Assembly (NCBI GenBank): GCA_964187785.1
Contig: OZ076409.1
Span: 41,418,001 to 41,482,000 of the forward strand
DNA length: 64,000 nucleotides
Source: Amphiscolops sp. MND2022
Lineage: Eukaryota
Direction of reading: 5' to 3'
In this document: positions 1 through 64,000 of the stretch, one piece after another
How the letters are laid out: each line of letters begins with the position of its first letter
How positions within the stretch are numbered: position 1 is the stretch's first letter
The notes under the pieces: model-generated
Database searches by the model: none
Told to the model about the DNA's origin: nothing
The model's input: only the letters and a program-made list of their open reading frames with translations
Position numbers and translations under genes: made by a program

Positions 1-400
1 AAGAGTATCTTCTGTTTCATTTTCTTTTCTATGGATATCAGTTTGGCGGTTTCTATTCCTGAGGTAGTTTGCTTGTTTTTTTATGTTTTTCTACTGTCTC
101 TTCTCTCATCATTTTTTACAGCGCTTCATTCCTTTTCTCAATTCAGTCTTTTCGCTGTTTGTTTTATCGTTATACTTTCGTCCACACATGCATTTTGTTC
201 GCGTACTGTGTACCATCCATTGGAACTGTTTTCTCTGCACCTAACAGAGCTAACACACTTAAAATATTCAGGAGTCTCAATCTTAGTTTCATTAGTTTCA
301 ATGCCTTGTGACGCCTCCGGTTCAGGAGAATTTATCTATCTATCAAGTGAGGGTGATTGTCCTCATCTGGATCTCTTGTTTTTTTTTCAATTCGCATGTG
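1..400 (-). mobile_element. Degenerate LTR/gag N-terminal remnant related to element A, cut by the window start
   Basis: The reverse complement of ~240-390 (gatccagatgaggacaatcaccctcacttgatagatag...gttagctctgttagg) aligns by eye with element A LTR 2740-2872 (gatctagaggagcacaatcaccctcacttgagagagag...gttagttcagttagg). Extent is approximate. Confidence 0.65.
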
Positions 401-1831
401 TTCAATTAGAAAAAGATGTGGTTTTGGTGTAGAGAAGAATATTGAATAAAATGAAAGAAGTAAAGTAATATGAAGTAAAGAACAAATTTACAGGGGTAAA
501 ATACAACTAAATTGGCAAAATAAACTCGAAGTTGAAACGAAATCTATCACAGTTTGTGTTTTGAAATAGATAGAAAAGTAGGTCAGGTTTCCGCAGTACT
601 TTTTGAAGTGTTGGAATTTAGGGGGATTTTTCTTCCAGCTCTTCGTTTGATAGGGTTTGTTTTTAGCAGTGTGAAGTTCATTTTTCACTCAGTCACTCTC
701 CTATCATCATTACGCAATTACTGAAATTAGCGCAGCGAATAAATTATACATCATTGAATATAGAAAGAGGATTTTGGACGATATCATAATTATAAACAGA
801 ATCTTACGTGACGTATATTACATTGATTTCTGATTGGCTGCTGCATCTTGTCATCTGCATCGTTATATTAGTCATCAATGGGACCTATTGCTGTAGGTGG
901 TACGATGCATTTCGTCCACAACTATTTTGTCATGATATATACTGCCTCAGTATGAATGAGTAGTCCTAATGAATCATACTTCCAATAATCTCTGGTATTT
1001 TTTACTGGAAGTTATACTGCATCTTGCTGTAAGCCGAGTCCAGCGTTTGCGCAAAATGTTCAGGTTTCACTTACATTACTACTGTAGTAAGGCTTAGTAA
1101 GGCCGTTCATATTATTCTTTTCACGGCTAACTGCACAGGGTGGTTATACGTAGAATGTCAACAAGAAATATGTACCTAATACTTTTAATACTTAGTCTTA
1201 AACAAATCAACAAAGACAAATTTACACGACTTAAGCTTCCTAATAGAACAAGTTTCGAATGCCAAATGTTTCAAAGGCGGTTTGAAGCCCTTTTGCATTC
1301 CTTGCTGCACTCCGGGTCGAGACTGCAGCAACATAAATAGGTTTTCTTGAATTTTCTGAAAACAAAACAAGTTATCGTCATTAATCGATAGATTAGTTTC
1401 TGTGGATAAAACAAAAATGTAAATTTAGGGCTCTAGAACACGTTAATTTCGCAAACGCTTCCTAGATTAGGATTTAGTAGTAAATACAAGTTGTTGAAAT
1501 GATAAAACAAAACTACAACTTTGTTGGCTAATTCATAGGTTTTTGTATCATGATAGACAGTGGAGTATGTTTCCTCTTTGGAAAACCATCGAATATTTCT
1601 GGAAGTCCATATCAAAATCAATCTTCCCTAAATCCATTCTCCTTCAGTCACGAGATTTAAAATTTTTCTTGTGCCTGAAAACCTCTAAATGGAGACCAGT
1701 TCCCCTTTATTGGCCAAGCAGGTGAAACGATCGTTTGATATTGCCTCTTTAAAATTATGTTTTTCCAATTGAAGGAGCTGTATGTAGGTTAATTGAATAA
1801 GTACTTGTCTGTGGAAAAACTTATTGAAGGA

Positions 1832-3290
1832 TGTCACAGACTAGAGCTTGTGTCGGGTCCGTAGTGCAGCAATGCTGGCAAATGTCTCACCCACCTACAG
1901 CAAACTAGAGAAAACTCATCACTTCATGAAATTCATTTTGTATGAAATTATGTACAACTTTTGAATATCAGCATTGTTGGAATTTATTTACCATTACAGT
2001 TAATAATAGTTGCTAGGTAATGTTGATTTACACACTAATCATTGTAAAATACAAGTGATTGATATATTTCTTACGTAATACCACTTTACATGAAATTCCA
2101 AGAAATGAATAAATTAAACATGACTCGTAGGACGCATTATCACGTACGGACTTCGGTATTTGGATTAATCTGCTGTACTAAATTTGCAGTATACTGCAGT
2201 ACAATCTCGCATTTTCAACATTTTAATTACGTCATTTAGAAGTATGACTCATCACTTCGACTTAATCATTTGTGCTGTAATGTGTTGGAGTTAATACTTG
2301 TACTAGAAATGAGTCATACTACTTGTTGCTATTGTGCTGACCAATCAAAAAGCAGGAAAATATTCGTCATGCAGGAATCTATTTATAGCAGTGATGTAAC
2401 ATGCAAACCTATTTTTATATTACATTGGGTACTATTTTTAGTCATTACATAAGTATGATGTAACCATGACATTCCAAAAAATTGGTTGTCACGTTACTAA
2501 AATTTTGCCCAAATGAAATGGAGAGTTAAAAGACCATAAAAAGAATTCATTCAACAAAAAAACTTTCAGACCGATCGGACCTTCTTTTCATTTTCTCAAT
2601 CTTTGTTCTAACCTCGAAAATCTAGCATTATGTACATTTTCTTCAACTTTTTTTCAACTCTGTTGTACTTTACTTATCATTTTTAATTGAAATTCTTCTC
2701 TCCAAAACAAAATTTTAACCTGACTAAGATGGGAAAAAAGAAACAGAAGATCTAGAGGAGCACAATCACCCTCACTTGAGAGAGAGTTGAATACGTCTGA
2801 AATAGAAACATCACAATGTAATGAAACTGTTAATGAAACTTTGAGTAATTTGATAAATGTTAGTTCAGTTAGGGACGAAGAAGCAGTATTAGAGAGTGGA
2901 ACACAGAATGAAAATGAAATGCAAAATGGGACTCAAAGGATATCTGATAAGACGAATAAAGAAGTAGCAAACTTATTTAAAAAATGAATGAGAAGCTAGA
3001 GAAATCGCTGAAAGAGATGAAAAGTAGCAGAAGAACACAATCCGTACCAAGCAGGAGATATCATGGGCAAAACACACCGCGAGTAGGAACCTCTAAAAAC
3101 ATAGATAACGAAGACGATGAGGAAAACGCATCCGAGCCAGAAAATCAAGAAAGCGAAATACAGGATATTCCATTCAGGCCATGTATTATGAATGAACTTA
3201 GAACGCCAATGCAAACTTTGAAGATACAAAACATCGATTTAAATGTCTCTGTGGTCATAAATGAGGACCGCACAATAGAGGATTATCACA
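1832..3290 (+). repeat. 5' LTR of element A (contains the gag start)
   Basis: Starts tgtcacag, ends gattatcaca. Diverged direct repeat of 14413-15848 with many substitutions and small indels. Confidence 0.93.
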
Positions 3291-4402
3291 TGGTGACAGG
3301 AGCTACCAAACCAGTTCATCGTCAAAACTCAAACAATACAACAACTACACACAATGAACATCTGATTGCTGAACCAATTAATACTCAGCAAGACCCCGTT
3401 AATCAAATAGCAATGGGTATTGAGAAGCTAGCAAGCCGTAACACACAATCCTCACTCTTTCACCGGAAAAAGACACTAACATATAACGGCAAATTGGAAA
3501 AGATCGGGAAATTTGAATTTTTTGAAGATCTTTTCCACACGACACTCCGACACTCAGAAAGCAACCCGCATTGACTGTTGATATGAAAATAAATCATTTT
3601 CACGTAAATTTACGTGGATTAGCATTGAAAACATTCAAAAATATCCAACGAATAACAACAATTACGCTCGAAGATTTTCTGGTAGTGTTCCGAAGAAAAT
3701 ACGTTAAGCCCGAGTGTAGTGCGTCAGCAAAAGATAGATTTCATCGCTTGATATTTGACCCGGAACGCCAAAAACTACCGGATTTCCTCGAGGAACTGCA
3801 AGAAAGTGCAGAAACGGCCTTTGGTTACATAGTATCACAAATGATAGAAAGTGTATTATATGCAAAAATGCCACCTCATTTGAAAAGGTCTAATAATCAA
3901 GCATATCTTAAAAATGGAACATATGAACAAGTAGTCCGACATCTCGAACGCGAGATGGAATTAAACGGACTTGAGTCAAAAGACATAGGCGTCAAAACGC
4001 AAATGACGGTAATGAGAAAGCAATCAGAAGACAAAATAACACAACCGGAAGCTTCCACACCAAAAAAGAAACAACAAACACCAAAAACAGTGCCCAACAT
4101 CACATTACAAGACAAACAATGTCGATATTGTAAGAACAGAAGGCACACAGCGGCAGACTGCGCGAAATAAGCAAACTGTCGTAAGCTTGAAGAAGACCCT
4201 GACGCTGTACGATGTACGCATTGCAACGAACCAGGACACGACGAACCACCTGCTACTTCGGAGCAAATATGGAGAACCGTCCTCCGAAGTGGACATTAAC
4301 AGAAGCACAAAAAAACACATTGAAAGGTTTAAAACCTTCAACAAACACATCAACCCGAATGCTCCCCGACAACGACCTTCATCATCGAAGGATTTAAACT
4401 AA
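2729..4402 (+). pseudogene. gag: gag of element A (frameshifted, premature stop)
   Basis: Fragments 2787-2987, 2984-3574, 3571-4170 and 4187-4402 are colinear with element B gag (FEDLFHT, KINHFH, RRKYVKPE, KLPDFLEEL, LYAKMPP). Knuckles CRYCKNRRHTAADC and CTHCNEPGHDEPTC. Confidence 0.9.
3291..3304 (+). promoter_or_regulatory. Primer-binding site TGGTGACAGGAGCT (tRNA-Leu-like, tentative)
   Basis: Starts TGG immediately after the LTR CA. The same 14-mer is in element B at 49252-49265. Resembles the complement of a tRNA-Leu 3' end (TGGTGTCAGGAG) with one mismatch. Confidence 0.8.
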
Positions 4403-7400
4403 CAAAAAACCACGCCCCACAAAATCAGAGGAGAAGGATGACTGGCAGCATCCAACTGACACAACACTCACACTGTTTGACAACAAAAAGTGGAAGAACT
4501 GCTGGTTGAATTTCACGTTATTTCCGCCCGACACAAGTTTGACATAGGAACAAAGACAGAATTCAAAGTCAAACTCACACCAAACGATGACCGACCAGCA
4601 TATAGCCAAAGTCTTACAACTCCGATCAATCTAAAAAACGACATCACGGTAGAACTTGCCCTACTTCACAAGTATGGTATAATAACAACTCTAACCTTTC
4701 TCTAATTATGCAAGTCCCATTTTTGTGCAACGAAAATCTAATGGCCGACTGCGACTGTTAGTCGACTTGCGCAAAATAAATAATCTCATCTCCTAAGACT
4801 ACGTAAACAACAAGTACCCAGTCAGAACACTTTCCGATGCAGCCCAACATATGACAGAAAAGAAATTATTCTGTGAACTTGACTGTTCACAAGAGTACCA
4901 CTGCCTTCAGATGGCAGATTCCCAATCAATCCAAATGTTGGCTTTTAATTTTGCTAGCTGAACCTTTGCGTATCGGCGTTTAGCACAAGGCCTTAGCCGA
5001 TCACTATCAGCATTCTCCAGTTTTATACGAGAATACTTAGACACACTCATCAAAGCATACAAGTGCGCCAAATACGTCGACGACATCGGAATTGCAGCAA
5101 ACACAGTTACACAACTGTGTATAAACATCCGAGCATTTTTGAATGTATACGGAACGCAGGCCTGAAATTGTCAATGTCAAAATGTCACTTTGGAGTGAAA
5201 CAAGTAGACTTTCTGGGACAAACAATCACCCCTCAAGGCGTTTCTCCACAAGTAGACGAAGTTGAAGACGTCCTAGCGAAACTTAAAATCCCGAAATTCA
5301 AAAAAGGCTTTCAAAGGTATATCCGTTTTCTGTATCATTACAGAAATGATTTACCGCGCCTTTCTGAACGACTCACTCCCTTCTTCAAATTATTGAAGGA
5401 AACAAACAAATTTCACATTTCCAACGAAAAAATTTTCAGCAATTTTCTTCGCATTCTCAGAATTTGGACACTTAATGTGGGGAAATACTTTTCCCGTAAT
5501 TGTTTTCACCGACAATCGAGCAGTCACGAGATACTTCCTAACAAAAATAATTCCTCCTGCACTGTGGAACGCATGCGACTACGTCTTGCAGTATAGCACA
5601 TGTTGCAGGAGCAATGAACACGGCTGTAGATTTTTTGTCGAGAACGGGAATCAATCCAATAGAAAAACTAGAAATGAATCTACGCAGCGACATACAAACA
5701 AAAGCCATTGAGGGGAGGTTAATATCCATTCCTCTGGCATAGCAGAAGAAGAACCAATTTACCTCCAACCAGACGATGAAATCGATGAGAAAACACATTG
5801 GGACAAAAAGACAATATCAGAAATCAAGCACAGACAGAAACACACAACGAACCGGAAAACGAAATAAACGAATTACAAAATTTTCAAAAACCAATTGCCG
5901 GAACAATAAATTACCAAGAAGGACAATTTCCAAAAAATGCAAAAGTCCGACTCGAATAAAACAATGACCCTGTCTTTTGCAATCTCAGAGCAAAAAAAGA
6001 TCTTGAACCTTTTTATGAATCAGCGTTCACACAAGACAACCGGTATCAACACTACCTACAAAATATGCCCCGCATCGGAATCCGTCAAGACATTCTTGCA
6101 CGAAAAAAACAACAATGATTTTGGACAAATTTCGCATTATCAAATACTCCTACCGGAACAGCTTCTTGAAGAGTTCGTACAGGCGTTGCACGGACACAAT
6201 GCAAATCACCCAGGAATAACAAAAGTGATTCAAGAAGCGCGACAGAAATACTATTAACCATGCTTAGCAAAGCACATCAAGAATTGGGTACAAAATTGCA
6301 AATAGGCATTCAAAACAAAAGAATTAATAAGGATTTTCTGAAAACAGAACTTCTTAATTGCCCAGAATGGGACCTGGGTCCAGAAGACGTACTTCAAATA
6401 GACATCTTACCTAATCTCCCACCAAGTGGACGTTTTGATAATATCATAACAGCAATTGCTGTCTTTTCAAGGTATTTTTTTGCTTACCCAACAACCGGGA
6501 TTACAGCCCCTACATTCGCAAGAGTCATTATGGACATTTTGTGCAAACACGCATATTTACCAACAACCATAATAACTGACAAGAGCATTCAATTCAACTC
6601 ACAAGGTACCCGAGAGGTAGCAGTAGTGCTTGGTGTTGAACCAAAACCTGGCTCGACAAAACATGCACAAACAATCGGCATGCTAGAACGCACTCATGCT
6701 ACAGTGGAAGCACATTTGAAAGCAGCTACCGGTGAATTTCGCAATAATTGGCACAAATTCTTACCACTGGCTGTCCTAAACCACAACACAACATATCATG
6801 CTAGCTTAGGATGTGAACCCACCTGTGTCTTCCACAGCAGGGTACCACATAACATACTAGACTACAAGCTAGGCTATAATCCTAACCCACGGTTTACTCC
6901 ACAGACTGATATTGCAGCAGAAGTACAACGCAGAAAGGATATACTGAATGATCAAACCAAAAAAAACAACATGCAGTCAAATATAAAGTATAAAGCATAC
7001 CATGACCGCAAGGCAAAAGCAGCACCACTTACAATATCAGACTATTGCTATATACTGAACCCAAAAGCAGACACACAAGCAATGAATATTCCGTTCCGAG
7101 AATTCCGTTGGATAGCTTGCTACAAAGTCGAAAAAGTCCTAACAAAAATTACTTTCTGCGTAGGCTAGGGACAAACAAAACGCAATTAATACATCAAATA
7201 CGCTTGATAAAGTTTACACCTAGTGCACCACTAGCGAATAATTTTGTCAGAGAAACAGACTGGCAAAAAAGTGGCACCATAGTAGTAACACACGATGATT
7301 TGTATGCCCACACATGGGATACAAATTTTGGTATAAATCCATTCGACACTGAAATCGACTCATTCGACACTGACACACAAGAATATGTCCCGATAAAACA

Positions 7401-7710
7401 CCCACCCTCCCTCGAAATTTCAAAAAATAGTGGGGGAGCCCCGGTAGAAGAAACTACTGTTTCTAATGAAGAAACCCTAACCGAAAATGCAAGAAATGAA
7501 ATTGATGCGATTGATAGTCAACAAAATCTACAACCTAACCCTACTATTGATGCAGAACAATCCCCAGAAAATACAAATGAAAATCAAGTAACGACATTAT
7601 CAGAAGATAATGAGGAGGTTCAAAAAAACCTCTATCAATACACGTGGTAAAAAATACAATTTACGACCTAACCAAAATCCCAACTTCTCAGACTCATACA
7701 GATACTTTAG
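4403..7710 (+). pseudogene. pol: pol of element A (RT, partial RNase H, integrase; protease region and part of RNase H deleted)
   Basis: LLVEFH..ARHKFDIG, YVDD at ~5073, KCHFG, HPGI, LNCPEWDLGPED, ITD...ERTH, C-terminal YNLRP. Many stops and frameshifts. Relative to B it jumps from the gag stop to the RT start near 4430. Confidence 0.92.
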
Positions 7711-7863
7711 AAAACAAAAATAATCAAAATTCAACTCTCTAAATCTTCCTTCTTTTTATTCCTTGTGGAAATGAAAAACAGAATAAATACAACAAGGTAT
7801 AAATAGAAATACAAATAAAATTGAAACAACCAACCATGTGGGTAATTTTGGGGGGGAAGTTAT

Positions 7864-10800
7864 TCAATAAAGAACACTAGCTTTTCTCTTTTTCTTCGAG
7901 ATGGTTTTCACTGTAACCTCAGGAATAACAGGTGCTTCGGTTAATCGTCGGACGACTGGACTCATTGTGGGGGTTGAATCAGCTAATCCTAGTACACGTT
8001 TCACAGGAGTACCCTCGGTACTCGAACTATGTACAGCGGTTGGGCTAGTTGTTTCATCCATCACAATTCAAGACTTCTCTTTGATCCCTTCACTTTTGGC
8101 GTAATACCCCTTGAGTGAAGACAATAATGCAGTTTTAAGAAAGTGAGTCGAGGACATGATATTCCAAACAGAGAATTTCCTCTTGAGAATTAATCCAGGG
8201 CCTCGGTCAACCAGTTCAAACGCTCGTGGCAATGCAGCGAAATCCATAAATAGGCTCTCACACTTCTGAATTGATGACAGAGAGCACTGAAGACTCCTGA
8301 CACAGGAAGCAAATTCAAAATTGCTGGACTTCAACCCGGGGATTGACAAGGCAAACGACACGGGAACGGGGCAAGGTCCTCGTAAAGCTTGGCAGCATGT
8401 CTTGAAAAAGTGAAACAATTCAATCCGGCATTGGAGTTCATGATGACAGGAAAAAGTTCCAAGCCTGTCTTTAACTGTAGGGAAATTCTCACTACGAAGT
8501 TCGGTGATGAGTGAACAATATTCACTCACTAAAACGGGTTTCGTATGTGGGGCCATCCATTTCTGCTGAACAAAATACCCCGCAAGGTTCTGGATAGCGT
8601 CAGTGTAATCTGCCTCTCGTCCACTACGAACCACTGGTTCATAAAATGCGGAGAGCCCTCGCACGAAAGCAGATGTGGCCACTTTCGTCAGCAACAAATT
8701 GATAAAATGTTTGTAGAATGCAAAAAATTGGCCTACAAATTGTCGGGGAGTAGAAATCTTGGTCTTAGAAAGCAAATTAGAAAGGTCATGATCTTGAAGC
8801 ATGTCAAGAACAGTCTTGAAAGGCAGGGTAAAATCGTCCATGTTGAGGCTCATATTCTTGTCCCAGTCAGATATTGCCCCGAGAAAGGGACCCGGTAAGA
8901 TCTTTTGCAGCTGGGTGTATACAAAGACGCAATACTGATTGTAGAGCCGAAATCCGCCTGAGGTCGAACCAAAGACTTCACTGATGTCGAGTTGTTTAGA
9001 ACAAGAAAATAGTATTGGTTTTCAAAAAGCCATAGTAATAATATGGAGACAGTACGAAGAAAAGAAGAAACAACAATCAAGAAACAGAAAGGAACCGAAG
9101 AAACAGGATGTTGGGAAATTACTTACACACTGGCTAAGGATGTTTTTTGTAACAAACAAACGAGCAATGAAGACCTTGTCGCGCAATAACAAATCGTCCA
9201 TTCCAGAAGGCTGAAACAATTATTACAGGCAGAAAAATTACAGATACCCGTACAGTCAATGGACAAAGAACAACGCGAAACTGTTATAATACAATTGAAA
9301 TTGAATATGGAGTACAAACTTCTTGCATATGGGACCGGTATGTGGGATTCTTCTACTGCACTTCAAATGTTGTAGCACGTTGTCCCAGTTCGTGATCAAG
9401 TGGCCCATTACTTCAACAGCATGAGGCATATCGTAACCCAGATCAGTCACAGTCCAAAGTACAACAAACAAAGTGAATCAATGAAGAAACAGAGTTACAA
9501 GAGCACGTGCAATAAAAACAAAGATGTGAAAGAGCATGGAAAGAAGTCAATATGATGACTAATTATTCACGTGCAAAAATATGGAAACACTAGAATAGTA
9601 GTTCATGACTAATCATATTGCACAATGAGTCAAAATGTCGAGAAAAATAAATAAATTACCCAAATTTGCTGCATTATACCGCAAACCTTCACCAGTATAA
9701 AGAGAAGAAAGTGTCCATCTGAGATACGAAAAAGATGAAAACGCTGTAAATACAACGTATAAGGTCTCTGTTGAAAGAAAAAATCACTACAATCCCGAAA
9801 TCCCCTAGAATTCGTAAAATTTGTCTCCAATCGGGTAAGAAATATAAAACCCGGAAAAGTGGCCTGATAATGTTAAAATGGATCAAACAAAATATCATCA
9901 AAGTACCTTGATTAATCGAAAAAAAAATTAAAACAGTTGTGGGAGAAATAAAGAAACAATACTAACCTGTTTTGAAAATCTGGAAGTGATGACATCCAGG
10001 GGCTGTCACAAGCGGATTGAAGCCGCATTAGGAGGAAGTCGAGAAGGCTCCTGAAGTCAAATCGATCCCGGATGTGCACCGAAGGGACTAACAGTGTACG
10101 TTCCAGATCATCAGCGTCGATTTTAGGGAATGAACACACTCTCTTGCGCTGTGGTAACACTCGCGTCACGGTCTAAGTGATCCTGGGATCGAAGCCTGTG
10201 AGAAAGAGCAGGTGGGCATCTTTCTCAACTAGTGCGAAGAAGCCACTTAACAGGGAACGAAGAGAGCTGGGGGAGCATAATCTCCCTGGAAATACTCCGA
10301 TGCACAGTCCATACAGCGAGTTGTCTGCCCAGAAGTGCACAAAAAGTTGAGTTTCATCGCCATATTCTGTAATTCTGAGGGAGTAGCTTCCAGATCTCTC
10401 GATTGATATTATGCAGAATGACAACAACTCCCGGAACATGTAGGTTGAAAGTCCCTGAAGAAGAGGGAGACAAGTAATGAACCACGCAAGATGGACCTTA
10501 AACAACTCCCGTGATCAATAGCATGCAAATACTTACAAAGACTCGATGAAGCCGCCAGTCGTGCTGAATATTAGGCTCGGTCGTCTTCGTCTCCTTGACC
10601 AAATCATGCCAGAGTGCAATCATTGTTTCGAGCTGACCCCCCCCGTATGAGCCCAATCTTGAGCAAGTTCAATTGGGACAGCATGTCTTTACTGGGATCA
10701 TCAACTCCCCTGACCTCGGCTTGATCTTGCTGACCTATTCGTGAATAGTAGTCCCCAAGATTTGGTGCAACAGGATACTCCCGCTTTGTGCAGTCCTTGT

Positions 10801-12231
10801 CTTACTTTAGGGCCATCCCACTGAGTTCTTTGCGCTCTCTATCGATGAGGGGAAGCCCTGGAGTCTCCATCCTTATTCTGTGCTCCTTAACGAGGTGGCC
10901 ATCAGTACGATAATGGTGTAGTATCTCTATTGGACCTTTTGTCATCAGAGGACAGTTCCACTAAGCAGACCCGACATCTGTACTTGTGTGAGTACCTGGA
11001 TGCATCGGCAGGGGCAGTCGCGAAGAATTTTAAGATAGGGTATTTGTGATACATCCAACCTGCTAACACGTATCGTGGCTTGGCTCTTTTATAAGTGGCC
11101 ATGGTGGCTGGGGGCTGCTTCTTGCGTTTTGAAGTTTTGAGGTCTGGCGATTCCATTTCTTCAGCTGAAGAGAGACCTGATGAGGATTCAGAGTCAAAAC
11201 TAGAATCTGAGTCAGAAGAGCTTGTTTTCACCCTTGGCATCAGTCCCTTTAGTGGAAGCCTTGGTCTTCAGTGCCTTGCTGATTGCTTGTGGAGACTTCT
11301 TTTTGTTTGGGCTAGTTAAACCACTCAGTCCCACACTGTTGGTTACTCGAGAGAGGACGTTATCGCCCGCTTCCTCTGCAGCTTCCGTCAATATGCGCTC
11401 GAGTCTTGCTCGATGTCTCCGGGGCTAGTGGCGACGATGGGTGGTGATTCCGAGACGCTGGTTTTCTTCTTTTTCAAGGTAGGAGATGTGAATGAGTTGT
11501 CCCCCTGAACTGGAAAATTGGTCAAAAACTTCGTAAAAGGAGAGACTCTTTTACTAGCAGCAGTTGGTAGAGGAAATTTCTGAATTAAAGATTGGACTTG
11601 GTCTGAACGTGGTGAACAGGGAACGGCAGTACAAAAGAAGTACTTGATAAGAGACCCCCCACTGCGGCGTTGACAAGGGAGCTTACCTCTTGTTGAGCCC
11701 AATCGCCTGTGGTTGGAGTTTTTCCTGATTCAACAGTTTTATCATTTTCCACTGGGTCGACAAATTCGTTGAAATTGCCCAATATGAGGACTTGTGGAAA
11801 TAACTCTGGCGGGACATCATTTTCGTTTATCTGCGACTTTCGAGAACAATCACTTAATAGCAAAGATCGCTGGGTTACTGGGGCTTTATTGGCTTTGGGA
11901 GGATTAACAGCATTGCGTTTCAATTTAGCTGGGGAAGAATCTGAAACAAAATTCCTGAATTGCACTGATGTCGATAACAGAAAACAGTAACAGGAAACTA
12001 GTATTTCCGCTTGAAACTTGGGAACTGGAAAATGACAAATCGATAGATAGTCGACACTAAATGTGAGTTTGGCCAACTTGCATTTAAAATCTGTCAATCA
12101 GAAAAATCAACCAAATTCAAGCTTACCGCATGATGTAGCAGTTTTGGACGTCCTGCAATCAGCTGATCCTGATGACCTCTTTTTGGGGGGAGAGGCTTTC
12201 GCCGCGAGGAAGAAATCCGAGACCGAACCAT
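7864..12231 (-). pseudogene. Antisense multi-exon accessory gene of element A (BED-type Zn finger, hAT-transposase-like), decayed
   Basis: KFF...KYRCRVCLVELS plus frameshifted EILHHYRTDGH at ~10880-11040. Fragments 10173-10505, 9912-10169, 9256-9471, 9022-9219 and 8068-8853 are homologous to B exons. Intron 10536-10455, donor at 9966, acceptor at 9211. Confidence 0.8.
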
Positions 12232-13317
12232 CTCCAGGATAAGAAAGATCGTTGGAAGCAAATGAATGTTATTATGACGAAGAATTAAATATTCTGTCTA
12301 ATTAGAGTATCGAAATTTAAAGAAGTATCTATATTGGAACTAGCTAGAAAGTACGAAAATGAGCAAAACTGGAAATTTAAAAGTTTGGAAAGAGAGAGAA
12401 TTGACGAAATGACATAGATACTGACCACAACTGATACCATAAACAACCACACGATGCGACGTGGCTTACGGCTGAACATATTACTTTAACATATTTGCGC
12501 AAATACTGTGCGCTGATTGGTTGAAATAATTGGAACCGTTCTAACCTGCCAGGGAGATCGGTATTTAATAAAGCATAACTGAGTTCATTCACATATGCAT
12601 GCTGCGCCGCCGCCTAGTGTCAGTTCAAAGAAATGTGCAAAGTGAAACGTATCTTGCAGCACAACGTGAACTGGTATTGACCTAAAGGGAAAAAACATCT
12701 CATGACCTTATGCATCGCTACACTATTATGCAGATGACAGTGTATCATATAGTAGACATCATGATGCTGAAAAAAAAACAGAAGGGGTGAAAGTTGAAGG
12801 TAAAGGAGTATAAACTCAATCTTTCAAGAATCCCTATACCGTTTAAAGTACGTATTTGTACGGAACCTTTGTTTTCATAAACTCTTCCTTTCTGAATACC
12901 TTTAATTATTTGAATCAGAACTACATATTGAATCAAATTTCAAAAAATTTGCAAAACTCAAATAATAAAAGTTGAGTTGTCAAAATTCGTTATGCAAATT
13001 TTCATTCATATTTGTTTACAATCAAAATGTTATGCCTTTGTCATCTTAAATGGAAAGTTCACACATTTATTCACCAAATATGGGAATTGTGAAGACAAAT
13101 TTCATTCTGTTGTGGAGCTATTTGAATAAATTTGAAACATAATCTAACGCTTACCGCAAAATTACCGGGAAACGGGTAAACAAGAGAGGAAGATGACTCG
13201 ACAAGATATCTACCGTTTTCGGAAAACCCTGGAGCACAATCAAAGTGCGATGAAAAACAGAAGGAATTCATTCAAACAAAATTTTCTGAGGAAACTAGTT
13301 AAAACTTTGGAACCCAA

Positions 13318-14444
13318 ATGGGCAATAAAGCACCCAGAAGCTCTCACCGCTTTACTATCGACGAGGACATGCAGTCCATCTCTACAAACTCTGCCGGATT
13401 GATAAACATATCCAGTGACTCTGGGGAAGAATTTGTGACTGAACAACCCTGCTCGGAGCCTATAGATCAGAGATTCAGAGTTGGGGGGCCACTTAATAAC
13501 CCCATGACAGCCTTTGTCAACGAAGACGCCGCTAGATTGATCGCAATAAGCGAATCTAAAAAAAAAGAGAAGACTCCGCGATAGATATCACCGGCACTGA
13601 TATTGAAAAAGAAAGCCTTTGCAAGATCTTGGAACATACTGATTTACCTAATATCTCACCAGTTTCGTTCTTCGAATTGAGTGGAAGCGACAGTGGAGAT
13701 ATACTACTGAACGCTAATTTTGTTATTGTCCCGAGAAACAACTACGGTAGACCAGTGCTGACAGTTCCGCCCGTGCAAGCTGAAAGAATAACCAGGCAAA
13801 TACCTACCTGACTTGATGCTAATGTCAATAATCCTCCTAGTAACGTCCAAGTAAATGGACCAATCAGGCCTATACCTATTGCACCCTTGGTGATACCGCA
13901 TGAGATCCCTCAATCAAACTATGCTCATCCGTACAACAGGAAAGGAATACTGCAGACACCCAGGGCAGACCAGTACAATGTGCCGGGTGCTCAATTGAAT
14001 TTACCAAACTTAGTCACCCAAGTTATGGGACAATACCCATATGACATAAACACCGGGATTAAAAAGCAAACGCACATCCTAATCTCGCATATTACTATAA
14101 CGCCAACGGCCAGTAACCCAAGGCACCCATAGCAATTTAGAGGTGACTGGCGGAGGCGCTGTCCGAAGTGACAACGCTGCAGAGCAACAAAAGATCCCCT
14201 TATGAAGACAGCTTAGCCCTCCAGTTATGCAACATGTTCAGGGGAATTGTCACTGGTGCGGTAGAACCTACGATGAAGTTGCCTTGGATGCAATATCGGC
14301 CTACGCGGCAGCAACTGAATACCCGACGAGAAAATAAGAGACAGGAACATTAGATCGCGGGCTTACTTAGATGGGTTCAAAGCAGCACCCATTTGCAACG
14401 AAAATGCTGGCCTGACACAGCCTAAGTTTGTGTCGGGACCGTAG
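13318..14444 (+). pseudogene. ORF3 of element A (SIM-like motif, CxxCG), decayed, ends inside the 3' LTR
   Basis: LINISSDSGEE near the N terminus. At ~14245-14444: GNCHWCGRTYDEVALDAISAY, then (frameshift) RSRAYLDGFKAA...AGLTQPK, homologous to B ORF3. Confidence 0.7.
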
Positions 14445-15848
14445 TGCAGCAATGATGGCAAATGTCTCCCCACCTACAGCAAACTAGGGAAAACTCATCA
14501 CTCCTTTTGTATGAAATTATGTACAACTTTTGGATATCAGCATTGTTGGAATTTTTTACCATTACAGTTAATAATAGTTGCTAGGTAATAGTTGCTAGGT
14601 AATGTAAAATACAAGTGATTGATATATTTCTTACGTAATACCACTTTACATGAAATTCCATGAATTGAATAAATTATTCATGACTCGTAGGGCGCATTAA
14701 CACGTACGGACTTCGGTATTTGGATTAATCTGCTGTACTAAGTTTGAAGTATACTACAGTACAATCTCGCATTTTCAACATTTTAATTACGTCATTTAGA
14801 AGTATGACTCATCACGTCGACTTAATCATATGTGCTGTAATGTGTTGGAGTTAATACTTGTACTAGAAATGAGTCATACTACTTGTTGCTATAGTGATGA
14901 CCAATCAAAAAGCAGGAAAATATTCGTCATGCAGGAATCTATTTATAGCAGTGATGTAACATGCAAACCTATTTTTATATTACATTGGGTGCTAGTTTTA
15001 GTCATTACATAAGTATGATGTAACCATGACATTCCGAAAAATTGGTTGTCATAATACTAAAATTAGCCCAAATAAAATGGAGAGTTGAAAGACCATAAAA
15101 ATAATTCATTCAACAAAAAAACTTTCAGACCGATCGGACCTTCTTTTCATTTTCTCAATCTTCTTTCTAACCTCGATAATCTAGCATTATGTACATTTTC
15201 TTCGACTTTTTTTCAACTCTGTTGTACTTTACTTATCATTCTGATTGAAATTCTTCTCTCCAAAACAATATTTTAACCTGACTAATATGGGAAAAAAAGA
15301 AACAGAAGATCTAGACGAGCACAATCACCCTCACTTAAGAGAGTTGAATACGTCTGAAATAGAAACATCACAATGAAATGAAACTGTTATTGAAACTTTG
15401 AGTAATTTGATAAATGTTAGTTCAGTTAGGGACGAAGAAGCAGTTTTAGACAGTGGAACACAGAATTAAAATCAAATGCAAAATTGGACTCAAAGAATAT
15501 CTGATAAGACGAATAAAGAAGTAGCAAACGTAAGGAAAGAAATGAATGAGAAGCTAGAGAAAATGCTGAAAGACATGAAAAATAGCAGAAGAACACAATC
15601 CGTACCAAGCAGGAGATATCATGGGCGAAACACACTCCGAGTAGGAACCTCAAAAAACATAGATAACGAAGATGATGAAAAAAACGCATCTGAGCCAGAA
15701 AATCAAGAAAGCGAAATACAGGATAATTCTTTCAGGCCATCTAATATGAATAAACTTAGAACGCCAATGCAACCTTTGATTAAACAAAACATCGATTTAA
15801 ATGACTCTGTGGTCATATATGAGGACCGCACAGGAGAGGATTATCACA
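14413..15848 (+). repeat. 3' LTR of element A
   Basis: Starts tgacacag, ends gattatcaca, followed by TSD aagga. Confidence 0.93.
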
Positions 15849-16113
15849 AAGGAGTTCAATCAGACTTCTCGTCAACGCGCCATATTCGACGCTCTGTTCA
15901 GTGCCTAGTTACGTTGCAAAAAGATAATATTGACACGTTAAAGTGTAACTAGTTACTGTTCAGTGTTCTCAGAATGATTGATTAACACGATGCTGAAAAT
16001 ATTTCCTTTTCTTTGATGAATAATTGACTTCATTTTGAACTACTTTATAAAAGTTCTCGAAGAATGTTACCAGTTTGAACTGATTCGAAAATACCATAAT
16101 CTTCCTTTGATGA

Positions 16114-16420
16114 CTAATTTTTCAGGATTAAAAATGTAGATAAGGCTGAACAAATGTTGTTAGGAGAGTATAAACACGAGCTGCGTTTTAGTGACGTTGG
16201 TCGACCAGTTACCCTTCTTCTTAACGTGTTTAACATTTTGCTGTTGCAAAACTTAACAACGTTTTCCAAAAGATGTTCCTTAAAATTCAGAAAAGAACAG
16301 TTGTTCGAGAGGAGGAGACAACCGTCAATTGCGTAGTGGATAATCCTGTGGACCTTGACAGAGTAGAAGTAGTTGTCCATGAAAAAGAGGTTGCCGCTCC
16401 ATCGAACCCACTGTTACGGA
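16114..16420 (-). pseudogene. piggyBac-like transposase fragment
   Basis: SGNLFFMDNYFYSV followed by LNTLRRRVTGRPTSLK resembles the piggyBac second-Asp region (DNxFxS ... GTxRxxRxGxP). Confidence 0.45.
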
Positions 16421-17564
16421 TCGCCACGGACCCGTTCATTTGATTGGCTGGCTAAGCGTAACTTTCTTAGCAGTGAAGTATTTTCCTCTGGTCGAATCAA
16501 ATTCGTCTCCAGACACTTTGCTGTTGACAAAATATCGTTTTGACGTTTCCTTGACGCAAAGAGTTTTGTTCTCTGTAGCTGTTTTTGAATGCGTTCTTTG
16601 CGTTTTCTCTTCTCTCAGCAGCTTTTTTCATTTTTCTGCTTCGGGGAAAAGTTGCGGTCCAGAAAGATTCAATTAAAAACAATGTTCTCTCATTTCCAAC
16701 TGATACCGAAGTACAAACACTAAAAATCCGAATTAAAAAAATTAACACAACCTTTTTTTCACCTTCCTATCATCTTGATCTTTTTTACGCTCCATGTTCA
16801 CTTTCGATAATTTCTAGTAACATTGAAAACGTGAAACAATAGACCAATTCGTGAAAATCAGCTTTTGAATGATTATTTCAGTAAGTCGTCATTATGTCGA
16901 CACAAATTCCTAGATTATTTCATACTTGTGTTGATTAAGCAACCAGTCAAAGTTGAATTCATTTTCGTTCAGTCATAAGTTGTCTTTGACTTATCGTCAA
17001 TATGGCGGCAAAATCAGCGTTAGTCATGCAGGCTACGTGTGAACAAATATAATCAATCGAGAGAACATGAGAAAAAAGGGACGCGGAGGTGACAAATGAG
17101 ACTAATATACCGTGGGAAAATGAATAATTGTTCTAGAAGAACGCAACTGAAAAGATAGGAATCGTAACATCTGCTCGAACCGAATTCGAACTTTATCTCA
17201 ATCATCAATGAAAACAATGGACTAATAGCGAAGATCTGCCATGAAAAATGTACAGTGAAATGTTGACGTAATGACTGGTTCAAGTATTTATATCATTTCA
17301 AAATGCCAAAGCAATAAAAAATTTTCGTAGAGAAACTTTTATCAAAAACAACATTAGCAAATCGATAGTTAAGCAAAGATTCGTTCCATATTAATACAAC
17401 TGAAAGTGAAAACAATCGTTTTAAATTAGGTCAACAATTGAATCCGCCGAGTAAGTAAAACGTGGGTTAGTTTGTAGTTTTCCAGGCCCACATATAACAG
17501 ACAACGACAGGTAGTAAAAATCGTACTGTATTGTTATTGTTACGACAGTTTATGCTGATAGAAA

Positions 17565-18218
17565 ATGTTTTTTTTTGTTATAGCTTTTGAGATTCAACAG
17601 CAATTACAAAGTTTCCAAATGATACTATGCGACGAGACCTCGAGCCGAGTAATTCGACTTTTGCCGGACAATTTGAGACAAGAGCAACATTTGGTTCTGT
17701 TCACCGCAGAAAAGGGAAGAAACGTGGACCCACAGTTTGATCAGTTCCTTCTTAGAACTTGCCTCCGATCCACTTCGCAGTTGGCACGGTTCGCAAACAC
17801 TTACCATTTGAGACAGTTAGAAAGTTTCTCAGTACACATAGCATCTCCATCCAAGACTTTTCACGGTGAACATCCAGACATAAGGTGGGCCGATGAAAAT
17901 TCAAACGAAAATGACTTCTTGCAGAAAAGTATCGATACAATTCTTGAACTTGTTGCCGAACCCGGACTTGACTTCGCTGTTGTGCCATTATTACAGAATG
18001 ATCTTCTTCAACGAATATTAGACACTCTGAGTGGAAATCATTTGTGTAACGTTGACCAAACCCTGGTTGAGAAAAAAGGCTCTCATCGCCATATTCGTTC
18101 CACATCTAGCAAAAGTGATGGAATCTTGCGAAAGTATTGGATCTTGAGAAAAGAAGCTTTAAAATTAATCAAGTTCTTTCGAATGAAAATTTCCGTAAGA
18201 GTTGAAAACGTTCATTAA
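17565..18218 (+). CDS. Probable exon or fragment of an SF1 (UvrD/Schlafen-like) helicase-domain gene; boundaries uncertain
   Basis: 217-aa ORF with ILCDE (Walker B-like), LVLFTAE and LRTCLRSTSQLARFA (LxxxxRST motif). Confidence 0.5.
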   Translation: MFFFVIAFEIQQQLQSFQMILCDETSSRVIRLLPDNLRQEQHLVLFTAEKGRNVDPQFDQFLLRTCLRSTSQLARFANTYHLRQLESFSVHIASPSKTFHGEHPDIRWADENSNENDFLQKSIDTILELVAEPGLDFAVVPLLQNDLLQRILDTLSGNHLCNVDQTLVEKKGSHRHIRSTSSKSDGILRKYWILRKEALKLIKFFRMKISVRVENVH

Positions 18219-19117
18219 AAAGTTGCTGGCTCGAAGCGATTTCATCAAGGGTGATCAAACATTCACAAAGAACAATGTGTGTCATTGTGTCATGGCTGAG
18301 AATGGATACTAGTTTAGAGATTTTAAAAACTCTTTAATTTGCGTGTTCAAATACCTCCAGTTGCTGATATTGGAGGCTAAAAACGCGGGAGTGTCACTTC
18401 CAGCTCAAGCTTGTAATACAGAAAGTTACTGCTAGTTGAAATCTTCCGTGATAAATGAACGTTAACTATGAACATTTATGAAAACATGAAGGTAAACCTC
18501 ATTTATGTTTAACGTGACAATAAAAAGATCTTCAGTTATAGCAACTTGATTTCAAGTATGGAAACATTGTATGAACTACATTTCAGGTCAATGGGGTTTG
18601 CAAAAAAAGTACCATCCGCGTACACACATTGACTGACGTTATCCGTCACAAAACAAATCTTCGCCACATCAACAAAAACGGTACTTGAAGCATAACTGTT
18701 GGAAATATTCGCTGAGGATCCGAAATTACCGCCACTGGTGGTCACTGATATTAAACCGGAGGTTGGCAGTGGTTTGGTAAAATTCCGTGAGAAACATAGC
18801 ATGTTTATAGCTCGTCGAATACTTTGAATATGACAATGTTTTTCAAAAACTATCAATTCACGCGAATTTTGCGCAGTTTTGAGCCGCTTGCCCGGTCGTG
18901 TCGAAACTCAACGCTTTTTAGATTTTCCAGGAGCCATAAGACAGGAGGTATATGAAGACTGCCATTCCGTATGAAATGTGGGCGTGACTGTATCAAAAGT
19001 AATAAAGCTGAGTATAGATACTAATTTTGAAGTAATGTGTAATTGCTAGTTGGAAGCTTCCGTGTGAAGTGAACTTTAATTATGATTAGTGGACACTAGT
19101 GTTCAACTGGTTGTTGA

Positions 19118-20497
19118 TGTGATAATCCTCTTCCTCAGAGTCCTCATTGGAGGTTATAGTTTCGTCTAAATTTATCCGATTCCGAATTAATGACTTTGCA
19201 GGTTGCCTTAAAATTTTCATTTTCGATGCTTTTAGAGGATAATCTTATTTTCAGAATTAGTGTTTTCATTTTCCGATGCGTGAACTCTTATAGACTGATC
19301 ATTTTTGACCTCGAAAGTTGCATATTTTGTGTTCTAAATATTTCAGACCTAAGGTTTGTCATTATGGAAACGCCTTCATTCGATCTTACTTCCTTCAGAA
19401 ATGCATCAAGTTCGTTTACGTCATTGTTCTTTTGTTCAAGGATTTGTGTCCATGATTGAATTTCATTACAAATTTGGCTAGGTTCAGCCAACTGAGCACC
19501 CAAATTATTTTCACCTAAACTTTCTTGATCGCCAACATTTACATTAATCGAAATTATATTACCTTGATTTGGCGTTTCTACTGCTGTACCAATTGTGTCT
19601 CTTTCCTGAGAAGGGCTATCAAACCTTCTGGATCTCCTGTTTCCCATATTGCTAAAGCAAAAAAGTGTGATTTTTGTTGGGAAAAATTGAGTTTCCTCGA
19701 GGAAGTATGTTATGTTAAAGTTTGGGTTGTGAACAAAAATAAAGAAAAGGTTTACGGAATGATTGAGATTCTTAGTGCTCTTCAGGGAAGGTTTCATTCA
19801 AGTGGACCCCCCACAAACTGCGCTGATGATTGTACGAATAAAAAACATGACATCCTTTTATACAAGTATCATCATTCAAAACGATATAAATAGGATTACA
19901 TCAAGATGTCTTCATTTATTTTATATCCTGCAAAATCATGTTGCCTGATTTCCAAATTACAGTTATAAGGTTCGAAGACTCCCTGGGCAAACGTATACTG
20001 CCGTATAAACGTCACTCTGAGATGTGTCTGTAGTGACGTATGATCATTTAGGATCAAAATATAAAGTATTGCACTGTTGTCTCGTACAGTAACCTTTAGT
20101 GACGTAGAATCATTCGAACACGAAGCGTATAATATCGCATAAAACGTATGATAACACATAACCGGCAATTATCATTGCGCAAGATGCCGCATACTCGTCA
20201 GTAGTCAATTCGTACGATTATGTATAATTTACAGAATTTCCACATTTTAGCAACAAATTAGCTCTCACAAACTGCGTGAACAAGTATTATGAGTCATTTT
20301 AGAATGAGATGATGAATGAAATTTACGCTTCAAGTACGTCAAATGTAAAACAAAGTAAAACGAACCCAGTTTGAAATCAATTTAACATTTATAAAATTAT
20401 ATGACAAAAGTAAGAAGCTAAGAGGGGATATTCTTCTGGGAATCGGGTTTGGCAGTCACTTGTTTTCTTGAGAATTGCCAACTATGGGGTTGTGACA
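19118..20497 (-). mobile_element. Solo LTR (1380 bp) of a family related to element A, carrying a gag N-terminal ORF remnant
   Basis: On the minus strand it starts tgtcaca and ends gaggattatcaca like the A LTRs. Flanks gttga (19113-19117) and gttgg (20498-20502) form a near-perfect TSD. ORF MGNRRSRR...NEIQSWTQ resembles A gag (RRSR...NEMQNGTQ). Confidence 0.85.
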
Positions 20498-21185
20498 GTT
20501 GGCGATGGATTGCCAGCAAGCGGAGACATCAAGCTGTCAACAGCCTAAGTTGAAAAGTTCAGTGACAAGCAACAGTATGTTCTTAGTTCGTCGACAATTT
20601 TCGATGGAACTATGTTGTTCAAAACCTATCAACTAGCGCAAATTTTAGGCAATTTTGAAGCTTGGACGGCTTTGTCGAAAATCAGAACGTTTTTCAGATG
20701 TTCCAAAAGCCCGAACACAAAAAGTATATGCAGACTGGCACGGTGTTTCGTTTTTAGGCTGTAACAGGAGAAACTGTATTATTCTATTCAGATAGTTGTT
20801 AGTAAGTTATTTTAGGTTGTGGGTGTTTAGTCACTGCAGCCCAAATGGTAGTGCGGTCACACTGGAAAATTTCCGGCTTTTGCAAGATCTTGGTGGTCAG
20901 TATATCTGAACTTCGCATTTTCATAAGAAGTATGGATGGGTTTCGAACCTCTCCTTCTCCATTTTTTGTGTGGCGGAAATTATCCCGCTGCTTAGCGGGT
21001 GTCGTGTTGCAGTCTACGTAGTATACAACTTTTGATCCGGAAAACTCTGAAAAATTGGAAAAGTTGCTTCCTGGAGTAGTAGCTCTATGTCTTATTGACA
21101 TATGACAGCTTCTGGAGCCCTTCCGGTAGCTACTCCTCAATTGCTATAGGATGATTTCACATTGCAATGTTTGTTCTTTTGGTAA

Positions 21186-22886
21186 CATTCCCACATCATA
21201 GATCTTGCCAAGAATGAAACTTTCAAGACTGAGGATATAGCCATTTCTCAACAACCATTTCTCAACCAGGGAACCCTCTGTGTCAAGAGTGGAGTCAAAG
21301 TTGAAAGAAATGGCCAGCAAAACCAAAAAGAGACCGAAATAAACTTTTTCCATCCTCTGACAATCGAAGGCTTTGAGTTTTCGAAAGTTCTCATTTTGCT
21401 TGATAACAAAAACAGTTTCTTCCAATTCGACGACAATCATTTCTTCACTGCCTGCACTAGAGCTTGTCTGAAGCTGCTAGTTGTTACCAATGAATGCAAG
21501 GAGCAAGATAAAGCATGGCCAGGTTTTATCAGAAGTAAGGTGGACAAAATTCTATCCGAAATTTCACCCGGTGAAGAAAATCCCTATTTGTTGTTAGTGG
21601 GACAGATTGAACAAATGCTTGAATGTTTGAGATGCTGCGCAACGAACCAAGAACACAAATACACCGGAATTCAATCAACTCTTCACGAATATGAAAGAGA
21701 TGGACGTAAATTTTTACAATCTGATTGTGTAAATCTGGAACCGGAATTGAAGAAGATGTCAGAACTGGGGGTGAAGAAAATAATTTTTGTGACTGACAAT
21801 ATCTGTATCAATAAATGGCAACACTACTTCATGACTCTTAGCTACTGGTTCTGTTATGACTTCAACCGTCGGAATGCAAACTGTTTCCAGATTGAGTCTA
21901 TGATGCAGAGTGCTGAGAAAATAAACTTCCGGATAAATTTCCGGAAAGCTTTTCTTCATCGACTTTCAGGCCAAATTGATGTCGAGTTTCCTCGTTTCTG
22001 GCTCAAATTGGAGAAGAATTCTTTGTCATCTGTATTGATTAGCTGGGAAGCGTGGATAGCCAAAGCGGAAAAGTGTCATGAGCAAGATTATATTACACAA
22101 GCAATTTTCATTTACGAGTGTGGAATTGAAACTTTACGCCAGCAAATCACGTCAAGCGAATCAGAAAGCCTCCTTAAAAAGAAACTTGCAGACTTATCAC
22201 TTTTAGTTGCCAATACTTATATCGATAGTTTGAATACCATCGTTGAAGAAAGCAAATGTTCTTACTGGGTCCCAACCACCCAATATGAAGTATGCTTGCT
22301 GAAAGCTTTCAGACATGCTGTTAATGCACTCAAATGGCATGCCTCAGATCTCAATTTGAAGTTTAATTCAGTAGAGCGACTTTTTCAAGAGATGGAATTG
22401 TACCCAACATCAGAACTGTTTAAAAGAGAAATTAAACAAATGAACAAAGACGACACTTCAGGAATGATTTTCGAAACCAGACTGAGACATGAATCGCCTC
22501 AAATTCCGATGCAATTATTTCCTGATTTCGAAGAAGGCCTTCGCAGGCTAGAACTACTTATCTGTAACTACGAGAAAAGAAGCTTCGGGAGTACCGACAT
22601 GAACCCCACGAGAGAAAGTATTTCAGAATTGGCCCGAAACCTAGTGGTGGAAAAAGTTTGCCCTTTATCTGAAGTGGAGCCAGGTGATGATGCGTTTCAA
22701 GCGGCAATAAGCAAGATGATGGTGCAACTTGATTATCCTGTACAACTAGCTATGATAGCACTTCATTGGGATCACAAACTAGAAGACAATTTGAAACTTC
22801 TATCTCATGAATTGTACAATTTGAAAAAGAGTTTCGAATTAGTCAAAAGCAAACGACCGGTATCACGCACTGGATCAAACAAATGA
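21186..22886 (+). CDS. Long ORF: SF1 helicase C-terminal motifs followed by a helical domain of unknown function (host-like gene or pseudogene)
   Basis: Frame is open from 21186. It reads LTIEGFEFSKVLILLD...FFTACTRACLKLLVV, matching helicase motifs V and VI (GLEF..V; Y.A.TRA...L). In-frame stops upstream at 21147 and 21183 suggest decay or splicing. Confidence 0.65.
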   Translation, partial: HSHIIDLAKNETFKTEDIAISQQPFLNQGTLCVKSGVKVERNGQQNQKETEINFFHPLTIEGFEFSKVLILLDNKNSFFQFDDNHFFTACTRACLKLLVVTNECKEQDKAWPGFIRSKVDKILSEISPGEENPYLLLVGQIEQMLECLRCCATNQEHKYTGIQSTLHEYERDGRKFLQSDCVNLEPELKKMSELGVKKIIFVTDNICINKWQHYFMTLSYWFCYDFNRRNANCFQIESMMQSAEKINFRINFRKAFLHRLSGQIDVEFPRFWLKLEKNSLSSVLISWEAWIAKAEKCHEQDYITQAIFIYECGIETLRQQITSSESESLLKKKLADLSLLVANTYIDSLNTIVEESKCSYWVPTTQYEVCLLKAFRHAVNALKWHASDLNLKFNSVERLFQEMELYPTSELFKREIKQMNKDDTSGMIFETRLRHESPQIPMQLFPDFEEGLRRLELLICNYEKRSFGSTDMNPTRESISELARNLVVEKVCPLSEVEPGDDAFQAAISKMMVQLDYPVQLAMIALHWDHKLEDNLKLLSHELYNLKKSFELVKSKRPVSRTGSNK

Positions 22887-23423
22887 AACGCTGACCCCTT
22901 GAAAACACTCAATACGTAAAAATAGTTAACTTACGACAACTTTATAGCTTCTGGGTAGGGATAATTACTTCCGCCTAACTGGAAAACACCGGAAACGATG
23001 TTTTCAATCGAATAATGCATTTTTCTGGCTCAAACATCTTCCAAAAATGACAGAATTCTAGAGGCGAAAACTACATATGAGTGCTGCTCGGAAAATCAAC
23101 GGAATCCTCTTGGAAATGTTCAGAAAAAACATTTTTTGAAGCATAGCTTGATACATTAGCTCCCGATGGTAAAAATGTTTTTCCATTCCCTTGGCACACT
23201 TAAACCAATGCAAAAAAAAAATATTTAAGAAAATACATCAACAAGTTAAAAGCCCACCATTTTTAGCTATTTAACACCGGAAGAAACATGCTACTTTTGG
23301 GAATTGGGTTTTTAAAGGTTCATGTTACTAACATAATATGCTTAATTTAATTTGGGATCTGGTTTTTTTGTGAATACTATGAGTTCGGAAAGTTATTTAT
23401 CACTGATTAGGTATTTATCAGCT

Positions 23424-26400
23424 AATAAACTAGAATTATCTCTTGATAATTTTTCATCATTCCGATAGAAAACTTGTAGGAAGGGTATTAAAGAAAATGT
23501 CAATTTGAGAACTAGTATCAATGCTGTAACTACTAATTGTAACTACCACTTGTTCATGATAGCGACCGATTGTCGAACAGAACATCAAAACGTTCAAAAA
23601 GACAATCCTCTAAACCTTTGCCACGAAACCAAGCGTTTGCATTGCAAGGCAACCTGCAAATTCATGCCGAGCAAAACTGCTTTGATTGGAATTTACGTTG
23701 ATGAAAAATTTGAAACCAATTAAGTCAATGACGTTATCACTATTTTTAAAAAAAGGCAAAACAAAAAACTATTAGAAGAAAACTCGAATGGGGTAGTAAC
23801 AAGCAAAAAAAATGAAACATCACGTTTTCTGTGAGAGTTTTAATAACCCAAACCTCTTGAATAGTTTGAAGTAGTTAGCTATTGTTACTTCAACGTAGGC
23901 AGCTCGGTTCCATATTAGCATTTTTCAAGATTATTTTTCCAAACGGGTAACGAAATTTGGAACTCGAAGTGTTACTATACAACAGAGTAAATACGAATAA
24001 CATTTCATCAAGGTCAGCAATTTCCATTACAGTGCATAGACAAGCTAAATTTCTACAAAAACAATTCTGTGCGTGTAACCCCTTAGATTCCACAGACATG
24101 TCTTTAAACGTGCAAAATTGATTATTTTCCACTAGTTTGTTTCCGCTCTGAGTTCAGCGAGAGCCAAACTTGCAACGACGAAGACGTATAAAGCCAAGAA
24201 CACTTTCCGGAATGAAATTTTCCATCTCTTGAGGATTTTCTCATGGAACTTTATATAAAAGACTTTCAAACACTTAGCAATATCATGTTCATTAATGATT
24301 TATTACTTTTTTGTACTGATGTTTTCAATTTCCATTTGGTGCCGAATCAATGAACTTCTGAATCAGTTCAGAATGGAAAACAAAATTTTTGGTACCAATT
24401 TTGAGTTAAACCAAATTTAAAATATAGGTTTTTTTGATTCGAATACTAATCCAGTGTCGATGAAGATAAATAGGACTTTCTTCAACTCTTTGCGAAAATG
24501 TGTTATGCCTAAAGAATATAATTCAAATCCAATTTATTTCAATATTGATTACTTTATGTGGATATCTACAGATAAATATCTACATAAAATTCAAAAATAT
24601 TTCATAAATTGTGTGTACCATTAAACCATTTATGTACCATATAAAACCATTTGGTCCAAATCACGGGTTTCCATCAGTTCGAAAATTCTTCAAAAAAATA
24701 ACTTCAATACAAACATAATTCACATTAAAATTCTCGAAAATACTACTTGGTACCAATCATAGGTCTTTTAAGGAGATCTAAAAACCTGGGAAACTAGCAA
24801 TCTCAGGAGACTAGACTTTTTTTGCGGAATCCAAGAGATTTATATTGTAGAGCAATTTCAATTTGCGGAATCTAAGATAGCTAATTGCATGCGAGACGGT
24901 TAATTGGCTCATTAAATATTTCTGTGGGATCCGAGACTTGAATTTGCGGAAAGTAAGATTTTCTTACTTTCCGCACAATAAAGGAAGCACCTTTCTTTCA
25001 TTCCGCAAATATCAGAGGGATTGGCATTCCGTAAGCGTGTCTTGGATTCCGCAAAACCGTGTCGTGGTTTCCGCAAAATCGCCAGAAAAAGCTTGATTAT
25101 GCACTGAGATGTCCAATTCTCCCATCTATAAATTTGCCTCAGTTTACGTCATCAAGAACCCATTAAACACTAAACGATAACTCTGCAAGTAATATGTCGT
25201 ACAGCTGGCGTCAGCTAATTGCACGACAGGAAAATTGAGCACGTTGGATGAAAAAAATACAAAAAAACTCGTAAGCGTTCTATTTAGATTTATGGGGAAA
25301 TGAATTGTGGCAAAAATTGAACACCCCACTTAATAAAAGATGAATGTTTTGCGGAACTGGACGAAACTTTGCAGGTGTATTCAAGCACCCATTGAGAGCA
25401 CCTCGCCCAAGTTACAATATAAAATTTAGTATTAAAAAGCAATTTACCCGTCACATGTGTGTTTTTCAAGAAAATTAATCGCAAAGTAATCATTGTGATT
25501 CATTCAAATGATCTCAATGGAATATCATTCGATTTGAAGTGATGGTATGTTCAATGTGTAAACTCGTTTGGTAAGCTAAGCTGACAAGCAAGCTATGTCG
25601 AATTTATGGTTTGTTTAACATGCGCATCTACTTTCACATTGCTCCTGAGCGTCATATATTCACTTTGTTCTCTTGGTCTTTTATAGATTATGTACCGAAA
25701 AAATGTTTGTATTCATCATTCTTGTTAATTACTGTAGAGAACTTTGGAGAAATTTGGGCAACTGAATGCTAGCAATGGAAATAAACTAGAATTATCTCTT
25801 GATAATTTTTCATCATTCCGATAGAAAACTTGTAGGAAGGGTTTTAAAGAAAATGTCAATTTGAGAACTAGTATCAATGCTTTAACTACTAATTGTAACT
25901 ACCACTTGTTCATGATAGCGACCGATTGTCGAACAGAACATCAAAACGTTCAAAAAGACAATCCTCTAAACCTTTGCCACGAAACCAAGCGTTTGCATTG
26001 CAAGGCAACCTGCAAAGTCATGCCGAGCAAAACTGCTTTGATTGGAATTTACGTTGATGAAAAATTTGAAACCAATTAGGTCAATGACGTTATCACTATT
26101 TTTAAAAAAAGGCAAAACAAAAAACTAATAGAAAAAAACTCGAATGGGGTAGTAACAGGCAAAAAAAATGAAACATCACGTTTTGTGTGAGAGTTTTAAT
26201 AACCCAAACCTCTTGAATAGTTTGAAGTATTTAGCTATTGTTACTTCAACGTAGGCAGCTCGGTTCCATATTAGCATTTTTCAAGATTATTTTTCCAAAC
26301 GGGTAACAAAATTTAGAACTCGAAGTGTTACTAAACAACAGAGTAAATACGAAAAACATTTCATCAAGGTCAGCAATTTCCATTACAGTGCATAGACAAG

Positions 26401-29400
26401 CTAAATTTCTACAAAAACAATTCTGTGCGTGTAACCCCTTAGATTCCACAGACATGTCTTTAAACGTGCAAAACTGAATATTTTCCACTAGTTTGTTTCC
26501 GCTCTGAGTTCAGCGAGAGCCAAACTTGCAACGACGAAGACGTATAAAGCCAAGAACACTTTCCGGAATGAAATTTTCCATCTCTTGAGGACTTTCTCAT
26601 GGAACTTTATTTAAAAGACTTTCAAACACTTAGCAATATCATGTTCATTAATGATTTATTACTTTTTTGTACTGATGTTTTCAATTTCCATTTGGTGCCG
26701 AATCAATGAACTTCTGAATCAGTTCAGAATGGAAAACAAAATTTTTGGTACCAATTTTGAGTTAAACCAAATTTAAAATATAGGTTTTTTGATTCGAATA
26801 CTAATCCAGTGTCGATGAAGATAAATAGGACTTTCTTCAACTCTTTGCGAAAATGTGTTGTGACTAAAGAATATAATTCAAATCCAATTTAATTCAATAT
26901 TGATTACTTTATGTGGGTATCTACAGATAAATATCTACATAAAATTCAAAAATATTTCATAAATTGTGTGTACCATTAAACCATTTATGTACCATATAAA
27001 ACCATTTGGTCCAAATCACGGGTTTCCATCAGTTCGAAAATTCTTCAAAAAAATAACTTCAATACAAACATAATTCACATTAAAATTCTCGAAAATACTA
27101 CTTGGTACCAATCATAGGTCTTTTAAGGAGATCTAAAAACCTGGGAATCTAGCAATCTCAGGAGACTAGACTTTTTTTGCGGAATCCAAGAGATTTATAT
27201 TGTAGAGCAATTTCAATTTGCGGAATCTAAGATAGCTAATTGCATGAGAGACGGTTAATTGGCTCATTAAATATTTCTGTGGGATCCGAGACTTGAATTT
27301 GCGGAAAGTAAGATTTTCTTACTTTCCGCACATCAAAGGAAGCAGCTTTCTTTGATTCCGCAAATATCAGAGAGATTGGCATTCCGTAAGCGTGTCTTGG
27401 ATTCCACAAAACCGTGTCGTGGTTTCCGCAAAATCGCCAGAAAAAGCTTGACTATGCACTGTAATGTCCAATTCTCCCATCTATAAATTTCCCTTAGTTT
27501 ACGTCATCAAGAACCCATTAAACAGTAAACGATATCTCTGCAAGTAATATGCCGTACAGCTGGCGTCAGCTGATTGCAAGACAGGAAAATTGAGCACGTT
27601 GGATGGAAAAAATACAAAAAAACTCGTAAACGTTCTATTTAGATTTATGGGGAAATGAATTGTGGCAAAAATTGAACACCCCACTTAATAAAAGATGAAT
27701 GTTTTGCGGAACTGGACGAAACTTTGCAGGTGTATTCAAGCACCCATTGAGAGCACCTCGCCCAAGGTACAATATAAAATTTAGTATTAAAAAGCAATTT
27801 ACCCGTCACATGTGTGTTTTTCAAGAAAATTAATCGCAAAGTAATCATTGTGATTCATTCAAATGATCTCAATGGAATATCATTCGATTTGAAGTGATGG
27901 TATGTTCAATGTGTAAAATCGTTTGGTAAGCTAAGCTGACAAGCAAGCTATGTCGAATTTATGGTTTATTTAACATGCGCATCTACTTTGACATTGCTCC
28001 TGAGCGTCATATATTCACTTTTTTCTCTTGGTCTTTTATAGATTATGTACCGAAAAAATGTTTGTATTCATCCTTCTTGTTAATTACTGTAGAGAACTTT
28101 AAAGAAATTTGGGCAACTGAATGCTAGCAATGGAAATAAACTAGAAATATCTCTTGATAATTTTTCATCATTCCGATAGAAAACTTGTAGGAAGGGTATT
28201 AAAGAAAATGTCAATTTGAGAACTAGTATCAATGCTGTAACTACTAATTGTAACTAACACTTGTTCATGATAGCGACCGATTGTCGAACATAACATCAAA
28301 ACGTTCAAAAAGACAATCCTCTAAACCTTTGCCACGAAACCAGCGTTTGCATTGCAAGGCAACCTGCAAATTCATGCCGAGCAAAACTGCTTTGATTGGA
28401 ATTTACGTTGATGAAAAATTTGAAACCAATTAAGTCAATGACGTTATCACTTTTTTTAAAAAAAGGCAAAACAAAAAACTAATAGAAGAAAACTCGAATG
28501 GGGTAGTAACAAGCAAAAAAATGAAACATCACGTTTTCTGTGAGAGTTTTAATACCCCAAACCTCTTGAATAGTTGTGAAGTAGTTAGCTATTGTTACTT
28601 CAACGTAAGCAGCTCGGTTCCATATTAGCATTTTTCAAGATTAATTTTCCAAACGGGTAACGAAATTTGGAACTCGAAGTGTTACTATACAACAGAGTAA
28701 ATACGAATAACATTTCATCAAGGTCAGCAATTTCCATTACAGTGCATAGACAAGCTAAATTTCTACAAAAACAATTCTGTGCGTGTAACCCCTTAGATTC
28801 CACAGACATGTCTTTAAGCGTGCAAAATTGATTATTTTCCACTGGTTTGTTTCCGCTCTGAGTTCAGCGAGAGCCAAACTTGCAACGACGAAGACGTATA
28901 AAGCCAAGAACACTTTCCGGAATGAAATTTTCCATCTCTTGAGGACTTTCTCATGGAACTTTATTTAAAAGACTTTCAAACACTTAGCAATATCATGTTC
29001 ATTAATGATTTATTACTTTTTTGTACTGATGTTTTCACATTCCATTTGGTGCCGAATCAATGAACTTCTGAATCAGTTCAGAATGGAGAACAAAATTTTT
29101 TGTACCAATTTTGAGTTAAACCAAATTTAAAATATAGCTTTTCTGATTCGAATACTAGTCCAGTGTCGATGAAGATAAATAGGACTTTCTTCAACTCTTT
29201 GCGAAAATGTGTTGTGACTAAAGAATATAATTCAAATCCAATTTAATTCAATAATGATTACTTTATGTGGATATCTACAGATAAATATCTACATTAAATT
29301 CAAAAACATTTCTTAAATTGTGTGTACCATTAAACCATTTATGTACCATATAAAACCATTTGGTCCAAATCACGGGTTTCCATCAGTTCGAAAATTCTTC

Positions 29401-30492
29401 AGAAAAATAACTTCAATACAAACATAATTCACATTAAAATTCTCAAAAATACTACTTGGTACCAATCATAGGTCTTTTAAGGAGATCTAAAAACCTGGGA
29501 ATCAAGCAATCTCAGGATACTAGACTTTTTTTGCGGAATCCAAGAGATTTATATCGTAGAGCGATTTCAATTTGCGGAATCTAAGATAGATAATTGCATG
29601 CGAGACGGTTAATTGGCTCATTAAATATTTCTGTGGGATCCGAGACTTGAATTTGCGGAAAGTAAGATTTTCTTACTTTCCGCACATTAAAGGAAGCACC
29701 TTTCTTTCATTCCGCAAATATCAGAGGGATTGGCATTCCGTAAGCGTGTCTTGGATTCCGCAAAACCGTGTCGTGGTTTCCGCAAAATCGCCAGAAAAAG
29801 CTTGACTATGCACTGTAATGTCCAATTCTCCCATCTATAAATTTGCCTCAGTTTACGTCATCAAGAACCCATTAAACAGTAAACGATAACTCTGCAAGTA
29901 ATATGTCGTACAGCTGGCGTCAGCTGATTGCACGACAGGAAAATTGAGCACGTTGGATGGAAAAAATACAAAACAAACTCGTAAACGTTCTATTTAGATT
30001 TATGGGTAAATGAATTGTGGCAAAAATTGAACACCCCACTTAATAAAAGATGAATGTTTTGCGGAACTGGACGAAACTTTGCAGGTGTATTCAAGCACCC
30101 ATTGAGAGCACCTCGCCCAAGTTACAATATAAAATTTAGTATTAAAAAGCAATTTACCCGTCACATGTGTGTTTTTCAAGAAAATTAATCGCAAAGTAAT
30201 CATTGTGATTCATTCAAATGATCTCAATGGAATATCATTCGATTTGAAGTGATGGTATGTTCAATGTGTAAACTCGTTTGGTAAGCTAAGCTGACAAGCA
30301 AGCTATGTTTGAATTTATGGTTTATTTAACATGCGCATCTACTTTCACATTGCTCCTGAGCGTCATATATTCACTTTTTTCTCTTGGTCGTTTAAGATTA
30401 TGTACCGAAAAAGTGTTTGTATTCATCATTCTTGTTAATTACTGTAGAGAACTTTGAAGAAATTTGGGCAACTGAATGCTAGCAATGGAAAT
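23424..30492. repeat. Head-to-tail tandem triplication, ~2355-bp unit
   Basis: Units begin aataaactag at 23424, 25780 and 28135. Near-identical spurious ORFs recur at this spacing (23890/26246/28600; 25290/27645/30000). Confidence 0.97.
24819..25080. repeat. Inverted-repeat (MITE-like) segment built of GCGGAATC/GATTCCGC motifs, one per tandem unit
   Basis: ttttgcggaatccaaga (~24820) and its exact reverse complement tcttggattccgcaaaa (~25040). Several tgcggaa motifs on the left and ttccgca motifs on the right. Confidence 0.6.
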
Positions 30493-30607
30493 CACCAATA
30501 TGAAGGTAAATCAACCTTGATCGCACTGAAAATATTATCAATGGAAACATTGGGAAGTCAATGAAACAAATAATCTAAGAACTGAATGAATGAATCATAT
30601 GTTGAAA
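30392..30607 (-). repeat. 3' LTR of the copia element
   Basis: Direct repeat of 37993-38227 (gtagagaacttt...gctagcaatggaaat...gaatcatatgttgaaa), adjacent to the PPT. Confidence 0.85.
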
Positions 30608-30619
30608 CTCCCCCTTTTT
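30608..30619 (-). promoter_or_regulatory. Polypurine tract AAAAAGGGGGAG
   Basis: ctcccccttttt on +, directly abutting the 3' LTR. Confidence 0.85.
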
Positions 30620-31014
30620 CGGTGCTATATCAAAAGCAGCAAAATTTTAGAGAAAGGTACTGTTTTTGTTTTCCCTAGAGGTTTTAACAGCAGATCGGCC
30701 GGTCTTCTATCGGTAGGTGAAAAGTCCAGTTAAATTTCTCCCTTTTCCGTTTTTCCTTGAAGAAAGCAAGTTTTTATGGCAAAATGCGTTCTCTTGTTAT
30801 GATTGATTGAGTGTTTGCTTAGAGCTATGCATGCTGAATTGTCAACAAACACGCTCACAGGTCTCGCCAAAACAACTCCGAGCACAATCAATACACCAGA
30901 AACATTCTCCAACTCTTGGAGAGCAACAGTGCAAGCATTGACTTCAGCTTCGGCTGTTGACAGAGCAACACTAGCTTGCAACTTATTCGTCCAACACACA
31001 CAACCACTAACACT

Positions 31015-33991
31015 TATAAACGAAGTAGCACTTGGTGGGTCCGCACACGAAACGGGCATAAGGTGGGACGTACACACTTTTCCCTTCTTGGTGGGACATA
31101 CACAAAAACTTAAACTTGGTCCTTAGTTGAACTTATGGACATGCATTAGTGGGACCTTAACACAAAACCTTTTCGGCGATTTTCAACTATCAAGATTACC
31201 TATGGACATGCATTGGTGGGACCTTGAAACAAAACCTTTTCGGCGATTTTCAGCTATCAAGAATACCTATTGACTTGCATTGGTGGGACCTTAACACAAA
31301 ACCTTTTCGGCGATTTTCAGCTATCAAGAATACTTATTGACATGCCTTGGTGGGAACTTAACACAAGGTTTTCTTAGCGAATGAAACTCTGTCATTGGAG
31401 AATGAGCAAAAAGACAACCAAATTTAATTGAAGTTCAAAAAATGAGAAGGTGGCCAGTCTTTGGACAAATTTAAAATGGATCCAAAATACTAATAATCGT
31501 TTGTTTCAGTCAAAATGACCGATAAAATTTTCACTGTAGTTCCATAATTTTTGTACACCTTCTGATTAAGTCTCATATACCTTACTATGTACTGTACACA
31601 ATTAGCTAGTACTGTACCAGTTGACTGGTATATTAAAATTCAGAGTCATTGCAAATCTCGTATTCAGCCAAAACAATGTAGTCACAACTCAAGTCAAGTT
31701 TGATATAATCCGGATTTGTTTGAAAAGTTTTCATAATCCGGTCACTGACATCTGATCATTATCTTGCGTCACTGATGGTCTTGTTCCGTATTTTATCTTT
31801 GATATCCTGCACTTTAAAGCATGAGGGTGTTTTTTCATTGCCTCCAAGCAAACAGCTCGGCCAGGCAGTCGCCCTTGCATCATCGCTTCTCGGAATTGTC
31901 TCCACAGCCTTTTTTCTTAACCAGCGGCCATGTTCGTCGTGTTGAACCACTAGGCTCCTTCTTACCACTAGTAGTTTTCTCAGTAATTTTACTAGATTTA
32001 CTAGTAGTTTTCTTTCAATTCCTCCTGACAGTTGTATCAAATTCACCCGAAATCTCACCTGTGTCATCATCGACTGTTCCGAGTCCGAGTGAGACATTGC
32101 TTTTACATCCCGAGGTTGAGGCCTTCAAGTTGGACCTTCTGAGCGAATTGTCTGCGCCTTCATTGGATCTGGCTTGAGCTGTAGAGTCTTCGACTGTGGC
32201 TTGATTATCCTTAACAAAAACAAACTCCGATTACTCAAATGAGAAAAATCTGTTTTACTTAGAAAAGGTTTTGACTATGTAATACAAAAGTACCGAAAAT
32301 CTAGTCGTTCCGTCAAGAGCAGTATGAGCTGGTACTAATGAATAATAATGTTTTATTATTGTTCGAGGCCCACGAAAGCTAGTGTCAATTTCTTACAATA
32401 CGAACAATTATGAGCAAGTTGTAGTGATCAGAAACTTTCGAAAAAGCTCGCAATTCGAAGAATTCACTGAAAAATTAAAACACATATACAGTAAATATTG
32501 CAAGTTCGGTTGTTTTATCCGATATTTGGTTTTGTTTTTGTTAAAAAGAACATTTTCTTTTTTAACGGAAGCGGTTCCATTTTCATGCTTTTCGGAGTTG
32601 TAAAAAGAAACGCGACGCGATAGAGAATGGATCTGCTATGCTTCAGTATAGCAATGTGAATAAGATTAGATGTGTATTGTTTTGTTGGAAACACAATCTA
32701 GAAGAAACGCAATGTGATTGAGATTTCATTTGTTTTGTTCCGTTGGTAGTATGATCTAAAAGAAACGCAGTCGGATGAAGAATGGGTTTGTTTTGCTTCA
32801 CTTGAAAATTTATACGAAATGAAAGTGCGAATTTTTTGCGAAAAGAAGATCCGAATAAAGGAAATAACTAATTAGGAACTTAAAATCATTGTGCTCAGTT
32901 TTTTCAGTTTTGTTCAATTTTACTCGGCAGGAAGGGGGTGAAAAAATTGCTTTATAAATGCTAATACCAAATTTATTGAGACATTGGAAACAATTATTGT
33001 TGCAATCAAACAAAACATTGACCTTGACTTTCGCCTTAAAAATTAATTTTGTATTTAGTGAAAACTATTTATCAAAAAAGTCTTTGTTTTGCACCACTGA
33101 GGGGAGTATGCGAGGGTTTTCAATGGGTCTCTTGGGGGACTTCCTTATCATTTTCTGATTTGTTATGTTGGGGGTTTATTTCATCATCAGAAACATCTGC
33201 TACATGTCATTAATGTTAATTGTCATTATAAATTGTTCACGTAAGAATCAACAAATTTTTTAGTTGATAATGAACGAAACAATTACAGTCACCCAAAAAG
33301 TTGTTTTACTTGGTGGGACTTACATCGTTGATAGCGACCGCACAAAACCAGAAACCGCTCGGGGTTCGTCCCTGGTCAAAAACCTGTTCAAAGGCCTGTT
33401 CAAAACTTGGTGGGACAAGCAATGTTGGGCATACACTGTCGGACATATCAAAAATGAATCATAGTAATGCAGTGTTAGAATGAAGCAACATGAACTATAA
33501 AGCGGTCAATCACCAAACAAAATGTACTTGGTGGGACTCACACCGATAAAAACGACTTGACAATCCGAGGTCGGCGTTCGTCTTTTATTCAAAAACCCTT
33601 CACTTGGTGGGTCACATTGGGATGTCGTCGACCAATCAGAAGCCGAAATGTTTAACCCGCGTTGGTGGGACATACACACAGCATTCTCGCCGACCAATCA
33701 AAGGCCGAGACGCATGGGCCATTTCACTCATTGTTGGTGGGACATACACAAAATAGGTTCAACCAATCAGAAACGCCGTTTTCTTCAATGGCAATTTTTC
33801 GCCGCTAGTCGGCGCTCCAAAAACGTGTAGGTGTGGAGTGTGAAGCACTTGGTGGAACATTGGCTCAAATGGTTTCTTAGCCAATTTTAGCCATTTTGCA
33901 CTATGTGTAAAATGACGTCCCACCTTTTATATCCCACCAAGGTCTAGTAAAAAGGGGGTATACGTCCCACCAACTGTGGTTTCGTACACAC
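31015..33991. mobile_element. ~3-kb non-autonomous TIR-like DNA element inserted in copia RNase H
   Basis: Copia frame KLNSV|SGCVCW is split here, with acact on both sides (31010-31014, 33992-33996). Imperfect TIRs: tataaacgaagtagcacttggtggg versus reverse complement tgtgtacgaaaccacagttggtggg. Many TGGTGGGAC motifs near both ends. Confidence 0.7.
31134..31366 (+). repeat. Subterminal tandem repeat, 67-bp unit x ~3.5
   Basis: Units start tat(g/t)gac at 31134, 31201, 31268 and 31335. The three full units carry gtgggacctt and aaaaccttttcggcgattttca. Confidence 0.9.
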
Positions 33992-36900
33992 ACACTGTTC
34001 AATTTGACACACATGCCACTTGTGCTCTTTCTCGATGTCAACTCGCCAGCCCAATCTGCGTCAGAGAAAGCCTACACAGTCATACCAACTTCACACCTTT
34101 TAAACACGAGTTCATGTCAATTGGTTCCTTTCAAACACCTCAAAATTCGTTTAGCAGCCATCCAATGTTCTTTTGATGGTAGCTCTAGGAACCTATTTAA
34201 GACGTGAGAGGCATGAGCAATGTCAGGACTACTGCTAAGTGCTAAGTAGTTTGAACTACCAACTAATCCTCTATAGTTCCGTCGTTCTGTTATGCTTTGT
34301 TCGTCATAATCCTGTTCTTTGTTACTTTCCTTTCAAACTTGGTATTTTCTGGTAAGGGACTTTGTAGTGGTTTACACTCTTCCATGTTGAAGCGTTTCAG
34401 AAGATCATCGAGGTACTTCTCCTGAATCACCGCTACTTCACCTTCTCTAACGTCCCTTTTCATCCCGAGAAACCAATGTTATAAACTACAGTCACTCACT
34501 TCAAATTGTTACCTCACTTTCTTCCCGAAGCATTCCACAAAACTCCCCTGTCGTCCCCAATAAAGCATATCATCCACCCACACACATACAACACACAACT
34601 CATCACCAGTACCTCTCACGAACAAGCATTTGTCGTTTATACATGCCCGGAATCCGATTCTTTGTAGGAACGCCTTCAGTGTTAAATACCAGTTGCGCCC
34701 ATACAGTTCAAGTCCGTGTCGGCTCTTTCGCAGCTTACAGTACACTTGGTCCCTTCGTTAATGTTACCTTCAAAGTTATTCGGTTGTTCCATGTAGATGT
34801 TGTCTTCTAAGTCTGCATTCAATTATGCTTTTCTTGATGTCCATCTGCCTTGGTTTTACTTGATACTGAGCTGCAAAGTTCAACAGAATCCGTATTGTGG
34901 ACATTCTCGCGGTTGGTGAATAAGTTTTGAAGAAATCGCGACCCTCAACTTGTGAAAAACCTGTCGGAATATACCTGGCGTTGCATTTCTTGATACTTCC
35001 GTCTTCGTTGTGTTTCATTGTGAAGTGCCAATTTGCTTTCAGCGGCAGAGTTCGCTTAGGTAGTCGCTTTAATATCCAAACTTTGTTGCTACATTATTCA
35101 TTGCTTCCTTCCACTGAGGATCTTTCAGTGCTTCTTGAACGGAACTAGATAGCTTAGTTACAGTCTGACTTGGTTCCTTCGTTGCATTGAATGACACTTC
35201 ATCGCCCACAATAACTGTGTCATGAACTTGATTAGATGGGATGTTTTTCACATTTGGTTCACCTTCTTTGGTTCTAAAGTAAAACTCGTCTTCATTGAAC
35301 CTCACACTTGTCTTGATCTCCCACTTTTGATCTTTCGTCGACTTTTCCTCTAACCTGCTTCTCCACAAAACTGTAAACTTTGCAGCCAAAAACTTTGATG
35401 GAGCTTGAATTTGGCATTTCACCGTACATACTTTCACATGGTGTTTGCTTGGTTGCTGAGTGTTAAAGCATGTTTTTGATGTAAAATGCATAGTTCAGTT
35501 CGTATGTCAAACTATCATTGTCCATGTTGGCCCGATGGATCATTCACTGATGGTTCCCACACTCTCTCAATTTTCCTGTTTTGCTCCGGTTTATACGGAG
35601 CAGATGTTTCCTGTCTGATACCTTTGTTCCTACAAAATGTCTTCAAGTCTCAGCCAACAAACTCATTTGCACAGCCGGTTACAAGAACTCTTGGTTTCCT
35701 TATGTCTGCACAGTCCTGATCAAATGTCGATGGTTCTTCGTCACGGCTTACCTTACCATAGGTAAACCGTGCCATAGGGACTGTAACAAACTTGGAATCC
35801 GATGGTGTACTTACAACCCTCCCTCGAAATTGGTGACACAAGGCCTAGAACGTCACAATGTACGTAGTCCAATGTCTCGTTGGCCCGTGTAATGCAGTCT
35901 TTTGGTACAGGTCTTCTTCTGGCTCTGTTAACCTCGCACACTTCACACACGAACACGTCACTTTCACTTACATTCATTTCAAAAACATGCTCCTTCAACT
36001 TTTTCAAATCCTCCCAGTCTTTATAACCCAGTCGGTCTTGCCACTTACTTAGTTTACTGGGGAGGCATGTCTCATGCTCGGTTGCTCTCAGATCGGGCAA
36101 ACTTTTCCAAACGAACAATTTGTTTTCTTGCTCTCTGTGAAACTTCGTTCCATCAGACGTTGTTAAGGAGTTTTCCTCTCCGAAACGAATCTCAACCCCG
36201 ACTGTCTTCAATCGCGCTACGGACACTAGATTTCTGTCGTACGCCGGCACATACAGGGCATCTCGCAACTCCACGCTTTTCGCGTTACCTTCGCTATCCT
36301 CTACACAGAAAACATCAAGGCCTCTACCGCACAGTTTCGACTCCGTCTTGTTAGCACATCCAACAACTCCTTCTATCTCTTCATTCAATTCGGCGAACAT
36401 ATTCCTGTCTTTGATCTTGTGGTTCATGCAAACAATATCTACCACCAAGTCATTATTACTCACTTCAATATCTTCTTTCGCAAAGAACAAAAATTGGACC
36501 TCCTCATTTTCCCCTGAATCATCCTGTTGCACGGATAATCTTGCCTCATCGGTCCCGGTTGCTTTGCTTTCTTCTCAATTTGAAACAAGTGTTTAAGGTG
36601 TGTCCTTTTCTCTTGCAGTGGTTACAAAATCTTTCCGGCATTCGATGGTTACTATCGCGAGAAGTCACTTGGGATTGGCAGTCCTTCGCTATATGTCCTG
36701 GTTTACTGCATTTGATACAGACGCGAGGTTGTCCAAAATTCTTGGTTTGCTTGGTCTCTGCTCGTGCTTTTTGTGTACACTCAAATAATTTGTGACCTGG
36801 TTCTTCAAAGAGATGACATTTAACTTCGTTTTAACTGAGGAACGTGGTTTCTTCTACTCTTGGTTTGCTTCGGTCGGTGTCGAAATTTATCAGATCTCTC

Positions 36901-37977
36901 TTCACTTCATCCAAACCCTTGGTTTCCTTGGTAAACTGTACGAGGGCACAAAATGTCTCGAACTCCTTGGGAAGACCTTTTAACAAGATTTTTATAATTA
37001 TTCGCTCGCTTAGCGCTTCGTCCACTTGACTTAGGTTGTACTGTAGGTCTTCAGCTCTCGTAATGTAATCAACAATGGTTTCCTTTCGATCTTTTCTAAG
37101 TGAGGTCAGTTTCTCAATCCGCTGATGCAACCGAGGACGCTCAAAACTCTTGAAACGATCACACAAGGTTTTCCACGCTGCTGGAACATCACCTTTGTAA
37201 CTTCTTACGAACAAGCATACTTTTTATCCAAACATTGCACCAATTGGCACCAGATCCTATACATTTTGTCTGCAAAAGTTTCCGCTGCCTTTTCGTAAGC
37301 TCCCTGCCTTTCTTCTCTTGATGAACCACTCATTGCTTTCGGTGTACAAGGCTCAACACCCTCATTTCCATTCTTCACACCAAACAGTCTCAAAGAATTC
37401 CATTCTAGTTTCGTTTCGACACTCACAGCCATGACAATCAAACATGCTACACTCACTACAAACACTCAGATATCAAATGTTATTGATTTTATAATCAATA
37501 TTCAAACCAAAAATTAGGAAACCAATTTTTTATTTCGAATTGATGACAAGCTATTTACTCTACGGCAAATCTGCTAACAAAACAAAGATGAACTTATTTC
37601 ACTACTATTTATTCAATCAGAGTTCGAATTTCTAATTTCTATATGATTTAGTCATCCACATTTGAAATGCATTTTTCAAAAAACCGTTTTTTTTCAAATT
37701 CAAAGGGGAATTTTTTATATGGGAAGGGATCTGGCACTAATTAATGAAACAGTTCAAAGGGTTTCGTAATAGTTCAAATAGATTTTCTGGGTTCAAACAG
37801 TTTTCGTAAAGTTGTGAAATCCAATTGTAGAACTTTCTCTTCAACTGTCCGCAAACTCTTTTTTCAAATTCAAAATTTCAACTTTTTTTTTGAAATCGTC
37901 AATTTTCCTCGCAGAAAATGTTGCTCCTCTAATGTCCTATTCAATCACTTGGGACCACAGACTCCAGTGGAATCGTT

Positions 37978-37992
37978 CTGGGCCACATAACC
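37978..37992 (-). promoter_or_regulatory. Copia-type PBS GGTTATGTGGCCCAG (internal tRNA-iMet fragment type)
   Basis: Abuts the 5' LTR. One inserted base relative to the Drosophila copia-type PBS GGTTATGGGCCCAG. Confidence 0.8.
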
Positions 37993-38227
37993 TTATAGTT
38001 TGTGTACCAAAAAGTTGCTTGTAATCATCATTCGTGTTGATTAATGTAGAGAACTTTAAAGAAATTTGGGCGACTGAATGCTAGCAATGGAAATGAACAA
38101 TATGGAAGTAAATCATTTTTAAATATGTATCACACCTTGATCGCACCGAAAATATAATTAATGGAAACATTCGGAAGTCAATGAAACAAATATTCTAAGA
38201 ACTGAATGAATGAATCATATGTTGAAA
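37993..38227 (-). repeat. 5' LTR of the copia element
   Basis: Direct repeat of 30392-30607, bounded by the PBS and flank gtcat. Confidence 0.85.
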
Positions 38228-39296
38228 GTCATTTTTAGCCAACGCATCATGAAGTGAAACGCAACTATATTAGTGATATTTCTCAATCCACACGAACTGA
38301 CCGAAATAGTTCTCAAAAGTTCGCAAAATAAACCATTTGGCCCAAGGAACCTAACCAAGGACTGCTTGTTCTGCGACCAAAATGTTGAAACATCCTATAG
38401 AGTCCCACCTTTTAGCGCGCCAGGGGTCCCCCGACGATTCGATTTGGTCCAATTTTTGGATTTTTCGGGTACTGTAAAAGAGAATACTTGACACTTTGAA
38501 GTCCTATTGCTATTTTTGAGCCTTAAATATGACACCGACTTATGCCGTTCCTGGACAACCGCAGATAGTCTTCCAGCCTGGCCCCTAGACAACATATCAA
38601 GGCAAAGCAAAGATAAAATCGTTTGTAGGACTGAAATCCTAAAAAGTACAGTCATTGATCCATTCTGGTCATTGATCCATTCGGTCGCTAACAGTTAATC
38701 AATACAGAACGGTACCTTCAGCTGCTTCGTAAATAAATGTTTCCGATCAGAGTCTTGAAAGAAAATTGGTGGGAGAGTTAATAACAAGCGTTCGTCGTTT
38801 ATATGCACCAGTTACCGAATTTGAGATCTTGCGTTAAAATAAATTCATCATTGTCTTTATGCTGCATTGGTGCAAAAATATGTTACAACTCAACCGACTT
38901 CATTGACGTTGCGTCAACGTAACATTGCCATTTTATCCTGTTTATCGAGTTTTGGATATCACATTTTTCCGAATCGTGTCACGGTAGTACTATTCAATCA
39001 GTGAAAGAAGCTTTTCGAACTTTGCATTTATGTCAGGGTGTCCGAATTTGCGTTACTAAAGTTGATATGTCTGTTCACATGTGTCTTTTGATTTGTATTA
39101 TTCTAAATTATAATAAAATTGAATGGTTATTTGAATAACTATTGTTTTTGTATGAGTGATATTGCGCCAAATTTTGTTTACTACTGCGTCTTGATATCCC
39201 ATTCTGCACTTCAACCTAAGTCATTTTGACTCATTTGTAACATAACGTTTTTGTAATTCGAATCAACCAGCAAAGCAAAAGAAATGAACACTTTGT

Positions 39297-39760
39297 TCAA
39301 TAAATGACTGTGACAAGCATCAAGACTTCCAAAATAACTATGTAACATTTCAAAGCGTGTTCAAGAAGAATCCAAACCCTGCATTTGGGATACATCAGAG
39401 CTTCCTGGACAAAAAGAAACAGCAATCGAATAAAATTCGAGTGTTTTGGTCTCTCTAGAAGTTTGCATTTCATAAAACTTTCGTCCATGACCATCTTTGT
39501 GGAGAAATTCCAAATTAATATTCCGTGTCCTCACTGATATGCTTAATTGCTCTTGTTGCGTCCAACAGGAAACGAAGTGAACATAAAAAGCAGCGTTTGG
39601 ATTTTCAGTACCAAACTAAATTATCAGTTTTTGATTTTGAGTTAGAATTTTTGAAGTGTTCGAAAATGCCTGGCAATTTGTACAGAAAGAAGTCTTTTCG
39701 GTTTCTTATCGGTTCCTCAGTCAGATTTCAAACTCGTTCGTTTTGCCAATAGCAAAACTT
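39297..39760 (-). pseudogene. Possible piggyBac-like transposase N-terminal fragment
   Basis: DFFLYKLPGIFEHF, then MVMDESFMKCK and CRVWILLEHALKCYIVILEV, resembling the first-Asp (DES) region. Weak similarity. Confidence 0.3.
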
Positions 39761-40699
39761 CAGAAAGAGCACGGAATTGCTACGTCGAATTTGAAAGAAA
39801 AACTGAAAGACTTTTTCACCACCCTCGCCAAATACTGGAGGGTACCTAGTACGTAGACCTTACGCATGATGTCTATGTCATGCGTTGAGTAGCTGGCAGA
39901 AATCAAAACCTCTCCACATGATTTTCAAAGTCATGTTAGAGATCAAACTTGTTTAGTTGTTCTGGTGCTGTAGCACTGTCATCAACTGAGTTTTCGTTGC
40001 TTTCAAATTTTCCAATTGGTTTCAGCCACAGGGCTAGAAATTAAGCACTCAAAACAAGCAGATAAAACAATTTCTAGCCATTGTTCCTTGTCAAATGTGT
40101 CTCCTGCAAAATATATCGCATTTCCAGCAGTGTCTTTGTCCCAAACATTCAACAAACACCATGAATCAAATGTTAACACTTTTTTGAAATCTGGTCAGAA
40201 AAAAACGAATAGACATTCTTTTCAAAAAATTACACACTTAAAAGTGCTAATTACTTCACTTTAATTGCTTTAATTCAAAGGCAAAAACGAGTTCCCTTTC
40301 ACTTTTCAACCGTCCACACCAATAACGTTTCACACCTTGGAAAACGAAGCATTATGTCCATCAACTAGCTTCAATTCTACTGTTCTCTGAAAATTTATCA
40401 GAATGTCAAAAATGAACCCAATGGTTGCTCTGTTATAATTCAAGTTATAACTCACCAATCTGCACTTTTTTCACCAGGTTAAATTGGTAAAATTGATATT
40501 CCTGCCACTAACATTAAACCTCAACGGTATAAAGGAAACTATTTAAATCTCTCATTCGTTCAAATATTTCATGCGTATTACCCAGACCACTTTAAACCTA
40601 AACATTCTACCCTCGTTCCCCACTAAGAAATACCAAAAAAGAAATCAACACTTTACGGCCTTCTCAAGTATTTAGTTAAACCCTTCCCCTCTACGTTAT

Positions 40700-42180
40700 T
40701 CGACTGAAACACGAAAAGTCCTTTCTAAATTCAAATTTAGATTTTCTGATATCTCAGACGGTGAATATTCACACAGCTCTGCTCTATAATTATCAACTAT
40801 CACATTTGCTATGCCCCCCATCAAAATGATGTTGGTGAAGTGACTACACCTTTTGACCCCCGCATCAAATCTAACGCTAAACTCCGATCCTTAGGACCAA
40901 CCAAAGTCCCTGCTCAAAATAGAGAAAAACTTGAAAAGCTCATTGATGAACTGGAGCCACAAAACATTTCGACAAAACGCTGCACTCCATCAGCTAAATC
41001 CACTTATGGAACCACATTTTTAAAACTATTGAATATTACCCCGGAGAAAGATACAATCAAAGTCGTTCTTAATGCTAGACACGTAATCTCTAACACCGAT
41101 CAAGCCTTTCAATCTTGGCTCTAAGAACTTTTAGCCCCTCAACTAGCTAGAGCTTACGAAAAAGTCAAATCCGCTGGTGATCTCTTGTACGCCTATGCAC
41201 ATCCTCCTCTTGAAGAAAAAAAACAATTAACTCCACATATTTCTCTCCTGGAGATTTTCACTCGAAGATTTTACGTTTTAAAAACACGCCCAAGTTTTTT
41301 CAAAAATCAAACCTACTCAATCTTCCTAAAGTTTATTAACCAAGGATTCGCACTCCTCTGTATTGATGACATACTACCATTAGCTAAACTTATTTTCATA
41401 CTAAGCTTGAACTTATTGAAGAACTACACCAAATAAGTTGCACTTCATGAAAATCTTCCTGAAAAACCTGTTCACTTCTTTCTCAAATGATTAAGTTCTC
41501 GGACATGATAATGATGATATTACTAGTAGACCAAAACCTTTTAAAGTAGTTTGTTTTCATAATTTAAAAACCTCCATCTCCAAAACTGAATTATCGAGAT
41601 CCATTTGTCCAAATTTAGTATCAAACTTCACACCTCTCTCAAACATGTTTATACCCACCTCCACACTGATTTTTTTTCTGAATGAACTCTTGATTTTAAT
41701 TATTATCGCAACGGAATTAAAATTTCCCTATCGAAAGATGCAGAATTTGCTATCCCCAAAACTTCATATAAAATCTTTTTACACTTACAGTAGACGCCTG
41801 CCATTTCAGTTTAGGTGATGTTTCATTCAACCGAAATACAACAAAAAAACCCAAGTTGTTTCTTTGGAGTCTGGTACCCTAAACACTCAATATCGAATAT
41901 TTTCAAACTTTGACCAAGAACTCTGCGCGTTTACTTTTGCCCTCACTACGTATGAATTTAACATTTTTCGCCCAAAGTTCTAAAAACCTATTTTTGCTTA
42001 CCACAACTCTATTCCATTACTTTTCACGATAAAGGTATCTTACTTTTCGACAATATAGAATTCAAAGGTTTCTAACCGAAATCTCATACTTTCGAACTAC
42101 AAAAACAGCTGCTACCTGCTGTGCCGAGAATTTCACACCATTGACCACAGAACATGCGATTTACAGCATAATACGTTACC
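40700..42180 (+). pseudogene. Highly decayed gypsy-type RT/RNase H remnant
   Basis: PTKVP...EKLEKLIDEL, DTIKVVLNAR, YAYAHPPL, ALLCIDDIL (YIDD-like), and tvDAc/ELcA RNase H-like traces. Boundaries approximate. Confidence 0.7.
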
Positions 42181-42299
42181 TCCCGTAATTTAAAATATAT
42201 ATCAACGAAATTACATATACATGCAATGCATTGACGAAAATGCGAAAATTATCCAGTCCCCAGAAAACTGCTGGCAACTCCGGTTCATTTATGGCAAAC

Positions 42300-43650
42300 T
42301 TTTTTCGGTGTCCTATACAACTCAGGTTGCAAATCCGATTGGTTTCAAAGTTCAATCTTTTTGTTTTTGTTGCCCCCTGTCCTTGTGTGCTTGCGTCCGT
42401 TGTTAAAATCTTCTTTCTGTCTGAATCATAGCGAGCTAGACTTGACAGTTGTATTATCAGCCTCTATAGGGTGTTGAATGAAATTGTGTTTTGTTTGTTC
42501 AACTCTCCAGATCCATTCTTTTTGTTTTTTGAACAACTTTCTGAGATTATCTGTTTGCTGAGAAGTTTTCGAAATACTTTAGTAAGTATTTTAAAGCTCC
42601 CAGTAACAATTTTAGTTCTTCCTCCTTTTTTGGTATGTTTATTTTTGTTATTGGCTCCAGTTGTCTTGTTTTAGTCAGTTTTGTGGCCATCGCATGCTGC
42701 TTCCTGTTCGAAGAATAAGCATTTTTGGGTAAAGTCTGTAGCCTCCTTCTTCCAGTTTTTCATTTTTTTCTATACCTTCCACTTCGTGTTTTATGATGTT
42801 TCCTTTGGTCACTACAATTATGTCGTCAGCCATGTGGGACGTTTGAAGGCGAGTGTTTTGTCTTTCGGTTCCTGAAAGACTGTTGGTATATCTGCCAGCC
42901 CGTAGAACTTTTTAGGAAACAGCAGTATCCAGTGAATCCGGTGACGGTGAATTTACATAGGTTTTTTGGTCTGTTTGTCAAAGTTAATTTCATCCGTACG
43001 TGTAATCGAAGTCTTGTTTTGTAACCCAGACCTCACCTTCTTTTTCTTCTGATATTTTCCGGGATAATCGTGATATCAGCTGTTCCATGTTTGGCATTCG
43101 AGTTTTTCCTTTCATTTTTGATTTGTTGATTTTTCTTGAGACTAGGGCATTTTTCATTGATTCATCTGTTTTCACTGTTATTACTGCTGCGCTTACGAAA
43201 CAATCTTCTGTTATTTCGGTTGCTCGTTTTAAGTACCCATTTTTCTATCGATCGTTTTTTCTATTGCACCGTGATCTTGTAAATGAACTGGCACGGGGCG
43301 TCTTTTTTGTGGAATGGTCTTTGAACCTCATTCATTGTCTTTTTCACCGAGCGATCTTTTATCTCCGTGTTGTTGCAGAAAAAGTTCTTGAATTCGTTCT
43401 TCATTTTGTAGACACTTTTTGGTGTCATCCATTTTATGTTGTGGATTTTGATGTTCTCGGTTGTTGGGTCGATTGCTACTCCCAGCCGTTCCATCCAGTC
43501 CAGTCCCGATAACGGTGTCATGTTCGCCTTGAGGACTATTAGTGGTAGTTGAAGTGTGGTGTTGCTTGTCTTCACTGCTTCCTTTGATCGTCCAAAAAAT
43601 TCAATCTTGTTGTCGTTTACAACTTTTTGATTGGTGATATTCGAACCCTC
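42300..43650 (-). mobile_element. Fragment of a different gypsy element (protease end/RT) in opposite orientation
   Basis: PLSGLDWMERLG, MPNMEQLISRLSRKIS...DFDYTYG, FYGLADIPTVFQE. Boundaries approximate. Confidence 0.7.
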
Positions 43651-44859
43651 CGAATCCTAACGGAGGTGATTATCCTTTGATCTTCAACAATATTCTTACC
43701 ACACATCCTCAAATATATCCAAGTGTGTTGTTTTGACTCGCATGAAAAGAACTCAAACTTTATTACATTTGACGAACGTCATCAAAAAAATTCAATGGAT
43801 TAGAAACTCACAACGTACAATCACCTTTGAAATCACTGTTGACTTTCATAATTTCAGCCCACAATCAATTCCTTCTTATCCTACAGTCAAATTTATAAAC
43901 TCGCATCTACCTTTTTTTTACTACAAACTCAAATCTTCTTGTCAGTGACTCCCCTTCTTTTGGACTATTGCACGGTTTCATAATCTTTCGTGTTACACTT
44001 CGCTTTTTAAAGCACACTGCTGAATTTTAACATTTTCACCCCAAACTATTTTCAAACCAGTCAGAAACGCCTCCTTGAAACTGACCTATTTCCTTTCCGC
44101 GTAACAACCAAACACCTATTACGTTACAAAGTTAACAAAGACTCAACTTAAAGGCATATCTGAAAAAACCCTCTGTCGGGACAGATATGAGAGTACAAAA
44201 AGACAGTTAGTCTCTAATGGTTGAAAAGATTGAAATTCAGAACGACAAAATGGAAAATCAACTATTCCATAACGAAGACACTTAACCTTGCCCCACAATG
44301 ATCGTTGATGTACACCAAACTATTTAACTCTTCACACCCTTGAATGGCTCCCTGAAGACTTATGACATATATTTTCAATACACTCCTTTATCGTACGATT
44401 GTCCAAAATTGTTAACCGGTACTGGCTTGAAACCTTGAACACTTCCTTGACTAATCCTACTCACTACTTACCATAACTCCAAATCTCAAACCTGCCTCGG
44501 TCTGGATTTTTCATGAGAAAAGTTTTTCAATGAATCCACGCCATGACATTGACCTCTGGCAGCATTATATTGAACTCTGGAGTCCCTGACATCTTTTTGC
44601 CTCAGAAGAAGGTTTGAATATGCACAGAGGTCAACGCAACTTTCTCCACTTACCGAAAAATGAACAACATGACTGCTTTTGAACCCAACTCTTATCTGAA
44701 AAACTCGAAATAATTAAAACGGACTCCTCGTCGCAGCACTAAACTCTACTAGTGATTTCGCCACTATTGACTTTGCAGCACACCAACACCAGAAATGATT
44801 ATACCAATAACAATTTTTTCATTCTAAACGAGAACCATTGTTGAGCTTGATACATTACT

Positions 44860-45000
44860 ATCTGTGAAGTTGAAACAACTCAGCTGTTATCTATACTCGG
44901 AATGTCATTTAAAAACCCACAAGTAGCAAGGTCACTCCTCACCCAAAACCGCAGTAACGTTCTTCATGACCAAAAGTTCACGTCCTTGTTCTATGATTGT
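44860..45000 (+). pseudogene. env-like viral glycoprotein remnant, probably part of a longer decayed ORF (~44.0-45.6 kb)
   Basis: Reads ICEVETTQLLSILGMSFKNPQVARSLLTQNRSNVLHDQKFTSLFYDC and lies downstream of the + strand pol remnant. Confidence 0.45.
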
Positions 45001-46924
45001 TTCTGTCACCTCTCTCTCAAATATTGCTGAACAAAATTTTGATAAAATTCCCAATAATTATCTTGATACTGTCTAATATGTTAATTCTATTAACCCACAA
45101 ACTTTTGAATAAGTGACTCAAATTTCGGTGGCAAGCCACCCTCAAAACCTTATCTCCCCAGGAAACCAGACACCGACTAATAATCTTTTTTACCACATGA
45201 ACATATTACGAAAGACACTCCAAAACTCTTCGAGTTTAAATTAATTCAAACCGCTTTTAGCCCAAACATTTTCAGTGCTCATGAAGCAAGCTTATATTCA
45301 GAGAAGGAAGTGAAACGTTTTTGAAATGCAGGTGTTCTCTCCGCCGAGCACTCATAGAACACAATACAACTAATACAAAAAAGCATCAGTTATGACTTCA
45401 TGCTAAATCAGTTAAATTTCTCCTTGATAATCCTCACCATGACAAATCATTGGTCTCCTTTAATTTATTACTCCTTCTACACAGCTGAATGTTCACCGAT
45501 GCCTTTATTAGTCACTCTGGTTACCCTTGTTAGATTTTAAATCAATGTGAAATCTACTTTTTTACTGTACTCTCCATTGAATACCTTTCTAACACGCAAC
45601 TTAGCATTATCGTTCCTTTAATGCCAAAATCATCTTAGGAAACATACACATATAATTTCATCCTGCTTTTGCTTAGGGTTTTCAAAAACCATATTCAAAT
45701 CAAAGACCCAATCTGTTGACTTCAATTCAATCAAGTTTTTCCCACTCTCCTAAACCAAAACAAACTAATTCCAAACCGAAAACAAAACAAGCAACTAAGT
45801 TTGAAACAAAAACACTGAAACTCAAAAAAAACTCCAATGCAACGATCAACTCTACCTCTAACATCAACCCCTCCTCAGAACATTTCGCTATAAATCCACA
45901 TTTTCCTACACCAACATCAAGGAAGATACTCAAAGTCCTCCTCCAAAATAATGATCAAATAAATCTTTCTTCTAGTTCTTCACAATTAAGACTATTGAAA
46001 TCGCCTCTTTGTCAGCTTCACTCTATTTTCGACTTTTACCACATTTGACTTTTCTCCAAATAACTCGTCTGTACACAACCGAAGGCGATCAACTAAATTA
46101 TATCCCCCTTTCCAACACCACTTAATTCAATGGCACACCATCAACGCCTGTCGACGCCAAGTTTATCCAACCTCTTGAAAATTAGGCAAAAATTCACTCT
46201 TATCAAGTTCGGTCTGAATAAGTTTTATCACTTGCCTTTTGCTGCTATCTAGTCTAGTCGTTTACTCTTCTGTTACAATCGTTACCTTCTCAAAGTAGGA
46301 AATTTTTTCAATAGAACAGATGGAACGTAACTTTACTAAAAAGACCTCCCAATTTCGAAAAAAAAGACTTGCATCCCAACATCGTTTCACTTTCATCTCG
46401 GTTTTTCTCTCACTACGATGTTCTAGAACTTCCTAATCAAATCCTCAACCCAACCACTTCGGTTTCTAATGCAAATACCACCACCTCTGACAATACGCTT
46501 GCCACTATTTCCTCTAATACTCAACAATGCTCTTTAGCCCGTACTCCCGTTTTAACAACCATTTCGAGTACTAACTCTAAATTTCTTTCCTTCACTCTTA
46601 AAACTCCTCATTCTCCTACACTTCCTCCTACCCACCTCACGTCACTATTGATAATGATAAGATACCTCAGAAGAAAAATATGATGTGTTGAATCATCCTA
46701 TTCTAATAGACTCTGGAATCCTACCTCCAACCTTGCTTCCCTCAAAAAGTTTTCTCAAAATATTATGATGTCTGACGAATTTGTTAATTCGCACCCCCAA
46801 TTTGAAGCAAATTCGCCTTCATTGTATTTGACTCCTTCTCATTTCGAATCCCTTTCGCATCCCTTAAGACCGTAATTACGACCACTATGTTACATTACGA
46901 CGCATATCCCTACACTTTTTGAAA

Positions 46925-47290
46925 ACTGCGGAATTGACTGCTAACCGCAGGTAGCACCTATCAGACCTGGAATCCGCTGTTTAAAATGACGGATTTCAAA
47001 GACACACTTTATAACATGTGCAGCGGATTCCGCTTGCAATTTTTTCTGGATTCCGGGGCTAAATCTCTTTACGTTGAATTTTTGGTGGAATTCAGAGGCA
47101 TATATTATTATATTAGACAGCAGTGGATTCCGCAGTCGCTGTACCGGAATCCGGGGTCACATAATATTACACAGCGTAAAAACAGCGGATTCCAAGGACA
47201 AGCTTTCGTAATGTAGAGGAAAAAACGGTGGAATCCACTGCTGCGACAGCGGATTCCGCAACAGCACCAGTGGATTCCGCTGTTGTGCAA
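46925..47290. repeat. Cluster of GGATTCC/GGAATCC motifs (MITE-like)
   Basis: About ten copies of (gc/gt)ggattcc or ggaatcc in both orientations. Same core as the 24.8-kb inverted repeats. Confidence 0.55.
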
Positions 47291-47619
47291 GCGTACACCT
47301 GCATCCAAACAACTCTCTCAATTTTCTTTTTGACAACTCAAAAAAAATCGCAAAAAACATTTCGTTTCATTTTTTTGAACCGTACTCAACTCGATCTAAA
47401 TATTAATCGTAATGACTTAACCAATACTCCCTCTGTTGAAAAAGTGCTTAATTCTTTCTTGACGAAAAACAGCAACAAAATTTTCATTTTCCAAAAACAT
47501 AAATTCACCTCACATTCCTCTTCACTCTTCATGCCCAGTACTCCTCAAATCATCTTTACATTATCGCTATTATCCAAAATTATGATCCTCCAAAGCAATA
47601 TTACATCCACACTCCTTAC

Positions 47620-49251
47620 TGTCGCAGGCTCCCGCCTGCGATGGGAACTTTTACACCATCAATTACAGCTGTTTTCGCGCCCTCCCAGGTACTCTACCAA
47701 TAAACTAGAGGAAAGGACCATGTGTCCCATTGTCATGACGGGACAAAAACTTCAAACTGAATTTGTAATATTTTTACGGCATGTCTATTATTCTATTTTC
47801 AGTTTTGACAGCCTTATATATAAAATCTTGTGCAAATTATTAATCGGAAATACCATTTGGTTAGTTGAAAACTACGAAGTTGATTTTGATACATTGATGC
47901 ATGTAAACACTGTATGTTTAATGTATTAGCTAAGAAATTGGACACCAAGGCGTACAGGAAAGGAAACGAGTTCAAATGTTTCCTCTCCTGTCTCGCTGGA
48001 CACGCAGTCCGTCCAAATTCTTAGCCAATCAGAACACGCCATTCATTTCATTCACTGTGCGCAGTATTCTAAATTAAAGGACTCTAAGGCCACGCGCCGT
48101 CAGCTAGTAGTAATTTGCTGCCTATTTACGGCAAACGGACACTGAGTCCAAATTAAAGTAAAGTGCAATTTACAGTGGTAAATAAAGGCTATGATTGGTG
48201 TTTCTAATAAATACTCGTTTTGATGAAGATTACTGGACCATTTGTACCATTTGATGCTAGATATTAATAATTTACATGAATACTCAGATTAATGAGTTGG
48301 TACATGTAAGTTATGGTTGATCAAATGTAATTGCATGTAATGTTGCTTAACCTCACATATGAAAGGCCTTGAGGGATGCTTGGACCTACAATCCTTCTAT
48401 ATATGGAATTGTTGAAGGCGCTTGAATAAATCACCCCTTTGAAGTGACCCTTTCGTCATGCCGCCTTCATGGCTATAAATAGTAGGTGCTATTTTTAGAT
48501 AGCTGTGAAGGCTATTTTTAGAACGTGACCCTCATTATTTTGCAAGTCATGTAAACCTGAGTATATATACCGTGGACCCTAGGTCCCAAGGACTTTTTTC
48601 AATTTCCTTGATACCGTAATACTCAAACTTGTTAAAATCGTTTCAACATACTCTGTTTGCAAGCCTGAGAACTTAATTTAAATTCTTACCTCTTGCAATA
48701 AACTCTTATGCCTTCCACAAGAAGACAGAAAGCGAAAGCTAGAAAATCCAAAGAGATGGACATGTTGTCCGATATGGATAATTTAGACGTGATGATAGGG
48801 AGTGAAAATCCTTTAGAAAGAGAGTTAGCAGATGTAATAGACCAATCTTCCATTAATGGTGACATAGAAATTGGTAGTCACTCAAGAAATGATCTTGGAA
48901 ATTTCATTCAAGGAAATGAGCCTCATGGTCGAAACGACATAAGACAATCCTTTGAAACCTTTTCAAATGAATTTAATCTTAGGTTATCTCAAGAGATGGA
49001 TTCCATGATGGCCATGGTACATAGTCAGATAAATAGAGCAATCAGTACCGCCATATCAGAGAAGGTGTTACCGGAGATTCAGAATATTGTGAGTTCAATG
49101 TCTTCCTCTGGGAACAGGGACACTGAGATGAGTATGTCTCCTAGTAGTCAGGAAAATAGGGAAAATCCATCTGGCTTGAAAACAAAATTATTGAAAAAGG
49201 ATTCACGGTCCGTTGGTGATTTGAGAGACACCACGGGACGTGGCTCTTACA
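47620..49251 (+). repeat. 5' LTR of element B
   Basis: tgtcgcagg...ctcttaca. Candidate TATA box tataaa at 48474. Contains the gag ATG at 48708. Confidence 0.97.
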
Positions 49252-49265
49252 TGGTGACAGGAGCT
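49252..49265 (+). promoter_or_regulatory. Primer-binding site TGGTGACAGGAGCT
   Basis: Immediately follows the LTR CA and is identical to the element A PBS. Confidence 0.85.
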
Positions 49266-50380
49266 AACGAAGCCCAGCAGCCTATACCTGAATTTCTCAC
49301 TGGACGAATCCACTCAATCCCGAACCTAGAGAGACAGCAATCTAACCACAATTTCTCTTTGGACACCACTCTGCCAGCGCCAGAACCAGAGGTCACAGAG
49401 CCACCTCAGGACCCGCTCAATAGATTGGCTGATGTACTAGTCAATTTGCAAAACAAACCCCAAACGATGACTATCCGGCCTGTCCAAACAACCCCTATGA
49501 CGTTTGACGGAAAGAGTGAGAAATTCGAACTCTTTGAAGATTTGTTCCACACAATGATCAAAATGCAACCGGCCATGACAGAGCAAATGAAAATTAACCA
49601 TTTCCATTCACTGCTCAGGAAAGGAGCCTTGCAGACCTTCAGGAACATAAACTCAATCAACCGCCAAACACTCGAGGACGTGCTGATCATATTCCGGAGA
49701 AAATATGTCAAACCGGAATCCCAAGCAACGGCAAAACACAAATGGCATCGGCTGACTTTCGATCCGAATACCATGAAACTGCCGGATTTCTTAGAAGAAC
49801 TGAACCAGGGGGCAGAAAAAGCTTTCGGTGAGAATGCAAAAAGCATGATTGACAGCTTATTGTATGCAAAACTGCCTCCAAAATTAAAACGATCTGTCAA
49901 TATGGCCCGCCTGGAGAACGGGACATAAGAGGAAATCGTCGCTCATCTTGAAAGAGAGCTTGAACTCAACGCATTAGAAGAGTCAGACGATTTGCCAATC
50001 GCCACAATGGCCTCTGCGTCCACCAGTAACAACAATCTGCTCTCTAATGGCATAAATACTAATAAGGACGCACAATGCTCTTATTGTAAAGCCACAGGCC
50101 ACTTTTATAAGAGCTGCCCCAAATTGAAAAAGAAGAAAGAATTGGAGGACAAAAATGGCAAAAAGCCCCAACGTCCCACATACCCAGAATGTCCTACTTG
50201 CGGAAAGAAAAATCACCCCGTTGAAAGATGCTGGAAAGGGGCTGGAGCACATCTACGTCCCAAAAGGACAAGACCCGAAGATAAAGCCGATGAAAACTCC
50301 GGCGATGAAAAGTTGTCTAAAAAATCAACTAACCCCGAAACTGCATCTTCGAGCCAATCAAACCCACGAAAAACGGACTC

Positions 50381-50387
50381 AAAAAAC
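50381..50387 (+). promoter_or_regulatory. -1 ribosomal frameshift slippery site A AAA AAC
   Basis: X XXY YYZ heptamer in the gag frame just before TAA. The -1 frame is open from 50387 into pol. Confidence 0.8.
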
Positions 50388-53300
50388 TAATTTCGCCACG
50401 ACTCCAAATATGTAACAAGATGTCAGTACGACAGTACGTCATATCTGACCCTGCAAACATTACATATAAACAAACTCAAAACGACACCACAGGGATGCCA
50501 TCGACTGTCTGGCAGCAGCAGATGGCCGACGCCCGCAGAGAAACTCAATATATCATCCACAGTGATCATCCATACTTATATCGACGGAACAGTAACCGCA
50601 ACGACTTGGAAACTCACTTTCGCCCTTTAAAAACTGTCGAAGATTATAACCCTCAATACTATGACCCCGAGTATGGCAAAGACCCATACTGGGACGACGA
50701 ACTATATGACAAAACAAATTTACAATTTCGAAACGAAGATTACCCTCCAACTGACGACGAGGATGACCCAGACATCGAAGACAACACACTGTCTCGGGCC
50801 CTCATTGATCTTTGGCAGCCGAACTTTGAGGCAAATATACAAGAAGTAGACGCCATACACACACAGGAGGACCATAAGGCTCCTAATAGTCTGTTAGATG
50901 AGACAGCCTTCTTACACCTCCTAGTGACCAAAGAAGGAGAATTACCATACGTTCCCCTTTCAACAAACCTTGGACTTAAATTCAAACGACGAATGCTCTA
51001 TTTCCCAATGGACTTTGGGGAATTAACTCTAGATGGCCTGATAGATACTGGAGCCCACTCCAGTGCAATCCCGGAGGCAGACCTCAGGAAAATACGCCTG
51101 TTGGCCCCTCAATCCATTGTAAAAGAAGGTCCCGCCCCATCCTTCCAAATAATGGTCGCAAATGGAGACTTAGAAACCCCAAAAAGCACAGTCGAACTAA
51201 AATTCGAAGTGGGCGACATAGAATTTCACGAAATTTTCATTGTAATGGAAAAACTGTCAAGCCCCATAATTGGACTAATATTCCTTCAAAGGAACCACAC
51301 TGTCCTGGACATGCGCCAAGGTATACTCAACTTTCCCTACTTCTCGATGCAACTCAAGACGGCTGACCATAAATACTCAAATGTTTTGGAACCCATCCTC
51401 AATCCTGAGGATGTCACAATTCCGCCCAATGACCATGTGGTCATACCCATTCAATCACAAATTTACGCAGAAAATGCAGTTACGGGCATATTGCAACCTA
51501 GCGATCTTCTGCACGAGGAAGGCGACATAACCTTCTGTGCCGCCATAGTCACACTACATGAAGGGGCTACGAGAATACACGTCAACAATTTCACTGATCA
51601 ACCCTACAAAATAAAGAAAGGGATGCACATTGCAAACTTTTCAGTGATGACCCCTGAACAGATGAAACACGTCAGGCCAATAGACCCAGTGTCCACCTGG
51701 CACTTACTGAATGAAAATGAAGACGACGCTATTTATTATATTAGTAGCCTTCTTAAAGCTAACAGAAATAATGACCAATACGAACAATATTGGTTCCCGA
51801 CGCCTGAAAACCCAGGGGACGAAACGACCCACACCCCAATACAACAAAGAATTCTCAAAGAATTACAAGATCTGCAAAGTTTAGAACAACTCAACCCGCA
51901 CGACGATGCGGAATCTCGTCGAAAATTCCTCAGTAATTTTGATTGGAAGGATTCAATGTTACAACAACATGGAATCAGACAAATAGAAACTCTATTAGTG
52001 GAATTCCATGACATCTTTGCGCGCCATAGATTTGACATTGGTGTCAATGAGGAATTTACGGTCAAACTGACCCCAAAAGACGAATCACCTGCCTACAGTC
52101 AGAGCCTACCTACACCAGTCAACCTCAAAGAGGACATATTGGTCGAACTGGCGTTACTTCATAAATATGGTATTATAACGACATTACCATTCTCAAAGTA
52201 TGCCAGTCCCATCTTCGCGCAGAAAAAGCCCAATGGGAAATTGAGACTGTTGGTTGATTTGAGGAAAATAAATAATCTCATCTCAGACGATTATATCAAC
52301 AACAATCACCCAGTCAGTACCCTGACGGATGCGGCGCAACATATGGCAAGCAAAAAGCTCTTTTGCAAACTTGACTGTTCTCAAGCTTATCATTGCCTTC
52401 CTATGGCAGACCAGAAGTCGATTGAAATGCTAGCATTTAACTTCGCCAGCAGGACATTTGCATATAGAAGATTAGCCCAAGGACTCAGTAGAGCCCTGTC
52501 GGCCTTCTCCAGTTTCATGAGGGAATACTTGGATCGTGTCATAAAAGCAGACCAATGTGCTCAATATGTGGACGATATTGGTGTTGCGGCGACAGACGCC
52601 GACCAGCTTATCGTCAACTTAAGAGCAACTTTCCAATGTATCAGAGAAGCAGGATTGAAATTGTCCATGCACAAGTGCCATTTCGGCGCTACTGAAATTG
52701 ACTTTCTTGGGAGAACCATTACACCTGAAGGCGTAAAACCCCAAAAAGAAAGAATCACTAACTTCTTGGAAAAGACGAAATTCCCAAAGTCCAAGAAGGC
52801 CTTACAACGCTACCTTGGTTTCCTCAATTACTACAGGAATTATATTCCAAGGCTATCCGAAAAACTAGTTCCCTTCTTCCAATTGCTCAAAAAGGATGAA
52901 AATGTACTAGTTACGCAAGAGCTAGTTGAACAATTTAATGAGATCAACCGCGATTTAGACCGATGTAGTCAATTGGCGTTGAAACAACCTCTGCCGAACA
53001 AACAACTGCTCCTTATGACTGACGCGAGTTTTACAGCAGCCGGTTACGCCATATTAACCGAAGACGACCCAAATCAAAAATACACTTCTGTTAAAAAGTC
53101 CTATGCGCCGATTGCATATGGATCCAAGACTTTCACGCCTTCTCAGCTCAAAATGTCGATATATGCAAAGGAATTCCTAGCTATATATTATGCATTTAAG
53201 GAGTTTGGACATATCTTCTGGGGAACACCTCAACCCGTGATTATCCTCACAGATAACAAATCGGTCACAAGGTTCTTCCAAACAAAGATAATTCCACCGC

Positions 53301-55494
53301 CTCTCTGGAATGCTTGTGATTTTGTCATTCAATTCAACTTCATTATAGCTCATATTCCAGGCAAAAACAATACAGCGGCAGACTACTTGTCCCGTATGGA
53401 AATGGACCCTAGTGAAAAGTTAGTCCTGAAAATACGTGAAGACGTCGAGACCCGACCGATTGAGGTCAATGTTCAATCAGCGGGAGTATCTGAAGAAGAA
53501 CAAGTCTTCTTTACCGACACAGACGACGAAACAGAGCAACAGATTTGGGAACGGAAACAACAATCCAAAAGGGGCCTCATAGTCCCTGAGGCAGTAATCC
53601 AAATTGACGCTATATCAGAAAATACCGTCGAAGAGATTACTAACTTCACACAGAAATTAAGAAGAACAAATCAGATACTGCTTGAACAATCCAAAGACCC
53701 GATTCTCCTCCAATTGAGGGCGAAACTGCAAAATGAAGAATATTCTGAAGAAATCCTTCAACGGGATATTCGGTACAAGTATTACTTGAACAACATAGAC
53801 AGAATAGTCCTCAAAGACGAAATAGTGACGAGACAGTACTATGATGAAACCGGACAAGTCAAATATCATCAAATCTTATTGCCAAAGCATTTACTCAAAG
53901 AATTATTACAAGCAATACATGGCACAGCACATCGACACCCGGGCATTTCTAAAATGCTACAGGAAATTCGTCAAAAGTATTACTACCCAGGAATAGCAAA
54001 ACACGTCAAAAAATGGGTAGAAGGCTGCGAAACATGTGCTAAGGACAAAAGGGTCCCCAACACAGTTTTCACCCCAGAATTACTGAATTTACCTGAATGG
54101 GACCTAGGCCCAGAAGATGCCATGCAAATTGATTTATTGCCAAATTTACCAACTAGCGGCGGATACCAAACGGTGATGACGGCAATAGATGTATTTTCAA
54201 GATATTTATTCGCCTACCCGCTAATTGAGGCAACAGCCGCAAACGTAGCCAAGGTGATAATTGACATCATGACGAAACATTCGTATTTGCCAACAACACT
54301 CATCACGGACAAGGGATCTGCATTCACATCAAAAATTCTAGAAGAAATTACTGCAATACTGGGGATCACATTGAAGTGTGCCACTACTAAACATCCGCAA
54401 ACTATTGGTAAACTTGAAAGTACACATGCCTCTTTAAAAACCAACCTAAAGATAGCCTCAGGAGAATACCGTCGTCAATGGCACAAATATTTACCACTAG
54501 CTGTGCTTAACTATAACACTACTTATCACGCTAGTATTGGATTGGTTGTGAGCCTAGCAAAGTCTTTCATGGACGAATTCCCTACAACGTCTTGGATCAC
54601 AAATTAGGAAATAATCCTAACAAAAATTTCCTACCGACGACTGAATTCGCGGAAGAATTGCAGCAGAGGACGCAGATCCTCATTGATCAAACCAAAAAGA
54701 ATATTATGCAGTCGTATTTAAAGTACAAAGAGTACAACGACCGCAAGGCCAAAGCGGCTCCGCTACAAGAGAAAGACTACTGTTTCGTTCTCCAACCGAA
54801 GGCGGATAGCCAAGGATCTAAAATACCATTCAGGGACTTCCGATGGATTGGTCCTTTTGTTGTTCAAAAAACTCTACCAATTTACAATTATATAGTGCGT
54901 CGTTTAAATACGAATAAAACGCAAATCTTGCACCGGATCAGGCTCAAAAAATTTGTTCCAAATGCCCCATTAGAGGACAAATACGAAGAGAAGAAATTAC
55001 AGCCCGATGAAGAAATAGTAATACCACAAGATGATTTGTATACCATCTCATGGGAGGCGGACTTTGAGTACGAGCTATTCGAGCCGAAGACAAATGATTG
55101 GCCACACACGGCCACGCGTCTACTACAGGACGCCGCGAACGGAGAAATCGACTATTACGTCACCGAGAATGAAAGCAGCAGCGTAAACGAAAGTGAACGC
55201 AGCAGCGGGAGAATGAATGACGATGACGTCAACGAGAATGAAGTACGGCCACGATCGGCCAGCAGCCGTGACGCGTCGTCCCCTCCGAGCGAATCGCCTA
55301 GTAGGACGCAAAATGAAAATGACGTCACAAATGATTTAGAGAATACGGAAATTGCTTCAAAAGGAGGCGTAGATATTGCCGTGCCCGGAATATCGGAAAA
55401 TGGAAAAGATGAAGAAACTTCTAGCCCTAGAGGAGGGAAATATAATCTTCGACCTAACCCCACCCCCAACTTTACTGATGAATACAGATACTAG
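50387..55494 (+). CDS. pol: pol of element B (protease, dUTPase-like domain, RT, RNase H, integrase with GPY/F), frameshifted at 54536-54545
   Basis: LIDTGA; LRLLVDLR, LDCSQAYH, YVDD; LMTDAS, AKEFLA, LTDN; H..HPG...CETC, IDLL, ITDKG, KLES; RWIGPF; YNLRP. A duplicated attgg shifts the frame in the integrase C-terminal part. Confidence 0.97.
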
Positions 55495-55712
55495 TCAGAT
55501 AAGTAAATTAAAGTCCCATAAGTCTCTTGGACTAAATTAATATTTTTGCCGGGACTACTCTGACTATGAACTCAAATCTGGAAATAACAGAATAAATTTA
55601 CAAACATGCAAAGAAGTCTACAGGAACTGCAACCTCTAATGAAATAAAAGTAAATCAAAGTTCATAATAAATACAAAGAAACAAATAGAACACAAATGTA
55701 CTCTATGTACAT

Positions 55713-58700
55713 TTAAGATTTAGAGGAGGATTGCGCAGCATTGCGTGACCCGGAGTCTTCTTTCACTGGCTCGGCATTCTCAAAGGCTACTTTGCACTTC
55801 ACTTTTCCAGGGGATTTCCTTCGCTTACTATGAGTAACTGGGGAAGTAGACCCAGAGGCAGAACGACTGGAAGATGGAGACTTCGACTTCTGCGTTAATG
55901 CCTTATGCTTTTGACAAAGAATCTTGTAAAAATCAGCTCGACCGAAGACATCAACGTGCGTCCAGGGATCTCCGGCCACATTCCCAGTATGAAACTCCTG
56001 CTCAATTTCTCGAAGTTTATTGAGAGAGTCATCCTTCGTGCAGACAGAAACGGCATCTGGTGCTCGAGCTAAGTAAGATTGGGCTGGCAGTAGAACGTCG
56101 GCTAACTTACATTAAGGCCTTTGGGCATCGACATCATGGAACCGAATGGGTGGGAGCAAAGGAGTGTTTTCAGTAAGGCACATACAGCTCAATTGGAAAA
56201 GGCGATAGAGGTGCACCCGGTTACGAAGTTCAGGCATCACTGACAGGAAGTCGACCATGTCAGAAAATCCATTTGGGGAATCTTTTAAAGCCTCATAACT
56301 TTGACGAAAATGCCCAACAAACTCCAAATATTCGTCACGGCAGTCGTTCTCAGATGACCCTTCCATCCAGCCTCGCAGACTGAAACTTTGATATAAGGCC
56401 GCAAAGCAGAAACTGGCTTGCTCTGTGGGAAGGCAAAGGAGGACATTCGGATCAAAGCTCGCCATTCCGACTACGAGATTGGAATTCAAGCTGACATGAC
56501 CCAGGAAGTTCTGAAGGAGGGTAACAAGATAACTCCTAGCCTTTGCGACAAACTTCTCCTTCACTGCTTCAACTTGTTCGGACAAATTAGGAATGGGCCC
56601 CTCTCGGTCGCTGTTGTCACGTCGTACCTTAGCTGTGCTAGCTGCGTCTAAATCTTGCTTCAATCGCAGTCTAGTGAGGAAATCTCTGGAGGATAGTTGG
56701 CGGAGCTCAGCAGTGCGAAGCACTGGTAATTGAGTCCAATCAGTTTCTTTAGGCGAATGTTTGGGCAACAAAGCCCGGTAACAGAGCTTTCTGACGAAGT
56801 TGTTTAGTTGCCCGAAAGTAAAGAAACCAGAGTCTCTGTGCCCAGCCAGACTTCGTTCAAAGCAAACGTTGTCTAAACAGTAATTTCAATAATGGAGTCG
56901 GAGCTGACAGAAACTTACCCCGAATAGGAACTTAGGGAATCCTTGGCCTTCAAAACAAAATGGACGAAACGGAGATACTTACAATCATATATGATCCGTC
57001 CATAGAATTCGAGCTTGACCAAGAAGAAGTCGTCACAAATGATCTGCCACTCCAGGCTTTGAGGCTAAAAGAACAAGCGTCCCTGACAACATCTGGTCTA
57101 ACCCCCCTACAAAAGTTGAGCAAAGCCCAAACCAAACACTGAAATACGTTCAGACCTTGTTTTTAACTCCGATCATCTCATAGCTGGGCGCAATTTGAGT
57201 AATGTGGTCCAGGAAGGCTGACCAGTTCTTGATAATCTCCGAACAAATAGTGGGGATAGATCGGAGGCGCAAATCATTACTGCTAATGGCCTAAAAACAA
57301 CTTCATGATGCAAGGACGAAATCACAACAACCCGGTAAATGAAAACGGGGTCTTACCTTAGAAAGCTCAGGCGCTGCGGCCATCCAAGGCTCATCAAGGC
57401 TCTGAGACAAATAGGCCAACAAGTATTTAAGCTGGGTGTGGAAGTTGATGCGTCCAAATACACTTCCTTCCCGCTTGTGCATGAGCCTGTGTATCGACGT
57501 GACTTGGTATCGAAAGGGGTACTCGATACTTTTCTTCATCAACCCCGACTGTTCCACAGTCCGGAGAACGTCAGAGGTACAACCAGACATACAAACTATC
57601 TGTGGGGCGGTGGACAGCAAGGACAAGAGTCGGGCTATAACAAGCAGCTGATTGCGATCTGGATCAGAAGCCAAACTATATTGCATCAATTGGAGCTTCA
57701 CGAGAAATCCCGACTTCCAGTAACGTAGTGAAGCTATCTCCATGCCTCCCTGTGGCTCAAATTCAATTGAATATTGTCCAAAATCGTTGACAGACTGGGC
57801 CACGTCCTCCATGCCACGCAAGAAAATGTGATGGAAGATAGCCTGAAATAGTTAATCCTACATGAGAATTCGCTAACCCAAGATCAAACAACAGAGCCCC
57901 CCTTCTCTTACCCTATACAAAAGATGAGAACGAATATAACACGTACCGTAAGCGTGATGGAGCTCCAATCCAGATCTCCGAACAACTCCTGGTGGTTGGT
58001 GAAATTGCCCACTTCGGACCAGAGCCCCTGCAGAAGGGTAATATCGCCCGAGTAAGGGACAAGTCGTCCAATCAGTGAAATTTGGGTCCAAGTCGGACAT
58101 CGTCGGGACTTGCTAAACCCCCAGCGCTTGCCATGTACTCGTCGTAGAAAGGGTAACGTGGGCCAATATCTACGAGTGGTGCAGTTTCAAACAAGGGCTT
58201 TTCCTTCTGGAGTTCGAAGGCAGTTAAGACGTGTCCGTCCTTCCCCCTGACAGCGTGAACAGTAGTGCCTGTGATCTTGTCGAGTTTGCCCAGGTGTTCA
58301 TATCGCCAGCGCTGATCCTTCCTCAAATGACTCTCATTTTGGTAATGGCGGACGATTTCACGTGCCCCTTTGGAGAAGATGGACACGTTGGTCTTACAAA
58401 TTTGACAATAAAATTTGTACTTGTTGTGCACGGGGTCAAGTGGGCCAGTAACAAACACTTTGGTCCATTGGATGCCTTTAAAATACGCGGGCTTCATCAC
58501 CTTCCCCGGTCGGCTCATTAACTTGCGTCTCTTCCGTGGGGGACTTCGATTACCTGGCTGATGAGAAACCTGAGGTCCAAGCGTGCTCAGAGGTTCGTAA
58601 TCGCCCTCGCTATATCCTGGACTGGGGATGACGGACTTCCCTAGGGTTACCTCGCGTTCCGCGGTACTTGTGCTGGGATGCATTCCAGCGATGGGCGTAT

Positions 58701-59723
58701 TAGGTCCAGAATCGGTTTCCAGACTAGTGACAGTTCCTCCTATCTCTTCATCAGTAGAGTAAGCCCCGCTAGTGTTGCCATCAGTAGTGTAGCCCTCTCC
58801 ATCTGACTCTCCTCCCGAGCTATTAGCCGTACTTGTGTCCGGGATACTCCCACGGATCAGAGCTTTCCGCAGCTGGCTGGCACTCTGTCCCTTCCCCCCG
58901 TGAATAGCTTGCAGAACTAGTGAGCGCATAGAGTGCAAAGATGACTTGACTGTTTCGTCAGAAATAGTCTTCAAAACAGCATGAATCTGTGGCTCACTAA
59001 ATGCCACCGTTGTGTGCCCCCTGGGGAGCTCAATGGGTGTATTTTGAGTGAAATACTTGCGGAGCATAAGCCTCCCGTTGGCAGACAATTCTGTAGGGAG
59101 TGTAGGTTCTTTGTGACCGGTTGTTGTCAGAGGCCTACTTAAACTTTCTGATGTAATTTTTTGAGCTTCGCTTGGGTCAGCAAGAAGTTCGGGCCCCACA
59201 ATGCTAGAGGTGGGCCTATCGGTCAATCCGTCCTCCCCTGCACTGTCAAGGATGTCCTCTATTTCACTGGCGGAAGTTTCAAAGTAATTTCGTTGGGGTT
59301 CTTCAGGCAAATCAAAAGCATTTGAATCAAACAACCGTGAGGATCCTTCCCTTCGGCATCGGCCCTTCTGGTTTTAGGTTGTTTGGCAATAACGGCCTCA
59401 GATTCAGAAGCTTTATCCATGCTAGGTCCTGAACATTTTTGTGGGGAGCCATCGTGAACAGTTGCCAAGAACGTTATATCCAGGCTAGGATCAAGGCTGG
59501 CCATAGTTCGCAAAGTTTGGCTTGCGAAAGTAGTCATACTCTCTTCAGTGTTTCCACTACTTGAGGAAAAGTTAGAAGGTGGTCGAACATCAAGGTGTAA
59601 TCCCGCGCTGTCTCCTTCGGCTAATTGGCGCTGCTCGCTGGGCGGTTGATCCATCAGGCTTTGAGTGGTTACGGCAGGGGAAGTAGTTTGGGTCTCCTGT
59701 GTTCCAACAGGATGTTCAGACAT
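55713..59723 (-). CDS. Antisense five-exon accessory gene of element B (~1,200 aa; BED-type Zn finger plus hAT-transposase-like body; lesioned copy)
   Basis: Exons 59723-57947, 57842-57357, 57290-57156, 57064-56983 and 56872-55713, joined by GT-AG introns of 104, 66, 91 and 110 nt with compatible phases (0,0,0,1). Motif W..VF...FYCQICK...IVRHYQNESH. Lesions: frameshifts near 59340 and 58087, TAA at 56112-56114. Confidence 0.85.
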
Positions 59724-60436
59724 CGTGTCTAAACAAAAAGAAATAAAATCAAGCGGGAACCTTCCTGAATATGAGTCCATTACCGCGCTAAAAATCTTCC
59801 GGAAGTAGATTGATATGAACACAAGTGAATGCTTGAGTTACTGGACAGGAAGTATGTGAACGAAATGAGAGTCTTGATCAAACCTCAAATTAGTTCAAAT
59901 TTTCTCAAGAAAATTAAACGAAACCTAGAACCTACTGACCTGTTAAATTGTGACTGCTGGAAGGATCGTGAATTGGATCTGCCATGGGACTCGATGGAGC
60001 ACGTCAAGGGATAATTTCTTCAAGGTGGCAAACTGGAGCTAGTTGAGAGTGGTTGGAGGGAGCCTGAAGGTCGACTGTCCGTTGATACCCGGAGAATCTA
60101 TGGGGATGTGGATGAATGGACACTGAGTCCTGGGATGAAGACGAGAAGTAATTAAATGAAAAATACAATAAAATGACTCAAAGACTAAAGGACTGACTAA
60201 GTACTGATGATTAAATACTGGATAATACGAGAAGTGGATAATACAATTGAATGGTAAAGAATTGGAAGAAGAATTAGAAATGTGACAAGATGTCAAGATT
60301 GGAGTTCGTGGCTATACAGTTTGGTGTCCAACTTACAAGTATTTACGATTTATGGAGATATGTGGATAAAGTCTGCCAGCGATATCTACCTTTTCCATTA
60401 ATTTCGAAAACTTTGTTATTTACAAAATTATTCCAT

Positions 60437-60478
60437 GATTTTATTTTATTTTATTTTATTTTATTTTATTCTATTTTC
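60437..60478. repeat. (ATTTT)n microsatellite
   Basis: attttattttattttattttattttattttattctatttt. Confidence 0.9.
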
Positions 60479-60974
60479 AAGGTCATTTTATATCATTCCT
60501 TATACGGGTTCGCGACCTTGAGAAGCCATGTTAGCTTGGGAGAAATTTTGCTGCTTTCTTATTGGCTGAGCATATCGATGGTGGACGACGTGGCTGACCG
60601 TCATATCTTCACCCACTTGAAATCCTCAAGTATCTGATGAGTGTTAATAAACACTCGAGACCGCGCTCTTAAGTTAGAAGTGTTAACTTAGTTGTTGATA
60701 GATAGTTAAGGCGGCGCCGACAATTACAAAGCAACTCTGCGGCTTGATGAAAGAATTCAAAAGGGAAGAATTTTGTTGTCGAGAAGTTATTACTTGGAGA
60801 GGTAGCGGAACCCCGGGAAAAACGAAACGAAGAGACTCACGGACTGTCGGAAATAAATCCGCCATTCCTCTCAGTTTCATTCTTGAATTCAGCCGTCCTC
60901 TTCAAACATTTCTGAATTGAAAACCACTAAATTCCTTCAAGATAGCGAAAAAAATATTCAAAAAAAGATTCGAT

Positions 60975-61814
60975 ATGAATAGCCTTGTCTCGCCTTTGTA
61001 TGACTCCGAACCCGAAAGGACCTATCCGGAGGACTTCCAAGGAGCTGCCCCAGGAGATGGGATCATTTACATTTCAAGCGACGAAGAGGAGACAATGGAA
61101 TGCAGGAGCGTTTCCTCGATAACCGATTTCTTGTCCTCCTCGGAGGATGAGTCGGAAGAAGTTGCTCAGATGGCCTTATGCGTCGAAACACAGATGTCCG
61201 AGCCCATAGCAATTCCCTACACCTCTTCTTCTGCCGCGAATCAGGCAAACGAACACAGAAGGCCAAACTTGCCTCCGTTTCCTAAGTTCGACCAGACTTA
61301 CTTTAGCCTGGGGAGAGGCAATGGGCCCCTAAGGGCAGACAGTAGAATTAAGCGGAACCACCCGATAAACTTGTGCCGCAATCTTGTCCCGATGGTCGAT
61401 ACGCCACTATCCCCACCAGATGCAGACAGAGGACAATACTGCCCTCAACCGACATCGAGTGGGTCTTACGTATCAGATGCCCCGACGATTGATTCTATGG
61501 CCAATCATTTTAATGACTTGGAGATCGGGGTGTCTACAGCTGAATCGACCTATTCGGACTGTGTGATCTGTGGTAAATCAACACATCAAATACGCGAGGA
61601 AGCTGCAGATGATTACATCAGCTAGACGGTCGCAGTGGGAGAAACGCTAGCGGAGACGCAAGCAAGAAAGAGAGCAATTCTAGACGGGATGACAGCCGGA
61701 ACTTTTCTTCTCATGCCAGGGGGAGTGTCGCAGGCTCCCGCCTGCGATGGGAACTTTTACACCATCAATTACAGCTGTTTTCGCGCCCTCCCAGGTACTC
61801 TACCAATAAACTAG
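60975..61814 (+). CDS. ORF3 of element B (unknown function; internal TAG at 61623-61625; reads through the PPT into the 3' LTR)
   Basis: The 216-aa ORF continues in frame after TAG as TVAVGETLAETQARKRAILDGMTAGTFLLMPGGVSQAPACDG...PIN*, homologous to A ORF3. Confidence 0.75.
61718..61725 (+). promoter_or_regulatory. Polypurine tract AGGGGGAG
   Basis: Directly precedes the TG of the 3' LTR. Confidence 0.8.
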
Positions 61815-63357
61815 AGGAAAGGACCATGTGTCCCATTGTCATGACGGGACAAAAACTTCAAACTGAATTTGTAATATTTTTACGGCATGTCTATTATTCT
61901 ATTTTCAGTTTTGACAGCCTTATATATAAAATCTTGTGCAAATTATTAATCGGAAATACCATTTGGTTAGTTGAAAACTACGAAGTTGATTTTGATACAT
62001 TGATGCATGTAAACACTGTATGTTTAATGTATTAGCTAAGAAATTGGACACCAAGGCGTACAGGAAAGGAAACGAGTTCAAATGTTTCCTCTCCTGTCTC
62101 GCTGGACACGCAGTCCGTCCAAATTCTTAGCCAATCAGAACACGCCATTCATTTCATTCACTGTGCGCAGTATTCTAAATTAAAGGACTCTAAGGCCACG
62201 CGCCGTCAGCTAGTAGTAATTTGCTGCCTATTTACGGCAAACGGACACTGAGTCCAAATTAAAGTAAAGTGCAATTTACAGTGGTAAATAAAGGCTATGA
62301 TTGGTGTTTCTAATAAATACTCGTTTTGATGAAGATTACTGGACCATTTGTACCATTTGATGCTAGATATTAATAATTTACATGAATACTCAGATTAATG
62401 AGTTGGTACATGTAAGTTATGGTTGATCAAATGTAATTGCATGTAATGTTGCTTAACCTCACATATGAAAGGCCTTGAGGGATGCTTGGACCTACAATCC
62501 TTCTATATATGGAATTGTTGAAGGCGCTTGAATAAATCACCCCTTTGAAGTGACCCTTTCGTCATGCCGCCTTCATGGCTATAAATAGTAGGTGCTATTT
62601 TTAGATAGCTGTGAAGGCTATTTTTAGAACGTGACCCTCATTATTTTGCAAGTCATGTAAACCTGAGTATATATACCGTGGACCCTAGGTCCCAAGGACT
62701 TTTTTCAATTTCCTTGATACCGTAATACTCAAACTTGTTAAAATCGTTTCAACATACTCTGTTTGCAAGCCTGAGAACTTAATTTAAATTCTTACCTCTT
62801 GCAATAAACTCTTATGCCTTCCACAAGAAGACAGAAAGCGAAAGCTAGAAAATCCAAAGAGATGGACATGTTGTCCGATATGGATAATTTAGACGTGATG
62901 ATAGGGAGTGAAAATCCTTTAGAAAGAGAGTTAGCAGATGTAATAGACCAATCTTCCATTAATGGTGACATAGAAATTGGTAGTCACTCAAGAAATGATC
63001 TTGGAAATTTCATTCAAGGAAATGAGCCTCATGGTCGAAACGACATAAGACAATCCTTTGAAACCTTTTCAAATGAATTTAATCTTAGGTTATCTCAAGA
63101 GATGGATTCCATGATGGCCATGGTACATAGTCAGATAAATAGAGCAATCAGTACCGCCATATCAGAGAAGGTGTTACCGGAGATTCAGAATATTGTGAGT
63201 TCAATGTCTTCCTCTGGGAACAGGGACACTGAGATGAGTATGTCTCCTAGTAGTCAGGAAAATAGGGAAAATCCATCTGGCTTGAAAACAAAATTATTGA
63301 AAAAGGATTCACGGTCCGTTGGTGATTTGAGAGACACCACGGGACGTGGCTCTTACA
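61726..63357 (+). repeat. 3' LTR of element B
   Basis: Same length (1632 bp) as the 5' LTR at constant offset 14106, with no difference seen by eye. Confidence 0.97.
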
Positions 63358-64000
63358 CTTACCACGACTCTACTTGCCCTCTCGTTGTCCCTCGAGAAGC
63401 TCTTAACCTCAGCGATGACTTTCTATTCCCAACTGACATCCTCACTAACTATACCTTTTTCGCAAACTCAATGAACTAGTTGATTCTCTTTCTGACGATC
63501 ACGCACGCTCTTTTTATACTACTCTCGTTCACAAACATTAATCAAAAGCCCAGTTGAACATCATTATCACGAAACTCTCCTCAATACAAATTGAAATTTT
63601 CCGCCAAAATCAACATTCCTGAAGAAATTAACAACGCTCTACCTAAACTACACCCTTCTCAATCTGCTTGAACTGAAAGTTTCCCAAACCTCACTTCAAC
63701 CTCAAACTTTTTCATTCAAACTCCTAGTCCTTCTGCATAAGTTCTCCGAACCGTAAATTCTAATGTCTGTGTAAATGCATTTTCATGCCCTACCGACAAA
63801 CGTAGAAGCGTGTCGTACACTCTAAATCTCCTTCAAATCCACCGAAATGACATCATAAGCGTACAGTTTCAACACTACACAATATTGTCTTCTTGAAGAA
63901 GCTCACTCTGCTCGAAACTCCTTCTTTTGCTAAATCCTCAAAAATTCTATCAACTATCCTTTTCTTCAATTTTCCTTCATCTCAATATACACAAGACCTC

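Follow-up and report, generated by a model that had tools for sequence, protein, structure and literature searches.

A Ty3/gypsy retrotransposon in which a long N-terminal domain of Gag is probably encoded within the LTR

Results

A young gypsy element with LTRs of 1,632 nt

The window, by which we mean the whole 64-kb stretch of DNA that was analysed, contains a young 15.7-kb Ty3/gypsy retrotransposon, here called element B, recognised by self-comparison of the window through a pair of 1,632-nt LTRs that are 100% identical. The insertion is bracketed by the 5-bp TSD CTTAC (47615-47619 and 63358-63362). Its features are as follows (in peptide and nucleotide motifs a slash marks the LTR end).

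47620..49251, + strand: 5′ LTR, 1,632 nt, TG...CA, identical to the 3′ LTR
48474..48479, + strand: TATAAA, candidate promoter (motif only)
48697..48702, + strand: AATAAA, candidate poly(A) signal just 5′ of the gag ATG; the active copy would be 62803-62808
48708..49250, + strand: putative LTR-encoded N-terminal extension of Gag, 181 codons
49248..49266, + strand: att end (ACA) and PBS, read in frame as Y/MVTGA; 15 nt common to elements A and B
49251..50390, + strand: internal gag, capsid and two zinc knuckles
50333..55494, + strand: pol (protease, dUTPase, RT, RNase H, integrase), in the -1 frame relative to gag
55713..59837, − strand: antisense accessory ORF(s), broken, between pol and ORF3; BED-like zinc finger, a lead only (Atlas 0.88)
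60975..61814, + strand: ORF3 frame; in relatives it continues through PPT and att to an end 29 codons into U3
61726..63357, + strand: 3′ LTR, with a second copy of the 181-codon ORF (ATG 62814)

Judged from its enzymes, element B is a gypsy element: Pfam matches give the pol domain order protease-RT-RNase H-integrase, and the closest solved relative is Ty3 Gag-Pol (E 5e-38). A dUTPase domain sits between protease and RT (50333-54607; E 7e-5). Gag relatives return weak Pfam matches to Retrotrans_gag, Ty3_capsid, zf-CCHC and DUF1759, the last standing near its cut-off.

Two other assignments were considered and set aside. In copia-type (Pseudoviridae) pol the integrase precedes RT; in element B it does not lie upstream of RT, which rules out Ty1/copia membership. 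Pao-type pol domains include Peptidase_A17, and BEL/Pao (Belpaoviridae) was rejected on finding no Peptidase_A17-like, Pao-type Pfam match in pol.

This copy of element B carries a stop codon at 49926-49928, within the capsid region of gag, and a break in the pol frame near 54535-54607. An A-run at the gag-pol overlap (window 50365-50400) is a candidate -1 frameshift site, and a short purine run precedes the start of the 3′ LTR at 61726, the position of the PPT. Pfam returned no env match in ORF3 or in the antisense ORFs, and the structural model of ORF3 was uninformative in this respect. The antisense ORF(s) may represent a DNA-transposase-like gene that the clade has captured; a weak homologue is present in element A at 9975-10463 (−) (17.7%, E 3e-4).

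The gag frame extends across the LTR end

The original prediction placed the start of gag at an ATG inside the LTR, with about 181 LTR-encoded codons, and had the frame running on through the LTR end as Y-M-V-T-G-A. Both statements hold for the reading frame of element B, with LTR boundaries drawn from self-comparison and the TSD. The gag-frame ATG at 48708 sits 544 nt from the end of the 5′ LTR, 181 codons are LTR-encoded, and the frame passes the att end and the PBS without a shift. At the junction a further ATG is formed, the first base of which is the final base of the LTR.

The gag frame of the LTR contains no stops, whereas the two remaining forward frames have 17 and 19, and codon periodicity is detected within the ORF (P 0.008 in B, 0.007 in the 3′ LTR of element A) and is absent upstream of it (P 0.72 and 0.87). 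It might be supposed that the frame is not translated at all, being open by chance or through purine-rich composition, with any conservation due to DNA or RNA signals in U5. We regard this as extremely improbable. With this composition, chance would leave 181 codons open at a probability of ~1e-6, and RNA spanning the junction folds no better than its shuffles (z -0.86); comparisons between copies, given below, bear on the same question.

The PBS matches, at 11 of 12 nt, the 3′ end of a tRNA-Leu(CAA) published in the supplement of PMC13524379. Because of this match the primer is probably a tRNA-Leu. No tRNA genes were found within the 64-kb window, and Rfam gave no match anywhere in it.

An older family with the same junction

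Two further insertions in the window carry LTRs of a related type.

1832..15848, + strand: element A, of an older related family; LTRs 1832-3290 and 14413-15848; TSD AAGGA
19118..20497, − strand: solo LTR; 5-bp TSD with one mismatch; decayed A-type ORF with EDYH at the LTR end

As predicted, the gag frame of element A spans the junction in the same way (EDYH/MVTGA), though its 188-codon LTR ORF has decayed and is broken in both LTRs. Between the two LTRs there are 82 substitutions and 12 indels. In these dead LTRs the frame has been lost after only 5.7% divergence, which argues against a frame held open by composition alone. A fourth A-type LTR ORF fragment, also decayed, lies at 127-467 (−).

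The ORF of the solo LTR had been expected to be homologous to the others. It does resemble the A-type domain (34% identity, E 1.5e-10); against the element B ORF, tblastn gave no match. Nor could homology be detected between the A-type and B-type extensions themselves (profile probability 0.4%).

The codon-position bias foreseen for LTR alignments depends, within the window, on how the alignment is made. When the solo LTR is aligned with element A under protein guidance, which is a biased procedure, there is an excess of third-position changes (22/20/40). In a codon-blind DNA alignment the third position is not in excess (51/47/51 and 38/41/34), and the fragment at 127-467 is likewise flat. 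The codon-blind outcome fits an untranslated frame; perhaps it stems from the ~63% identity of these sequences being near noise.

Relatives share the start codon and the LTR end

When residues 1-200 of element B Gag were used as query, 438 proteins matched among 738 candidates; the counts that follow cover the best 120 of these 438. The peptide MPSTRR, or a one-letter variant, opens 115 of the 120, the junction Met stands at index 181-183 in 103, and 79 are 550-600 aa long. The database holds 560-aa Gags beginning at the same Met as the LTR ORF of element B. For the element A family, 32 matches were obtained among 144 candidates, some of them 556-aa Gags in which the junction follows 188 residues. 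Related loci were not found in viral contigs (95 candidates); one related metagenome contig, L001 (1,162 nt), has 53% capsid identity and is without the 5′ part.

The relatives are ENA proteins, perhaps from very few assemblies. Database proteins are called ORFs, so copies with open frames are preselected, a circumstance on which the view of the frame as untranslated can draw.

The LTR-end peptide was located in 199 fetched proteins, of which 170 read through into sequence resembling MVTGA, leaving 29 that part from it there. All but one of the 29 have a next residue encoded by an A-initial codon (28 cases; background 0.42), which puts the LTR end of many further copies at one and the same codon; the exception is an in-frame insertion. 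The diverging proteins are, as expected, apparently 3′ or solo LTR copies running into their flanks: the tails of the 28 run-off ORFs are unrelated flanking sequence with no common stop, and in element B itself the ORF copy of the 3′ LTR (ATG 62814) reads on into the flank up to 63479.

In 177 of 180 cases MVTG is preceded by Y, H, D or N. This [YHDN]/MVTG signature is forced by an LTR ending in ACA followed by the PBS, and is therefore not an independent sign of selection on the protein. Outside the families of A, B and the solo LTR, the end of the LTR was placed from this peptide motif rather than from DNA. Some relatives (P0272, P0284, P0343 and P0411) contain tandem repeats of an H-MVTG-like motif around the junction, which suggests local, frame-keeping duplications of the att/PBS stretch.

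The LTR frame evolves as protein-coding sequence

Substitutions in residues 1-181 are more conservative than under a neutral codon model in 11 of 11 comparisons (z 1.8-3.5), all of them made against B and so not independent. Across 12 lineages at less than 90% identity, 71 of the 181 LTR-encoded sites are invariant. Conservation is organised in blocks (identity 0.39 to 0.95), and the LTR-encoded part changes faster than the capsid (70% vs 93-99%).

The extensions of divergent families can still be aligned, and keep their frame open, at 26-37% identity (149-189 aa, E 6e-6 to 9e-20). Had they drifted neutrally to this level, the probability of a stop-free frame would be below 1e-3, and ~38-51 frame-breaking indels would be expected in the LTR extensions, given the rate of 11 such indels per 82 substitutions taken from the two dead LTRs of element A. 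Both the conservative substitutions and the retention of frame and homology at such distances count against an untranslated frame. Where the original prediction had allowed that the LTR frame might show no coding constraint across copies, the frame proved to be constrained at the protein level across families. Since the LTR stretch is conserved in the manner of a protein, it is very likely translated.

A wider profile search of cluster representatives returned 2,472 matches. Among the 150 listed, 22 include the junction motif together with the start of the capsid; an in-frame stretch lies upstream in 14 of these, and the other 8 have the junction Met as their first residue. In a 23-row capsid tree, every main branch includes members with a basic-tipped upstream extension of 114-223 aa.

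The eight representatives raise the question of whether the capsid Gag starts instead at the junction ATG, built from the final A of the LTR and the TG of the PBS, with the LTR frame translated only sometimes or as a longer isoform. The junction ATG is invariant and has a G at +4. The same invariance is dictated by CA/TGG at the LTR end, so that no selection for initiation is required, and several of the junction-starting representatives sit on long branches or are neighbours of relatives with extensions. In every family that has it, moreover, the extension is in frame with the capsid. We think a junction start unlikely as the principal mode of expression.

ORF3 and the U3 end of the LTR

The prediction that ORF3 enters U3 is true of intact relatives and fails for this copy, in which ORF3 stops at 61623-61625, 100 nt short of U3. 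An ORF3 query gave 44 matches among 124 candidates. Intact relatives, among them 279-aa forms (66 members in the P0153 cluster), measure 272-285 aa. They run through the PPT and att and extend ~29 codons into U3. Among 16 aligned sequences the U3 tail is better conserved than the rest of the protein (62% vs 49% mean pairwise identity), and 2 of 18 aligned relatives depart from the frame near the junction. ORF3 had no Pfam match, and its fold model was too poor for a fold search (pLDDT 44).

Since the ORF3 of relatives runs into U3, both ends of the LTR are likely coding. Retroviral ORFs lying in U3 include HIV nef, MMTV sag and foamy bet, in genomes where gag begins after the PBS. Like ORF3, these are accessory ORFs that pass over the PPT into U3; the position of the gag start differs.

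Taken together, we consider it highly probable that element B is a Ty3/gypsy element whose Gag has a long LTR-encoded N-terminal domain, and in whose relatives the ORF3 frame enters the other LTR end.

Proposed expression of the LTR-encoded domain

Transcription would start ~25-30 nt past the TATAAA at 48474, near 48500. A single ATG-TAA mini-ORF (48549) is present in the leader of element B. Of the gag-frame ATGs, that at 48708 has a weak context and that at 48756 a strong one; counted from the TATA region, 19 ATGs come before the one at the junction. These contexts, and the number of ATGs upstream of the junction, mean that scanning would favour a start inside the LTR and weigh against one at the junction: ribosomes would scan ~200 nt past the mini-ORF and initiate at 48708, with partial leakage to 48756.

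A G-poor, pyrimidine-rich leader adjoins the LTR ATG in all three insertions (48560-48707 in B, 2580-2728 in A and 19648-19800 (−) in the solo LTR). Its last two bases in element A and in the solo LTR are AG, no more than 4 nt from the ATG, and there it resembles a splice or trans-splice acceptor. If such tracts did act as splice acceptors, alternative RNA forms would be possible, among them forms compatible with a junction start.

Past the TATA, the LTR has no canonical hexamer other than the AATAAA at 48697; none is visible at the equivalent place in the decayed element A and solo LTRs. In the 3′ LTR the hexamer would terminate transcripts so as to leave an R of ~225 nt and a U5 of ~525 nt, the latter almost wholly coding. 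U5 would be found in both LTRs because it is copied into minus-strand strong-stop DNA. The proposal that U5, att and PBS are dual-coding is supported as far as att and PBS are concerned, which lie within the gag frame; that the coding stretch is U5 rather than R is deduced from this one AATAAA.

A possible role for the domain

The LTR-encoded domain consists of a basic tip, a variable acidic linker and a Ser-rich linker, and a low-confidence model predicts a long helix at about residues 74-132. The Gag model as a whole is poor (mean pLDDT 40), too low for a fold search; a crude heptad count was weak, and Atlas gave no usable match for the domain. By analogy we tentatively suggest, at somewhat less than even chances, that the domain is a matrix-like assembly and targeting module. 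The basic tip might bind RNA or nuclear-import factors and the helix might self-associate, with the linkers disordered. Such a module would parallel the disordered N-terminal domain of Ty1 Gag, which the relevant passages of PMC10372613 describe as required for particle assembly.

Candidate promoter, ATG and whole domain are present in every LTR. One might take the LTR ORF to serve mainly as a stand-alone product of 3′ and solo LTRs, in the form of a truncated Gag by which the element restrains its own copying, with the fusion to Gag secondary. The 28 run-off ORFs in the database fit such a product, and a truncated-Gag restriction factor is reported for Ty1 (PMC4551931). The tails of these ORFs, being unrelated flank without a shared stop, do not; the frame is always phased to the capsid, and the AATAAA just upstream could cut such transcripts. 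This account seems to us very unlikely, and the reading of the LTR stretch as the head of Gag is preferred.

A further reading, which we offer as speculation and consider rather unlikely, is that the LTR is a portable gene head, with a promoter, a start codon and a Gag domain of 114-223 residues in every LTR of the clade. The 3′ and solo LTRs would then produce truncated Gag domains fused to downstream sequence, which could serve as copy-limiting decoys and as a steady supply of new host fusion proteins.

Comparison with known elements

The surprise attached in the original prediction to a gag start upstream of the PBS needs qualifying: the principle has a precedent in Ty1, whereas the scale and the two coding ends stand. 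Passages on Ty1 in PMC5454406 and PMC4974528 give an LTR of 334 bp, an RNA start at nt 241, a 5′ UTR of 53 nt and a PBS near 335-347. On these passages Ty1 shares with element B a gag start inside the 5′ LTR and a PBS within the GAG frame. Only ~13 LTR codons are involved in Ty1 (computed from the published coordinates), compared with 181-223 in this clade; Ty1 belongs to another superfamily, and no ORF3 entering U3 is described in the same passages (PMC5454406, PMC4974528).

The ICTV profile of the Metaviridae has gag internal and LTRs non-coding, with a U5 of 75-250 nt (PMC7879559). Canonical members share with element B the LTRs, PBS, PPT, a gag with capsid and nucleocapsid, and a PR-RT-RH-IN pol; element B departs from them in having ~630 of its 1,632 LTR nt in reading frames. 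Of 32 animal gypsy rows with LTR coordinates in a table of PMC13524379, 3 have an LTR that ends 4-19 nt beyond position 3000. Gag would start at that position if the table uses the offset of that paper's methods, an offset unconfirmed for the table. Planarian Burro and rotifer Vesta, Juno and TelKA resemble element B in having a dUTPase between PR and RT and accessory ORFs; an LTR-encoded Gag domain does not figure in the portions of PMC6431247 and PMC5408684 that describe them.

Our literature search, whose scope excluded most subscription journals and repeat-database reports, returned no report of an LTR-encoded Gag domain of 100-220 residues, and the sections retrieved from PMC3601003, PMC9911081, PMC4202319 and bioRxiv 10.1101/2022.12.06.519325 contain nothing on one. 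A gag start in the LTR is known from Ty1; what appears new is an entire domain that takes up one third of the LTR. The LTR gag start described here is ~14-fold larger in scale than that of Ty1, is clade-wide, and is accompanied by coding at the U3 end.

The working definition of the LTR as non-coding is broken here at large scale: conserved reading frames take up ~39% of the element B LTR (544 nt at one end and 89 nt at the opposite one), and att, PBS and PPT are themselves read in such frames. Annotation that seeks gag after the PBS would shorten each of these Gags by a third. In this clade a solo LTR is more than an inert promoter, since it bears a protein domain. Element B further provides a natural setting in which to study the evolution of integration and priming signals that are constrained by coding.

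Other sequences in the window

Three tandem copies of a 2,355-nt unit (97.5% identity, no Rfam match) occupy 23424-30492. Two intronless ORFs, 21615-22886 (+) of 423 aa and 17565-18218 (+) of 217 aa, had no Pfam match. A fragment of copia-type pol, with Pol_BBD and gag_pre-integrase matches, lies at 35753-36427 (−).

Follow-up and report, generated by a model that had tools for sequence, protein, structure and literature searches.

The window, i.e., the whole stretch of 64,000 nucleotides analyzed here, carries two LTR retrotransposons, each with a gene on the strand opposite to its own reading direction (Table 1). Element B is a member of the Ty3/gypsy group by its TG...CA LTRs, 5-bp TSD, PBS, PPT, and a pol with the gypsy domain order (PR-RT-RH-IN), and its RT is 74-76% identical to that of element A. 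At 15.7 kb for B (internal region ca. 12.5 kb) and 14.0 kb for A, the label "giant" used in the preliminary description had to be given up, since an internal region of over 20 kb has been set as the bar for such elements (PMC6431247). In B, Pfam places a dUTPase between protease and RT (pol residues 358-440). The gag frame reaches about 540 bp into the 5' LTR (48708-49251) and does similarly in A (2981-3290), so that the N-terminus of gag recurs in each 3' LTR and the gag frame runs across the PBS.

Besides the antisense gene, B has a second accessory gene on its sense strand, ORF X, which matched no Pfam family and has homologues at L086 and L087 with 49-52% identity; by eye, a decayed look-alike is visible in A near 13300-14450. 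Though its LTRs are identical, the window copy of B is broken in the antisense accessory gene, gag, pol, and ORF X and is therefore best understood as recently copied, presumably in trans, from a donor that had already decayed; the accessory gene is dispensable in cis. The gag frame that is stopped in this copy is uninterrupted in L088 (G000:C2:52331570-52351009), a head-to-tail array with a 9.5-kb period in which most of pol is apparently absent, judging by unit length, and the frame of accessory exon 1 is open. Elsewhere in the window, a 566-aa ORF (21186-22886) with only a weak Viral_helicase1 match (E 6e-4) is followed by three near-identical tandem copies of a 2355-bp unit (23424-30492). 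A minus-strand fragment with Pol_BBD and gag_pre-integrase matches (35753-36574), probably of a copia-type element, lies upstream of the strongly C-skewed region that was the target of the B insertion.

Table 1. Features of elements A and B in the window
Feature	Position	Strand	Remarks
Element A	1832..15848	+	older copy; LTRs 1832-3290 and 14413-15848, 92% identical; TSD AAGGA
A-type antisense gene	7870..12232	-	decayed in window copy; two acceptors mutated
A-type exons	exon 1 ~11983-10628, exon 2 ~10445-9969, exon 5 ~8982-7870	-	
Element B	47620..63357	+	complete Ty3/gypsy LTR retrotransposon; 15,738 bp; TSD CTTAC at 47615-47619 / 63358-63362
5' LTR of B	47620..49251	+	TG...CA; 1632 bp; 100% identity to 3' LTR
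gag of B	48708..50390	+	ATG 48708 inside 5' LTR; stop at 49926-49928 in window copy
PBS of B	49252-49265	+	directly after 5' LTR, inside gag frame
pol of B	50333..55494	+	protease, dUTPase, RT, RNase H, integrase (Pfam); frame break near 54540-54600 in window copy
Left junction block	55400..55567	+	pol end and hairpin-like stretch; conserved among elements whose cassettes differ
Accessory exon 5	55713..56872	-	all-alpha region; basic Ser-rich tail; stop 56112-56114 in window copy
Accessory exon 4	56983..57064	-	82 nt
Accessory exon 3	57156..57290	-	135 nt; conserved Trp of IIKNW (B) / LITNW (A)
Accessory exon 2	57357..57842	-	486 nt; predicted RNase H-like core
Accessory exon 1	57947..59728	-	ATG 59723; two frameshifts in window copy
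Leader intron	59729..59939	-	conserved, before ATG; leader exon upstream of 59940
Right junction block	60110..60500	.	87-93% identity between elements whose flanking modules differ
ORF X	60975..61814	+	ca. 280 aa; CxxC near end; through PPT into 3' LTR; stop near 61623 in window copy
3' LTR of B	61726..63357	+	PPT before it

Structure, splicing, and conservation of the antisense gene

On the minus strand of B, five exons with GT-AG borders throughout and consistent phases build a single gene, as had been proposed from the letters of the window. The peptides which that proposal quotes from B and A, 13 in all, are found at their places (YNVCFE spans the exon 4/5 junction), and the BED-like finger indeed lies at 58467-58327, where it reads Cx2C-x16-H-x5-H. 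It is preceded in exon 1 by a Ser/Thr/Pro/acidic low-complexity region of ca. 390 aa and the basic patch PPRKRRK (58542) and followed by a helical linker. The frameshifts of the window copy are single-base lesions near 59351 and 58089. Five of six other B-type copies fetched whole (L041-L045) keep all eight exon borders and give stop-free readings of 1191-1213 aa each, the exception being L046, in which the donor of exon 2 has shifted and the 3' end is broken. Introns vary in sequence and length between B-type copies, but exons do not.

An intron before the ATG is conserved in all five elements examined, while an in-frame coding leader exon is present in only two of the five, and we therefore treat the leader as non-coding. 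Within this intron, a TGATCA palindrome and three GGAA-core boxes (59760-59885) recur as non-coding sequence in all six other B-type copies, slightly changed in L046, and are candidates for promoter elements or binding sites. Of 18 diverse copies, 16 keep the exon-5 acceptor. In one of the remaining two, L051 (G000:C2:52390607), the last intron is exactly absent and the genomic sequence equals the predicted spliced junction, which lends indirect support to splicing; the exactness of this loss suggests that spliced antisense RNA at one time served as a template for reverse transcription and that the product entered an element by recombination. The loss is seen in L051 and similar 418-aa frames, all of one subfamily.

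The gene of element A is a colinear and very divergent homologue, in line with the earlier view of an old conserved module. Exons 3 and 4 have equal lengths in A- and B-type genes, phases are equal, and exon 2 measures 487 nt in the sole A-type copy measured, a lesioned one, compared to 486 nt in B. The exon 3 Trp is common to both types and the finger (Cx2C...H-x5-H) with an upstream aromatic residue is invariant across them, at an exon 5 identity of 19-21%. When the 1.07-Gb eukaryotic assembly was searched by sequence, at least 150 matches were scored for the B finger exon (of 7719 candidates; 68-100% identity), at least 150 for the A finger exon (of 6479), and at least 125 for A exon 5 (of 4088), all of these counts being lower bounds; many of the matches listed lie within long open frames. 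The gene stands tail-to-tail with integrase in L031-L040 and in each of five A-type copies that are very divergent.

The sole pair of copies with a measurable synonymous distance gave a dN/dS of 0.064 over 763 codons (0.18 for the N-terminal region), i.e., low and not near 1, and the gene is present in many copies with intact frames. Among 22 copies, exon 5 is saturated at synonymous sites in 230 of 231 pairs, including pairs 68-82% identical in protein. As judged from these sequences, an old, conserved, spliced, and retrotransposon-owned gene under purifying selection is supported. The broken state of both window copies might still suggest a nested DNA transposon or a neutral passenger. However, position and orientation are fixed across lineages 20% identical, many copies have intact frames, and synonymous sites are saturated at low dN. 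No TIR pair was found at the cassette borders in A and B, as already noted in the preliminary description, and the TIRs and 8-bp TSD that mark a mobile hAT unit are absent around the gene, whose borders are shared junction blocks. A passenger is thus already largely refuted, and we give it next to no chance.

A profile search of 1.84 billion representatives returned 794 clusters, of which the best 150 were all exon-sized fragments and the ten looked up were unnamed assembly proteins. No full-length relatives (680-2000 aa) appeared in the protein search, and viral and metagenome contigs yielded no relatives either, so that the documented range is that of this genome or its close kin.

Predicted fold and possible relation to hAT transposases

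Exon 2 is predicted to fold as alpha-b1-b2-b3-alpha-b4-alpha, i.e., with the RNase H-like catalytic fold of hAT transposases. In a 98-sequence alignment with positions assigned by strand register, it has no acid at the end of b4 and lacks the second catalytic Asp; a conserved Glu is absent from the exon-5 stretch aligned to ERSFS, and instead of a CxxH motif the equivalent stretch reads YPFR[FY][DEQ]. The models support an RNase H-like/DDE-type core without a complete catalytic triad, and the loss of catalytic motifs claimed at the outset holds. An M16-peptidase reading of exon 2, which came up as a lead in the ESM Atlas, was dropped in favor of the explicit RNase H-like model. At b1 positions 27 and 29, close to where the first catalytic Asp maps, Glu is common (78% and 51%, respectively) and could belong to an altered active site with live nuclease or strand-transfer activity. 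Yet position 27 is Arg in A-type copies, and with no acid at b4, no CxxH, no conserved Glu opposite ERSFS, and no TIRs we regard such activity as very improbable.

For the proposed hAT origin, the evidence is divided. In the structural comparison, Hermes gave the longest cover among DDE enzymes, with an alignment that takes in the helix before b1, and the ESM Atlas pointed exon 5 to Dimer_Tnp_hAT (PF05699) in 25 of 30 matches at 0.91. In Pfam, neither the exon ORFs nor the 18 members of the alignment nor 57 of 150 representative matches had a hAT, BED, or TRP28 match. This includes PF05699 in the 18 + 57 exon-5 proteins, Transposase_28 (PF04195), and zf-BED, though the finger is invariant. Profiles of exon 5, exon 2, and the finger found nothing significant among PDB sequences. 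HHalign and hmmsearch against hATs of the genome and a ZMYM/THAP12-type set did not rise above shuffled controls, the best local scores being 24.8, where shuffles reached 25.5, and 18.1 (E 0.33), where they reached 16.9; these sets did not include ZNF862-like hATs, which we take to be the closest hAT subfamily to the accessory gene. DUF4371 had no match anywhere in the genome. Exon 5 aligns, though not significantly, to the C-terminal third of hATs in the register one would expect, and its low-confidence model found no meaningful match in a fold search (PDB, VIA wide, BFVD). Of the helical insertion of hATs, we thus see the Trp of exon 3 and an all-helical exon 5 (fold models cover exons 2 and 5) with no fold match. 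The genome also has long-ORF hAT transposases, Ac-like and ZMYM/THAP12-like (L067-L073), none of them close to the accessory gene.

A donor that was specifically a hAT is therefore only partly supported, by the Hermes cover and the ESM lead, against which stands the lack of a significant Pfam, profile-profile, or exon-5 fold match. The gene itself is not a hAT transposon member because a complete triad, CxxH, and TIRs are missing. It resembles Hermes, Kat1, and domesticated hATs (PMC4763223) in its N-terminal C2H2 finger, RNase H-like core, putative helical insertion with Trp, and similar order. Unlike Hermes and Kat1, it has no complete DDE, CxxH, TIRs, or profile-level match, and unlike domesticated proteins of the ZBED/ZMYM1/THAP12-like kind, its domesticator would be a retrotransposon and not the host. 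This likeness could be superficial if the ancestor was another RNase H-like protein (Mutator, P, or Kolobok, a domesticated ZBED/ZMYM-like host gene, or a non-transposase fold), in which case DNA binding would still be possible. We consider such an ancestor unlikely given that finger, helical linker, RNase H core, all-alpha region with Trp, and C-terminal helices make up the hAT layout (PMC4763223), together with the aligned helix before b1, the register of exon 5, and the Dimer_Tnp_hAT lead.

Module exchange and a possible regulatory role

RT copies 98-99% identical to B adjoin cassettes that are far from B's. Exon 5 was in the expected position at all ten RT loci sampled from 150 listed matches for having no neighbor among the accessory-gene matches listed, with 47-54% identity to the B type and in five distinct types. 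There are at least seven deeply diverged cassette types on backbones with RT 98-100% identical. The element at L043, e.g., is 98-100% identical to B over 60600-63200 and 99% in RT, but only 49-70% at the nucleotide level over 55600-60000, while L042 has the cassette of L043 (94% protein identity) but another ORF X and LTR. A joint passage of cassette and LTR was rejected for one pair tested. Identity between elements climbs at 55400-55567 and ca. 60110-60500. As far as genomic copies can tell, the mismatches between cassette and backbone and the two identity peaks show an exchange of three recombining modules, i.e., gag-pol, antisense cassette, and ORF X-LTR, likely by template switching in co-packaged RNAs. 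The left swap point is marked by a hairpin-like block directly after the pol stop (55492-55567; arms GTCAG/CTGAC outside and GTCCC/GGGAC), which is kept in most B-type elements (L041-L046, L074-L083) and was not seen in two A-type copies folded. The right junction block is likely the promoter region.

The best explanation, to which we give about an even chance, is a hAT-like transposase that was captured in reverse, disarmed, and now acts as the element's DNA-binding regulator. An intron-containing cut-and-paste transposase gene, most likely of a hAT, would have inserted as DNA, in reverse, into the pol-3' LTR interval of a gypsy ancestor, since an intron-bearing gene could not enter an LTR element via sense mRNA. 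Its introns would have survived because the genomic RNA being reverse-transcribed is the other strand, to whose splicing they are invisible. TIRs and catalytic residues would have been lost, C2H2 finger, RNase H-like scaffold, and helical region retained, and the long acidic Ser/Thr/Pro region and basic patches gained or kept. Conserved splice sites and one exact intron loss point to transcription and splicing from an internal promoter near 59940-60500. The protein would most likely be nuclear and bind element DNA with its finger and dead DDE scaffold, its acidic low-complexity region would recruit activators or block silencing, and it would act in trans as an activator or anti-silencing factor, as TnpA and VANC do in plant DNA transposons. 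The three modules would be reshuffled at the two conserved junction blocks.

Strong selection together with the swapping of versions suggests use as a DNA-binding helper. Because the cassette changes while the LTR stays and the finger is most conserved, the target is probably a motif common to families or inside the cassette, and the same observations count against a strict cognate system. From the same origin, the protein could also have become an integration or packaging cofactor that anchors the pre-integration complex at selected chromatin or DNA motifs or binds cDNA or RNA of the element. A predicted DNA-binding finger with an integrase-like RNase H scaffold, a gene beside pol in every element checked, and the existence of tandem and clustered insertions would suit such a cofactor. 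However, one near-identical pol with cassettes only 47-68% identical is hard to fit to a tight integrase interface, and an acidic N-terminus that is long and disordered would rather be expected of transcription factors, which leaves us doubtful of this reading. The many cassette types on near-identical backbones and an accessory protein that diverges far faster than RT (about 20% vs 74-76% identity, A vs B) might instead reflect an exclusion or counter-defense factor, with types that shield their carrier from competing elements or a host silencing or restriction protein and are maintained by an arms race. We find this fairly improbable, as dN/dS is low and not high in the sole measurable pair, and the same pattern would arise if one pol had recently swept through old lineages by recombination.

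Regulation by the antisense gene, our preferred reading, has precedents in parts. Gypsy elements of the plant Retand/Tat lineage carry antisense TRP28 ORFs with predicted DNA binding in the interval between pol and 3' LTR of nearly all copies, with a function described as undetermined and no known relative outside these elements (PMC11963269). The accessory gene shares their conserved antisense position but is not a TRP28 family member: it has no PF04195 match, encodes ca. 1200 aa, is spliced, and has a recognizable DDE-type fold, while introns go unmentioned in the text of the Retand paper (PMC11963269). Among plant DNA transposons, TnpA of Spm derives from a transposase, transposases themselves activate cognate copies, and dead transposases recurrently turn into regulators, according to a paper whose main text mentions neither retrotransposon nor LTR (10.64898/2026.08.24.746577); VANC of VANDAL is an element-encoded accessory regulator (PMC5735166). 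At best by analogy, the accessory gene is a transposon-encoded regulator, being like these an element-encoded accessory protein with a putative regulatory role; unlike TnpA and VANC, which serve their own class, it is a class II-type protein carried by a class I element. Rotifer (PMC5408684) and planarian Burro (PMC6431247) elements are likewise invertebrate and gypsy-like, carry exchangeable extra genes, and have a dUTPase placed between protease and RT, although Burro exceeds 30 kb compared to 15.7 kb for B. The rotifer elements have captured ORF3s and dUTPase, with extras such as env, GDSL, DEDDy, BIR, and BCL2, and the words "transposase" and "intron" are absent from the main text of that paper (PMC5408684). 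No report of an LTR retrotransposon with a spliced DDE-transposase-derived gene appeared in the collection of papers searched, which does not take in subscription journals, Repbase reports, or supplements, where one could exist.

Antisense accessory genes (plant Retand) and captured extras with dUTPase (rotifer, planarian) are thus already known, but where the antisense extras of gypsy elements come from and what they do is still being asked (PMC11963269). In the present case, the origin can be traced to a DDE-type transposase scaffold, and since the gene is also spliced, selected, and present in hundreds of copies, it allows one to test directly whether anti-silencing or targeting factors are carried by retrotransposons themselves. 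With its swappable cassette, the constant pol/LTR backbone amounts to a natural experiment in which the recognition target of the protein could be mapped. The route by which a dead transposase becomes a regulator would be extended from hosts and DNA transposons to retroelements. Tentatively, we propose that a class I lineage has domesticated a hAT transposase as a spliced antisense transcription or anti-silencing factor, with swappable diverged versions among near-identical elements, in a genome that seems to be of animal type. If true, a class I element would here be run by a regulator of class II, and its exchangeable cassettes would confer specificity or counter-defense.

Follow-up and report, generated by a model that had tools for sequence, protein, structure and literature searches.

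ORF3, a conserved accessory protein with a SUMO-interaction-like motif, is encoded across the polypurine tract region and into the 3' LTR of Ty3/gypsy retrotransposons

Two ORF3-bearing elements in the window

The window analysed here, a stretch of 64,000 nucleotides from contig OZ076409.1 of Amphiscolops sp. MND2022, was shown to contain two LTR retrotransposons, designated here as elements B and A (Table 1), of a lineage of 14-16 kb Ty3/gypsy LTR retrotransposons that carries a third open reading frame (ORF3). Element B is bordered by the target-site duplication CTTAC (47615-47619 and 63358-63362), its LTRs are identical at 1632 of 1632 bases, and a PBS-like sequence (TGGTGACAGGAG) starts at 49252, directly 3' of the 5' LTR. 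The order of its pol domains (protease, dUTPase-like, RT, RNase H and integrase) is that of Ty3/gypsy elements, and the structural features of this group, i.e. TG...CA LTRs, target-site duplication, PBS and polypurine tract (PPT), were observed, the PPT being purine-rich in B only. The dUTPase-like domain is located between protease and RT, at about 51400-51650 (Pfam PF00692, 23.1 bits compared with a cut-off of 22). The first gag ATG of B (48708) is situated inside the 5' LTR, about 545 bases in (48708-49251 and, in the 3' LTR, 62814-63357); the LTR of this element therefore codes for protein at both ends, the ORF3 tail at one and the Gag head at the other, and A exhibits the same layout.

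The ORFs of B (gag, pol, the antisense ORF and ORF3) carry at least one break apiece, although its LTRs are identical, as would be expected of a defective copy moved recently by proteins acting in trans. B may be such a copy, or its breaks could instead reflect assembly or sequencing error.

Table 1. Features of elements B and A, with positions in the window
Feature	Position	Strand	Remarks
Element B, Ty3/gypsy LTR retrotransposon, 15.7 kb	47620..63357	+	LTRs, target-site duplication, PBS, pol order
5' LTR of B	47620..49251	+	
gag and pol of B	48708..55494	+	gag TAA at 49926-49928; pol frame change near 54535-54607
Broken antisense ORF of B	55713..59837	-	CxxC...H finger; C-terminal part resembles hAT transposase ends
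In-frame extension K-I-A-K-K-I-F-K-K-R-F-D before first ATG	60939..60974	+	conserved in relatives
Candidate non-AUG start ATA	60942	+	A at -3, G at +4
ORF3 of B, first ATG to stop, 279 codons	60975..61814	+	TAG at 61623-61625
SIM-a-like motif IIYISSDEEE, residues 30-39	61062..61091	+	pattern match, conservation
Predicted helix after acidic stretch, residues 60-75	61155..61199	+	pLDDT 77-84
CxxCG (CVICG), start of folded C-terminal domain	61560..61574	+	possible metal site
RKRAILDGMTAG helix, A-xxx-G-xxx-G spacing	61665..61700	+	predicted homodimer interface in P0263
Polypurine tract AGGGGGAG	61718..61725	+	read as part of P-G-G-V
3' LTR of B	61726..63357	+	first 89 bases complete ORF3
9-bp hairpin with 4-nt loop, LTR start	61727..61748	+	read as S-Q-A-x-A-C-D
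Element A, older relative of B	1832..15848	+	LTRs 92% identical; target-site duplication AAGGA; PBS start as in B
Broken antisense ORF of A, weak homologue in equivalent place	8068-11267	-	CxxC finger
Broken ORF3 of A	13318..14444	+	frameshifts and several stops; 3' LTR from 14413
ORF3 motif LINISSDSGEE of A	13399-13431	+	
ORF3 motif AIDIT of A	13578-13592	+	
ORF3 motif CHWCG of A	14248	+	
ORF3 motif RAYLDG of A	14358	+	

The antisense ORFs of A and B are weakly similar (BLASTP E values of 1e-4 and 3e-4). The C-terminal piece drew clusters of hAT dimerisation domains (Atlas 0.93, with low recognition), and its likeness to hAT transposases is treated here as a lead only. In B, the antisense ORF and ORF3 lie head to head, separated by about 1.1 kb of non-coding DNA. 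A hAT-transposase-like gene may have been retained within this gypsy lineage, the antisense ORF being kept in both A and B.

Elsewhere in the window, a 2355-bp unit occurs as three tandem copies at 23424-30492, which share about 97.5% identity and all contain a 47-nt near-palindrome, and a short tandem array with a 67-bp period occupies 31131-31366. An Rfam scan of the 64-kb window returned no matches, including to the 2355-bp tandem units.

ORF3 represents a large family under protein-level constraint

All ORF3 motifs named in the original prediction were located, i.e. IIYISSDEEE, CVICG and RKRAILDGMTAG in B, and LINISSDSGEE, CHWCG and RAYLDG in A. The frame of B had been described as open from 60975 to 61814; it is in fact split between CxxCG and RAxLDG by the in-frame TAG. 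ORF3 of A is also broken, its motifs being spread over different frames, and AIDIT of A reads VIDIT in intact relatives.

When ORF3 of B, with X at the stop position, was compared with 493 candidates, 94 proteins matched at E≤0.01; these 94 are all unnamed and lack a Pfam domain. The closest relative, P0002, consists of 279 aa, is 98% identical to B and represents a cluster of 66 members. As predicted for intact copies, ORF3 is kept open in this cluster, all 15 listed members (of 40 read) being open across the position of the B stop, and the open 279-aa relatives are 95-99% identical to ORF3 of B. Other subfamilies, with 26-70% identity and clusters of 163, 128 and 80 members, are open over 260-285 aa. 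A 37-sequence profile identified 349 proteins among 6853 candidates, while a 48-sequence profile retrieved 603 representatives of 50%-identity clusters at E≤0.001 among 1.84 billion, 150 of which were listed.

DNA was obtained for two metagenome contigs (L001 and L002; two of 73 pattern matches), both of which carry an open frame. Identities at the first, second and third codon positions amounted to 0.50/0.61/0.33 between B and L001 (270 codons) and 0.48/0.57/0.27 between B and L002 (224 codons), values that represent a signature rather than a dN/dS estimate, as protein-based alignment favours positions 1 and 2. Third positions are saturated in both comparisons outside the block of PPT and hairpin codons described below.

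A search with ORF3 of A produced 11 relatives among 960 candidates, of up to 382 aa and with a normal end. Profiles of intact A-type and B-type proteins aligned over 70 columns (HHalign probability 96.8, E 2.9e-10), and these profiles indicate that the two families are homologous. Three fragments of the A copy ranked fourth to sixth, in the right order, among 2052 six-frame window fragments compared with the B-family profile, each being weak when taken singly (E values of 0.0083, 0.12 and 0.51).

ORF3 is therefore a real accessory gene, kept open and subject to protein-level constraint across a wide family. Its identification as a conserved accessory protein other than env, with a C terminus derived from the PPT region and 3' LTR, is supported. 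Hydropathy revealed no transmembrane stretch in seven of eight intact relatives, where the best Kyte-Doolittle 19-mer scored 0.73-1.44; the eighth reached 1.85, upstream of the conserved start. By hydropathy, no sign of the signal peptide and transmembrane anchor of an env protein was observed, and the N-terminal part is acidic.

Comparison with known families returned little. No Pfam family was matched by P0002, and five weak families (E 0.011-0.079) were obtained over 48 members; the PDB sequence search gave a single match (E 0.78), and no Foldseek match at E≤0.001 was found with either the whole model or the C-terminal domain. The best VIA Z scores, 4.8 for the whole model and 5.7 for the C-terminal domain (rmsd 2.6, 46 aligned), correspond to generic helical hairpins, and the best ESM Atlas hit for residues 185-279 (0.79) was not informative. 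Ten pattern matches in viral contigs included no ORF3 relative, and a SUMOylation consensus was present in one of seven ORF3 proteins. Several divergent subfamilies (P0081, P0084, P0087, P0088, P0190, P0213 and P0226) were found only on contigs of 0.5-4 kb, which could be transcript or metagenome fragments.

The C terminus of ORF3 overlaps the PPT, a hairpin and the 3' LTR

As originally reported, the V/L codon of ORF3 spans the LTR boundary in B as well as in A, base 1 of the 3' LTR being codon position 2 (61726, GTG, in B; 14413, CTG, in A), and the last 29 codons of ORF3 of B lie within the 3' LTR. The prediction that the C terminus is encoded by the PPT and 3' LTR stands for the LTR in both copies, and for the PPT in B, where eight of the last 10 bases before the LTR are purines; it does not extend to the PPT of A, with five of 10. 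Of the relatives counted, as judged from protein sequence alone, 41 have T-P-A or A-P-A at the corresponding place, with which no purine run is possible.

The hairpin at the LTR start pairs at nine of nine positions in each of the three DNAs (B, L001 and L002), G-U and G-C changes included. In A, the same register gives seven of nine pairs in the 5' LTR and one of nine in the 3' LTR, and the start of the 5' LTR folds worse than shuffled sequences (z +1.79). Covariation was mixed (n=252 proteins), with a V/T double change in three proteins, single changes in two and two, and an uncompensated T/A change in 22.

Third-position identity in the 12 PPT-plus-hairpin codons amounted to 0.83 and 0.67 for the two contigs. 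Given these conserved third positions, the PPT-plus-hairpin block, the most conserved part of the C terminus, is under constraint at both the nucleic-acid and the protein level, and the doubly constrained S-Q-A-x-A-C-D-G is accordingly weak evidence for protein function. In the part of the LTR after the hairpin, identity was 0.19 and 0.12 at third positions and 0.69 and 0.88 at second positions; coding constraint continues into the LTR beyond the hairpin. A single LTR thus shows a hairpin and a peptide constrained together.

A candidate non-AUG start upstream of the first ATG

The start of ORF3 had been placed at 60975, and the conserved frame was found to begin at about 60939-60942, 11-12 codons before this ATG. 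Among 23 relatives called at least eight residues upstream, 17 carry K-I-A-K in frame, four a variant and one a frameshifted version, while one has nothing alike; the 17 are spread over about eight subfamilies. The ungapped consensus of the extension reads K-I-A-K-K/R-h-h-x-x-R/K-F/Y/A. The first Met shifts (6, 10, 11 or 13 codons after the Ile) while the peptide stays, and no conservation was detected upstream of the Lys of the extension.

The homologous codons are AAG ATA GCG in B (60939), AAA ATT GCA in L001 and AAA ACG GCG in L002, so that ATA, ATT and ACG are each one base off ATG, each with A at -3 and G at +4. This is a context in which near-cognate codons initiate. The conserved in-frame peptide and the near-cognate codons in good context, as seen in three DNAs, of which L002 was lined up post hoc and L001 has an A-run at this place, suggest that ORF3 probably initiates at a non-AUG near-cognate codon, 11 codons before the ATG. 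Such a start would give a basic N-terminal extension, and the downstream ATG a shorter form. No clear equivalent of the extension was found in the degenerate A copy, and no description of near-cognate initiation in LTR retrotransposons was found in the literature searched.

Splicing into the Lys codon of the extension was considered as an alternative and rejected: the codon is AAG in B but AAA in L001 and L002, and none of the 17 K-I-A-K relatives has a Q there. An acceptor could lie further upstream of the Lys codon; in L001, a pyrimidine run ending in TAG is located 12 bases upstream of it.

Annotation based on ATG codons would thus truncate the proteins of the ORF3 family.

A conserved SIM-like motif in a probably disordered region

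The motif in the N-terminal part of ORF3, a hydrophobic core followed by Ser and acidic residues, had been likened to the SUMO-interaction motif (SIM) consensus, and the conserved motif indeed fits the published SIM-a pattern, i.e. the PML/DAXX/PIAS-type phospho-SIM class as given in the available text of PMC5825156. The pattern is matched by IIYISSD in B and LINISSD in A. Mean conservation of the ten motif columns was 0.74, compared with 0.26 and 0.32 in the flanks, and the core consists of I/V-I-x-I/L plus S-S-D with fixed spacing. AlphaFold2 assigned a pLDDT of about 50 to residues 21-50, with no secondary structure, and no Pfam domain covers them, indicative of a region that is likely disordered.

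The predicted conservation of the motif was borne out across the family. SIM-a was present in most members of 19 of the 30 groups formed at 60% identity from 201 proteins of at least 240 aa with CxxCG, and any SIM class in 26 of 30, where shuffles expect 3.1 (whole) and 5.7 (local), although SIM-b was relaxed to D[LI][TS] for this count, word-based searches may favour motif-bearing proteins, and the shared ancestry of the groups means that the comparison with shuffles overstates their independence. A stricter pattern allowing only V/I/L was found in 175 of 237 proteins with the N-terminal part, and most groups, at identities as low as about 26%, retain an aliphatic core. In A-type proteins there is a second SIM-like motif, VIDIT, which differs from SIM-b by a single conservative substitution.

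One lineage (P0366, P0253, P0275 and P0248), which includes a 46-member cluster with full-length members, has lost the hydrophobic core of SIM-a and kept S-S-D-D/E. Three of its four groups match SIM-r where other groups begin the predicted helix; SIM-r as a replacement for SIM-a is a weak lead, and there may be no replacement. S-S-D-E alone is a CK2 site, and hydrophobic-acidic motifs are also compatible with activation domains and CK2 sites. From the conservation and pattern of the IxISSDEE motif, ORF3 would, on balance, be expected to bind SUMO through it.

F-T-I-D-E-D precedes the SIM-like motif in L002 (575-595) and in A types (13348-13365 of the window), matching F-P-x-D-F of B types in position.

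The C-terminal domain is a predicted homodimer

AlphaFold2 models comprise CxxCG followed by two helices, with pLDDT values of 85-95 in P0002 (residues 201-240) and 83-98 in P0263 (residues 51-100). A homodimer model of P0263 (two copies of residues 33-137 with zinc) scored 0.46, compared with 0.10 for the best of three controls; the mark applied is attained by 21 of 30 solved pairs, as against none of 23 single chains (17 of 29 and none of 30 among eukaryotes) and by only one of seven pairs without an older solved relative, and P0263 is 35% identical to P0002, was modelled without an alignment and was given a zinc ligand outside the calibration. The dimer runs share at least 65% of contacts, with a partner pLDDT of at least 56, and at the centre of the interface lie A92 and G96, which correspond to the A and G of RAxLDG and are conserved in 72 and 70 of 78 sequences, respectively. 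The modelling supports, and does not show, that the C-terminal domain forms a homodimer through the RAxLDG helix.

CxxC and the C-terminal Cys are kept in both A and B types, and the AlphaFold models settle no zinc site. The invariant C-terminal Cys was rejected as proof of such a site, because its codons lie within the hairpin and its invariance (alignments A2 and A5) stems partly from the selection pattern. The conserved Cys and His residues (C134, H178, C196, C199 and C257) do not have RING spacing, no C3HC4 RING was recognised, and the Pfam scan of ORF3 returned no RING family.

Possible roles of ORF3

Taken together, these features allow a scheme in which an RNA that arises from an internal promoter or start, or by splicing, and ends in the LTR would carry ORF3. 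Translation from the near-cognate codon would give a basic-tipped, mostly disordered protein, the N terminus of which might direct it to the nucleus. This protein would bear a single SIM (A types have two) and dimerise through its tail; two SIMs would then be displayed per dimer, which might bind SUMO-modified chromatin proteins with avidity, so that ORF3 would act in trans by blunting SUMO-dependent silencing of the element. Expression from an internal promoter or an LTR-ending spliced RNA, and a nuclear location, are presumed in this scheme.

In Drosophila, piRNA-guided silencing depends on SUMO, and ORF61 of VZV counters PML bodies through its SIMs, according to the available text of 10.1101/533091 and PMC3161977, respectively; in the light of these precedents, a role as antagonist of SUMO-dependent silencing is the single likeliest reading. 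As a whole, the scheme of near-cognate start, SUMO binding, dimer and trans-acting relief is possible and is put forward tentatively, and the anti-silencing role taken alone appears doubtful. The loss of the SIM-a core in one lineage with full-length members speaks against the scheme. As no RING or other effector domain was found, there is no visible route by which ORF3 would destroy SUMO targets as ICP0 does; the specific version, a dimeric SUMO-binder with a non-AUG start that persists as ATA, ATT or ACG in deeply diverged subfamilies and that titrates or displaces SUMO-dependent repressors from element chromatin without a ligase domain, seems rather unlikely.

ORF3 could instead be a transcriptional trans-activator comparable to Tas of foamy viruses, with an acidic N-terminal activation domain and a CxxC helical dimer that binds the LTR or an internal promoter, the latter in the region between the antisense ORF and ORF3. 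A gene that abuts and enters the 3' LTR and is divergently oriented to the antisense ORF would suit such a protein, as would an acidic, low-confidence N-terminal part with one helix, a basic extension and the predicted dimer; however, the motif core is aliphatic with fixed spacing, the dimer domain has no strongly basic character, and most of its conserved residues map to the predicted interface. Acidic activators tend to be rich in aromatic residues and to show loose conservation, and trans-activation is considered unlikely.

Similarly unlikely is a SUMO-binding cofactor of the life cycle, which would recruit Gag, integrase or the antisense hAT-like protein to nuclear sites rich in SUMO and so serve nuclear entry, assembly or integration-site choice rather than counter-silencing. 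Such a cofactor shares the evidence of motif, start and dimer with the antagonist scheme, would need no RING or enzyme domain, and is in keeping with the retention of both ORF3 and the antisense ORF in A and B, but most Ty3/gypsy elements manage without one, as far as the available text of PMC7264820 describes them.

A quite improbable reading is that the motif is not a SIM but a CK2-regulated or other linear motif, and that ORF3 functions independently of SUMO, for example in RNA export, translation control or selfish maintenance. While the lineage that keeps S-S-D-D/E after losing the hydrophobic core is consistent with this, the aliphatic core is retained in most groups, and A types carry two different SIM-like motifs. 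That ORF3 encodes no functional protein, and reflects only nucleic-acid constraints (PPT, att site and hairpin) and chance, might be suggested by the two broken window copies and the 12 codons constrained as DNA/RNA, but is already contradicted by third positions that are saturated elsewhere, including the LTR after the hairpin, and by frames of 260-285 aa open in many subfamilies.

Relation to known systems and significance

Extra ORFs are common among LTR retrotransposons, and their function is mostly unknown. The available text of PMC7264820, PMC11963269 and PMC5408684 documents Ty3/gypsy elements with such an ORF between pol and the 3' LTR, and ORF3 constitutes a new protein family within this known kind. 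As in the plant elements with env-like sense ORFs, in Grande, RIRE2 and Retand with antisense ORFs, and in bdelloid rotifer elements with ORF3s, at least as far as these sources go, the extra ORF is family-wide; a long pol-to-LTR region with an antisense ORF is a further likeness, and rotifer elements also carry a dUTPase, as B does. Unlike the extra ORFs of these elements, ORF3 is in sense orientation without a transmembrane segment or a Pfam match to TRP28, GDSL or DEDD, runs through the PPT region into the LTR, and combines a SIM-like motif with a candidate non-AUG start. The TRP28 ORF of Retand and Grande was not recognised in ORF3, which is sense and has no PF04195 match.

The lentiviral nef gene extends across the PPT, att and U3 of the 3' LTR (PMC11076291, available text), as does ORF3 of B; the likeness is one of layout only, as ORF3 has no Gly2 for myristoylation. 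No sequence or fold match of Nef to ORF3 was found among the listed Pfam, PDB-sequence and fold search results. Foamy-virus Tas/Bel and MMTV sag are further accessory ORFs located close to or within the 3' LTR, and their expression relies on an internal promoter or on spliced RNA; ORF3 shares their position, but no sequence or fold match.

The herpesvirus proteins ICP0 and ORF61 of VZV, SIM-bearing antagonists of intrinsic defence that depends on SUMO, provide a parallel to ORF3 as a mobile-element protein whose SIM occupies a disordered region and for which SUMO-organised repression is the proposed target (PMC3161977, available text). In contrast to these proteins, ORF3 lacks a RING finger and has one main SIM, and could at most bind, not ubiquitinate. 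Its motif, as judged from the residues, fits the PML/DAXX/PIAS-type phospho-SIM class and is lost in one ORF3 lineage. The papers searched contained no description of ORF3 or of a SIM-bearing retrotransposon ORF3, and no LTR-retrotransposon counter-defence aimed at the SUMO step of silencing was found in it.

ORF3 thus represents a large unnamed family that offers three testable handles, namely the SIM-type motif, the helix predicted to dimerise and the conserved candidate start at a near-cognate codon. If SUMO binding and relief of repression were both true, ORF3 would constitute a counter-defence at the SUMO step of transposon silencing, and the antagonist reading, if true, would make it the equivalent, in a transposon, of the SIM antagonists of herpesviruses, although one that lacks a ligase domain.
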